DNA of 63,101 bases, filler included, from Welwitschia mirabilis (GCA_051453625.1; 7 parts of one record of this genome joined end to end with filler, not necessarily neighbours in it); one strand, 5' to 3'. Counted from the whole stretch's first letter, positions 1 through 63,101 are shown. The notes: generated by a model from the sequence alone, not told the origin. Translations and numbers: made by a program.

Positions 1-1873
1 TATCTTGGGTTGTATGATTATTTGAAGGAGGGTTTATACTTAGGTTTAAAGGAAGAACCTGATTGATGGTAAGGCTTTTTCTCATTATGATAAGATCCTT
101 TACAGTGATTAGGATCTAGTTGATTGGCATAGCAAATTTTTTGCCTCACTACTTCCTTTAGAATTGGTCAAAATGGGAATTCAGTGACTACATGATTTTC
201 TTTACATAATTCACAAGTAGGAGTTGGTGGGGTATGCAATTTTGCTAATTTCATCTCTAGGATTGCTTTAACCATTATCCTTATAAGTGGGTTATCATTG
301 TCACTACTTTCTTCTTCTTCATACATGTGTTGTTTTTGTTTGCCGTCTCGATGTTTAACATGATGGATTTTCCTTAAAGATTGTTTAAGAGTTTTCTTTT
401 CTCTAGGCTTAGGCCATACTTGGCTAAGTTCAACTAAGCCTTGTAAATGTTGTCATGCTTCTTTAGTTATTTCTTGAAATAAACTCCCTCCACAAGAAAG
501 ATCTATCATTTTTTTGTTGCACTCGTAAGCCATTATAGAAATGGTAAATTAATTCTTATTATTGAAATTCATCTATGGGATTGATTGAAATTAAAATTAG
601 AAATATTTCCTAAGATGAAGCATAGTCCTCATTATCTTTTTGTTGAAAATTTATTACCTCATAATGTCTTTGTCTCAAAGTGTTTCCACTTAGAAATCAT
701 TTAATAAAGCTTTTTTTGGTAGCCTTCCAAGTTTTAAGACTTTTGTGGGGTAAGGTTTTAAGCCAGTTTTTTACTTTTCCACTCAATGTATAAGGGAATA
801 CTATCATATAATTTCTATCAGTTATAGGTTTATTTCCATTACACTGAGCATCAGTTGTTTAATGGCAACAATGCATTTATAAAAATCTTCATAAATTTAT
901 CTATAGAAAGAGGGATAGGCATTAAGATTTTTAATTTCTATATCATCCCCAATAGGATGGTCAAAAGGATTATGAGTTTTTCTAATTTTTGCTCCATATT
1001 TATTCTTAAGAGTTGGTTGGGAATCACTAGAAATTGTAGACATTATGGGAGTTGTAGAATTCTAATTCATATGTTTATTATTCAAAAAAATGTAAAGTTG
1101 AAGCTTTACTTATAGAAAAATTGAAATTAAGCCTAGAAGGACTCATCATAGAAGAGGTGACTTTTGATTCGAGAAGGGACTTAAAAATTCTAGAAGATGA
1201 ATCAATAAGAAATTAAAAGCTTTCAAAATGTAAAGTGCTATCTTCTAGTAAATTAGATTGATCAAATTTAGAAATAAAAATTTGCTCACCTCTAGTCCTT
1301 GAATTATANNNNNNNNNNNNNNNNNNNNNNNNNNNNNNNNNNNNNNNNNNNNNNNNNTGAAAAGGTACCTTATTCGCTTCAGATTTTGATGGCATCCCCT
1401 TGCTTAACATGAAAATTCCAATCTTTAACTCAAAACTATTGTAGGTAATCTCCAGGTTCACATTAAAGTGCAAGGAGTAGACCCAATGATTAAGAGTGAT
1501 GTTTTTTAATGGAATATTCAGTATGTGATAATCCTTCCAGATGGCATAAAGTGCAAAAAGAGAATTGGAAAAGAAGAGTTAATTTATAATGAAAAAGGGC
1601 ACAGAACATAAACAACAAGTGAAAACAATGTGTTACCCNNNNNNNNNNNNNNNNNNNNNNNNNNNNNNNNNNNNNNNNNNNNNNNNNNNNNNNNNNNNNN
1701 NNNNNNNNNNNNNNNNNNNNNNNNNNNNNNNNNNNNNNNNNNNNNATTACACCAATAGTTATTAAATAAAAACCAAACGTAAATAGAAATAATAATAGCA
1801 TAAATTCAATCCACTTACTTTTGATTTGAATGCACTTGATAGCTTATTCTGACATTCCCCGACAATGGCATCA
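1..1873 (-). mobile_element. Decayed Athila-type Ty3/gypsy internal region (5' leader and gag remnant), running off the window start
   Basis: Minus strand ~720-800 reads VFPYTLSGKVKNWLKTLPHKSLKTWK, matching the Retrotrans_gag 'FPFSL..KAK.WL..LP..S..TW' motif, with many stops. A degenerate tRNA-Asp PBS lies at 1856-1873. Confidence 0.75.
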
Positions 1874-2957
1874 AAATGTTGGTAGCCTAAATTTTCACTT
1901 CAAAAATAATCAATGCTTGAAATAAGGAAATTGTAATTAGGCTTAGTATAGAGTGAATTAACCAATGAATGTTATAATCTGGAGAGCATAAGGCAACAAT
2001 CTTATCAAGCACATAAATGAGAAGGAATGTAACTTAAATTACAATCCAATATTTGAATTAATTTTTATGTTTTTATAATATAAAAAGTAAATTAAGAATG
2101 CAACTATTCTAATGTGCAATGCAAAGTAGGAAAATAAGATAAAATACAAGCCTATAATAATCAAATTTCTGAGTTGTTGTCTCCAAATCAGCCATTATAA
2201 CCTATGTNNNNNNNNNNNNNNNNNNNNNNNNNNNNNNNNNNNNNNNNNNNNNNNNNNNNNNNNNNNNNNNNNNNNNNNNNNNNNNNNNNNNNNNNNNNNN
2301 NNNNNNNAGAGAATAGGAAAAGAAGAGACAATTTATAATGAAAAAGGGCACACAACATAAACAACAAGTGAAAACAATGTGTTATCCTCTAAAGGTTAAT
2401 AATCTTGCTTGGATAGGGGTGGACCTTAGAGATAATCTTGTCTTTGATCAAAGGGTAAGTAGATCTCTTTATGTAATCTCCTCAGAGCAAGTAGATTGCA
2501 TTAATAGGTATTAGATTAAAACCAAAAATAAATAGAAATAATGATAGTACAAATCCAATCCACTTACTTTTGATTTGAATGCACTTGATAGCTTTATTTG
2601 ATGCTCCTCAGAAATGGCAAAAAAATGTTGGTTGCCTAAATTTGCACTTCAAAAATAATCAATGCTTGAAACAAGAAAATTGAAATTAGGCTTAGTATAG
2701 GATGAATTAACCAACGAATGTTATAATCTAGAGATTGTAAGGCAATAATTTAATCAGCACATAAATGAAAAGGAATGAAACTTAAATTTTAATACAATAT
2801 TTAAATTAATTTTTGTGTTTTTATAATGAAAAAAGGAAAATTAGCAATGCAACTATTCTAATGTGTAATGCAAAGTAGAAAGGTAAGATAAAATGCAAGC
2901 CTATGATAACTAAATCTAGGAGTTATTATCACCCAACTTAGCCCTTATGACCTATGT
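1560..2957. repeat. Diverged tandem duplication (period ~750 bp) of leader, PBS and LTR end
   Basis: 1560-2207 and 2308-2957 align, e.g. tttataatgaaaaagggcaca, ccacttacttttgatttgaatgcacttgatagc and atgttgg(t/a)gcctaaattt, with many substitutions. Confidence 0.85.
1856..1873 (-). promoter_or_regulatory. Primer-binding site (tRNA-Asp type), degenerate
   Basis: tccccgacaatggcatca versus TCCCCGGCAACGGCGCCA (3' end of plant tRNA-Asp). It is followed by aaa and the LTR terminus TGTTG at 1877. Confidence 0.7.
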
Positions 2958-3818
2958 ATAATTTATAATTGACCTAGAAAATAGTATTAATTAAACTTCA
3001 ACATAAATTATAAGAGAAATCATAAGATTTGAAGAAGATAAAAGACATTATTAAATCAATGGAATGTGTTACAATACCTCAGCAAAGTAGTGACTCATCA
3101 ATGTTAGAAACACAGCCTTCACACCAAGAACGATATCTTCTATGCTGAATTAGATCCTTGACTCCTTCAATGCTTTTTGTCACTAATCCTCCAATGCAAA
3201 AATATGACCAAATGATGCGAAATGGAGATTTTTATAGCTTTCCTAAGATGGTTATGAGTCAAAGAGATTAGTATAGGTGAAGAGGCATCATTAGGTATAA
3301 ACTAGACCTTAATTAACTCAGTTATGAAGAATTTATGGCACTATCATATTACTATCATTGTGGGCATGATAAGGGACATGACAAACTTCCATCATCCAAT
3401 CATAACTCATCATGTCAAAATCCCGTTAGTATTTGAATTCGCAAATAACGGCTATGTCGTCTTCTATGTCATGAAAACAATAGACCCCATAATAGCCACA
3501 TTAGTAAGCCACGTTAGCCTCATCAAGTTAGTCTTGCCATCTTCCTTTGAATGCAATTGTTTATGTGGTCATGCCTTATGTCATGGGGATGACAGAGGGG
3601 ATGATAGTTATTTTCTTGGTCTTTACCTCCACTTTTTTCTCCACTTTGTTTCTTAGTTGAATTCTTACCCTTCTAGATGAAAATATGGCATTTAATATAT
3701 AGTTAGATTATTAGATCAGTTCACGATAAAATGCTTGAAAATGACTAAATTAAGTTCCAGTTCCCTAAAAAACATCACCAATTATATCATTAAAGCATGA
3801 TAATTTGGGATTGCAATA
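2626..3818 (-). mobile_element. 5' LTR of the Athila-type element at 1-1873
   Basis: Starts TGTTG next to the second PBS copy. Ends taatttgggattgcaata, resembling the family end aagttggcattgcaaca (36854-36870) with CA>TA decay. Confidence 0.6.
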
Positions 3819-4049
3819 AAGTAAAATCCTTTATGACATTGATTTGTTTATTTTTTGTTCTTATTTCATTTTGTTCATGTTTTACCCCTTTTAGATCTTT
3901 AATGATTTCGTTTATTATTTAGTTTTCTCTAAGTGAGGAGTTAGGCCATGTTTGACTTACTTCTATCAAGTATTCCAACACTTTTCAAGTATTATATAAG
4001 GTTTGATTTAACAAGTTACCTCCACACAAAAAATCTATAAGTTGCTTTA

Positions 4050-6472
4050 TGTGATTGTTTAATCCACGGTAAAACTAGTCTATTAGTTTTACCTATAAAA
4101 AGGCATCTACAGGTTTTAAATGTAAAGTAACAAAGAATCTCTGATAGGTAGAGGCATAGTATTCATTAGGCATCATTGGAAGTTGGTGACTTTTTTCTTG
4201 CATTTTCAAATGGTGATTTCACCCATAAATCTCTTGATAAAGGCTTCCTAAACTTGACTCCATGATTTTAGGCTTTTATAGGAAAGTATTTTTAACCATA
4301 GTTTAGCCTTACCTTTTAAAGTTATGAGGAATATGACTATGTAATTTCTATTACTTATGTGTTTTTAACCATTTTCAAAAGTGAGAACTAATTATTCAAT
4401 GTCCGTAATGTGTTGTAAGGGATTTTCATTGGATTCCCTAGTAAAAGCAGAATATGCATTTAGGTTTCTTAATTCAAGATCATCATTGAGAGGTAAGTCA
4501 AATGGGGTTTGGATTTTACATTTCTTATTTGCTATGAGATCTCTAAAGGTAACATGGGCATTGGTACAGACAAGAGTAGTTATAAGGGTTCCAATGACAA
4601 GGAATGGATTGGTGAGATAGGTTACTTTTATTTCTGGGATGAGGCAGACATGATTAGAAATAAAAAAATTCTCATCTAAATAATCATTTGAAAAATTTTT
4701 GTTTAGAAAAATCAGACTCCATAAAAATGAAAGTAAATATTGTAGGAATATCTAAATTTTGTGTACATTTGCTATGTTTACCTAAGTTAGTTTATAAGTC
4801 TATCAAACCATCTCGAATATTTTCTTCAATAAATAACTACTCTCTCTATTATTTTTCTTTCTTACCAAATTTTACCATACATGCTTAATAGCATATGCAT
4901 AGAGTGTTATCCCTGCAGTTAACTAAATGATAGTCTTGACAATAGAAACACAAAAACTACAAAAAAAAGAAAAAGCAAAAAACATAAATAAAACTTATAG
5001 ATGCATAAAACTTTGAAAGTAGACTATCATCAATCTAAGTCATCTAGATGATAGAGGGAACGACAAGAAAAATCCAAAAAAAAGTTTTTTAACAAAATAA
5101 AAATATAAAACTCATGACATAGAGGCTGTTACCATTGCATGTCATCTAGACCATGAAGTAGGCAACTAACTTTTTATTACAGAATAGAATGACAACTTTT
5201 ATTCGAAAATAGAAAACTGACACTCCAAAAAAGAAAGAAGCCTATGCTACTGTACATAATAGTACACTATTGTTACAGGTAAGTATCCAAACTAAAATAT
5301 GCATCAGAGCAATAAAAACTCTTAAAAACTCTATGTAGCCTTCCCCAACAACGACGCCAAGATGTTGTGATATATATTTATGTAATGTTACATCCCTAAT
5401 TAAGTCAAATCCTATAAATCATAAATATTTGCACAAACACAACATACTAATATAGATAAGAGTACCCTAAATATCATAATCTATCAAAGGCCAAGTTAGA
5501 AGTTAGGAGAGTTGGTTTTCAGAAGGAAAAATACTTATATTCTAATTACAAAAAAGAACTTGCAATGCATGAAAATAAAATGTAATACACTCATGTAAAG
5601 CTAATCTAGGAAAAGGAAAGAACAATTCACATAACCTAAACTAACCATGCACAACCTCAATAAAAGTTGCCCTTATATCCTATATTACTAAAAAACTATC
5701 ACTAAATCAAAAACAACATAAGCTATGAGGTTGAGAAACAAACATGCACTGAAATCAGAAAAGAAAATGTTTTCTATTAAATCACAAACCACATCTGTGT
5801 TACAAAGTAGTCACACCTTAAAAGAGGAAACATCACTCAACACCAAGAAAAATGTCTTTCTACAACTATAAGGGTAGATCTCTGGCCCTTTAATCTCTTT
5901 TCATGAGTATTTTAGATGCAAATGGAGATACGTAGGAGTAGAGGATGAGATCACTATTTATTAACACACAAGCACATAACAAGATAAACCGAAAGGCGTG
6001 GATAAAACCATAATGATCGGATGAGAAGAAACAAATATACATGTGGTACAAGTTAAGTGAATGTTTAGTGCAGACATTACCACAGTGTTATTCAACTGGT
6101 TATTTAGACAGTAAAAGTGATAATGCTACCTCATAATTAATCCACATTGACTGCTAGATTGATTATAGTCAGCATCCCTATTAGCAAAAATTGGTTGGTC
6201 ATCTGTATAGTCATCTAGATGATGACATGGATAATGGCCTTTTACAAATATTTAATTAATGCATCAGCCTTAATGTTTTATAAAAATGTTGTCTCAGAAA
6301 TGCAAAGTATTTAGAATTTCTCAAATTAATGTAAATCATCATGAAGATTGTATGTTTTTATTCCTTTCATCTCAATTCTCCATTACTACAGAAATCAAGA
6401 ATTTACTTATTTATTAACTTGAAAAACTACTTAAAATACCCTAGTAAATATATGTAATTTGGCAGCACAATA
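4050..6472 (-). mobile_element. Truncated Athila-type element: gag remnant, leader, tRNA-Asp PBS (5342-5359) and LTR (5363-6472)
   Basis: PBS tccccaacaacgacgcca is followed by TGTTGTGA at 5363. The LTR ends aatttggcagcacaata. A gag-like minus-strand segment (~4280-4340, F.ITFKR*G*AKLWLKILSYKSLKSW) parallels the one at ~720-800. Confidence 0.75.
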
Positions 6473-6789
6473 GTTATCCTAAAACTAGTTGAAACATAAA
6501 GGCATGTAAAGGAAAAGGAGGTTAAGGTTGAATTTGTTATATGATTGGACTAGTGATTGGTTGAGATAGGTAGCTTGGAAGATTGAGTTGATTAAAAGTT
6601 TAATCAACTACTATTACATTTTTTAAATTATTTTCTTTGTTGTTGTTATTACTATGATCCTTTCTTGTTAATTCACCTTGTGAATTATTACCATATTTAA
6701 TGGCATATTTTTTCTCTACCTACAACTTCTATTCTTTTTGCTAATGTGAAGCTTGTTCAAATGTTTTAAATAATTACATTCTGAGATGT

Positions 6790-8824
6790 TCAAAAACATA
6801 TGGGACACATAACTTGATAAAAAGATATGCCATATAAGAGTCTACAATAGGGGTTTCTAACTATAAGTCCATAATCCACTATCTCATGCATAGTATTAAA
6901 TGATTTTGNNNNNNNNNNNNNNNNNNNNNNNNNNNNNNNNNNNNNNNNNNNNNNNNNNNNNNNNNNNNNNNNNNNNNNNNNNNNNNNNNNNNNNNNNNNN
7001 NNNNNNNNNNNNNNNNNNNNNNNNNNNNNNNNNNNNNNNNNNNNNNNNNNNNNNNNNNNNNNNNNNNNNNNNNNNNNNNNNNNNNNNNNNNNNNNNNNNN
7101 NNNNNNNNNNNNNNNNNNNNNNNNNNNNNNNNNNNNNNNNNNNNNNNNNNNNNNNNNNNNNNNNNNNNNNNNNNNNNNNNNNNNNNNNNNNNNNNNNNNN
7201 NNNNNNNNNNNNNNNNNNNNNNNNNNNNNNNNNNNNNNNNNNNNNNNNNNNNNNNNNNNNNNNNNNNNNNNNNNNNNNNNNNNNNNNNNNNNNNNNNNNN
7301 NNNNNNNNNNNNNNNNNNNNNNNNNNNNNNNNNNNAACTATAAGGCCATAATCCTCTATCTCATGCATATTATTAAATGATTTTGCTAAATTATTGTCTC
7401 ATTATTGTTGAAGAGTCTAATTTCATTTATTTTATAATATTGATTGAATAATGTTATATAAACATTTCGAATGGTTCTTTTAGACTTATGATGGAGTGAG
7501 TTAGTAATTGATGATACCATTCAAGAGCTTGTAATCTAAGAGATCAATGAAATAGATGACATAATGTGTTTCATTCTATATTATACATGTGATAAGAGTG
7601 TTTAAATTTCTTGACATGGATAATAGTATCTTCAACACTTTTAAATTTCTCAAAATAAGGCATTTCACTGGGCAAAATGATTTTGCAATGAACAGAAGAG
7701 TGAATTAGTGTATCATCAATGTCTATGTTAAGGTAATTTTTCTTGTTTTAAAGGCCTTGTTTAACATTATTAATGACCTATCAAAGCATGTTATATTCAG
7801 TTGATTAGATTTGAGGTTTATCTTCCTTAGATTATTGAGTTTCAAATGGTCCTTCATCATTTATTTCATACTCAAATAAGCTATCATCATCATAATTCAT
7901 TTTTGGGATTTGTGATCTAGATTTTTGTGATGTTTTTGGTTTTTGTTATGATTCCTTTTATTTATGAANNNNNNNNNNGGAAAAAGGATTCCTCAAAGAG
8001 AACCTTATTTTTAACATCTGATAGTACTAATTTTATAATTGCTAGTGATCATATTCTTTTAGTGCAATGGATTAAGTAATTTTTCCAATAGCTCCTATAG
8101 TCATTCAAGTAATTTTCCCAATAGCTCCTATAGTCATTCATGGAACAAAGTTAATCGAGAGTAAAAGTTGAAGGGTTTTATTAAATGAGTACCTTGTACT
8201 CATCTTCTGAAATGTAGGTTTTTTTTCCACGAGTTGACATTGGCATTATAGCTATTATTGAGTGTAATAAGATGGTAGGCAAAGGTAGAGAGTAAAATGA
8301 ATGTGATTAAAAATTGATTAAGAAAATGATAAAAGACCTACATAAGAAGGCCTCCTTCTAGCACCAAAACTATTGCTAAATTTTTTCGTAACATTAATTT
8401 ATGATTTTGGTTAATCATGGCTTTACCTAGCACCCTCCTTCTAGTGCCAAAACTGTTATGACTGTTTTACACAACATTGATGTTGATTATGATTTTGATT
8501 TTCCAAATGATGTTTGATTTTGATTTAAAAAGCAATATGTAAAAAGAATTTTTTTGGACAAAAGTTTTAAAACTAATTGAAGATGCTTTACATGATTTAT
8601 GCATAAAACAAATTGAAGATACTTCACATGAACTAATATTTGGACAAATGAAATGAAGCTAGCAAAATTTAATATTAGAACATAAGACCTAAAAATAGAT
8701 GCTTGGAGTTTAAAACTTTCAAGATCAATAGTAACACATATTAATCTTTACAGCTAAATTACTTTGAAGAACAAATAGAGATGAAAATAGAATTAATTAA
8801 GTTTTTTATAGATTATAAAATAAA
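6790..8824 (-). mobile_element. Tat/Retand-type Ty3/gypsy remnant: gag (~7340-7720), leader, tRNA-Asn PBS and partial LTR (8454-8824)
   Basis: Minus strand gives EMPYFEKFKSVEDTIIHVKKFKH and LRLQALEWYHQLLTHSIISLKE (Tat/Ogre-like gag). ccctccttctagtgcca at 8433-8449 matches the plant tRNA-Asn 3' end CCCTCCTTCTAGCGCCA, and TGTTATG follows at 8454. Confidence 0.6.
8074..8139. repeat. 33-bp tandem repeat, 2 copies
   Basis: aagtaattttYccaatagctcctatagtcattc twice, with one mismatch. Confidence 0.9.
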
Positions 8825-8924
8825 NNNNNNNNNNNNNNNNNNNNNNNNNNNNNNNNNNNNNNNNNNNNTTAATTAATTAANNNNNNNNNNNNNNNNNNNN
8901 NNNNNNNNNNNNNNNNNNNNNNNN
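8825..8924. other. Artificial scaffold-join spacer (44N-TTAATTAATTAA-44N)
   Basis: Exactly 100 bp. The same construct recurs at 17792, 37801, 45947, 52628 and 60902. Confidence 0.97.
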
Positions 8925-10249
8925 AAGCCAAGAAGCCCCAAGAACTATATCACATCCATGGAGAGGGAGTATATAGAATTCTGAAGTAAAATTAAAGCCT
9001 TCGATAGTAAGAGGAAGATTATTGCATGTACCTTGAATTCATAAACGCTCACCATTGGCTACTATGACCTCAAGAGAATTGTCATTAGTCCATCGAAAGT
9101 TGGGTTGTTTCATCAAGTTTGGATGGATGAAGTTGTGGATGCTATCAGAATCGATGAGAATAGAAACATGTTGCTTCTTAAATTCTGCCTTAACCCTCAC
9201 TGTCTTGGGGGATAGAGAACCAGTCATGGTATGCATAGAGATCTCTGGTTGCAGTTCTTCCATGGGTTCTTCTATTGCATCTAACTCTGCTTCTAATTCA
9301 TCTTTGGGCCAATATCCTTCAATAAGGAATAGTTGTTTTGTCTTAGAACGATGGCCAGGATCAAACTTCTCATCACAGTTATAACATAGCCCCTTATCTT
9401 TTCTAACCTTGGCCTCGACTAGTGTTAGTTGTTTGATTGATGTAGGTGCAAGATACTATAAGAGATAGAAGTAGTTATGGCGTGATTCACCTTATTTTGC
9501 CTATGTAGGACAATTAATTAGTCTTTCTTAAGCCTTGCTAATCTGATGGATTGAGTCATAGTTTTGGGTTGGAACATGCGGACTTTATGCTTTAACCTGT
9601 CTTTTAGCCCACTTATGAAATAACTCACAAAAAAATCTTCAGTCAGTCCTGATGTTTGATTAGCCAGTTGTTAAAAGCAGGACTGGTAGTCACGAACAAT
9701 AGAGGTTTATCGCAATTTGGTAAGTTCTCCAGTGTGGTCCTCATACATGTTTGAACCAAAGCACGTGCATAATCCTTCCACAAATTCCTTCCAGGAAACA
9801 ACACTCTGATATTTTTCTAGCCATTGGTACCATTGAAGTGCCTCCTTCTCAAGATGAAAGGAAGCCAAAAGGACCTGTTGTGATTCTAGAGTAAGCTTGA
9901 ATCTGACAAATTGTTCAGCTCGGTAAATCCAGCCATCAGGATCTTCCCCATGAAAACGTGGGAATTCCAAGTGTGTGATTTGAGGTTGAATGACACTCCT
10001 ATTTCCTGTGTTGTATTCTAGGCCTGTTTGGTGGTTATAAGCAACATGCTTATCACCCATGGCAGAAGATTCTCCAGACTGGGATGTCGAATGACCCATT
10101 TGAAGACTCAATCTAGTAATCATTGATTTCAAGTCCTCAACGGTGGTATTGGTGGTATTGTTGAATAACCTTATCTCTTGAATTTGTCTCTTATGTCCTT
10201 CTAATATAGCCTTCACCTCATCGTCCATCTTTGCCTTTTGCGTGCGCAT
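8925..10249 (-). pseudogene. Disrupted gag-protease polyprotein of the chromovirus-like element
   Basis: ORF pieces 9707-10249 and 9039-9263 are separated by stops/frameshifts. The protease D-S-G motif has become D-S-D. Confidence 0.85.
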
Positions 10250-10542
10250 CAACGAAGTCGTGACTCTGATACCAAATGTTATGATCCTAGTCGTATCAAA
10301 GCATAAAAGTTGTAAATAGATNNNNNNNNNNNNNNNATCAAGCCTCCAATAATCACTTTCAGGGTGATTGGCCTCCAAACACATAATGTCACTTTTTTCG
10401 ATGATGCCAAAGCATTACAATACCCACTTATTTATAGGATACAAGTCCTCTACAACAGAACTCCTAATCAATATAGGATTTTAAGGAAATAACATAAAAT
10501 AACAAACTATGAAGCCCTTAATAAATTCTGGGGTCAATAACA
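8925..10542 (-). mobile_element. Chromovirus-like (Reina-type) Ty3/gypsy, 5' part: short LTR, iMet PBS, gag, zinc knuckle and protease, cut by the scaffold join
   Basis: LTR 10277-10542 is bounded by TGTTAT...ATAACA. PBS actctgatacca (10263-10274) is the reverse complement of TGGTATCAGAG. Gag LEFPRFHGEDPDGWIYRAEQF...ASFHLEKEALQWYQW, knuckle KGLCYNCDEKFDPGH (~9350-9395) and protease ILIDSDSIHNFI are present. Confidence 0.9.
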
Positions 10543-11164
10543 GAAATTATAACAATAAACTATAGGAATAGATTATTCTGAGTGATGTCTTGCTCTCTCA
10601 TCCTCCGATCCTTTGCTACTCTTTGATGCCGTTGTCCGCTGGTTCTCCTCTGCAACCACTATCTCTTTTTTGTGAATGCTCTATTCTGGCTCCTCAAAGC
10701 TATTCATTTGAATGCCTTTTCTCCTGTTTGTTTTCTGTTATGATGCGCGCTTTTTGATGTGCCTCAAGATCTTCTCCGCATTACTTCCCAAAATCTGTCG
10801 CACGAGCATTGTTGGGTTTATATTTACTGACTTTAACTGATTTTAGAGTGTGTATTTATCATCAGTTGTGAAACAGTGAGTTGTGTAACCGTTTTAAGAG
10901 GGAGTGATTACTAGAGCTACTGCCACAGAATACGCAGATGCTCTCAAATCTGGATGCCAGTCTAGACGCGTGTTTGAATCCGTCTCATCTTCATTCTCAA
11001 AGAGTATGAAGATTGTAAACCCTTTGATGCTGAAAAAGGGAGTTGGGAGATGACAGAGCTATGAGCAAATTGAATTGAATTGTAAGTCAAAATGAAACGG
11101 AACCTCGCTGAATCGCTAATCCTACATAAGCTTTCTTTATATAGCAAAAAGGAAGGACACTGGT

Positions 11165-11266
11165 GCTGAAGCAACTCACATGGCGATAGCCAATGTCGCT
11201 GTAGGGATGATTTCATCCATTGTGTCACAAGTTTATTTTGTACCACTTGATGTTATTTGCCAAAAG
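11165..11266 (+). pseudogene. Fragment of a mitochondrial carrier (SLC25A44-like plant subfamily)
   Basis: Translates AEATHMAIANVAVGMISSIVSQVYFVPLDVICQK. This contains the carrier signature P-x-D-x-x-x-x-K/R and resembles the plant SLC25A44-like second repeat '..ATR.AIANGVAGM.S..VS..YFVPLDV.CQRLMVQG'. Confidence 0.65.
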
Positions 11267-11267
11267 A

Positions 11268-12187
11268 CATGGTTTTAATGTAACTACAATTAATAGTAAA
11301 AGTCGGCAAAGAAGAACTAACATTCTGGTTTGCAATTGTTCAACTAGTACTAGGTTATTGGAAGAATAAGGAAAATCCATTTAGCTTCAATGAGAGCAAT
11401 GAAAGTGGAGCCCAATAGGCAACTAATGTCCTCAATGAAGGCGATAAAGAAGACAGTCTCAACAAAGACCATAAAGAAGACGACGATGGTGATAGTGATG
11501 TTATACTAAAACCGACTCATAAGCCTTTGTTAAAGGCTCCTCCAAAGTTACAGTCTGAGCATAACCCTGTCAACAATAATGGGGTGTCAGTTTTTTGGAA
11601 ACCCAAGACAGATAACCAGAATGGCTCTCGAGCAAAAGGCTTAGATTCAGATTTGCAGGGCAGTGCTTCTTCACTAGATATGGTTATCAAAAAAGTGGGA
11701 GGGGGATTGAAAAGAAGGGTGAACAGAAGGTTTTCATTTGGTAAAAGCGTTTGAAGAAAAGGGGACCCAGTTAAACCTCCATAGAGTACACTGAGACCTA
11801 CAAAAAACGTGATTCTAAGAGATGTGAATGCTACCCCTAAAGAATTCATTTTTAGAGAAGCTAGATCCCTTGTAAGGTTTAGCACAGTTTCAGAACCAAT
11901 ATTTCAAATCCTTCGAGAGTAAGCTTAGGCTCTTTTAAGGGCAAAGATCATCAGAAAAAGCAGGGAAGTAAGGAAGGGGGCTCCAAAAGGATGGCTAGCT
12001 TGAAGAAGACATATGTTGCCGATGATGAGGATAAGCCCTTTAATATTTCAGAAATGTCAGATTCTGGCAAACTCAGATACAAAAGAGGTCGCAGAAAAGG
12101 GAGGAGGAGAGCTGTAAGGGCTGAAAGTGCCGTGGTTAAGGCTCCTACAAGGGCAGATACAATTGAGGTTGGGAAAGAGGGAATATT
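11268..12187 (+). pseudogene. cpIF2: Disabled fragment resembling the N-terminal region of nuclear-encoded chloroplast translation initiation factor 2
   Basis: Collinear motifs: VCNCSTSTRLLEE*GKSI (cf. VC.YSVTT.FIAEQGNSV), DGDSDVILKPTHKPLLK (cf. EIVLKPAPKPVLK), KSV*RKGDPV (cf. KSVWRKGD.V, TGA at 11752), KNVILRDVNATPK (cf. KPVILKDVGAAPK) and RRKGRRRAVRAESAVVKAPTRADTIEVGKEGI (cf. RKAVRLQAAKDAAPVKAEILEV.EEGM). Stops and frameshifts are present and there is no GTPase domain. Confidence 0.7.
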
Positions 12188-12387
12188 GCTACTATTAGCT
12201 AGAAGATAAAAGGACAATTGATGCAGATATGATGGTTGTTGGAATTGGAGCAAGACCTGAAAGCAGGTCTTTTGAAGAGGCTAGTTTGAAGACTTATGAT
12301 AGGGGCATAGAGGTTGATTGTCAATTCAGAACAAGTCCATCTGACATATTTGCTATTGGAGATGTTGCTGCATTCCCTCTCAAGATC
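12185..12387 (+). pseudogene. MDHAR: Internal fragment of monodehydroascorbate reductase (plastid/mitochondrial MDAR6-like)
   Basis: LEDKRTIDADMMVVGIGARPESRSFEEASLKTYDRGIEVDCQFRTSPSDIFAIGDVAAFPLKI. It carries the FAD-binding 'T....IFAIGDVAAFPLK' motif. Similarity stops abruptly after FPLKI. Confidence 0.85.
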
Positions 12388-12989
12388 GTATGGTATTTTA
12401 CATGCAGAGCATGTGTGTTGAAGGATCTATGGAGGGAGTAAGGTGCTTGAAACTTGGATGGTTTTAAGGAGCCTGAGGGGGAAAAGTCATCTCTTATCAT
12501 CTGCATATACTCTTAAGCGATGACAAATTCCTTTTAAATGACATTAGAGAGCACAATAATAATATCTTTAATTAGTGATTTGCAGAACACTAGTTATTAT
12601 GCTACTACTTCAAAACTTTCCTTGTCAATTCCTCTGTATTGGACTATATTATTGGGATTCCAAAAGGGGATTTCCCTATTTGAAATGGTGTGTTTTGGCT
12701 GACTAGACTTTATGTCTATGAAAGTAGATTTGCATGCTCATCAATTTACCAAACAAGAAAGGGATGAATCTGTGATGAAACGCTTTAGTTCATTACAATA
12801 AAGAGATTGGCAAAGCTGTTTCCAGCAATGTAGAAGACAACTGTACAAAAATTACCAACAGCTATGCTGGAAACACATAGGGACGAGTCTTCATTATAGA
12901 AAACAGGGCGAAGGTCAGGGCAAAGGCATAAACATCTTCCCTTTCCCTCTCAAATTAGAATGCCTACAGCTGTGAAACTGGAAACAAAT

Positions 12990-13070
12990 CAAACTGCAAT
13001 GAAGATAAGCCTCTTATCCTTTGTTTCATGCACGGTTTTGGTGCTCAGATAGGACATGAGAAAAAAACGA
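12990..13070 (+). pseudogene. Possible alpha/beta-hydrolase fragment
   Basis: Translates NCNEDKPLILCFMHGFGAQIGHEKKRI, resembling the oxyanion-hole motif 'P.L.L.HGFGAS..HW'. The match is short. Confidence 0.35.
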
Positions 13071-13256
13071 ATCTGCTAACATTATCCAAGAATGTTATCA
13101 ATCATGGATTTTGATTATTTAAGAAATGCTTAACTCCAATATTTAGTGTTGTCAAATAAGTGCATTTTTGCATGAGCAAACCATGATCATCAATGTCAAA
13201 TTAAGTTGTTTCTAAAATGTTATTGAAGGCCCTCTCAGACAAACGCTAAATGCATT

Positions 13257-13279
13257 AAAAAAAAAAAAAAAAAAAAAAA
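13257..13279 (+). repeat. Poly(A) tract, 23 nt
   Basis: Uninterrupted A run downstream of the gene-fragment mosaic. Confidence 0.95.
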
Positions 13280-16200
13280 CTGTAGTGGTCTTCCTNNNNN
13301 NNNNNNNNNNNNNNNNNNNNNNNNNNNNNNNNNNNNNNNNNNNNNNNNNNNNNNNNNNNNNNNNNNNNGCTGTTAGAAGAAAAGTTAGAGGCTAGGTTTT
13401 GCCTCATTGCATTGTGGTTGTATGAGAAGAGTAGTGACATCTAGATTCCATTCATTGAGCCATAGAAAATCTGGTTCCTGTTCGGTTACTGGTTCAAGAA
13501 TCTCCAGACATCAAGAGCGCATTATGCTTTTCTTTGAAGATTTTCAATATCCTGCTATTCCTAGAAAACGAAGGAAAGGCCATTCAGAAATTTCTTGATT
13601 ATCAGAAGTAAAAAAACTTTCTGTTAGCATCAATTTCCAGCAAAACATTAAGAACACTAAAGATGTACCACCATTAGCAGAATATTGCAGTCCCAGTCCC
13701 TGTTTTCATNNNNNNNNNNNNNNNTGAGTTCTAAATTCTCAATCTTTGTAAATTTCCATTGTCTAGAGTTCTTTAAATAAAAAATACTAAAATTCTTTAT
13801 AACTTTTTATGTATCTTCCACTAGATTCCTAGTTAAAATTAAATAAGAAAACAAATAAAAAAGAGAAAAGCTGATTACGTGGAAGAATGGTGGATAAAAG
13901 TTGGAACGTAAAATTCCTATATTACAATTCTCCATGCACAGTATCATCCCTATGTTAGTTCAACAATATGGTTATTTATAGATGTTTAGCGCTAGTTGCT
14001 TAACTTCCCATCATCAAACATAAGTAGATGCTTATAAGAAATCATATTGTTGAAGAAGGACATGCTGTATTGATTTCAGTTGATCATCTACATAAAGGGA
14101 TATAAGAAGAAATATCTATGTTAAACCTATTGTGCTAGCATCTAAACAGGAAACATACTTTCTCGAGAGTGATTTACATGGAATACTTTCTTCAGACTCT
14201 TAGCATTTCTTACTACTCAACAATAGGCACTAGTGTTATTATGTTAAATGCCCTTAAAGAAACCATTATGAAAGAGAACAAAAAGTAGTATAGAAACAAA
14301 AAATAGAACCAAGAATTTTGGAGAAAAGACAATTTACATAAGAAAGCATTCTAATTGAAAGGAAACCATTCAAGGAAAAGATTTCTATGGTTCTATTACT
14401 ATACAGTGTAAACATCATGCACTCCATGGTTGGATTTCTAAAATAGAAGTCATGGGAATAGGAAGATATAGCTAATCTTTTGCTTAGTAAGTAGATCTAA
14501 ATTGCATCTAACCTTGACAAAATTTTAAAAGTGCAAAGCTTTATTCACTGTGTATTTCTAGCCAAGGAAACACAAATAAATGATACCATTCATATTAAGA
14601 TACAAGTTGTCAAACTCAGACTATTGGGATTTAGCTGAGAATTATTATGTAGAGATGGATCAGCATCACCTTTGATTGCATTGACAACCATGAGAAGGTG
14701 CTTATCTAAGAGCCACTTGTAAAATGTGGATACATCTATGTTAAGGGGTTTAAGGTTACCTGGTATTACGGTTCCCTTTGAGAGAGTTATTCTTTAGATT
14801 AATATGATATCCACTAAATGCCTATTTAGAAGAATTATACCCATAAGATGTTGAGTATTGGCAAATCTATGTGTAGATTATTTTAGTCTAATTGTAGGGG
14901 CTCTATTCTGAAATATTACTGCTACTCAAAAGGCCTTTCACATTTTCTATTATGGTTGATTTGAAAGCATTAAGTGCCACACTAATCATTGCTTGCTTCG
15001 AAAATTATGCTTAACTAAAACCTAGAACACACAAAGTTGTTCTAATGTAAAAGGCCATTAAAAGAATCAAGCTAAAAAAGTAAGAAGAATAGCCTTGGAA
15101 TTCATAATCGAAGAGCAACAGATGTAGAGAAGCATTTTTTTTTTTTTGGGCAAAATAAATGGGGTTGTCATAGTGGTGCCATCAAATCATTTAACAAAAA
15201 CATTCATTCTTGTTCCTCATTAAGATGAAATAGAACAATACCATTGCTTGGCAATAGTTAGAAATAAAGCAATAAGGAATTTTGTAAAGGGAGTTCATTA
15301 TCCATTTGAAACTGAGGAGAAAGAGTATAAGTCATTACTATCTATGAGACTCTATTTTATACAATCTCTTAGATGGGCCCTATACCTGTAATTGAAATTC
15401 TAAAGATGCAGTTTAGTTTTGTTGATTTACCAAATACTAAAATTGCATTTTTCTAAATCTCCAAATTTGCATACATATTTATAAGAGCACTAAAAGGATT
15501 GGATTAAAGCCCACTTTTAAGTGCTACTACATGTAACCTTCTCCCCAGTTTGATGGAATTAAAATATATTTTTTTTTGAGTAGGCTTGAAAGAGTCAAAT
15601 TTATAGAAAAAAGCTAGATATTTCACAAATATGATCCAGTCGATGAATGATAAGACAAGAAGAATGAAATAAACTTCATGACAGAGATCTCCATGACATT
15701 CTCCCACACTTCCTATGCTCATCTGATTCTTCATAAATGTAACAATTATGCCTTATAATCCAAGATTACATCATGGATTCGATCTCCTCAAGCATCATCT
15801 TCCCTTGTTTGGCTTCTTTCATTAACAAGAACGTTAGGATTTAGAAAACAATAATCCTAAGTGATCTTCAACGATTTCAACTAGGCATCAAAGTAGGGTT
15901 TCAAATGAATAGAAAGCAGTGACAAAAAATTCCTACTTGACAAGCATAGCTGCTCCACCATATTTTAGATAAGGAAATGGAAACACCAAGATACTCTATT
16001 AATTACAGTCAAATCCGACCTCTGCAATTTAATACTTAGTTTTAGAAACGATTAATCACATAGCTCCCTACACAAGCCGTGCTAAAACTCTCCAATGCTT
16101 GCAAGGTTAGGGTTTCATTTATGATAATCTAAGCCCTATGAAAGAGAGAGGGAGCCAAGATTTTTAGGTAATCTATACAAATCAAATTACAAANNNNNNN

Positions 16201-17791
16201 NNNNNNNNNNNNNNNNNNNNNNNNNNNNNNNNNNNNNNNNNNNNNNNNNNNNNNNNNNNNNNNNNNNNNNNNNNNNNNNNNNNNNNNNNNNNNNNNNNNN
16301 NNNNNNNNNNNNNNNNNNNNNNNNNNNNNNNNNNNNNNNNNNNNNNNNNNNNNNNNNNNNNNNNNNNNNNNNNNNNNNNNNNNNNNNNNNNNNNNNNNNN
16401 NNNNNNNNNNNNNNNNNNNNNNNNNNNNNNNNNNNNNNNNNNNNNNNNNNNNNNNNNNNNNNNNNNNNNNNNNNNNNNNNNNNNNNNNNNNNNNNNNNNN
16501 NNNNNNNNNNNNNNNNNNNNNNNNNNNNNNNNNNNNNNNNNNNNNNNNNNNNNNNNNNNNNNNNNNNNNNNNNNNNNNNNNNNNNNNNNNNNNNNNNNNN
16601 NNNNNNNNNNNNNNNNNNNNNNNNNNNNNNNNNNNNNNNNNNNNNNNNNNNNNNNNNNNNNNNNNNNNNNNNNNNNNNNNNNNNNNNNNNNNNNNNNNNN
16701 NNNNNNNNNNNNNNNNNNNNNNNNNNNNNNNNNNNNNNNNNNNNNNNNNNNNNNNNNNNNNNNNNNNNNNNNNNNNNNNNNNNNNNNNNNNNNNNNNNNN
16801 NNNNNNNNNNNNNNNNNNNNNNNNNNNNNNNNNNNNNNNNNNNNNNNNNNNNNNNNNNNNNNNNNNNNNNNNNNNNNNNNNNNNNNNNNNNNNNNNNNNN
16901 NNNNNNNNNNNNNNNNNNNNNNNNNNNNNNAGGTTAGGGTTTCATTTATGATAATCTAAGCCTTATGAAAGAGAGAGGGAGCCAAGATTTTTAGTTAATC
17001 TATACAAATCAAATTACAAATATTTAATAACAATCGAGAAATACTCCCAAAAAACCTACATGGTCTGCTTGCAAAAATATAGGGCAAAGGAGAGATACAA
17101 TGACTGTTGTGTAGGCATTAATTCCATGAGGGATGCATGGACTACTGGTTCTGTCATCAACTTATATGCTTGCTTTGCTGAGTGTTCATGTTGTGGGAGA
17201 GGCAACTGGAATATATGGTATTCTCTCTTAAGATGATCCTTTTGTTTATATGATGATACATTTGTATCCATGATAGTGCTTGAGAAACATACTAAAAAGG
17301 ATAGCCTGAATGTTTATCTAAGGTTATTAAATAAGTGAAAACACTTTCTTAAATTGATTTGGTATTGACTTCTTTCTATCCTCTAGCATATGATTCTAAT
17401 TCTCTCTGTAGACCTTTGCTTAAAGTAGATTGGTTGCAAGGGATCTTGGATGAATCATAGAGTATAAGACAGAGGACAGTGACATACTTATTAGAGTTTA
17501 TACTAATTCTCCTTAACTATATGGTATCTAGTGTAATCTTGGAATTTGGTACTAAGGTAAACAAAAATGCTACTTGAGTATTGAAAGTTTTGTATTCTTA
17601 ACTATGTGTTTCATTTTTGCTAAATTAATTATAGATCTTAAATCAATGTTTCCATAATTAATGAATGGGATAAAAGCATTAAATGTTATCAATTTTTTGT
17701 GGGACATCTTATTTTACTTATAGTAATTTGATTGTAACCTATAAAACTTCACTTGTAATGATTTCTCAATTTATCTTTGAAATCAAATCCT

Positions 17792-17891
17792 NNNNNNNNN
17801 NNNNNNNNNNNNNNNNNNNNNNNNNNNNNNNNNNNTTAATTAATTAANNNNNNNNNNNNNNNNNNNNNNNNNNNNNNNNNNNNNNNNNNNN
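17792..17891. other. Artificial scaffold-join spacer
   Basis: 44N-TTAATTAATTAA-44N. Confidence 0.97.
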
Positions 17892-19416
17892 TGCCATGAA
17901 ATATTAAGAATCCAAGATATTAAGGAAACATAAGAGAGATGTATTATTAAATGAAAATCCTTAAGAAGAAATAAAATTCATGAAGACTTCCATGAGAAGG
18001 TAGTAAAAACTAGGATTTGAAACCAAGGATGCATTTGTTTGAGTACCAATAATATGCACATCTAATGTCTTTTCAATATTTGAAAGAAAATGTGTAAAAC
18101 ATAAATGCATAAAAAAATGCATGTAAGAAAAAGACCAAATAAGTCTACAAGATTAAATGGGAATCATATTGAAATTAAAATAAAGATTCGAGAATTCCCA
18201 AAGATTTCCAAGGCTCAAAGGTTCGAATGCTTATCCAAGCTCCAAGGTTCAGTAGCAAAGGATTCTCCAAAAATGAAAGTGATGGAAAAAGGAGGAGGAG
18301 AATCATATTTATAACTAAGGTTTAGTGGAATGTGAAGGATAATAAGAATATAAAGACAAAACATCCTAAAGGAGGATGGTTAAGGTGGTGGAAGTTACAT
18401 AATGTCTCATCATTACTTGCCTAACCATTGGGTGCTTAATATATCAAATAATATTATTTTTCATTAAAATAAACAATTAAAAGAACCATCACATAGTAAT
18501 ATTTATTTTTCTTCCAAAATAAAAGATGATGTAATAATTTCATAACTAAAAATAATATTAGTACAATTCATTAATTTATCCACTATCAAATCACTAACTT
18601 TGCCATTCAAGATCATAATTACTAAGGATTACAATAACAAAATAATTTTATAGCTAATACACCATGAATAACTTTTAAGCACAAAATTTTCTAGAATATA
18701 AATACAATAAGTACATTAGCTTGTAGAATCTATAATAATAAAATTATTTTAATTTTGTTTTTAAGAAAATCTTTTGATCTTAAAATTCTAGACATAACAA
18801 TGCTTTAAGTCTTAATCAACTTCAATTTTTAACGCTATCAATTTATATTAAAAAGAACTTTTGATAATCATCCTAGTCTATCTCGAGGATTACTTTACTA
18901 GGAGAATAGTTACTTATTAGCGTATGTCCTGTCTGATGAATTCTACTACTTATAGTAAAAAAAAGGTAGTTGTTCAGAAATGCGAACTTTGTAATGGGGA
19001 GGAATCTAAGGTAAACGAAGTTACACTTGAAGTGTGTTATGATTAGCAAATTATCAAGTATTATTAATTTGCAGTCATCTTTTAAGTTAATGCTTGAGAT
19101 TATAGCTATGATATGTGAAATTCAATTAGTAACTTATCATTTTCATCCATGTTATTCAAATAGAACCATGATATTTTACTGAGTGGAAATCATATCTCTT
19201 TAATTGGAAATGAGAGGCTATTGGTAAATAATCAATTTTAAGTAGAATATATTCTAATGCAATGTGTTTATTTCTATTTATTAAGAGAGACAATTTCAGA
19301 TTTACCAATCATACTCTTTTTATTTAGCATAGGACTAAAGGATTAGAGAAATAAATTTGATTTTTTTAAAAACATTTTCATCTCTTTATTTCATAAAGAG
19401 TATTAACTTTTTAAAG

Positions 19417-22400
19417 TGGTGTTGTGTGAATTTGTGTAATCTTTAAGTCCTTAGGTAAAACTTGTAAATTCCTATGCTTGTTGAAAAACATGCACTAGTA
19501 TAAATGGGAGTTAACCTAAATGTCATAATCAATTAAAGGCACTAGGCTAAAAGTTAGATAATTGATTTCATAAAGTATTTTTAGTCTTTTAAAACAATGC
19601 AAATGCAATGCAAGATAAATGAAGATGAAATGTAAATGTAATGAATAATGAATATATTTAACTAAAAATCTCCTTGTCACCAAGGTTGGTCCTTAAAACT
19701 TAGATTAATTAAGAAAACTGTTACTTAACCCTAACCAATATAAGCTATAAGATACATCAAATAGAATATGCATTTATGAAAATACAATATGAAATGAATG
19801 TAAATCTAAACTAATAGTATCAATCTTAATAAAGATTTCCCTTATGATCTAGATAAATCAACTCAAATCATGGTGGAGGTTCACATAATAGAAGTGAGAA
19901 GAGTTATTATATTAATCATGAATTAATATCCACTTACAAATAAAGTAGCATCATCTCAATGGAGGATACACAGCGAAACACCAAGAAAGACTTCTCTCCA
20001 TAGCATGGGATGAACCTCCTATCCTTTATTCTCCCATTACAAGAATATATGGTATAAAAGATGAATTGGAAATAAGAACAATGTTGGTATTTATAGTTTT
20101 ACATTAGGGTTTCTAAAACTAAAATTTTAGAAGTTAGAGAAGAAACCCTAGAACTCTAGATGAGGTGCATAACCCCATTACAAGATAATTTAATTTTGTT
20201 TATACAAAATAGTTGTCATTCTTATTATCATTGGGATGACATTAGGGATAATGCCTCATAGTAATAGATGATTCATTAGCTTTTGGCTCTACAATTAGCC
20301 TTGTAGTTTTCTCCAAATGTGTTTTCATCCTACCGATCATTGGAATGGCACTAGGAATAACACCTCCTTAGGAAAAGAGACTTATTGGCTCTTAGCTCTA
20401 GTACACATCAGTGTCATAATTAGCTATTAAATTGCTACCATCCTAACTATAATGGGGATAATAGTGGGGAGAACACCCTTTAAAATCTCTCTAGATTAAA
20501 CATAATTGACCTTTACATTATTAACCTTTTCTTTAAAGTGCTAAGTATTATAATATACCTGAAATGCCTCTAAATATACTAAGAGTTACATGTCTTCATT
20601 ACCATCCTATTAACTCTTCATAATTATTAGAATTACATATTAACCTATATAAGTCTTGCAAAAGTACTCAAAATACTCTATCAAAATCCCACAAATTGGC
20701 ATCACATCATAGCCCTTCACTTAGCCTTGTTAGTTGTTGACAAAGTAAGTGATCAACTACAAATTACAAGCGAATATGACCAATATAAATAGTAACTAGG
20801 GAAATGTAAATTTAGTTAAAAAATAATTACCATGTAGGATTAAATATCAAAAACTAATTAATCGACATCATACCTCTAGAGGATGCATAATAAATATGTC
20901 ATTCAGTCTGTTGTCTAGAGAACAATAAGGATAATAGACTTATAAAATCAAAATAAAAATCAGATGCCTATGAACGTGATCATTAGAAAGATCCAAGTAC
21001 TAAAATCTTTGTTAGTCCTTCACTTGAAATGTTTAACATATTACAAGATAAAATTAAATGTTGAACACAATAATCATCATCAGATATAATCATGATAAAT
21101 AAAAAATGGATGATGTATATGAATTATCAGAAATAGTGATAACTCAGAATGATGAGTGTAAATCAAGTACTGATAACTTAAAATAATATATATAAATCAA
21201 TTAGTGAGTTTCAAATACGATCTATAAGGGTAAATACAAAAATAATCAGAGTATTACTTTTTTTATTCATGGTTTCTTAAGTATTCTGGATTACACATGT
21301 AAGAAAGTCTTGTAATTGTGATGTTGTGGCCTACTAAATAATGTTCATAATGCATATCATAGAAGTAATATGAAATAATACATTAGCTATAGTATCACAT
21401 GTATATATCATTAAAGCTAAAAATAACCCTCATAAATAAATTTTTTTCTCAAATATCTCAAAGATTTGTTAGAAATATATCCTGCCTCTCCCATAAGAAA
21501 ATTAATACATTTGATATTATAATAAGCTAAGAGGAGATGTGTTTTTCACTTGGTCATCTAGATGTTAGACATGACAAGATACTTAGAAAAAGATGGATTT
21601 GGAAAAATAGTGAAGTTTAGATAGTATTAGATAATTAATGATAGTAATAGTAAAGCCTTAGAAATAATTTATAAAGTCTAAAAGATGGGTAAAAGCTAAG
21701 AATCACCATTAGACTAATTATGGTAAAGGAGTCGAGAGTGAAAGAACTCAAGGGAACAAAAAAAAGATATCAAACAAGGCAATGATAATGTACTAAAGAG
21801 AGAAAATTAGTGCACAAAAAAAAAAAAAAAATCCTCAAATGTACTCAAACTTAATAATCCTATAAAATGTGTAAGTGGACATGTGCAAATTTAAAAGTAA
21901 AGAAAATGAGAAACAAAAGAATCATCATTATATTAAAGGAACATCATCAATGAAAGTGAAAGAAATGCATCAATCAAAATTATAAAAATAAAGGTAATTC
22001 TTATGAATAAAAAGAAATGAGTAAAAAAATACAAAAATAATTAGATAACTACTAGATAATTAAGTCCTAAATTTTGCATTGAAAAGGATATGAAATGACT
22101 TTGAAAATTTCAAACAAAATAACTAAGAAAAAATAATAAAAATGGACAAATAGAAACATGAAGAAGATTATTTACCTACCTAAAATTTAAACCTAGCAAA
22201 GTCCCTTAGCAGAAATCATAAAATCATTTGATAATTATGTATTACATAATGTAAGAAAACTCCTAAAGTACCACATAAATAGGCAATGATTATGATGAAA
22301 CCAAGTATATCTAATGTTTTCAATCAAGGTATGATAGGATTAAAAGCTACTTAGAAATGAACTCACTTGCTTATACCCTAAAACAACACTAGAATATAAC

Positions 22401-25400
22401 AACATTGATCATGTAGAATTACTATATGTAAAATGAGTGTAGAAAATATGCAATGCCTCTAATAATACCAAGGACATCACTAATTCCATAGCCTCTAAAT
22501 AATAACTATTTCTATGATAAGATAAGTGCAACCATTGTTAAAGAAGTAAAAACCCATATAACATGGCCAACTAACCCCCCAGTGGGGTTTCTATATCTAC
22601 CATATCATACTACCAAAGGTCCCTCTTAGGAAAATTTTTCCCTAGGATGCTTATAATAGGACATCATAAAAACCATGATTTCAGCTCAAACATAAAAGAC
22701 CATGATCATTATTTATTTCTTTTCTTTTCTTTTCTTTTCTTTTCTTTTAAAGTGAAAAGAATAAATTCCACATAAACAAGTACTTGTGAGGAATATGGTA
22801 AATAATAAGATGAGAAAAAATGAACAACACACCCAAATAACTAAAGACTCATACCATTAAGAGAGAATAAAATAACCAAGAAATCTTACTTTGAAATTAA
22901 GTTCATAGATATAAGAATGTCATAATGTTATGTGAATCTAATATTATCACTATGAATTACATAAGAAAAAGATTTATAATGATGGAAACTTTATAAAGTA
23001 AAACATTAGTTAAGTTAAATATTTTTAAGTAATAGAATGACATTTACCAAAAGAATCGGCTAAGGAAGAATTTAGATAATGATAGAAGGAAATTTCAATA
23101 CAAGTTCTTTTATCATGTTCAAGATTTAATGGATTTGTGTCTCAATGATTTTTAACCTTCTATTCATTAACTTATAAATTTATTAAGTTTTAAGTTAGAG
23201 ATTTCAACTAAGCCATTTAAGATGTATATTTTCTAAAAAATAAGAATATAATCATTAAGAGATCTAACTAGTTGTATAAAAGGTGTACTCTGATATTTTA
23301 CTTTTTAAAGAAATAAGGGATAAACCACATATAAATTAATTAATAAAAAACAAAAGGTATAAAATTATTTTGGAGTAAAATTAATTAGAGGATGAGAGAA
23401 TAAAATGATAAAAATTCTAGAGCACAAATTTCAAAATTCAAATAAGATATAAAGAAGTAATAAATTTCATTGACAAATAATCTCTTATTTAAACACCATA
23501 AATCATGAGTATCATAATATAATTCATTCAAGATACTACTGAAAGAATGGTTCCAAGAAGTTTTTAAGGGATTTTTAGAATGTTGAATGAGATTAAGAAG
23601 CTCTTTAAGATGTATTTATAAGCATGAATTATAATCAAGAAGATAAGTTTTACCCCAATTTAAAATTCCAAGATATTTTAAGTCATACTTTTGAAAAGGA
23701 TAATCATTAGAAGCACATGATAAAGTGGACTTGATAAAAACAAAAAGAATGTTACTTTAAGTATCACAAGGATTTTTAAAAGGAAGAGATTAAGAGATAG
23801 GAGGAAAAGATTCTTCAAAGTTATGGGTTTCATAAAAGTCAAAGAAAGAAATGTGGATTTAAAAATTACATTAATGTTCAAATGGAAGAAATGGATAAAG
23901 GTTATCATTATCAAGATCATAAGGTAATGTAGAAGTAGAAGTAGAAGGAGGAATGTAATTTGTAGTTATATATAAAAGTGTACGTAAAAAAGATGGAGAA
24001 ACAAGTCTATCCTCTATTAAGTTAGGATGAATCTCTATGGGTCCTTTATTATGGTTTTTTCCATTATTGTACTCATCATTATTTTTTAAATTATTTCTTT
24101 ACTTTTCTTGCAATTGTTTTTTATTATATATTCCTTCTTTTCTTAAATATTTCTTTCATCCTTTAAATTATTATATTCATCAAATAGGTTATCAAGAGAA
24201 TTGTGAGCATTATCTTTATTATTAATTGAATAATTTTCAAATTCTTTATGCATGAATTCCTCATTTAGATTATCTAGTAGTAAATGGATGGTAAGAATAT
24301 AATCTAATACCTTAATATCATCTTCTAATGAATGGTTGTCCTCATCATTATTGTTAAAAGATTGAATTAAGTTATTGTTTCCTCTTTGCTCATCTCCTAA
24401 TGAATAGGATGTTGAGGTTTGATTCAAAAGTTCATTCTATATTTAAAAGCAATAATTATTTTTATTTATTTCTAAGTTTTCCTCATTTTTCTCAAGGTAG
24501 AATATATAGGAAAACGTTTAATATTGTTATATTACAAAGGAATATTGATTTTGTCATAGTATTTATTGAAAAATATCAATTAAATTTTCTAAAGTTTTAT
24601 TAGTATTTTCTTATCTCTCTTTCATTTCTTAAATTATTTCTTCCATTGGATCCTTTTCTTCCTTATAGTAGTTGATAGGAAGGGGATTGTCTTCATATTA
24701 ATTTATGGTAGATAGATGGAAGTGATAAAAATAATTGTAGGGTGTTTCTCTAAATGAAATTGCATCCCTAAAATGTGGAAAATCTTCATTGTCATTTCTA
24801 TATGAAGTTTAAAAAGAAGAAGGGGAGAAATAAGAAGGTTGAAAAGATGAACAGGACTAATTCCTACTCTCAACATCACTTTGTATTGTCCTCAATCTTT
24901 CTGTGAATATTTTTTAAAGTTTTTTTATTACCATTCTCCTTAGAATTTCTCAAGTTTCTTCTCCTTTTAGAAAGAATTTTCCCTAGTGTTCGTTCATTAC
25001 TATTCATTAAAGCAATTGAGAAGGATGAAATAAGATAATCTAAAGTAAGAAGGTAAGGAAGCTAAGTACACATTAAAGATTAAGTTCTTCTCTATTTAAT
25101 GTACCTTTTTATCAAAACTATTTGCATCCTTAACACTCAAAAGATACACAATGGTAATCATTTTAACCATTATGGGAATGACTAACAAAATGATTAGAAA
25201 AAAAAAGGAAACAAATTACAGAAATAATAAGAATGAATTAAAAAAGTAAACTATATTCTATGTATCATGAGAATGATGGTGGAGAGAACAAAGCTAGAAA
25301 AATAAAACCTAAAAAGGACTTGCAAAAATTAAATTTGAAAATAGGAATTGTAGAATATCATCCTTCATGTCATCAGGATAACATAGGAGATCATATAACT

Positions 25401-26889
25401 TATTAATGGTATAGAAAATGAAAATTACAAAAATAAATCTACTAAACTATAATAAAAATATAGCACTAATTTAAATAATCAACCAAAACTAAAATATAAA
25501 GTACTTATCTAATATAGTAATAATCCTCAAGCTTCTTATGACCTTTCCCAACAAGGGCACTAAAATATTATGGTGTGAATTTATGCAAGCTCTAAGTCCT
25601 TAAACAAAACTTGTAAATCACAATTCTTATAGGAAAACACACACTAGTATAGATGGGAGTTAACTCAAATGTATAAGCNNNNNNNNNNGCACTAGGTTAA
25701 AAGTTAGAGAATTGATTTTATAAAGTATTTTTAGTTTTTTCCCTTTAGTAAATGAAAAATAGAATAATGAAAATGCAATACAAGTTAAATGATGATAAAA
25801 TGCAAATGAAATGCAATGAATAATAAATCTATTTGACTATCAATCTTCCTGTCACTAAGATTACTCATTATAACTTAGATCAATTAAGGAAACTATCATT
25901 TAATCCTTATCAACATAAGATATAAGATACATTAAAAAAATATGCAATTATGAAAATGTAATATGAAATGAATGAAAATCTAAACTAACAATGTCAACCT
26001 TAATAAAGGTTGATATTATGATCTAGATAAACTATTTAACTATTACCAAATCATAATAAACTTAAACCATAAGAAAGGTTCACATAATAGAAGTGAAAAG
26101 AGTTCTTATATTAATCATAAATTAACATCCACTTTCAAACAAAGTAGTAGCACCTCAATGAAGGATATATAGCCTAACATCAAGGAAGACTTTTCTTTAT
26201 AGCATAGGATGAATTTTCTATTCTTCAATTTCCCATCACAAGAATATCCAATATAAAAGATGAATTGGAAATGACGACAAGGGAGGTATCTATCATTTTA
26301 CATTAGGGTTTCTAGTGTCATAACCCTAAAAGTCAGAGAAGAAACCTTAGCAGGCTAGATGGGTTGCATTACCTCATTACAAGATAATTTAATTTCATTT
26401 ATACAAAATAGTTATCATCCTAACGGACATGTGGACACTATTGGAAATGATGCCATATAATAATAGATGAGTCATCAGCTTCTGGCTCTACAATAGTTCT
26501 ATAGTTGGATGTAAATATGTTTTTGTCCTCCCTCTCTTGGGGATAACACCTTCTTAGAAAGGGGACTCATTGGCTCCTACCTATAGTTCACATTAGCTTC
26601 ACAATTAGCTAATAAAGTGCTATCATTCTAACTATCATTGAAATGATAGTGGGAACGACATCCTTTAAAAGATCTGTAGCTTAAAAGAAATTGATCTCTA
26701 CATTATTAATCTTTCATTTAAAGTACTAAGTATAATAATATGCTTGAAATTCCTCCAAATATGTTACGAATTATGTGTTTCTATGATCATTTCATTAACT
26801 CTTCGTAATATTACATCTAAACCTATATATATGTCTTATAAAAGTACTTAAAATTCCCCATCAAAATCCTATAAACTAGAATTACATAA
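19417..26889 (-). mobile_element. Old two-LTR Athila-type element, apparently non-autonomous (3' LTR 19417-20709, 5' LTR 25566-26889)
   Basis: The two ~1.3-kb direct repeats align throughout (cactagtata.atgggagttaac, ggttcacataatagaagtga, tacattagggtttcta). PPT-type tagcccttcacttagcc follows 20709 and a degenerate Asp PBS ttcccaacaagggcacta lies at 25545-25562. No RT or integrase is recognisable inside, and no convincing TSD. Confidence 0.85.
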
Positions 26890-27389
26890 GAGAGATTAGG
26901 ATTAGGGATATAAGTAGTTCAATATTTGTTTTCATGATGTTTTAGCATATTTTATTTTTCCTTACTTATTTTTTATCTTTTCTTCTCAACTTTAAATTCT
27001 TGTTTTATGTCTCTAAAAATGTTTAACTTATTGCTTTTAATAATTATTATTTAAATTATTAAAATTCAAGAATAATTTTTCTACTTCATAAGGATGTCGT
27101 CTTTGGAATTCTCAAAAGACTGACTTCAAATGAAATGAATTTATTTATTAAAAATAATTTTTTATATAGAACTAAAACCATTTGATTTAAATATAATTCA
27201 TATATTGTTCATGATGTTTAATGGAATATCTTTTTGATATGCTAAAATGTGATGCACTATACATTTAACAATGTAAGAAACTTTATATTTGAGTGTTAAT
27301 TTTCATCTTTTTTTAAATTATAATTTATCTTACTTCTGTTCTTTCCTGCTTTCTTTGTTAGGGACTGACAAATTCTTAGCGAGGGACTA

Positions 27390-29135
27390 TGTTATGATCC
27401 AAATTAGCTATATTTAACACCATGTTTGAAGTGTGTTTTTAGGTTCTTTTAATAAGTTTAATACTCAAATTAACCATCTTTGATGTCAAATATCAAAGAT
27501 AAAGAATGCATAATAATTTGAATAAAAAAAGAGTAATTATTAAGCATTCAATGAGGACATGTAAAAGAAGATGTTATACCAAAAGATATTACATCAAGAA
27601 AACATTATGTCAAAAAGACATTATGCCCATAATATGTTACACTAAGAAGATATTACATAAAGAAGAAATTCCACATAATCAAGAATATATTACATAAAAA
27701 AAACATTATATCAAGAGCATATTATCCCAAAAAGAAATTACACCAAGAAGATGGGATAGTAAGAAGATATCACATCAAGAAGGCATTACAGCNNNNNNNN
27801 NNNNNNNNNNNNNNNNNNNNNNNNNNNNNNNNNNNNNNNNNNNNNNNNNNNNNNNNNNNNNNNNNNNNNNNNNNNNNNNNNNNNNNNNNNNNNNNNNNNN
27901 NNNNNNNNNNNNNNNNNNNNNNNNNNNNNNNNNNNNNNNNNNNNNNNNNNNNNNNNNNNNNNNNNNNNNNNNNNNNNNNNNNNNNNNNNNNNNNNNNNNN
28001 NNNNNNNNNNNNNNNNNNNNNNNNNNNNNNNNNNNNNNNNNNNNNNNNNNNNNNNNNNNNNNNNNNNNNNNNNNNNNNNNNNNNNNNNNNNNNNNNNNNN
28101 NNNNNNNNNNNNNNNNNNNNNNNNNNNNNNNNNNNNNNNNNNNNNNNNNNNNNNNNNNNNNNNNNNNNNNNNNNNNNNNNNNNNNNNNNNNNNNNNNNNN
28201 NNNNNNNNNNNNNNNNNNNNNNNNNNNNNNNNNNNNNNNNNNNNNNNNNNNNNNNNNNNNNNAAATGTTACATTAAGAAGACATTAAATTAAGAAGATAT
28301 TTTACCAAGAAGACATTACATCAAGAAGACATTCTACATAATCAAGAAGATGTTACATTAAGAAAGATGATACACTAATAATACATTACATCAAAAAGAT
28401 GGTACATCAAGAAGACACATAAAAAAAAATGTTACACCAAGAAGTTACAAAATTAGTAATATAATTACTCTTGATTTGTTACTATTCCTTGAGAACCTAA
28501 ATAGCTAATACAAACTCATAAATACCCATCTTAGATTACCCATTTTCTTATTTTTGATTTATCAATTAATCTTGTGATGATTTGAGATCGATTAAGTAAG
28601 ACCTCCATCCTAGTTATAAATAAGGACATTTCCTAGTATTGGATGTATCTACTTCATTGAGAAGTTCTTAATTTAAAAGAGGATGTGGATATTTTGATTA
28701 ATAAAGATATTGGTTAAAGTATTCTTTTAAATTATCTTTTAATTTTCCTTATAGTTTATGTTAATTACATTTAATTAATAGTTATTTATAAGTAATATAG
28801 ATTATAAAGGCTAACTTCAATAACAACAAGTAAATGCACTTAGTTAGTATTTCCATTTAGGTTGCATCCATCTTTACATCTTGCATTCATTCATTGCATC
28901 ATTTCCTTTTTATTGATTTATCATTCTAAATTTTGAATAAGAAATCATTTCAGTTTATTTTCTTTTAATTAAAGCAATCTCCTAAGTTCTTGCTTAGAAT
29001 TCCTCTCTAGAGTATGAATTTAAATTAACTTCCATATATTAGTTTTTTTTAGTTTTGTTGAGATTTTCAAGAATTAAAGCTAAAGGATCTATTAGATAAA
29101 TACAATAGATTAATCACACAATTTGAATCCTAACA
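27390..29135 (+). mobile_element. 3' LTR of an older plus-strand gypsy element, preceded by its PPT
   Basis: gggactgacaaattcttagcgagggacta precedes TGTTATGATCC and mirrors the reverse complement of 51026-51060. The region ends ...cctaaca, giving TGTTA/TAACA termini. Confidence 0.6.
27562..28445 (+). repeat. Degenerate ~16-bp minisatellite (consensus ~AAGAAGACATTACATC), with a gap in the middle
   Basis: Units include aagaagacattacatc, aagaagatgttacatt, aagaagatatcacatc and aagaaggcattacagc on both sides of the N run. Confidence 0.85.
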
Positions 29136-30026
29136 TTAGTTAATTAAAGAATAGATGGAACTACTAGGAAGTGATAGAAGGCATTAAGATTCACTACTAC
29201 ATGATGGTGGTAGGTTAAAAGGAGAGTATTCTGAAAAATAAAAATCTTTAAAAGAGGATGTAATAAATGAGAAGGGAAAAGAGAATGAAGATTCTTTAAC
29301 AATATTATTTTCTATTTATATTCATGTCTTAGAGCCATGGTAGTAATGAGCTAGCATAGCTACTTCCAAGCCCTTATTATGACAATAAAAAAGATGTGTT
29401 GATGCATATTGTCTTTCTTAGGCTTAAAAAATACAATAGCGCTTTATTTATAAGATACAATCTTGGACTTATTTTAAAGGATAGATATAAATTAAATATT
29501 ATAGGTAATTTTTCTTGAGGTATTGAGGAAACAAGGAATAGGACTAGAGTGATGTCTAGTTCCTGGGGGCATTTTTATAAAATGAATTTAAAAAAATAAA
29601 GAAAATAAAAAGAGAAAAGGATAAGGGTAGAAACGAAAAGAGCTTCCTTAAGAAAGGATGCATCCTCTTGATTGCTCCAAGATCTTCCTATACTAGGGGA
29701 AGTAAGATAGGTGTTAACTATTAGATTCAAGGGTTCTAATAAGTCTTCCCTCTAGGTTAAATTGGTGAGCTAGGATAAGGTTTAGATAAGGAATAAGAAT
29801 GCACCTAAGGAGTGATCTTCATGCAAGTGATATAAGTTCTCCTTCATAGGAAGAGGTTGCCTGAATTATGTTCTCTATTCATTATCTTTGAGATACTTAA
29901 AAAATAAAAGTCTTAAGATGTAAAGAAAAACTATATTTATTGCAAAAATTATCATAAAAATCACTACCCATTCTCTTGCTCTTCATCATCCCGTTTGAGA
30001 GATGGTTACATGGTATTTATTTTATG

Positions 30027-30051
30027 GGAGGAGGAGGAGAAGGAGGAGGAG
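30027..30051 (+). repeat. Imperfect (GGA)n microsatellite
   Basis: ggaggaggaggagaaggaggaggag. Confidence 0.85.
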
Positions 30052-33000
30052 CTATAACATTATATAAGAAAATACAAAGAGAATATGTAAATAGCTAGTA
30101 TAAATACATGTAAATAAGGAAATCATTAGATGTATTATTTGGTATCCTTTGGTATCTTTATCACCAGAGAATATGTGTTTCCATGCTTACTTAAAGTTAG
30201 AACTATCATGAAGATAAGGCTAGCTATCTAAAAAGTAGATGAAGGGATATGAACACCTATAGTTCATGAATAAATCATCTAGGATGGATGGATCATTAAG
30301 AATTAAGAGAAAATGTAAAGAGGACTTCCCATATATGGGAACATATAAGTAGAAGAAAAAAGAAGAGACTACCTACTTTAGTTAAAAATAGAGAAGAGGA
30401 AGTAACATGGAAGAATGGGAAGGAAGTAAAGTAATAGTAACCCATGTAGGTCTTTATATATAAATCTAGATTAGCAGTAACTTTAATGGACTAATATAGA
30501 GGACTAGCTATTGTGATTTCTCATATAGTTATTTTAGCTAAGTGGTACTCCATATGATTGTTATAATCAATAAGTATTTATGTATAGTAGTGAACTAGAT
30601 TTGACTAGGTATGAATCTAGTATTATGTTTTAAGAAGGATATATATGATAACTTAATTTAAAAATACAAGATTATTATAACTTATAATAACTGAAAACAA
30701 AAGAAAAATTAAAAGTTTAGAAAGAAATAATCTTTAATTATTGACACAAGGGAACAAAAGAAGTCCAAGGATCTAATTAATTTACCCAATATTCAACTTT
30801 ACTTTAATGATTCTTGTATCTTAAAATATAAAGTAAATTATTAAGTCGTTAAGGCTTAGTATAAAGGCATTATCTCATCCATCACATGAGTGTTGATTAG
30901 TTATCTAGGTAAACTAATCTATCATAGCCCTTTATAAGTACAAAAATTATAAATAAATATGCACAAGGTCCATTAAATAATAACAAATATAATATACTAA
31001 ATGTAACCTCAAATAACTCACTTTTTACAAAAGAACTTGGTAATTAAGTAAGCTCATCTAAAGATTTTCTAATACCTATTTTAGTGCATTAATAATGAAA
31101 GCATTTAAATAAATTTTTAAATTAAAATCTCAAATATATATATATATTACATCAAATTAATAATAGTAAAGAGTAATAATCCTCAACAAGCCTTTGATCA
31201 TTTCATGCCCAAGAAAGATAATAATAGCAACAGGATGTCCTAGCATCTAAGTCTTTCCCACATTAATCCCATTAAAAAAATGTTTACAATGGGTAGTTAA
31301 GGCTCTTTTTATACTTTAGGAAAGGATCTAAGAGCTTTTTCATGATTGTTTTAGGTGTTATCATGATGCATTAAATGGGTTGTTATAAAAGGGATGTTAC
31401 ATTAGGATGGTTACTTAAGGAGGAATTTACAAGTTTTTGTCATGTAGTCACAAGGAAAGATTCTTCATTTTCTTATGAAAGCATAGCAATGACATATTCT
31501 TTGACTACTGTTGATGCTTCCAATAGGTATTATGTCATGTATCTTCTATGTGTTCATCCTCATTATGCCACACGTCACTGTGATGTAGCATCTTATACTT
31601 TTACCAAGTATTATTAGATTTGAATATTTATTTTGAATTTTTTTTATTTAGCCTATAAGTAAAATTTGTTGAATTTTTCTAGTAGATGTAGAAACATGAG
31701 TTTGGAGCATGTTTCCTTAGGAGGCTGGCAAAATCAATAGTTCTAATCAATAACACTAATGTTTTTTGCTATATTACCTTTAGGTTTTGCAATGTTATCT
31801 AGAATAAAGCAATAAACCTATTCATGTTAGGGAAAATGTGATAATTTCATGAAAACATGACATAAAGGATAAAATATAACATTTTATCATAAATTGATGA
31901 ATTAAATGTATTTTCTTGTATAAAATTGATCTATTATACTTACTAAAAATGTTAATTTTTACATGTAAATACATCTTGTAACCATATTTTTACTAGCCTC
32001 TTAGAAAAATGTTAATGAAGAAATGATGAAGATGGAAAAATTGTTTAAGATAAATAGAAAGTAAGAAAATGATATGATGTTTTTGAAACTTTTGATCATT
32101 TTTTAATACATAAGGCATTAAAATTAGAAAAACATTTTGTAAAGATGAATGTCACATCCCCTAATCAAAACTAATCTTTATCTTTAAAATTACAAAGAGA
32201 TAGAAAATTTATGCAAGACTTTTAGGGATAGCTTAATGTATCAAAATGATTTTACATTATGAGTTTTGGTAAAATCCTAGTTTTAATGATTTTACTTATC
32301 AAATATGATGTGTCCAATACATAGATAAGTAAAATTGGAGAACATTGAAATTGCAAAAAGGATCAATCCAACAAAAAACTTAAGGTTAAAAGTACACAAA
32401 AGCTTAATCTTAGAATTCATGGAGGACAAACACAATTAACTAATTATGTCTCCATATGTAAAGATGTAGATACCAAAGATATCTACTATATTAAATATGT
32501 CTATACTAAACTAGAATTCATCATAGGAAAATACGTCTACTATGTTAAAGACATCTATACTAAATCAAGAAGCTAAGACAAGTAAAAGATATCTATCAAA
32601 TTAAAGATGTCTATACTGCTTTAACTATTAGAAGGTATTCATAGAGGCGAAGATGTCTATGTTGAACTAAAAGAGGTAATAGAGATAAATTATATTTTAA
32701 TGAATTATCTATATTTCAAGAAATCAAGAAAGTTTTACACTTTAGATTTGTAATTAATAAGGGTTAAATATATAACAATTCAAGTTTTATTTAAATTTGG
32801 AAAGTTTAATCAAACACATCTTTTAGGATAAAGATATCTGTCTAATAGAGACTTTTACTATTTCAAAGACATCTATCCCAAGAATTTATTAAAAAATAAA
32901 ATAGCCATTAAATGGGTAAAACTTAGTCATTTCTACTGGATAAATGTAAGAAAGACATCAAAGGTAAAAAGAGAATAAAGAGAGAAGAAAAATAAGTTAC

Positions 33001-33692
33001 TCACATGAGTGATTGGTAATATACATGAATCTTTCAGTAATCTTAATAAAGCAGACTATCTGATGATTATATTACTTGATCATTAGTTCTTACATAGCTA
33101 CATTATCCTACTCTTAGACATTCATGGGTGATAATAATAAGGGATAACTTAAGCATTTCATTAAATTTACATCTTTTTAGGTTTGTTATCTCCTTTTATT
33201 ATCATTGTTTATTGAATCTTAAATTATAAGGGCTATCAGATTTTAAATACACTCATTATAATATATTTTTTACTTTCACTCTTATAATTCCTTGCTAGGA
33301 TTTCCAAATTGTAAGTAAACCCTTATTTGGATAAATTTATGTAAGTTTCTATGGGTATATTTTTGTTTTAATTTATTATATATCCCTAAAGGAAAGATAG
33401 TAATACCTTAAGAGGATTACCTTAGTCGTATATAAGGTTGGCGATTCTCTAAAACCACTATTTTATAGGTTAAGAATATTCAAAGGTGTGAGAAAAAGAT
33501 ACTCTCTATTTGTAGATGTATCCAAGTTGGGGAACCACATTAATTTGCTATAGTATTTATTGTGTAAAAATTAATTTATTTTAGTAGAGTTTTTATTTGA
33601 TAAAACTCATTTACTCATTTTATTTAAGATAAATGATGCTTAAGTAGTATTAGAGTGGTAATCATAAAAAGGAGTAACATTCTTGAGTAAAC

Positions 33693-35010
33693 TATGAAAG
33701 GGGTGCCATTTGTTAGACCTACACTCTTTGATGGAACTAATTATGCCCATTATAAGATGAGAATGTAGGTATACTTATAAGTTTTAGATTTGGTAAAGCA
33801 TTGAATATGAATATTAAAATGTATAGAAATCATATTAGATGCTTCAAGAATTCCATTATACAAATTAAACCTAGAAGGGAGTGGGAAGACAAAGAAAAGA
33901 TGACCTTCATGTATGACTCAAAAGTAAAAATGCTTCCTACTCAGCCCTTAGATTGGAAGAATTTAATAGAATAGCTAGATGTAAAACTACATACAAAATA
34001 TGAAATTTTTTAGTGGAGATACATGAAGGAACCTCTATTGTCAAGTAATAAAAGCTTTTTGTTTGGATAATAAGTTTAAAAATCTCAATATGAATAATTG
34101 AGAGAGAGTACATGAGTACTTTACAAGAGTTTCTAACATAGTGAATGTCATACATGGGATTGATGAAAATCTTCCAAGGCCTAAAGTAATCTAAAAGGTT
34201 ATTAGATCCTTAACTTTAGAATATAGGCCTAAAACAATAGCCATGAAAGAATCAAAAGACTTTAACTCAATAAATATTGAAAAATTATAAAGTGATTTAA
34301 TGGCTTACAAAATTAATCTTATTTAAGATGATGCTATAAAGTATAAGCCTATCACTCTTAAAGCTTGTGAAAATATAAGGTAAACTTTAAAGGAAAAATA
34401 AAAGAAGAATTATATGGAGATAACTCTAAAGATAATATGGAAGAAAAACTTGCTCAAATTATAAGGTAAGTTAAAAGATTTCTTTCACAAAAGAACAATA
34501 GGAATAAAGACTATCGAAAATCATCCATGTTTTAAGCTAAAGGTAATTTCAAGAGTAAAACATTTAGTAGCTATTCACTTTATTCTAGGTCTCATATGTC
34601 TAAGTTAGAATGTTGGATTTTTGAAGGAGTATACATAGCTTCAGAATGTTCTAGCTCTTAAAGATTATAAGAAAATGTATCAAAAAAAAAGAAAAAAAAT
34701 ATTCCAAGAATTGGAGATCTTTCTTTATGGGATGAAATAATGATGATGATGTAATTGAAGTAGGAAAATTTGATGAGAAAAGAGTTTAGTCATATTACAT
34801 GGCCATTTTGTATATCTAAAAGGAAAATAAAAAAAAGAAAATAAGAAACTAAATTAGATAGTAAAGGTAAAACATGTATGGAACTTCAAAATAGATATGA
34901 TTTAATTTTTGAACAGTTCATTAAGTTATAAAAGATATATGATAAAATGAAGAAAATACTTCATTCTTACGAACTAATGTTTGAACATGAAATAGATTCT
35001 TGTAATACGT
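33693..35010 (+). pseudogene. Copia gag, N-terminal part
   Basis: RPTLFDGTNYAHYKMRM, EEFNRIARCKTTYKI*NFLVEIHEGTSIVK and KVIRSLTLEYRPKTIAMKESKD (UBN2-type copia gag), with many stops. Confidence 0.85.
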
Positions 35011-36978
35011 TATTGTAGTGGGAATTTATGTAATGTTTTATGCCTTAATTTAAATCCTGTTAATTACAAATAAAATGCATAAATATAGCACGCTAGTATA
35101 ATCGGAGGGATCCGAATGTCGTGATTTCATCGAAGGCTAATGGTATGAATAATAAAGAGTTGATTTCAAGAAAGAAATATGTAACTTTAATCTACTCAAA
35201 TAAATTTCAATGCATAGAATTAAAATAGTGATGCAAAATTACTCTATTCAAAGAAATAGTAANNNNNNNNNNNNNNNNNNNNNNNNNNNNNNNNNNNNNN
35301 NNNNNNNNNNNNNNNNNNNNNNNNNNNNNNNNNNNNNNNNNNNNNNNNNNNNNNNNNNNNNNNNNNNNNNNNNNNNNNNNNNNNNNNNNNNNNNNNNNNN
35401 NNNNNNNNNNNNNNNNNNNNNNNNNNNNNNNNNNNNNNNNNNNNNNNNNNNNNNNNNNNNNNNNNNNNNNNNNNNNNNNNNNNNNNNNNNNNNNNNNNNN
35501 NNNNNNNNNNNNNNNNNNNNNNNNNNNNNNNNNNNNNNNNNNNNNNNNNNNNNNNNNNNNNNNNNNNNNNNNNNNNNNNNNNNNNNNNNNNNNNNNNNNN
35601 NNNNNNNNNNNNNNNNNNNNNNNNNNNNNNNNNNNNNNNNNNNNNNNNNNNNNNNNNNNNNNNNNNNNNNNNNNNNNNNNNNNNNNNNNNNNNNNNNNNN
35701 NNNNNNNNNNNNNNNNNNNNNNNNNNNNNNNNNNNNNNNNNNNNNNNNNNNNNNNNNNNNNNNNNNNNNNNNNNNNNNNNNNNNNNNNNNNNNNNNNNNN
35801 NNNNNNNNNNNNNNNNNNNNNNNNNNNNNNNNNNNNNNNNNNNNNNNNNNNNNNNNNNNNNNNNNNNNNNNNNNNNNNNNNNNNNNNNNNNNNNNNNNNN
35901 NNNNNNNNNNNNNNNNNNNNNNNNNNNNNNNNNNNNNNNNNNNNNNNNNNNNNNNNNNNNNNNNNNNNNNNNNNNNNNNNNNNNNNNNNNNNNNNNNNNN
36001 NNNNNNNNNNNNNNNNNNNNNNNNNNNNNNNNNNNNNNNNNNNNNNNNNNNNNNNNNNNNNNNNNNNNNNNNNNNNNNNNNNNNNNNNNNNNNNNNNNNN
36101 NNNNNNNNNNNNNNNNNNNNNNNNNNNNNNNNNNNNNNNNNNNNNNNNNNNNNNNNNNNNNNNNNNNNNNNNNNNNNNNNNNNNNNNNNNNNNNNNNNNN
36201 NNNNNNNNNNNNNNNNNNNNNNATCTTTATTTATAGAAAGAAAGGAAAAAGAAACTGATAAAAAAGTAAAGGAGAAACCCTAGCTGACATGCAAAGTAAG
36301 GTCGAAATAAAGTAGTAATAACTTAAGAAAACATTTGGTAAAACTATGGAAAAACAATATCATCTTTATGATCATCCGGACAAAGGAGGAGATGATGAGG
36401 ATTGATAATTGGAACTTTGATTCTGCTTTAGTTTATCTACCTGTTGGACTGCATGTGAACTATTTTTGACTGGTTTTCGAGATGTCATTCACTAGTGACG
36501 TCTGAATGATTAGGTGGAAGACTATATCTAATAGGAACATTTTAGTTTATCTAGAAGTTATCTAGATGTGAACTCTATCATTTACTTAGTTGAAGTTATC
36601 GTCCTGATTATCGTGTGGACGATGGAGGGGATGACAGTTTTTTCTTGAGTTTTTGTTAGTGAAATTACTTTGTCATCTACAAGAATCATGATCCAAAATA
36701 ATATATGTCTGTATCTATATGAAATGCTTATGTTTTATCTGATATTTACATGTTTTCATCTTATGCTCCTTGATTCTTGATTGTTGTAGTAACTAAGCAT
36801 TTATCTATTATTTTATCTGCAAAACAACTCATAATATCCTATCAAATACCCATAAGTTGGCATTGCAACATAGACTCCCACTTAGCCTTATCAGTCTTTA
36901 ATAAAAATAGGTGGTAAACCATATTTACAAGCTAACTTTTCAAATAAAAACAACTAGAATATCTAAGGAGAGTATCTG

Positions 36979-37012
<34 letters not shown>
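36979..37012 (+). repeat. Compound (GT)10(AT)7 microsatellite
   Basis: Direct reading of the sequence. Confidence 0.95.
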
Positions 37013-37800
37013 TAGTAATGAACTAAATTTATAAAAATTTAAAACTCGAATAAAATACCTAGTAAGAATTAGAAGTTTGTCATCTAGTATGTTGTTTGGA
37101 TGATAACAAGGACGATAGGTTCCTCAAAGGATTTTCAGGATCTAAAACCAGTGATAGAAATCAGATTTTGTATTAATTATAAGGTTTTGATAAACAACTT
37201 CTCCTGTGATAGACTGTTAAATATAATCATGTAAAAATCAAGGAGGATTTACAACAATGATTTATCATAAAAATCAAGGAGGAATTGCAATAATAATTTA
37301 TCATAATCAAAAAAATTTATATCAAAAATATGCAACACTAAAAATATATGTGTATCTTTCTCCTCACTTAAAATGTGCAATGCGTCCTGAATTACCTAAA
37401 CTAACGAAGAAGAGAAATGTAATAATGACTGGAATGAAAAACTACTAAATGAGTAAAGTCCTAAAAAAAGAAAAAAATGTGAAAATAACTAGAAAATAGT
37501 AGATATGAAAACAGAAGAAAAGAAAAAGAAAAATAGACACAAGGAACAAGAAGAAGAGTGTTTACCTATTCTAAGTACTAATGTAGCAAACTCCAAATGA
37601 AAACATCATAACATTACCTAAGTAAAGATGCATGATAAAATATATTAACTCAATAAAGTTTATTCGAAAGGGCAGTGATTATGATGATATCCAAGGTTTC
37701 AAGTATGTAGAACAATGAAGGTCAAAATCAAAAGGTACTTAGAAATGGACTCATCTATTTCTACCTACAAACTCACCGAAATCTCTAAAAGTGAAATGAT

Positions 37801-37900
37801 NNNNNNNNNNNNNNNNNNNNNNNNNNNNNNNNNNNNNNNNNNNNTTAATTAATTAANNNNNNNNNNNNNNNNNNNNNNNNNNNNNNNNNNNNNNNNNNNN
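37801..37900. other. Artificial scaffold-join spacer
   Basis: 44N-TTAATTAATTAA-44N. Confidence 0.97.
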
Positions 37901-38841
37901 TTGACAAAGGCTGCCCTCATAATCTATATAATTAAAGAAACCTGTCACGAATCTTAAACAACATAAACTATGAGGGAGAGATTCCTGCATATACTGAAAA
38001 AAAGGGATAAATCATATTAAAAAGCATAAAAGACATCTGTATCATAAAGTAGTCATTCCTCAATGGAGGATATGCTGCCCAAAACCAAGGTAATATCTCT
38101 TTAGATTACAAGATGGTTCTCCAGTCCTAAGATCTCCTATCACGAGAATATCAGGTACTGTCAAAGATGATTAAGGATTGAGGGGGAGATCTTTAATTAT
38201 AGACAAAAAGGAAAAGGAAACTGATAGAAAAGTAAAGGAGAAACCCTAGCTGACATGAAAATTAAGGTAGCAATAAAGTAGTAACAACTTCGGAAAACAT
38301 TTAGTAATACTATGGAAAAACAGTGTCACCTTTATGATCATCTGAACGAAGGAGTAGATGACGAGGATCGATAATTGGAACTCTGGTTCTGCTTTATTTT
38401 ATCTGCCTATCAGACTGCATGTGAACTGTTGTCGACTGGTTTTTAAGATGTCATCCACTAGTGATGTCTAGACGATTATATGGACAAATATGTCTGATAG
38501 GAAGATTTCAATTTTTCTAGAAGTTATCTGAATGTGAACGTTATCATTTGCTTAGTTGAAGTTGTCATCCTGATTATCATGTAGATGACAGAGGAGATGT
38601 TAGTCTTTTCTCAATTTTTTATCAGTGAAATTGCTTTATCATCTGCAAGAATCATGATCCAAAATAATATATATCTGTATTTACATGAAATGCTTGTATT
38701 TTATCTGATCTTTACATGTTTTTATCTTATGCTCCTTGATTCTTGATTGTCATAGGAGCTAAACATTTATCTGTTATTTTATCTGCAAAACAACTTATAT
38801 TATCCTATCAAATACCCATAAGTTGGTATCGCAACATATGT

Positions 38842-41800
38842 TAGCATCTAAAAACTCAATTTTTCAAGCTGAGATTAGTAAATTAATGTTGAATTAAAGA
38901 ATATTAGATAGGAACTTTTTGACTTAAAAATAATTAATGAGAAGTTTTCCCAAGGGAAAGAGATCTTATAGATCATACTTAGATAATATAAAAGTTGAAA
39001 TGATAAAAATGGTTTAGACCATAATAAATAATCCATTAGTACTTTAGTTTCTTTATTCAACATATGGAAGTATAAGTAAAGGTATAAACATATAATTTAT
39101 ACCACTAATATAATATATTATTATTGCTATAAAATGAATAATTATTAGTTTAATTGTTCACTTAAATTTAATATCGAATATTATACTAACAGTGTCAAAA
39201 GATTATGAAGTACGGTATAACATCTTATGTAGGATAAGCTAAAGAAAATATGGATTCCAAAATCTAAACTAGTTATTTTAGCTTATATTACTCTATGAAT
39301 AATAAGGAAGCATTCCTAGGATATTAACAGTGGGTATTTGAAGCACATGACTAGAAACAAATCAACTTTACTACATTGGTAGAATAAGATAAAGGAGTGA
39401 TTACCTTTGAAAAAAACATAAAGGTATTTAATAAAGGTATTAGAGTCGTTACCATTGATAATAACATAGAGGAATTTATCAAAGGTATTAGAGCCATTAG
39501 AGGAGGTAATTTACCTAAGGTAAAAGATGTGTTATTTATAGAAGGATTACAACATAATATTATAAGTGTTTGTTAGTTATGTAATGCAATTTTTTTGTTA
39601 CATTTATTCAAGATGATTATGTTATTAAAAAAAATAACTTAAATAAGTATTAGAAAATCTAATATTTATATCATTACTTTACAAGATGTTTCTAACAACA
39701 GAACTAAGTATTAATTAAGAACTATAGCTAGAATGAAGCTATGGCATAGGAAGCTTGAGTACATAAACAAAGACTTGCTAAAAATATTATCCTTAAAAGA
39801 TATAATAAGAAGACTTTTTAAGTTGTAAAGCTTTGATGATCATGTTTTTGAGGCATGCTAGAAAGAAAATAAAAACACTATCACAATGGAATGTCACATA
39901 GATCATTTACATCTTGATATTATTGATACATATCCTATGAAAAGTTTTGATTAGGAGATAGATTATCTAACCACTATTAATTATTCCTCTTATTTTACAT
40001 GGGTATCCTTCATTACACATAAGGATAAGGCATTTAACATTTTATTTAAGTTGTGTATTAGGTCATAAAACTAAAAAGAACACAAGATCAAGATGATAAG
40101 AAGTGATAATGATAAAAAAATTTAAAAATGTAAGGTTTAAATATTTTTGTAAATAGGTTGGTATTCTTTATTAATTTTCTACACCAAAAAATCCACAACA
40201 AAATGGAGTTGATAAAATAAAGAAAAGGGTTCTAAATAAAATGGTAAAAATAATGATGCATGCTAAATAGATTTCATAACATTTTTAGATAGAAGCCATT
40301 AATAGTACATGTTACATTTCCAATTGAGTTCTAGTAATATGCTTTACTTCCAAAACCTCATATGAATTATGGTCTGATTAAAAACCATTAGTATGTTATT
40401 TCCATGTATTTTATTTAAGAAGTTTCATCTTAAACAAAAAGGATAAATAAAGAAAATTCAATTTCAAATTTAATAATGACATTTTTCTAGGTTACTTCAT
40501 GGTCAATAAATATTACTGAGTATTTAACAATAGAACTCATGTAATAGTGGGAAATATAAATGTCAAAATATATGATGCTAATTCAACTTCTATTGATGTG
40601 TAAGATGACTGTATTCTCATCTAGCTTAAATACTTATCTAGCAATCCTCAAGTATAATTAGATAGTAATGAGGAAAAAGAAGAAGAAACAAATAAGAAAA
40701 CTTCTTCAAACATGATTAGATTAGATTATGAGCAACATAATAGGAAGTCCATATGGTGGGATATTTAAACTCAAAGCCATGCCAAGGAATTCTATGGATT
40801 TACTAGATATATTTCATAAGTAGAACTCAAGACTTTCAATGAAGTAGAAAGTGATGAACATTAGATTCTAAAAAATGTAAGAGAAAATTAATTAATTTGA
40901 ATGATGTTATATCTGGGAACTCACTCGATGTTCATTGAATAGATCTATCATTAGCATAAAATGGATCTTTAGAAACAAAATATATAAAAACATTAATATT
41001 ATCAGAAATAAAGCAATATTAGTAGTTAAATGGTATAACCAAAAATAAGGTGTAGACTTTGAAGAAATCTTTACACCACTAGCTTCTATGGACTTATAAG
41101 AATGCTTTTAGTCTTTGAATATATAAAAGGATTTAGACTCTTTTAGATGAATGTCAAAAGTTCCTTTCTAAATAGAGTTCTTTAAGAGGAAGTATATGTT
41201 AAGTAATCTAAAGAGTTTACTTACTCTCATAAAACAAACCATATTTATAAACTAAAAAGACCTTTTTATGATCTTAAGCAAGAATCTATAGCTTAGCACA
41301 AGAAACTCTTAAGCTATCTAGTAGAAAATAGATTTAAAAAATGTGCATCTAATTTTATAATATTTATTAGAAAAGATGGTAAGGGTTTTAATATTATACA
41401 AATATATGTGGATGGCATTATTTTTGGTGCTATTAACAAGTTATTACATAAAATTTTTGCTAAGATTATGCAAGATAAGCTTGAAATAAGTCTCATAAGA
41501 GAAATGTATAAGTTATTGAGGCTTCAAGTGATGCAAAAAAAAAAAAAAAAAAAAAACAAAATACATTCATTTCTCAAACTAAATATGATAAAATATTTTT
41601 AGTCAAGTATGACCTATAGTATTGCAAGGCCAAAGATATTCTAATGAGTTAAATCATTAAACTAGATAAAGATGAGCATGGTAAAAAGATTGAATAAAAC
41701 CTATTTAGAGGTATGATTGATAATTTATTATATCTTACTGCTATTAGGTCTGATATCATATTGAGTATATGAATTTATACTGATTATCAAAGTGACCCTA

Positions 41801-42350
41801 AAGAATCACATCTTAAAATAGTTAGAAGAATTTTTTAGTACTTAAGGAATACTAATAATTAGGATCTTTAGTATTCAAAGGACTTTTACCTTGATCTAGT
41901 TGGGTACTATTATGTAGATTGGGTACATTGTAAGAATGATAGAAGAAGAACTAATGAAAATTATTTCTAATGTTTAGTATCTTAGAGTAGCAAAAAACAA
42001 ATCTCAACTATAGTTTTAACTAATAATCTAAATACATCACTTCTAGAAGTTGTTGTACTTCATCACTTTGAATGAAGTAAACCTTAAAAAATTTCAAATT
42101 ACTCATGGAAAGCATTCTCCTCTTTTGCAATAATAGAAGTGTTATCAACATCTTAAAGAATTCTATTCAGTATTTAAGAATCAAACATATTAAGACTAGA
42201 TATCATTTTGTTAGAGATCATGTACAACATAATGATATCATGCTAGAATACATTAATACTAATGATCAAAGTCATTGATATGTTTACTCAACCACTAAGT
42301 GTGACAAGTTTATTAAATTATGCGAAAACCTAGGAATTGAGCCTTGCCTA
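38842..42350 (+). pseudogene. Copia pol remnant (protease, GAG-pre-integrase, integrase, RT, RNase H)
   Basis: INSGYLKHMT (cf. LDSGCSKHMT, ~39325), LWHRKL (~39740), FSTPKNPQQNGV (~40175), MNVKSSFLN (~41150), QIYVDGIIFG (~41400) and IKHIKTRYHFVRDHV (~42180), with dense stops. Confidence 0.92.
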
Positions 42351-45300
42351 ATTTGGTAAGTTATCAAGTAATCACTCTTAAAATATTAACTTCACATTAT
42401 GATATTCTATTATCTAAGATAATATATAGATCATAAATCAGTAAATTATGTACATATTACTTGACATTTTTAATATAATGATCTAATCATGATGTTAGCT
42501 ATAGAAAATTTTAAAGTTCCTCATTTTTTAGAAAATATGTCTTTAAGTAGAAGACATCTATTGTGGAGATGTCTTTACTTTGTAAATGTTTGTTCAATAG
42601 ATGTATCTATATGTTAGACATCTTTAAAGGCCAGACATAATTTTTTATTTTTTTAAACAAATGCCTTTGAAAATGTAAACATCTTTACAGCTGATGGATG
42701 GTTACATGGTGAAATAAGTGCAGAAAATATGATAAAATAATATTAAAAAATATAAAATAATACAAGAAAAATGTAGAAACTATGTTGTTATTAACCTAAA
42801 AAAAGCTCACACCATTAAACAAAAAATAACTAAATGCTTACTGAAGAACTAGTTGAGATTCAACCATTTAGTTCAAAATGCATCGTTACAATAGTCTCAT
42901 GATGAAGTTACTTGAGCTAGTTAGGTTGGTTTGTTATTACTAAGTTACTACCTATGTATATTATACTAGGATGAGCAAAGAAAGTAATGAAACATAATAA
43001 AAATTAAATGAGTTGATAGACAATACTTATTTCTAAGTACTATTAATTATTTTGATTTATGTTTAGCTATGCAAATAAGAGAAAATACAAATAATATTAC
43101 TTTTTAAATAATAGAGCATACATACAATGATGTTCAAATATTCTTTTTATCTTTATATTGAAATACAAATTGTTATATAAATATCTGGTAAGGCTTGTGT
43201 TTTCCTTTGTAGGTAATACTTTAGAGAATGGAAAATGTTACTATAACCTTTTTAGGATAACTAAAGCTTCCTTCCTTGACCTTCTTTCTTAGTTTATTCC
43301 TTGAATGTTTTATCAAAATGATCCCCACCTTTGGTTGTTTATTTTTCTATTTCCATTCTTTACTCCTTAGAAATATGTATATGATTTGAGTTGTTATTAG
43401 TTTTTCACCACCTCAACCTTCTCTCTCAACTTTATGGCACATGGCATCCTATACCTAAAATGAAATAATAAAATATACATACTAATTTAATACCATAGTA
43501 ACTAACTAATATATTTATACTAATAAAGAAAAATCTATTGTTATTTCAAATGCATAATTAAGATAATGAAAATACTTCATTAACAAGTAAGACTTACATT
43601 AAAATTTATCCTCATTAAAGCATGTAGGTAACTCATCAAATTTATTGTTAAAAAACTTATATAATAAAGATAGATGTCTACTTTCATGGTTTTAGATGTC
43701 TTTCAAGTAGTAGACATCTTTCATGAACTATATCAAAAAATAAAATGCACATCAAAATAAGGTTTTTAGCCCTTTGTATTTAGAAAATAGGCCAACTTCT
43801 ATCATTTTCAATCCTCTAGTCAGTGGCTATCCATGTAAGAGTTTTCTTTAGCATGATTTTTCTTAGATCTCTTATCATAGACATATTTAGAAAGAAGTGT
43901 TTAAAACTAGTACAATAGATGCTCTTTTTTCCCCTTTTTCTTGGACATAAAACTCTTAGGTTCTAAAAACATAAGAAATATCAAATTTTATTTATTTCTC
44001 ATGTCTTGATTAAAACATGATAGGCTAATTAGAGTAGAGTATTCTAGAACCAATTGTCAGGGAATTCTATGCCAATATTCATGCTATAGACGATAGCACT
44101 GAGACTTTAGAAACTTAAGTACAAGATATTCATTGATCTTTTACCTATAATTTTGTCAATTCTATGCTTGGTATAGATGATCAAGAAATTCTAAAATTAT
44201 ATGTAGATTATTTTAAAGATATTTTTACATGTTTCTATATTAAAATTTTATAACATTCATTGAGAAATGTTCTTTTTGGGCATTTAAGGATGAATTTTAG
44301 AATTTAGAATGATAAGATATGGTATTTAATGCATCTATTTTAAGTTTAATTACCATTTATAATATAATTATTAAAGGAGGTAGTTATAGCTATTGCAATT
44401 CAATGTAGACTTTTATGGTCTATTTCCTTCTCATAGGGATAAAGACTCATCCTAGAGTTATTTTATGTGTAGATATCATTGCACTTTTTTCCAAAGACTG
44501 GAGTTTGGATTACCATTGCTTAATTAGTCTAATTAATAGAAATGCCAGCATCTTGGTGTCATAGGTTAATCTCATTCATCTTAAAAAGTCACTTTTAGAG
44601 TTTAATGAGAAGAACTAAGTACCATTATTAGTAGGTAGAGACATAAGTAGATGATCTTCTAATGTATATGTTTGGTGATCTTACTCTACATATACTCATA
44701 GTTCATTCTTAGTGAAGAAGGTTCTTAAATAAATTATAAAGATGATAAGAAATATTAGAATAAATCTCTTGATGTTGAAGAATCAGTGGTAGATAACTAG
44801 TGTGGAAGAGGCTCATATAGGTAGTTGGAAATCCATGTGGACTTTCACTTGATCTAATTCAGAGGAGGAATAAGAGGAATAGAACCCTTTAAAACCTCTT
44901 ACTATAGGATATGACTTAGATTATGTATCAAATTCAAATTTGTTAGATTCCACAAAATATGAGGCATAGGCATAAGAAAAGCAACAAGCTCCATCACAAG
45001 AACAGGAGGAGCACAAGGCTTTAACATAGGTATAGTAAGAGAAATAAGATTTGAAATAGGCACAGGAGGAGTAATAGGTGGACTCCAAGAGCTCTAATGA
45101 TTCGTCGCTCATCTTTCATAGGCCTTATTACAAATTACCCATTCGCCATTCTACACAGACTTCATCATCACCTTATCCCCTATCTCTACCTCACCTTTCA
45201 TCTCCATCATCACCTCTCACAATTCTCGTTCATGCTTCACCTCTTAGCACTACTTCACCCTTAGCTTATAGTTTTGCTGAGATAACTACTATTAGCTTCT

Positions 45301-45946
45301 TTAGCACTTTCATTACCCCTCAAACATGCTCATGTATGAGGATATGAGTATTTCAAGGTAAAGGTGAATCATCATAGTAACCATCTAGGAAGTAGCACAC
45401 ACCTTACCCACCTTTTCTTATTCATACACCATCTAGACCTCTATCACTAGGAATAGCGATGATGACCATGATAATGCAAGAGATGGACCTTAGTATACTA
45501 GTGACCCAATTCTCAGTGATTATATTCTTTTGTGCTATTAAAAAATATGAAGAAGGTGGGCAAATCAGATTGGACATTCTTGGACATTATTGAACATCTT
45601 GTATAAGTTTGAAGGAGGTGAACTTAAGACAAATGGATTGGACTTTTGTGAGTGACATCAGTGTTTGTAATCACTGTCTATTATTAGCACATGTTTCATG
45701 CTAAATTGGATTATCTTTTAATATTTTTTGTTAAATTTTTTCATGTATGCAATATACTTTAGTTTCTAACATGCATTTAGTAATTTTAGTTGATTTACAC
45801 CACTTCTTACTTACTATTTTATAAATTATTATGTATGGTTAAAAAATATTTTCAAATTATTGAAATTTATATCATTTCTCATGTAATAGATTATGTTCTC
45901 TTTTGGACAGAGTTATCTCAAGTCAATTTTTGAAAATATGATTATA

Positions 45947-46046
45947 NNNNNNNNNNNNNNNNNNNNNNNNNNNNNNNNNNNNNNNNNNNNTTAATTAATT
46001 AANNNNNNNNNNNNNNNNNNNNNNNNNNNNNNNNNNNNNNNNNNNN
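45947..46046. other. Artificial scaffold-join spacer
   Basis: 44N-TTAATTAATTAA-44N. Confidence 0.97.
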
Positions 46047-49000
46047 ATTGGAACGTGAACTATTGCATAAATACATACCGCAACAAACCTCATAAGGATT
46101 ATGTCATAACTTATGATTGTTTTATCATAGCTATATATTTCAATTCTATTGATGAATTCCATAAAGAAAAATTAGTTGATTATTTTTACAGTGGATTGAA
46201 TCATGAAACTAAATAACTTGTAGATATTTCTTATGATGGAAACTTAATGTAGTCTTAGAGGATGCATGGAATGCAATGAAAAATCTAGTAGAGAGAACTC
46301 AAACTTGGCCAAAATCCACTAAGGAAAATCAAACTATAAGCTAAATCATAAGAGATTAAATGAAGTAAANNNNNNNNNNNNNNNNNNNNNNNNNNNNNNN
46401 NNNNNNNNNNNNNNNNNNNNNNNNNNNNNNNNNNNNNNNNNNNNNNNNNNNNNNNNNNNNNNNNNNNNNTATTTATTTGAAATAGTACTATATTTTTTTC
46501 TTTTAGTTTAATACGTTTATCTTAGTAATTTTAGTTTTTTATAGCTTAAAAAAATTACTATTGTTTCTTTTTTCACCCCCAAAACACTGAAAATGACAAT
46601 CACAGATTTTTAAATTTATTTTTTTTGAAATTTTTACATCTTTTAGTAATAATAATAAAATACTGTCATCTTCTATGTCATCATCATGACAAGCTAGATG
46701 ATAGTATGTTTCTCTAGTTATAGTAATTTTTTCTTTGATTTTAGTTTTTAATTATTGTGATCGTCATCCTCTTATTATCCTTGTGACCAAGTGGATGACT
46801 ATTACTTGTTTTTTATTTTGTTTTTTGTCTAAAGTATGCAATTACATAGTGAATTCTAGTAGAAAGACAAAATATTAAAGAAAGAGAAACTTGATTGAGG
46901 AAAATATCAGAGAAGGGTTATTCAACTTTGAGAAAACTCTAGGTATGCACACTCTAGGTATGCAAATTACAAGAATTGAAGAAGAGGATTTTTTGATTCT
47001 ATTATTTTAAAGTTAAATTTTGCAAAGAAAATTTGTGAAAATAATAGCATAGAAGTAGATCATATCATTTTTTCCACCCATGTTGAAATCCTCATAAAAC
47101 CAAAAACGAGTCGCTTTATCTAATATACCAATCATGATAGGAACTTTGACCTTAAATTCAAATCCTACACTCATAGATCTAATTGCTAATAGAAAATATA
47201 AAATCCAAAATATTTTGATTTATCTGTTAGTAATGATGTAGAGTCAAGGAACTTAAGTACCTACCCAACATTATTGGGGGAACCTGATAAGGATTCTTTT
47301 CAACATCTAGCTAATATTCAACAACTTGTACTTACCTCAAGAAAGGAAAAGAAATATATTAGTAATCATACTTACATAATTATCTTTCTAGTCACATTTA
47401 GAGAAAAGGTTAAACTTTGGCTTAAGACCCTTTCATATAAGAGTCTTAAAAGATTTTTGAGTGAAATTACAATGCAAAAAAGAAGAAAGGAAGTTACCAA
47501 CTTCCAATAATAACATTATGAGGATTATGCCATAACCTATGAGCATTTTATCATAGCTATCCATTTCAACCCTGTTGATGAGTTTCATAAAGTAGAATTG
47601 AGAGATTATTCCTGTAGTGGATTAACTAGTCAGATCAAATAATTTGTAGACTTTTCTTATGGTGGCAACTTGTTGAACTTAATTTTAGATGATGCATTAA
47701 ATGTGTTTGAAAATCTAGTAGAGATAAGTCAAACTTGACCAAAATCCACTTCTAAGGAAAATCGAACTAAAAGCTAAATCATAACAAACTTAAAAGAAGT
47801 AAAACATGACAAGGAAGAAGAAAAAAGTAATTCAACTAATACAATTAAGGATTTTACTACCACTTTGAAGAAGTACACTCAAATGATAGTGGATGTAAAG
47901 AGAGTAAAAGATGAAAACACAACTTCAACATGTGATATTTGTAAAGACAACTCTCATCCAACTAAAGAATTTACCTTGTTGCCAGCTTGTAAAGAAATGA
48001 TGTTTGAGGAAGTATGTGCATTCAATCAAAGAACACCTAACTTTAAAAGCTAACCACAATTTTAACAAAGATTAGGTAAACAATCATAATGAAAACCTAT
48101 TGAGAAAATATTCATGAATTCAAACTTCCAATCAAATAACCTCAATTTTCAACCAAATCAAAATGATCCATTCAGAGATTGCATAGAAGAATTGAAAAAG
48201 TGTAAGAAAAGACTAACAATAATATTGAAAACTTAGTAAATGTGCTTTAACAAACGATTCTTACTAATCAAATACCATAAGGGTCTCTTGCATATCAACC
48301 TTCACTTAACTCAAATGAATTAAAGAGAGATTTAAAGGTAGTAATAAGAAGTGAAAATGATACAACATCTCCTATCCATGAGGTTTTTACTTTTAAAAAA
48401 ATAAAAAAAATAATGAAGAATATGATGTAGAAATTTTTGACTCATATATCTTCTGATCAACATTACATGCTAAGACCTCCATTAAAAATTCTTCACAAGA
48501 AAACAAATGAAAGAAACTATCTACTCCTTGGCTTAATAAATTAAACATGAATCCTATCTATGATAAGCACTTGAAGATCTTGATGCAAGAGAAAAATATT
48601 AACTTATCTTTTTGGAAATGCTTGCATGAAATTCCTAAATATTCTTAGTTATGGAAAGACTTAGTAATAAGAAAATAAAAATGTACCATTCCTAGCAAAG
48701 TTTTTGTTACTCAATCTATTTCAAACTTAGTCATGAAAAATCATTCTAAATTGAAAGACACTAAATACCTTTAAAGGAAGCAAAATAATTCAAAAAGCTT
48801 TAATTGATGTAGGATCTAGTGTAAACATCATTCCTTCACATACATAGAATAATAGGATTGAAAAATCAACTATAACCTACATGAATTATCTTGGAATAAG
48901 TTGATATTTCAATGAAGAACATCCTATGGATTATCAAGGACTTAGTCATCCAAATTAAGAAAGCTTTTTACCCATAGATGTAGTCATCATTTAGGTAAAA

Positions 49001-52000
49001 CATGATGGAGGTTATCCACTACTTTTAAAAAGATCCTTTTATGCAACTATCCATTATATCATTAGCACATGTACTAAAATGATGAAATGTCATATAGGTA
49101 ATAAGAAGTTCATCATTTAAGTTTTTAATGCCACTAAAAAAGAAACAGGGGATAAGTTTAACTTAGCAGAAGAACTTAAATCAAACTTATTTTTATAACA
49201 TTACCCAATTGAGGAGAGATTGATAATGCTACATAAATAAACTTTATATGATGACTTGACTGAAATACACTATATTGAGTATAAGAATAAGGAATCTTTC
49301 AAGTGGTTGAAAATCCAACATGTTTACTTAATAGAAAATCTTTTTGAATAGTTTTATCCCATGTCTATCATCCTCATTATAGATAGGATAATAAGTAAAA
49401 ATTCTAATCTAGATCTAAAGGAGTTGCTTAAGGATCTAAAATATATTTTCCTATTCAATAATCTTAAGAAATGTTTGATAATAAATGACATTCTTACATC
49501 TCAATAAGAATCCAACCTGACCCACTTTTAACTTCTAAAGAAGATGCCTTTGTTTGGACCCCTAAAGACATGATTACTATCCCTTTTTTGATAGTTTAAT
49601 ATAAAATTCTTTTCAAAGATAATATAAACCTATTAGGTAACCCCAATAAAGGCTTGTTGCAATGTGAATTTATGCAATCTTAAAGCTCTGTAGGTAAACC
49701 TATAAATCATATAACTTGCAGAAAAACACACGTTAGTATAGATGAGAGTTTACCCAAATGTCATAATCTCAACGAAGGCGCTAGGCTCAGAGTAAGAGAA
49801 TTAATTTCCAAAGGTAGTTTTGGTCTTTTATCTTTATTAACAAAGTAAATGCAATGCTTTAAATAGAAATGAAACACAAGTGAATGGGAATGAAATGAAA
49901 TTGCAATGAAAATGGAATAGAAATGGGAATGAAAAAAGACCTTACTTAGATCTTAGCCTTTCTATCACAAAGACTACCTCTTATAACTTATACCAAAGAA
50001 GAAGAGTATTTACTAGTTCTTAATCAATATAAACTATGAGATCCACTGAAGTAAGACTTGAAATGCAATATGGAAAGCAAAAAATAAATAATGCAAATCT
50101 ATTCTACTAAAATAGGTCAACCTTAACAAAGGTTACCCTTATGATCTAAATAAACCAAATATTGTCACTCAACTAAGATCAACTTAAATTATAAGGGAGA
50201 TGCACAATAATGAGATGAAATAAAATATTATATTAACTCAAGTAAATCAAAACAACATCCACTTACAAATTAGAATAACAGCACCTCAATGAGAGGAACA
50301 CAGCCTGACACCAAGGAGATTCCTTTCTGTAGCATAGGATGGATCTCTCACCCTTCAAGCTTCTGTCACAAGTATCAGGTACAAAAGATGGACTAGAAAT
50401 GAAGGAGGAGAAGGGTATTTATAGATTTCCAAAAGAGGGATTTGGAGGCAAGCCCTAAAGGCAGGTAACAGAAACCCTAATGACCCACATGGGTTATTTG
50501 ATCCCATTTATAATAGAATTTATTACTGTAGTATAAAAATAGTTGTCATCTCTTATGTCGTCCACACGACATGGTGGACGACACTGCCTTACGGCTTGGG
50601 CAGTGCTCCATGTACTGCCATCAGCCCCGTGGGTTGCCTACACATAGTTTTGATGTTGTCATCTTGTATGTCGTCCAGATGATCATGTGGACAATGCCCC
50701 ACCACCATGTGTTGCTGCTTTGCCGACTACTGTCCACATCAGTACTCTGGTCGTCCTATGTGTCGTGGGAATGACTAATATGATGACGGTCTTCTTTTAT
50801 TCTTCTCGCCTTGGTGAATCAGTCTTTGCCTTATACAGTCCTTTTTCCAATTTTGTAGTATCATAATAGACCCAAGAAATTGCTAGAAATGCTAGATATC
50901 ATATGTTTTACTATTCATCATATCATGACTTCATAGCTCTCAATATTGTATCAAAAACCTGTATGAATGTCCTACAAAGATACTTAAAATACACCATCAA
51001 ATTCCAACAAATTGGCATCATAACATAGCCTTCTACTTAGCCTTATCAGTCCCTGACAAAGTAAGTAATCAACTAGATTTCGAGCTAATTTGTTTAACAT
51101 AACAGTAATGCTTGCAGAATGTAAATTGAGTCTATATAAAATGATATCATCAATAAGTAATTAATACAAGTACTGAAAAATTCCTAAGCCTCCNNNNNNN
51201 NNNNNNNNNNNNNNNNNNNNNNNNNNNNNNNNNNNNNNNNNNNNNNNNNNNNNNNNNNNNNNNNNNNNNNNNNNNNNNNNNNNNNNNNNNNNNNNNNNNN
51301 NNNNNNNNNNNNNNNNNNNNNNNNNNNNNNNNNNNNNNNNNNNNNNNNNNNNNNNNNNNNNNNNNNNNNNNNNNNNNNNNNNNNNNNNNNNNNNNNNNNN
51401 NNNNNNNNNNNNNNNNNNNNNNNNNNNNNNNNNNNNNNNNNNNNNNNNNNNNNNNNNNNNNNNNNNNNNNNNNNNNNNNNNNNNNNNNNNNNNNNNNNNN
51501 NNNNNNNNNNNNNNNNNNNNNNNNNNNNNNNNNNNNNNNNNNNNNNNNNNNNNNNNNNNNNNNNNNNNNNNNNNNNNNNNNNNNNNNNNNNNNNNNNNNN
51601 NNNNNNNNNNNNNNNNNNNNNNNNNNNNNNNNNNNNNNNNNNNNNNNNNNNNNNNNNNNNNNNNNNNNNNNNNNNNNNNNNNNNNNNNNNNNNNNNNNNN
51701 NNNNNNNNNNNNNNNNNNNNNNNNNNNNNNNNNNNNNNNNNNNNNNNNNNNNNNNNNNNNNNNNNNNNNNNNNNNNNNNNNNNNNNNNNNNNNNNNNNNN
51801 NNNNNNNNNNNNNNNNNNNNNNNNNNNNNNNNNNNNNNNNNNNNNNNNNNNNNNNNNNNNNNNNNNNNNNNNNNNNNNNNNNNNNNNNNNNNNNNNNNNN
51901 NNNNNNNNNNNNNNNNNNNNNNNNNNNNNNNNNNNNNNNNNNNNNNNNNNNNNNNNNNNNNNNNNNNNNNNNNNNTAATAACACAAAAAAGGAGTGTTGT

Positions 52001-52627
52001 CTACTATGCCATGGGGATGACATATGAGAACGACAGACAAATAGCTGATATGATGAGGAATGTAAGACCTGGAAAACTCAGAAAATCAAAAAATGTAGGG
52101 ATGTAATGAAATAAAGAGAGACTGCTCAAAAGAGGCCTCAAATATGTCTGAACTATGGAAAGCTAGAATGCATTAGATAAAAGAAAACTGTCAGAAAGAA
52201 ACAACTATCCTCTGGAAAACATCACAAAAAATTACATAGGCCCATGATATAATGCTTAAAAAAGTAGAAGGAAATAACTTTGAAAATTCCAATAAAACAA
52301 CTAAGGAAAAACAAAATGAAAATGAATAACTAGAAACATGAAGAAGATTTCTTAATTGCCCTAAATTCTATCTTAAAAAATTCCTATAGTAACAGTCATA
52401 AAATCACTTGATTAATAATGCATGACATAATGTATCCATTCATAAAGTTTCACTCAATTGGGCAATGATTATGATGAGGCAAGTATACTAATGTTATCAA
52501 ACAAGAAATGATAAGATAAAAAATTGTTTGAAATATAAGGACTTATAAGCTACCATGTCAAAACAAACACTAAAATCCATAAAGTAGAGTGATGATGTGG
52601 AAGTACAGAGAAATAAATGAAGAGAAA

Positions 52628-52727
52628 NNNNNNNNNNNNNNNNNNNNNNNNNNNNNNNNNNNNNNNNNNNNTTAATTAATTAANNNNNNNNNNNNNNNNN
52701 NNNNNNNNNNNNNNNNNNNNNNNNNNN
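52628..52727. other. Artificial scaffold-join spacer
   Basis: 44N-TTAATTAATTAA-44N. Confidence 0.97.
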
Positions 52728-55700
52728 TCCAGAGTGAAGAATTTTTATGACAGTCTTTTAGTCATTAAAGTGTCCTTCACAGACTCCACCATGACAAAGT
52801 GTTAGGATTTTTTAAGTCTCTCATTCGGCCCACATTTATGCATAATTTAATCTTTGCAATGCCTATAAAGATGTGGCTCATTCCACTCATAATTACCGAA
52901 CCTATGGAGAAAATTTTTCCATTGAATATAGTTTCAATGCTGAGGAATTTTCATAGTCATAAAATAATTGATGATGTCAACATACCAAGGAGCGGGGTGA
53001 GAGGAAGAGATAGCATATAATTGTTTAATTGCAAAGAGTTATTCATTGGAAAAGGAGTCATTAATTGGAGCTTCATTAGTGGAGTAAGTAAGTCGAGAAA
53101 GATGGTGAACCATGCTATTATGTTTTCCAGCTTTATCAATGATGGTAAGATTAAATTCCTGTATTAATAGAATCCATATAATGAGTCTAGCACTTGAATC
53201 TTTTTTTGTCATGAGATAATGGATGGTGATGTAATCTGTGTAGACATTGATGTGGAAACCAAGAAGATAGTGTCGAAGATGGTCCAAGAAAAAAATTATA
53301 GCAAGCATTTCTCTCTCAGTGGTCATATAGTTGGATTGGATATTTATCAAAGTTTTGTTAAGGTAAGATATAACTTTGAATCCATTCTCATATTTTTGAC
53401 CTAGAACCCCCCCTACAGCAATATTGCTTGCATCACACATAAGTTCAAAGTCTTTGTTCCAATCAGGGCTCATGACAATAGGTGTAGAAGATATTTGTTC
53501 TTTAAGAGTTTTAAAAACCAGCTGGCAAGAATTCGATCATTCGAATTTAACATCTTTTGCAAGTAAAGAATGGAGTAGTTTACAAGTTTTGGCGTAGTCA
53601 TGGATGAAGCGGTGGTAGAAACCATTATGTCCAAGGAAAGATCAAATTTGTTTGACATTTGTTAGAGGGTTAAGGTTTTTAATGATATCTACTTTTATGG
53701 GGTCCATTTTAATCCCTTCCTTTGAAATATGGTGACCTAAAACAATTCCATGTTGAACAAGGAAGAAACTCTTTATCCAACTTAAGTGTAATCCACTTTC
53801 AATACATTTACCAAGGACTTTTTCTAATCTTAACATATTTTTTTTGAAAGTATTGCCAAAGATGGAAAAATTGTCCATAAAGATTTCTATAGAGTCTTTT
53901 ATCATATTAGAAAAGCTTCTCATCATGGCTCTTTGGAAAGTTTTAGGGGCATTGCAAAGTCCAAAAGGCATTTGTTTAAAAGAAAAGGTTTCAAATGGAG
54001 ATGTAAAGGGGGTTTTAGCTTGATCTTCGCTTGCTATGTAAATTTGATTATAGCCACTATACCCATCAAGAAAATAATAGTAAGCGTGACCTTGAATTCT
54101 ATCAAGAACTTGATCAAGAAAAGGCAAAGAGCAATAATCTTTTTTGGTAATCTCATTCAGTCTTCTAAAGTCGATGCAAATTCTCTATTTTCCTCCTTTT
54201 TTTGGTACTATAGTTAAGGGACTGACCCACTCATTGTTATATTTGGCATAAATAATCCTTGCATCCATATTTTAATGATTTCCTCTTTGACAACTTGTTT
54301 AAGGGCTGGATTTAGTTTTCTTTGGGGCTGTCTAATAGGTTTTGCATTATCCTCAAGATAGATTTTATATTGAACTATATAAAGAGGAATGGCATCTAAA
54401 TCTTTATGAGTCTAAGCAAAGGCATTTTTCTTTAACTATAAAAGTGAAGTTAAGTTTGATTTTTATTGAGGAGTAATATTGTCATTGATTATTAGAGGTT
54501 TCGTTTGATTTTCAGACAAAAATATGTATTTAAGACCTTTGGGTAATTTTTTAAGATCATGGGTATTAAGTTGGTCTGTCATCCTGTTTGTTGTGGGGAT
54601 GACATAAAGGGGATGATACTTCTCAAAGAGTTTTTCTATAGAATAAAGATGTTGGGTTTCTTTCTCATCCCCAAAAATTTCTTTCACAGATTCAAAATAA
54701 TTTATTTCAGTTGGTCATCATACAGAGTTGGCTTATGAAGCATAATTAATCTCTCCTCTATTGGTCAATGTTGTAAGAATAAAGTGGGTCTTAAATNNNN
54801 NNNNNNNNNNNNNNNNNNNNNNNNNNNNNNNNNNNNNNNNNNNNNNNNNNNNNNNNNNNNNNNNNNNNNNNNNNNNNNNNNNNNNNNNNNNNNNNNNNNN
54901 NNNNNNNNNNNNNNNNNNNNNNNNNNNNNNNNNNNNNNNNNNNNNNNNNNNNNNNNNNNNNNNNNNNNNNNNNNNNNNNNNNNNNNNNNNNNNNNNNNNN
55001 NNNNNNNNNNNNNNNNNNNNNNNNNNNNNNNNNNNNNNNNNNNNNNNNNNNNNNNNNNNNNNNNNNNNNNNNNNNNNNNNNNNNNNNNNNNNNNNNNNNN
55101 NNNNNNNNNNNNNNNNNNNNNNNNNNNNNNNNNNNNNNNNNNNNNNNNNNNNNNNNNNNNNNNNNNNNNNNNNNNNNNNNNNNNNNNNNNNNNNNNNNNN
55201 NNNNNNNNNNNNNNNNNNNNNNNNNNNNNNNNNNNGAATTTAGAACATTTTTTCATCACTATGTTGGAAAGAGATTAGGCAAGAAAGACTTTATTTGGAA
55301 TGACGCATTTTTGTTTTTGTCTTATTAAGTCCTTCCATAACTTAGAATATTTGGGGTTTTCTTGCAAAAGTTTTCAAAAGGGAAGGTTGATATTGACTTC
55401 TTATATCAAGGCTTTTAAGTATTCGTTAAATGTAGGATTGGTGTTTAATCTGTCAAGCCAAGGAGTTGATGGTCTCTTTCCCTTATCCTCTTTCAAGTTA
55501 TGTTTGATAGGGATTGTGGCTGATGATGTGAAAGGAAGGTTATAAGAATCTAGGATTTCTACATCATCTTCCCTACTTGCTTCATTTTGTTTAAGGGTCT
55601 CAACCTCATGGGTAGGAGGTTTTGTGTCTTTCCCACTTCTTGTTACAATCTTTAAGTCTCTCCTAACTTCGTTTGAGTTAGGAAATGGTTAAGAAATAAG

Positions 55701-57100
55701 AGACCCCTATGGTCTTTGGTTAGCAAGCATGGTTTGTTGAATCACATTCACTAAGTTCTTAATGTTGCTATTGGTCTTTTCTTACAGCTTCCTCATTTCC
55801 TTAATGNNNNNNNNNNNNNNNNNNNNNNNNNNNNNNNNNNNNNNNNNNNNNNNNNNNNNNNNNNNNNNNNNNNNNNNNNNNNNNNNNNNNNNNNNNNNNN
55901 NNNNNNNNNNNNNNNNNNNNNNNNNNNNNNNNNNNNNNNNNNNNNNNNNNNNNNNNNNNNNNNNNNNNNNNNNNNNNNNNNNNNNNNNNNNNNNNNNNNN
56001 NNNNNNNNNNNNNNNNNNNNNNNNNNNNNNNNNNNNNNNNNNNNNNNNNNNNNNNNNNNNNNNNNNNNNNNNNNNNNNNNNNNNNNNNNNNNNNNNNNNN
56101 NNNNNNNNNNNNNNNNNNNNNNNNNNNNNNNNNNNNNNNNNNNNNNNNNNNNNNNNNNNNNNNNNNNNNNNNNNNNNNNNNNNNNNNNNNNNNNNNNNNN
56201 NNNNNNNNNNNNNNNNNNNNNNNNNNNNNNNNNNNNNNNNNNNNNNNNNNNNNNNNNNNNNNNNNNNNNNNNNNNNNNNNNNNNNNNNNNNNNNNNNNNN
56301 NNNNNNNNNNNNNNNNNNNNNNNNNNNNNNNNNNNNNNNNNNNNNNNNNNNNNNNNNNNNNNNNNNNNNNNNNNNNNNNNNNNNNNNNNNNNNNNNNNNN
56401 NNNNNNNNNNNNNNNNNNNNNNNNNNNNNNNNNNNNNNNNNNNNNNNNNNNNNNNNNNNNNNNNNNNNNNNNNNNNNNNNNNNNNNNNNNNNNNNNNNNN
56501 NNNNNNNNNNNNNNNNNNNNNNNNNNNNNNNNNNNNNNNNNNNNNNNNNNNNNNNNNNNNNNNNNNNNNNNNNNNNNNNNNNNNNNNNNNNNNNNNNNNN
56601 NNNNNNNNNNNNNNNNNNNNNNNNNNNNNNNNNNNNNNNNNNNNNNNNNNNNNNNNNNNNNNNNNNNNNNNNNNNNNNNNNNNNNNNNNNNNNNNNNNNN
56701 NNNNNNNNNNNNNNNNNNNNNNNNNNNNNNNNNNNNNNNNNNNNNNNNNAAATTTCTCATTTTATATTAGAAATTAAATATATAAGTGTAATGTTTGCAT
56801 TAAAAGAAGAAGTCCCTAAAATAATTGAAGTATTAGAAGAAGCTACTTGCTTTTGTTTTTGTGATGATTTTGACATATTCGACATTAGAGAAACAATACA
56901 ATCGCCTTCTATACTATATTTTTCTTTTACAAAATTAGATTTTAAAATAATAAAAGCAGAAAAATCTTCTTCTTTAATTCTAGGAATTTGCGTACTTGGA
57001 GTGTGCATACCTAGATCTAATTCAAAGTCAATCAATCCTTCTTTAATATTTTTTTCAATCAGGTTCCATTCTCTCTAATATTTTGTCTTTTTACTAGTAT
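52728..57100 (-). pseudogene. gag-pol of the nested element (RT ~53480-54350, RNase H ~53039-53473, start of integrase)
   Basis: PFLDQVLDRIQGHAYYYFLDGYSGYNQI...MPFGLCNAP...EIFMDNFSIFG (catalytic MDD changed to MDN) and FELMCDASNIAVGGVLGQ...NYMTTEREMLAII. Broken by stops, frameshifts and gaps. Confidence 0.93.
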
Positions 57101-60100
57101 TCACCGTATCCCTACATGCTCAAACAATTGATTAGTGACAATCCTCTTAGCACCTTGCATCCTTCCCCGATAATGACACCAAAATGTTGCAGTGTGAATT
57201 TATGCAATCTTGAAGCTATTTAGGTAAATCTGTAAATCATATAACTTGCAAAAAAACACATGCTAGTATAGATGGGAGTTCACTTAAATGTCATAATCCC
57301 AATGAAGGCACTAGGCTTAGAGTAAGAGAATTGATTTCCAAAGGTATTTTTTGGTTTTTTATCTTTTACTAACTAAAAGTAATTAACAAAGTAAATACNN
57401 NNNNNNNNNNNNNNNNNNNNNNNNNNNNNNNNNNNNNNNNNNNNNNNNNNNNNNNNNNNNNNNNNNNNNNNNNNNNNNNNNNNNNNNNNNNNNNNNNNNN
57501 NNNNNNNNNNNNNNNNNNNNNNNNNNNNNNNNNNNNNNNNNNNNNNNNNNNNNNNNNNNNNNNNNNNNNNNNNNNNNNNNNNNNNNNNNNNNNNNNNNNN
57601 NNNNNNNNNNNNNNNNNNNNNNNNNNNNNNNNNNNNNNNNNNNNNNNNNNNNNNNNNNNNNNNNNNNNNNNNNNNNNNNNNNNNNNNNNNNNNNNNNNNN
57701 NNNNNNNNNNNNNNNNNNNNNNNNNNNNNNNNNNNNNNNNNNNNNNNNNNNNNNNNNNNNNNNNNNNNNNNNNNNNNNNNNNNNNNNNNNNNNNNNNNNN
57801 NNNNNNNNNNNNNNNNNNNNNNNNNNNNNNNNNNNNNNNNNNNNNNNNNNNNNNNNNNNNNNNNNNNNNNNNNNNNNNNNNNNNNNNNNNNNNNNNNNNN
57901 AGCTTCTGTCACAAGTATCAGGTACAAAAGATGGGCTAGAAATAAAGGAGGAAAAGGGTATTTATAGATTTCCAAAAGAGGGATTTAGAGGCAAGCCCTA
58001 AGGTGGGAAGCAGAAACCCTACCAACCCATATGAGTTGTTTGACCCCATTTACAATAGAATTTATTGCTGTAGTATAAAAATAGTTGTCGTCTCTTATGT
58101 CATCCACACGACATGATGGACAATGCCGCCTTACAGCTTGGGCAGTGNNNNNNNNNNNNNNNNNNNNNNNNNNNNNNNNNNNNNNNNNNNNNNNNNNNNN
58201 NNNNNNNNNNNNNNNNNNNNNNNNNNNNNNNNNNNNNNNNNNNNNNNNNNNNNNNNNNNNNNNNNNNNNNNNNNNNNNNNNNNNNNNNNNNNNNNNNNNN
58301 NNNNNNNNNNNNNNNNNNNNNNNNNNNNNNNNNNNNNNNNNNNNNNNNNNNNNNNNNNNNNNNNNNNNNNNNNNNNNGAATAGGCCCAAGAAATTGCTAG
58401 AAATGCTAGATATCATATGTTTCACTGATCATCTTATCATGACTTCATAGCTCTTAGTATTGTATCAAAAACCTATATGAATGTCCTGCAAAGATACTCA
58501 AAATGCACCATCAAATTCCAACAAATTGGCATCACAACAAGGCTCAACTTAGCACTTAAGCAAGTAGTTAAATATGAAATTATTAAACTTATGAATGCTG
58601 AAATCATCTATGCTCTATTCTATAGTGAGTGGATTAGCCCTTTGCTAATAGTTCCAAAAAAGTGTGGAAAATGGAGAATGTCCATTGAATTTAGAAAACT
58701 TAATAAGGTTACTAAAAGGATCATTACCCTTTACCCTTTCTTACTCAAGTGTTGATAGAATTTAAGGTCATGCCTTCTATTGTTTTCTTGATGTGTATAG
58801 TAACTATAATCAAGTTTGCATAGTAAGTGAAGAGATATTGAAAACAACTTTTACCTCTATCTTTGGAACCTTTATTTTTAGACAAATGTCTTTTGAAGTT
58901 TTAATTCCCCTAGGACTTTCCAACAAGTAATGATGAGTATTGTTTCTAATATGATAAAGAATTCTATTAAAATCTTTATGGATGAATTCACCTTTGATGA
59001 AATATTTGAATAAATCATAGAAAGATTAGAGAAAGTATTGGATCGATGTATAATAACTGGCCTACATTAGAGTTAAAAAAAATTCTCCTTACTAATAATA
59101 AACTTTTTTTAGGTCATCACATTTTTAAGGAAGGGATTAAGATGGATCCTATAAAAGTTGGTACCCTTAAAAGCCTTAGCCCTGTAATCAATATCAAATA
59201 AGTTAGATCATTCCTTGGTCATGTTGGTTTCTATTATTATTTTATTCATGATTATACCAAGGCTTATAAACCCTTCACACATTACTTAAAAAGCATGCTA
59301 AATTCAATTTGAAAAATTCATGTCAACGTGTGTTTGATACACTTAAGGGTAAAATTTCTTCTGAACCTATTGTTATAGGTCCATATTGGACTAAAGATTT
59401 TGAACTCATGTGTGATGTAATCAACATTGTTGTGGATGGGGTTTCTAGTTAAAAATATAAAAATGAATTTAAAGTAATATCCTATCTTAGTAGAATTTTA
59501 TTCAAAGCTCAAACCAACTTTCACTTCTAGTAAAAGAGAAATTCTTATCATCATATTTTTCCTTGACCATCTTAGATACTATCTTTTTGGCTTTCACACT
59601 AATATTTGCACAAATCATGCAGCTATATGATTTATTAAGACTAAGAAAAATTCTAGTTCTAGACTTATTAGGTAAATCCTTCTCATGTAAGAATTTAATC
59701 TTACCATTAATAGTAAGGTTGAAAAACATAATAGAATTGTAGATCATCTATCTCGACTTTCTTATGTTCATGATGAACTTCTCATAAATAACTCTTTCCC
59801 AAATAAATAACTATTTGTTATTAAACAACTTTATGCCATCTCTTTTATTCATCTAGCTCTTTGGTATGCTGATATTGTAAATTACCTTATTAGTATAAAA
59901 AAACCTCAGAATTGGAACCATAACCAATGCAAATCATTTTATTCATAGGATTAGTGATCATGAGTGGAATGAACCCTATGTTTATAAAAGAAGGAAATAA
60001 TAAATCATGTGTAAATATGTGCCTAAATAAAAACACTTAAAAATCCTTAACCTTTTTTATGATGAAGTATATGGGAAATACTTCAGTGATTAAAAGACTA

Positions 60101-60828
60101 TAATGAAATTTTTCATTCTAGTTTTTATTAGCCTACCCATTTTGAAGACTTGTTTGACTTTGCTATAATGTGTAACACTTGTCAACATTATGGTAGTCTA
60201 ATACATTTTTCAGATATACTCCTTAAACCTATGGGGGATTAACTTTATATGTCCTATTAAACCACCTTATTATGACAAAAATTACATCCTAGTGACTATT
60301 CATTATGTTATTATGTGAGTTGAAGTTGTTCCTACTACTAAGAATGATTTCCAAACAATTTACAACTTTGTACAAACTCATATCATTCAACATTTTGATT
60401 TTTCTAGAATCATCACTAGTGATTAAATAACTCATTTCATTAATTACCTTTTCTTAAAAACTTCTTTTATCCATTAGCATTGAACATAGAATTGCATGTG
60501 CTTATCGTCCACAAAGTAATGGCCAAACCAAAAATGTGAATAGAGAAATTAAAATATGCTCTAAACACTAGTCTTTATCAATAAGAAAACTTGATTTTTT
60601 AAACTTAATAATGTTCTTTGGGCTTACCAAGCTACTTGATATAACTTTTTAGATTTCTCATCACATGAACTTATGTATGAAAACGTGTGTATCTTGCAAG
60701 CTGATGTTTATTATAACTTCTATCTCTTTACCAATTACCTTAATCTTATAAGCTTGAATGAAACTCTTAAAAATCAATTATCTCAACTTGATTATTTAGA
60801 TGAAAAGTGTACTTGTGCTATACATTAT

Positions 60829-60901
60829 TGTTGCGCCGCCAACTTAAGTGTATTTGATAGTGTATTTTGAGTTGTTTTGCAGATAAACTAACAGATAAAT
60901 G
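60829..60901 (+). mobile_element. First 73 bp of another LTR (family of 35011-38836) inserted in the host integrase
   Basis: tgttgcgccgccaacttaagtgtatttgatag...gttgttttgcagataaactaacagataaatg is a near reverse complement of 38764-38836. Confidence 0.85.
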
Positions 60902-61001
60902 NNNNNNNNNNNNNNNNNNNNNNNNNNNNNNNNNNNNNNNNNNNNTTAATTAATTAANNNNNNNNNNNNNNNNNNNNNNNNNNNNNNNNNNNNNNNNNNN
61001 N
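60902..61001. other. Artificial scaffold-join spacer
   Basis: 44N-TTAATTAATTAA-44N. Confidence 0.97.
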
Positions 61002-62978
61002 GCAGGTTATCTTAAAGTTCTTTTAGTGCCATTGCATTAATGTTCTTACTCTCTTTGATGGCTGTTATTTTTAGTTTGAATCTCTTGGGTAGGGATTTCA
61101 AGACTTTTCTTACCACTTTTCTTTTTTCCATGCATTCTCCAAGGCTCATAATTGAGTTTACAATATTAGTAAGTTTAGCAAAAAAGTCCTTCAATATTTA
61201 TTATTCATACATATTGATATCTTTAAACTATGATATAAGCATCTAGATTTTTACTTGTTTTACAGTTAATGTTTCTTCATGTTCTACTTCGAGAATATCT
61301 TAAGCTTTCTTATTATGGTTATAGTTTACTATGCTTTTGAATTCATCTATACACACTGCACAAAATATGGCATTAAGAGCATGGGCATCTATAGTGGCTT
61401 TTAACATGTTAGTAGCTATCCATTTATTTTAGGATTTGGGAACTAGGATAGTATTGCCATTTACATAAGTTTAGATTAACATAGGCACAGTGTAACCTTT
61501 GTAGATGACTTTCTCTATGTTGGCATCTAAGGATCTAAGAAATATTCTCATCCTAGCTATCTAGTAAGCATAGTTTAATCCATCAAACATAGGTGAGTGA
61601 CTGGTAAAAAAGCATTTAGAAGGATTACTCATTTTAATGTTCTAAGATTAAGATTGGTTAAAATCTAAAAAGACTGAACTTATCTCTAATACCAAATGAT
61701 AGAATCAAGAATCCTAGAGGAAAGAATTAATAGTTTCTTAAAAATTTGATAGATATTTTGAATGAAATCAATCTAAAACATAACTTGCATACAAAGTAAA
61801 CTAATCTAGAAAGTGCACCATATGAGAAAACAATGGAATTAAAGNNNNNNNNNNNNNNNNNNNNNNNNNNNNNNNNNNNNNNNNNNNNNNNNNNNNNNNN
61901 NNNNNNNNNNNNNNNNNNNNNNNNNNNNNNNNNNNNNNNNNNNNGTAGATAAATAATGACTAAAAGCATAAAAATATTGAAAAGATATATGCCGAATTTA
62001 TAGTGGTTCAAAATAGGAAAATAATAGGAGTAAAGAAATAATGACTAAAAGCATAAAAATACTGAAAAGATTTATGTCAAATTTATAGTGGTTTAGAAAA
62101 CCCGCTACTCCACTCTTGATGATTAGCTTATCCTTAAGCTAGATCTCAGATCTTCGTTACTCCACTAGTTATTCCAGGTTCACCTATAACCTTACAAACG
62201 TACTTTTCCAGGCTAAGTATTAACCTTTAGAATAGCCTTTTAAAGGCTTAGTCTCAACCTTTAAAATGAACTTTTCAAGGCTTAGTCTCAACCTTTTATA
62301 AAGCAATGTAGTAATAAAATGATGCCTTAAAATCATAGATATCACTCATTCTAGAATTAGTACATTTGATGAAGCTCTTCTATTCTAGTAGTAAATCTCT
62401 AGATTTGACCTTGAAATGTAAAAAGTATGCCAATAGTAGATCAACTTCGGTCAGATAGAATGATGCTAAGATATAACAATGATAATTATACAAATCCAAT
62501 TATTGATTCTTTAGATCTAATATATTTTACCAAATGAGAATCATTACAAAAAGATTCAAAAAAGATTCTTTTATCATCTATGACTTAGCTATTTATATTG
62601 AAAGGGTTTTAGATTTATTACATTTGAAATGTACCTCCAATGGCTATAAATGGCTAGAAAATAGCTACCTAACGGCTAGATAACAAATAAATAATGTTTA
62701 GAATTTTTTTTTTTTTTTTTTGCTCTGTCTAGTCGACCCCATAAAAATCTAGTTGAATCCATGTGATTCCATGAGTTATAAAGGTCGCCGAAGTGAGAAA
62801 TTAAGTTGTCCTAATTTCTTACATCTCCCTATCCAGTTAATCCCATCTAGATCTGATCAACCCCAATCCAATCACCCGCTTTTCATTTAATTACCTGCTC
62901 TTTGGATAAAATTTCTTTCCTGTTTTCTGCATTTAGTCCGATCGACTCCATCATAAGTCTGATTGACCCTATGATGAT
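61002..62978 (-). mobile_element. Second SIRE-like Ty1/copia, 5' part: LTR (61697 onward), iMet PBS (61683-61694) and gag remnant (61002-61635)
   Basis: PBS tctctaatacca is a decayed reverse complement of TGGTATCAGAG. Gag reads HSPMFDGLNYAY and KVVRKVLKSLPKRFKLKITAIKESKNI. The LTR terminus tgatagaatc...cctagaggaaagaattaatag resembles the reversed SIRE end motif ctattcacccccctctagg. Confidence 0.85.
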
Positions 62979-63101
62979 TGTTGCAGTGTGTATTTGTGCA
63001 ATAGTTCACATTTAAATTCAATCTTGTTAATTATAATTAAGATGCAAAATACAACACGCTAGTATAGACGGAGTGATCCGAATGTCATAATTCCATCGAA
63101 G
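62979..63101 (-). mobile_element. Terminus of an Athila-type LTR (family of 35011) inserted in the copia LTR, running off the window end
   Basis: tgttgcagtgtgtatttgtgcaat...cacgctagtatagacggagtgatccgaatgtc...catcgaag parallels 35011-35135. Confidence 0.85.

What the first reader, a model, noticed from the sequence alone, without database searches (positions are those of the whole stretch)
10543..13710. Island of same-strand fragments from several unrelated nuclear genes, fused into a mosaic inside a TE graveyard
Seen: within ~2 kb on the + strand there are abutting, disabled pieces that translate to a mitochondrial carrier repeat (11165-11266), the cpIF2 N-terminus (11268-12187), an MDHAR FAD-binding segment (12185-12387) and an HGFG hydrolase-like motif (~13000-13070), then A23. 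Established: Pack-MULEs, Helitrons, CACTAs and template-switching retroelements capture and shuffle gene fragments, often co-oriented. Inference: this is a gene-capture/exon-shuffling cassette. I cannot find TIRs, Helitron ends or enclosing LTRs, so the vehicle is unidentified. The three best-identified donors all encode organelle-targeted proteins.
Basis: partly seen in the sequence, partly recalled or inferred. Interest (0 to 1): 0.85.

Follow-up and report, generated by a model that had tools for sequence, protein, structure and literature searches.

The report
Dead fusion of two plant gene fragments
A plant genome stretch carries broken pieces of two chloroplast-related genes joined head to tail, a decayed chimeric pseudogene of a kind common in plant genomes and probably made by reverse transcription.

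Summary
Window 11259-12191 (+) is residues 36-376 of an IF2-type translation initiation factor (E 8.6e-41). Window 12199-12387 (+) is residues 328-390 of a chloroplast/mitochondrial-type MDHAR (E 2.6e-22; Pfam 3e-14). They abut within 7 bases.

The junction is not an assembly artefact. Contigs of an independent study span it, and a second genomic copy about 15-17% diverged has the same junction in two organism labels.

The carrier and hydrolase pieces found no support in any search I ran. The A23 run exists, but I cannot tie it to the mosaic.

The IF2 piece has 4 stops, 2 frameshifts and a 27-codon deletion. Only 2 of 1497 laid RNA reads are 99% or more alike.

The MDHAR piece starts mid-exon. 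It runs into the next exon with no intron, judged from Citrus isoforms.

My best reading (0.5) is a chimeric retro-pseudogene made by reverse-transcriptase template switching and later duplicated, like maize Bs1. I found no TIRs, Helitron end, LTR pair or target-site duplication, so the vehicle stays unidentified.

This is an ordinary kind of object and of low interest.

The parts
8925..10281 (-). Internal part of a high-copy Ty3/gypsy LTR retrotransposon (left neighbour, not part of the mosaic). It carries a primer-binding site at 10264-10274, then gag and aspartic protease.
   Evidence: Retrotrans_gag 1.7e-10, Ty3_capsid 9e-8 and RVP_2 7e-7. The 11-base PBS motif (recalled, complementary to initiator tRNA-Met) occurs once in the window against 0.01 expected. 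Summed contig depth is 800-3000 against 5-15 for the mosaic.
10282..10511 (-). The 3' 230 bp of that element's 5' LTR, with a TATA-like box near 10430-10437. It is cut off inside U3 at about 10509-10511.
   Evidence: Other copies of the family continue with different sequence beyond 10511 (loose ends in X1, X3, X6 and 72 RNA reads). Depth falls from thousands to about 10 after this point. The sequence was read.
10512..11258 (.). Segment A: GC-rich DNA of unknown origin. 10840-11207 is present in about 3-6 copies.
   Evidence: No Pfam family in six frames. Searches for the carrier were negative. Exact contigs of X1 (10572-11074) and X6 (10605-11074) match.
11259..12191 (+). Fragment of an IF2-type (chloroplast-type by length and architecture; inference) translation initiation factor gene, residues 36-376 of 977. 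It is disabled by 4 in-frame stops, 2 frameshifts and a 27-codon deletion at 11796/11804.
   Evidence: One search gives parent contigs 11259-11804 with 62 and 59 differences in 546 bases, the parent mRNA loose ends at 11796, 11804 and 12191, and continuous parent RNA depth of 21-66.
12192..12198 (+). Junction zone between the IF2 and MDHAR pieces. Its 7 bases cannot be assigned to either donor.
   Evidence: The end of IF2 mRNA similarity is at 12191. MDHAR protein similarity starts at 12199.
12199..12386 (+). Fragment of a chloroplast/mitochondrial-type MDHAR gene (FAD/NAD-binding domain), residues 328-390 of 522. The frame is open and 52 of 63 residues are identical.
   Evidence: Parent mRNA reads leave at 12386 (58 reads).
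12387..12455 (+). Two decayed, tandem-like copies of the first bases of the next MDHAR exon (from 12388 and from 12428), directly behind the previous exon with no intron.
   Evidence: The 30-base continuation of the parent mRNA aligns to 12428-12451 with a score reached at 3 of 1725 random window places. A first copy at 12388-12421 was read by eye. The exon border after the FPLK residues is inferred from Citrus isoforms.
12456..13257 (+). Segment D: a non-coding member of a moderately repeated (about 6-13 contigs), weakly transcribed family.
   Evidence: No Pfam family in six frames and no PDB hit. There is no other copy in the window.
13258..13280 (+). A23 run, 15 bases before an assembly gap. 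Whether it belongs to the mosaic is not shown.
   Evidence: No target-site duplication was found with the 15 bases that follow. Copy number and RNA reads of similar level continue at 13416-13783.
14555..14793 (-). Fragment of an XRN-type 5'-3' exoribonuclease N-terminus with one frameshift.
   Evidence: Pfam XRN_N gives 24.2 bits against a cut-off of 22.9, E 2.6e-5, on 14546-14647. It was first seen at E 5.3e-4.

Best explanation
The core of the finding (11259 to about 12455, + strand) is a dead chimeric retro-pseudogene. An internal stretch of IF2 mRNA (codons 36-376) is joined to an internal stretch of chloroplast/mitochondrial MDHAR mRNA (codons about 326-400).

The most likely mechanism is reverse transcription with template switching. 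A retroelement's reverse transcriptase copied one RNA, jumped to the MDHAR mRNA, then to the IF2 mRNA, and possibly onward into what is now segment A. The product was integrated and later copied at least once as a unit. It has since decayed without selection and is not measurably transcribed.

In plants the LTR-retrotransposon route is the usual one, as for maize Bs1 and the 'LTR-mediated retroposition' of PMC5131818. On this reading the flanking low-copy segments A and D would be remnants of the carrier element.

Shown: the identity and limits of the two pieces, the junction, the second copy, the disablement, and the near absence of locus-specific RNA in one run. Inferred: the RNA origin, the template-switch mechanism and the nature of A and D.
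For: (1) Both pieces are internal, partial and co-oriented, and abut within 7 bases with no filler. PMC5131818 lists these as features of template-switch retrocopies: partial mRNAs and several parental genes (passages read).

(2) The MDHAR 5' break lies 17 codons inside an exon, by the borders that Citrus isoforms reveal. Splicing or intron-mediated recombination therefore did not make the joint.

(3) The exon border after the FPLK residues is crossed without an intron. The start of the next exon follows directly, in two decayed copies (score reached at 3 of 1725 random places).

(4) The IF2 piece is collinear with parent mRNA over its whole length apart from one deletion, whose two loose ends overlap by about 9 bases.

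(5) A second copy, 14-17% diverged, carries the same IF2/MDHAR junction in X1 and X3. This matches Bs1, whose copies all share the switch points (PMC5131818).

(6) The flanks A (3-6 copies) and D (6-13 contigs) are low-copy repeats, and D is weakly transcribed. That is expected of a carrier element.

(7) No TIR, Helitron terminus or CACTA-like inverted repeat was found.
Against: (1) No LTR pair, PBS/PPT of a + strand element or target-site duplication was found. Assembly gaps at 13296-13368 and 13710-13724 and the scaffold end limit this test.

(2) The only identifiable retrotransposon next to the mosaic is on the opposite strand and is cut inside its LTR. It is not the carrier in any simple way.

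(3) The intron argument rests on an exon border inferred from Citrus protein isoforms, not from the host gene, and on short decayed matches.

(4) For at least 546 bp of the IF2 piece the parent gene itself has no intron (parent genomic contigs align without a break). That piece therefore cannot separate RNA capture from DNA capture.

(5) The second copy stops aligning to the window at 12384 and runs on for 482 unlike letters. D may therefore not belong to the original unit.

(6) The A23 run cannot be used as a retro-tail, because the repeat family and RNA reads continue beyond it.

(7) A gene fragment on the other strand (XRN) lies 1.3 kb away. That would fit DNA-level patchworks better if it belongs to the same unit.
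Confidence: 0.5

Rival explanations
1. DNA-level capture by a non-autonomous DNA transposon (Helitron, Pack-MULE or CACTA). A and D, or sequence further out, would be the element's terminal regions, and the gene pieces were picked up from genomic DNA.
For: Flanks A and D have a higher copy number than the IF2 insert, as in TE families with conserved ends and variable cargo. The unit exists in at least 2 copies. A further gene fragment in the other orientation lies nearby. The IF2 piece lies in a part of the parent gene that has no intron, so it is uninformative.
Against: No inverted repeats flank the block; the best pairs are 14-25 nt at 72-88%, which is chance level. The only hairpin-plus-CTAGT match lies inside the MDHAR coding piece. 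The MDHAR piece shows no intron at the border inferred from Citrus.
Confidence: 0.17
2. A double-strand-break repair patch, made of filler DNA copied by synthesis-dependent strand annealing or end joining. A break in the gypsy LTR was repaired by copying stretches from several unlinked templates, either cDNA or an already existing mosaic elsewhere.
For: The gypsy LTR ends abruptly inside U3 at 10511, not at a natural terminus, exactly where the foreign low-copy DNA begins. No TE hallmarks surround the block. The joints are base-precise with at most a few ambiguous bases. That plant break repair can insert filler DNA from unlinked sources is recalled knowledge; one search gave only listings.
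Against: The block is at least 2.8 kb, which is long for filler DNA. The rest of the interrupted LTR was not found to the right: 0 matches at up to 3 mismatches in the window, although gaps could hide it. A second copy with the same junction means that the IF2/MDHAR joint at least predates this event or arose elsewhere.
Confidence: 0.18
3. LINE-type (L1-like) chimeric retrocopy. Reverse transcription was primed on the A23 tail of a D-family RNA, then jumped to MDHAR mRNA and IF2 mRNA.
For: The block is co-oriented and ends in A23. Contig counts rise towards the 3' side: 2-3 at 11489-11585, 6-7 at 12279 and 12-13 at 12453, as with 5'-truncated LINE-driven copies. LINE chimeras join parts directly in the same orientation (PMC2104539, passages).
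Against: No target-site duplication was found. Similar copy number and RNA reads continue past the A-run, so it is internal to a repeat. In LINE chimeras the 5' part is typically a full-length RNA copy (PMC2104539), whereas here both gene pieces are internal. D shows no LINE protein remnant.
Confidence: 0.1
4. Assembly chimera: the joints are artefacts of a short-read draft assembly.
For: The window is a gapped draft. N makes up 10.5% of it and scaffold linkers are present. The whole mosaic lies in one 2959-bp contig between gaps.
Against: X6 contigs from another study cover 11129-11490 (1 difference) and 12041-12358 (0 differences), across both joints. A diverged second copy with the IF2/MDHAR joint is seen in X1 and X3. 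One of the runs may be the assembly's own source.
Confidence: 0.02

Closest known systems
Bs1 of maize and 'LTR-mediated retroposition' chimeras (Elrouby and Bureau 2001, 2010, known to me only as cited in PMC5131818; Tan et al. 2016, PMC5131818, passages read)
   Same: Partial exonic pieces of unlinked cellular genes are joined in one orientation. [quoted passage not shown] The setting is retrotransposon-rich.
   Different: Bs1 and the metazoan cases are framed by recognisable LTR-retrotransposon sequence in the same orientation. Here no such frame was found, and the only adjacent LTR element is antisense and truncated. Bs1 encodes a hybrid ORF, whereas this locus is riddled with stops.
LINE-mediated bipartite and tripartite chimeric retrogenes (Gogvadze et al. 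2007, PMC2104539, passages read)
   Same: Different transcripts are fused directly in the same transcriptional orientation, and an A-run lies downstream.
   Different: Those have a full-length 5' RNA, a 5'-truncated LINE or SINE at the 3' end, and 10-20 bp direct repeats. Here both pieces are internal, no LINE part was identified, and no direct repeats were found.
Pack-MULEs, gene-carrying Helitrons and CACTA elements (established knowledge, recalled; PMC8277862 seen as a search listing only)
   Same: They are mosaics of fragments of several host genes, multiplied in the genome and usually non-functional.
   Different: The defining termini (TIRs with 9-bp duplications; 5'-TC and 3' hairpin-CTRR; CACTA ends) were searched for and not found. 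The MDHAR piece appears intron-free.
Retrocopies of plants with L1-like hallmarks (Zhu et al. 2016, PMC4838847, passages read)
   Same: They are RNA-derived copies of nuclear genes. The paper notes that some lack every hallmark, through decay or an unknown mechanism.
   Different: Those are single-gene copies. Here two genes are fused, and the A-run is not adjacent to a gene piece.

Membership tests
Chimeric retrocopy (template-switch retro-pseudogene) | The pieces derive from different parental genes and are significantly similar to them | tested here: met
   IF2 E 8.6e-41. MDHAR E 2.6e-22. The host's own parent contigs and mRNA reads align at about 89%.
Chimeric retrocopy (template-switch retro-pseudogene) | Parental introns are absent | tested here: inconclusive
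   MDHAR: the next exon follows directly, but the border is known only from Citrus isoforms. IF2: the parent has no intron over at least 546 bp of the piece. The host's gene models were not available.
Chimeric retrocopy (template-switch retro-pseudogene) | The pieces are joined directly in the same orientation | tested here: met
   Both are on the + strand, with 7 unassigned bases between 12191 and 12199.
LTR-mediated retroposition (Bs1-like) | The retrocopy is framed by LTR-retrotransposon sequence of the same orientation, with both LTRs | tested here: not met
   No LTR pair was found between 10500-11300 and 13281-17791. The adjacent gypsy is on the minus strand. Gaps and the scaffold end limit the test.
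LTR-mediated retroposition (Bs1-like) | [quoted passage not shown] | tested here: met
   X1 record 4 and X3 record 11 cover 12161-12384/12369 across the joint, with the IF2 part upstream at the right distance.
LINE (L1-like) retrocopy | A poly-A tail directly at the 3' end, plus a target-site duplication | tested here: not met
   A23 lies about 800 bp behind the last gene piece. No duplication was found with the 15 bases available after it. Repeat depth and RNA reads continue beyond it.
Pack-MULE / CACTA (TIR elements) | Terminal inverted repeats flank the captured block | tested here: not met
   The 19 inverted pairs in 8500-15500 are all short (14-28 nt, apart from one artefact of 53 nt made of runs of N) and 71-93% complementary, and none frames the block.
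Helitron | A 3' hairpin followed by CTRR, a 5' TC, and insertion between A and T | tested here: not met
   My scan of 8925-17791 found 2 hairpin-CTRRT sites. One lies inside the MDHAR coding piece (12252-12284) and the other at 17123-17148; neither is at a boundary.
Mitochondrial carrier family (piece 11165-11266) | A significant match to the Mito_carr repeat or to a carrier protein | tested here: not met
   12.4 bits against a cut-off of 22.3. There were no hits.
Alpha/beta hydrolase (piece about 13000-13070) | A significant match to a hydrolase family or structure | tested here: not met
   No Pfam family and no PDB hit at E<=10.

The most novel reading that the evidence does not exclude
Segments A and D are the two arms of a so far undescribed low-copy, non-autonomous retroelement lineage of this plant. 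By this reading it has taken up host mRNA pieces step by step, MDHAR first and IF2 later, as suggested by 12-13, 6-7 and 2-3 contigs over D, MDHAR and IF2. It would then have kept retroposing with its cargo, making it a Bs1-like exon shuffler outside the grasses that could be followed across the two organism labels holding it.
Probability: 0.25. Interest if true: 0.45.

Novelty: new member of a known kind. Interest (0 to 1): 0.22.

Why it matters
Mosaics of gene fragments are a known by-product of retroelement and transposon activity and of break repair in plant genomes. Occasionally they become raw material for new genes.

This one is dead and apparently silent, so its value is mainly practical. 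It would mislead gene prediction, and it would mislead read mapping for the IF2 and MDHAR genes, because parent RNA reads map onto it at 80-95% likeness.

It is a modest case study of a chimeric pseudogene that spread after it was formed. If the carrier element could be defined from long-read assemblies, the locus would add a non-grass example to the short list of plant retroelement-borne multi-gene chimeras.

Tried and rejected
(1) Whole-genome search: no genome is held for this window. Parental loci and other copies could only be seen through public-run contigs.

(2) Earlier findings of the scan: nothing by place, sequence or words.

(3) Carrier piece: the word-index search, phmmer against 1.84 billion representatives with the read-through frame 10898-11263, the PDB and the ESM Atlas (best score 0.82, unrelated fungal families) were all negative. 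I recall a resemblance to a plant carrier subfamily. It could not be tested and is not used.

(4) Hydrolase: Pfam and PDB were negative. I considered an 86-base intron-like spacer that would join two hydrolase-like stretches, and dropped the idea for lack of any support.

(5) D as the 3' UTR of the MDHAR mRNA: rejected. Parent RNA depth falls from about 35-40 on the exon to 2-7 on D.

(6) The mosaic as cargo inside the U3 of the adjacent gypsy LTR: the expected continuation of the LTR was not found in the window, and the orientation is opposite.

(7) D plus A23 plus the downstream sequence as internal region, polypurine tract and 3' LTR of a + strand LTR element. This is attractive because RNA reads stop near 13784 and TG follows the A-run. 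No 5' partner was found, so it is kept only as part of the novel reading.

(8) Rfam and tRNA scans around the block found nothing relevant.

(9) RNA: no RNA holder was listed in the run index. One raw RNA run was laid.

(11) Other GC islands of the window (3306-3656, 4392-4751, 44701-45902, 50101-51182) show no protein family. 53039-54184 is gypsy-type RT/RNase H. The rest of the window was not scanned for gene fragments.

Full report
SETTING. The window is a gapped draft of a plant nuclear genome. It is 29.5% GC without N, and 10.5% of it is N. Pairs of 44-N runs separated by a 12-base all-frame stop linker (8825-8924, 17792-17891 and others) show that separate scaffolds were strung together. 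The finding lies in one 2959-bp contig, 10337-13295, of the scaffold piece 8925-17791. No whole genome is held for the window, and earlier notes of the scan hold nothing on it.

WHAT IS REALLY THERE: THE IF2 PIECE. Two gene pieces are beyond doubt. The ORF 11883-12209 matches a 977-residue protein with the IF2 domain set (P0001) at E 8.6e-41 and 81% identity. tblastn places P0001 residues 67-375 on 11353-12191 in two frames, with a further stretch back to about residue 36.

Contigs and reads of public runs of the same organism sharpen the limits. Genomic contigs of the parent gene (X1 record 3, X3 record 10) align to 11259-11804 with 62 and 59 differences in 546 bases, and not upstream. Of the parent mRNA reads, 110 leave the window at 12191 and continue as the IF2 coding sequence does. 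Loose ends at 11796 and 11804 mark a 27-codon deletion whose two ends overlap by about 9 bases.

The piece carries 4 in-frame stops and 2 frameshifts.

WHAT IS REALLY THERE: THE MDHAR PIECE. The second piece, 12199-12387, matches residues 328-390 of a 522-residue MDHAR (P0002), with 52 of 63 residues identical. Pfam Pyr_redox_2 gives 3e-14. The PDB gives MDHAR structures at 1.5e-9. The best named relatives are 'chloroplastic/mitochondrial' MDHARs. Parent mRNA reads leave at 12386 (58 reads).

WHAT IS NOT SUPPORTED. The 'mitochondrial carrier' ORF scores 12.4 bits against a Pfam cut-off of 22.3. It finds nothing in the word-index search, in phmmer against 1.84 billion representatives, in the PDB or in the ESM Atlas. 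Its last codons are in fact IF2-derived bases.

The 'HGFG hydrolase' has no Pfam family in any frame and no PDB hit at E<=10.

Segment A (10512-11258) and segment D (about 12456-13257) have no detectable protein similarity.

The A23 run is present at 13258-13280.

IS IT AN ARTEFACT? No. X6, from another study, has contigs 11129-11490 (1 difference) and 12041-12358 (0 differences) that span both joints. A second genomic copy is seen in X1 (record 4) and in X3, a different organism label (record 11). It aligns to 11331-11792 (79-80 differences) and to 12161-12384/12369 (28-32 differences), so it crosses the IF2/MDHAR joint. The fusion is therefore real, predates a duplication, and is old: about 11% from the parent and 14-17% between copies.

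EXPRESSION. In the one RNA run laid (X17), 1497 reads lay on the stretch. Only 2 were 99% or more alike; 841 were 90-95% alike and 610 were below 90%. Nearly all of the RNA signal comes from the parent genes and from other repeat copies.

SURROUNDINGS: LEFT SIDE. To the left lies a high-copy Ty3/gypsy element on the minus strand. It has gag and protease and a primer-binding site at 10264-10274 (the motif is recalled). Its LTR has a TATA-like box. The LTR is cut inside U3 at about 10511, where other family members continue with different sequence and depth falls from thousands to about 10. The continuation of the LTR does not reappear in the window.

SURROUNDINGS: RIGHT SIDE. To the right, D and the sequence beyond the A-run belong to moderately repeated DNA. 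Between 6 and 13 contigs show shared variants at 12453-13460. RNA reads are weak and stop near 13784. The A-run therefore looks internal to a repeat, not like the tail of the mosaic. The 15 bases after it have no direct repeat upstream.

A third genuine gene fragment, the N-terminus of an XRN-type exoribonuclease, lies at 14555-14793 on the minus strand (XRN_N 24.2 bits against a cut-off of 22.9).

VEHICLE. I found no TIRs, no other copy in the window and no LTR pair. No Helitron end was found either; the single hairpin-CTAGT match sits inside the MDHAR coding piece.

MECHANISM. Three observations point to an RNA intermediate.
- Alternative isoforms of Citrus MDHAR reveal exon borders before GASIKNLEAG and right after FPLK. 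The window's MDHAR piece starts 17 codons inside that exon, so the joint was not made by splicing.
- Directly behind the FPLK codons the window carries the beginning of the next exon, not an intron. It does so twice, as a decayed tandem duplication from 12388 and from 12428. The parent mRNA continuation aligns to 12428-12451 with a score reached at only 3 of 1725 random places.
- The pieces are partial, co-oriented and directly abutted, and the copies share the joint. PMC5131818 lists these features for template-switch retroposition by LTR elements and for maize Bs1 (passages).

Against this, the exon border comes from another genus. The IF2 piece lies where the parent has no intron over at least 546 bp. 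No retroelement frame was found. The second copy diverges from the window after 12384.

I therefore give the template-switch retro-pseudogene 0.5, a break-repair patch at the truncated LTR 0.18, DNA-transposon capture 0.17, a LINE-type chimera primed at the A-run 0.10 and assembly error 0.02.

COMPARISON AND NOVELTY. The object works like Bs1 and other LTR-mediated chimeras, but fails their membership test on the framing LTR sequences. It resembles LINE chimeras (PMC2104539) in direct same-sense fusion only. It fails the defining terminal features of Pack-MULE, CACTA and Helitron elements. PMC4838847 notes plant retrocopies without any hallmark, which is where this one currently sits.

It is a new member of a known kind. 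The 'organelle-targeted donors' pattern rests on two genes and carries no weight. Supplementary files of the papers were not available and were not needed for these points.

VERDICT. This is a real but ordinary chimeric pseudogene with two proven donors, duplicated, dead and silent. The vehicle is unresolved. Interest is 0.22.

Noticed in passing
window 14555-14793 (-): Fragment of an XRN-type 5'-3' exoribonuclease N-terminus with one frameshift, reaching back to what looks like a mutated start codon. It lies in moderately repeated DNA 1.3 kb beyond the A-run.
   Followed up: partly
window 16104-16193 and 16931-17020: The contig ends on both sides of the 737-N gap are 97.8% identical over 90 bp. 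The gap is probably an unmerged overlap, or it hides a tandem repeat.
   Followed up: no
window 8825-8924, 17792-17891, 37801-37900, 45947-46046, 52628-52727, 60902-61001: Pairs of 44-N runs around a 12-base linker (read at 8869-8880, inferred elsewhere from identical spacing) mark artificial joins between scaffolds. Neighbourhood across them is not biological.
   Followed up: partly
window 12385-12460: A roughly 40-base tandem-like duplication of the first bases of an MDHAR exon. Both copies are decayed.
   Followed up: partly
window 12252-12284: A perfect 8-bp hairpin with a 4-base loop, followed 9 bases later by CTAGT, which mimics a Helitron 3' end. It lies inside the MDHAR coding piece, so it is a chance look-alike.
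   Followed up: yes
window 53039-54184 (-): Open reverse-transcriptase and RNase H domains of an LTR retrotransposon (RVT_1 1.7e-15, RT_RNaseH 2.3e-29).
   Followed up: no
window 17090-17182 (+): A weak RING-finger match (zf-RING_2, E 7.5e-4, below cut-off) in a read-through frame. It was not recovered when the short stretch was scanned alone.
   Followed up: partly
window 11083-11146: A 64-base stretch in segment A begins GTAAGT and ends TATATAG, like a short intron, just upstream of the carrier-like ORF. No supporting homology was found.
   Followed up: no
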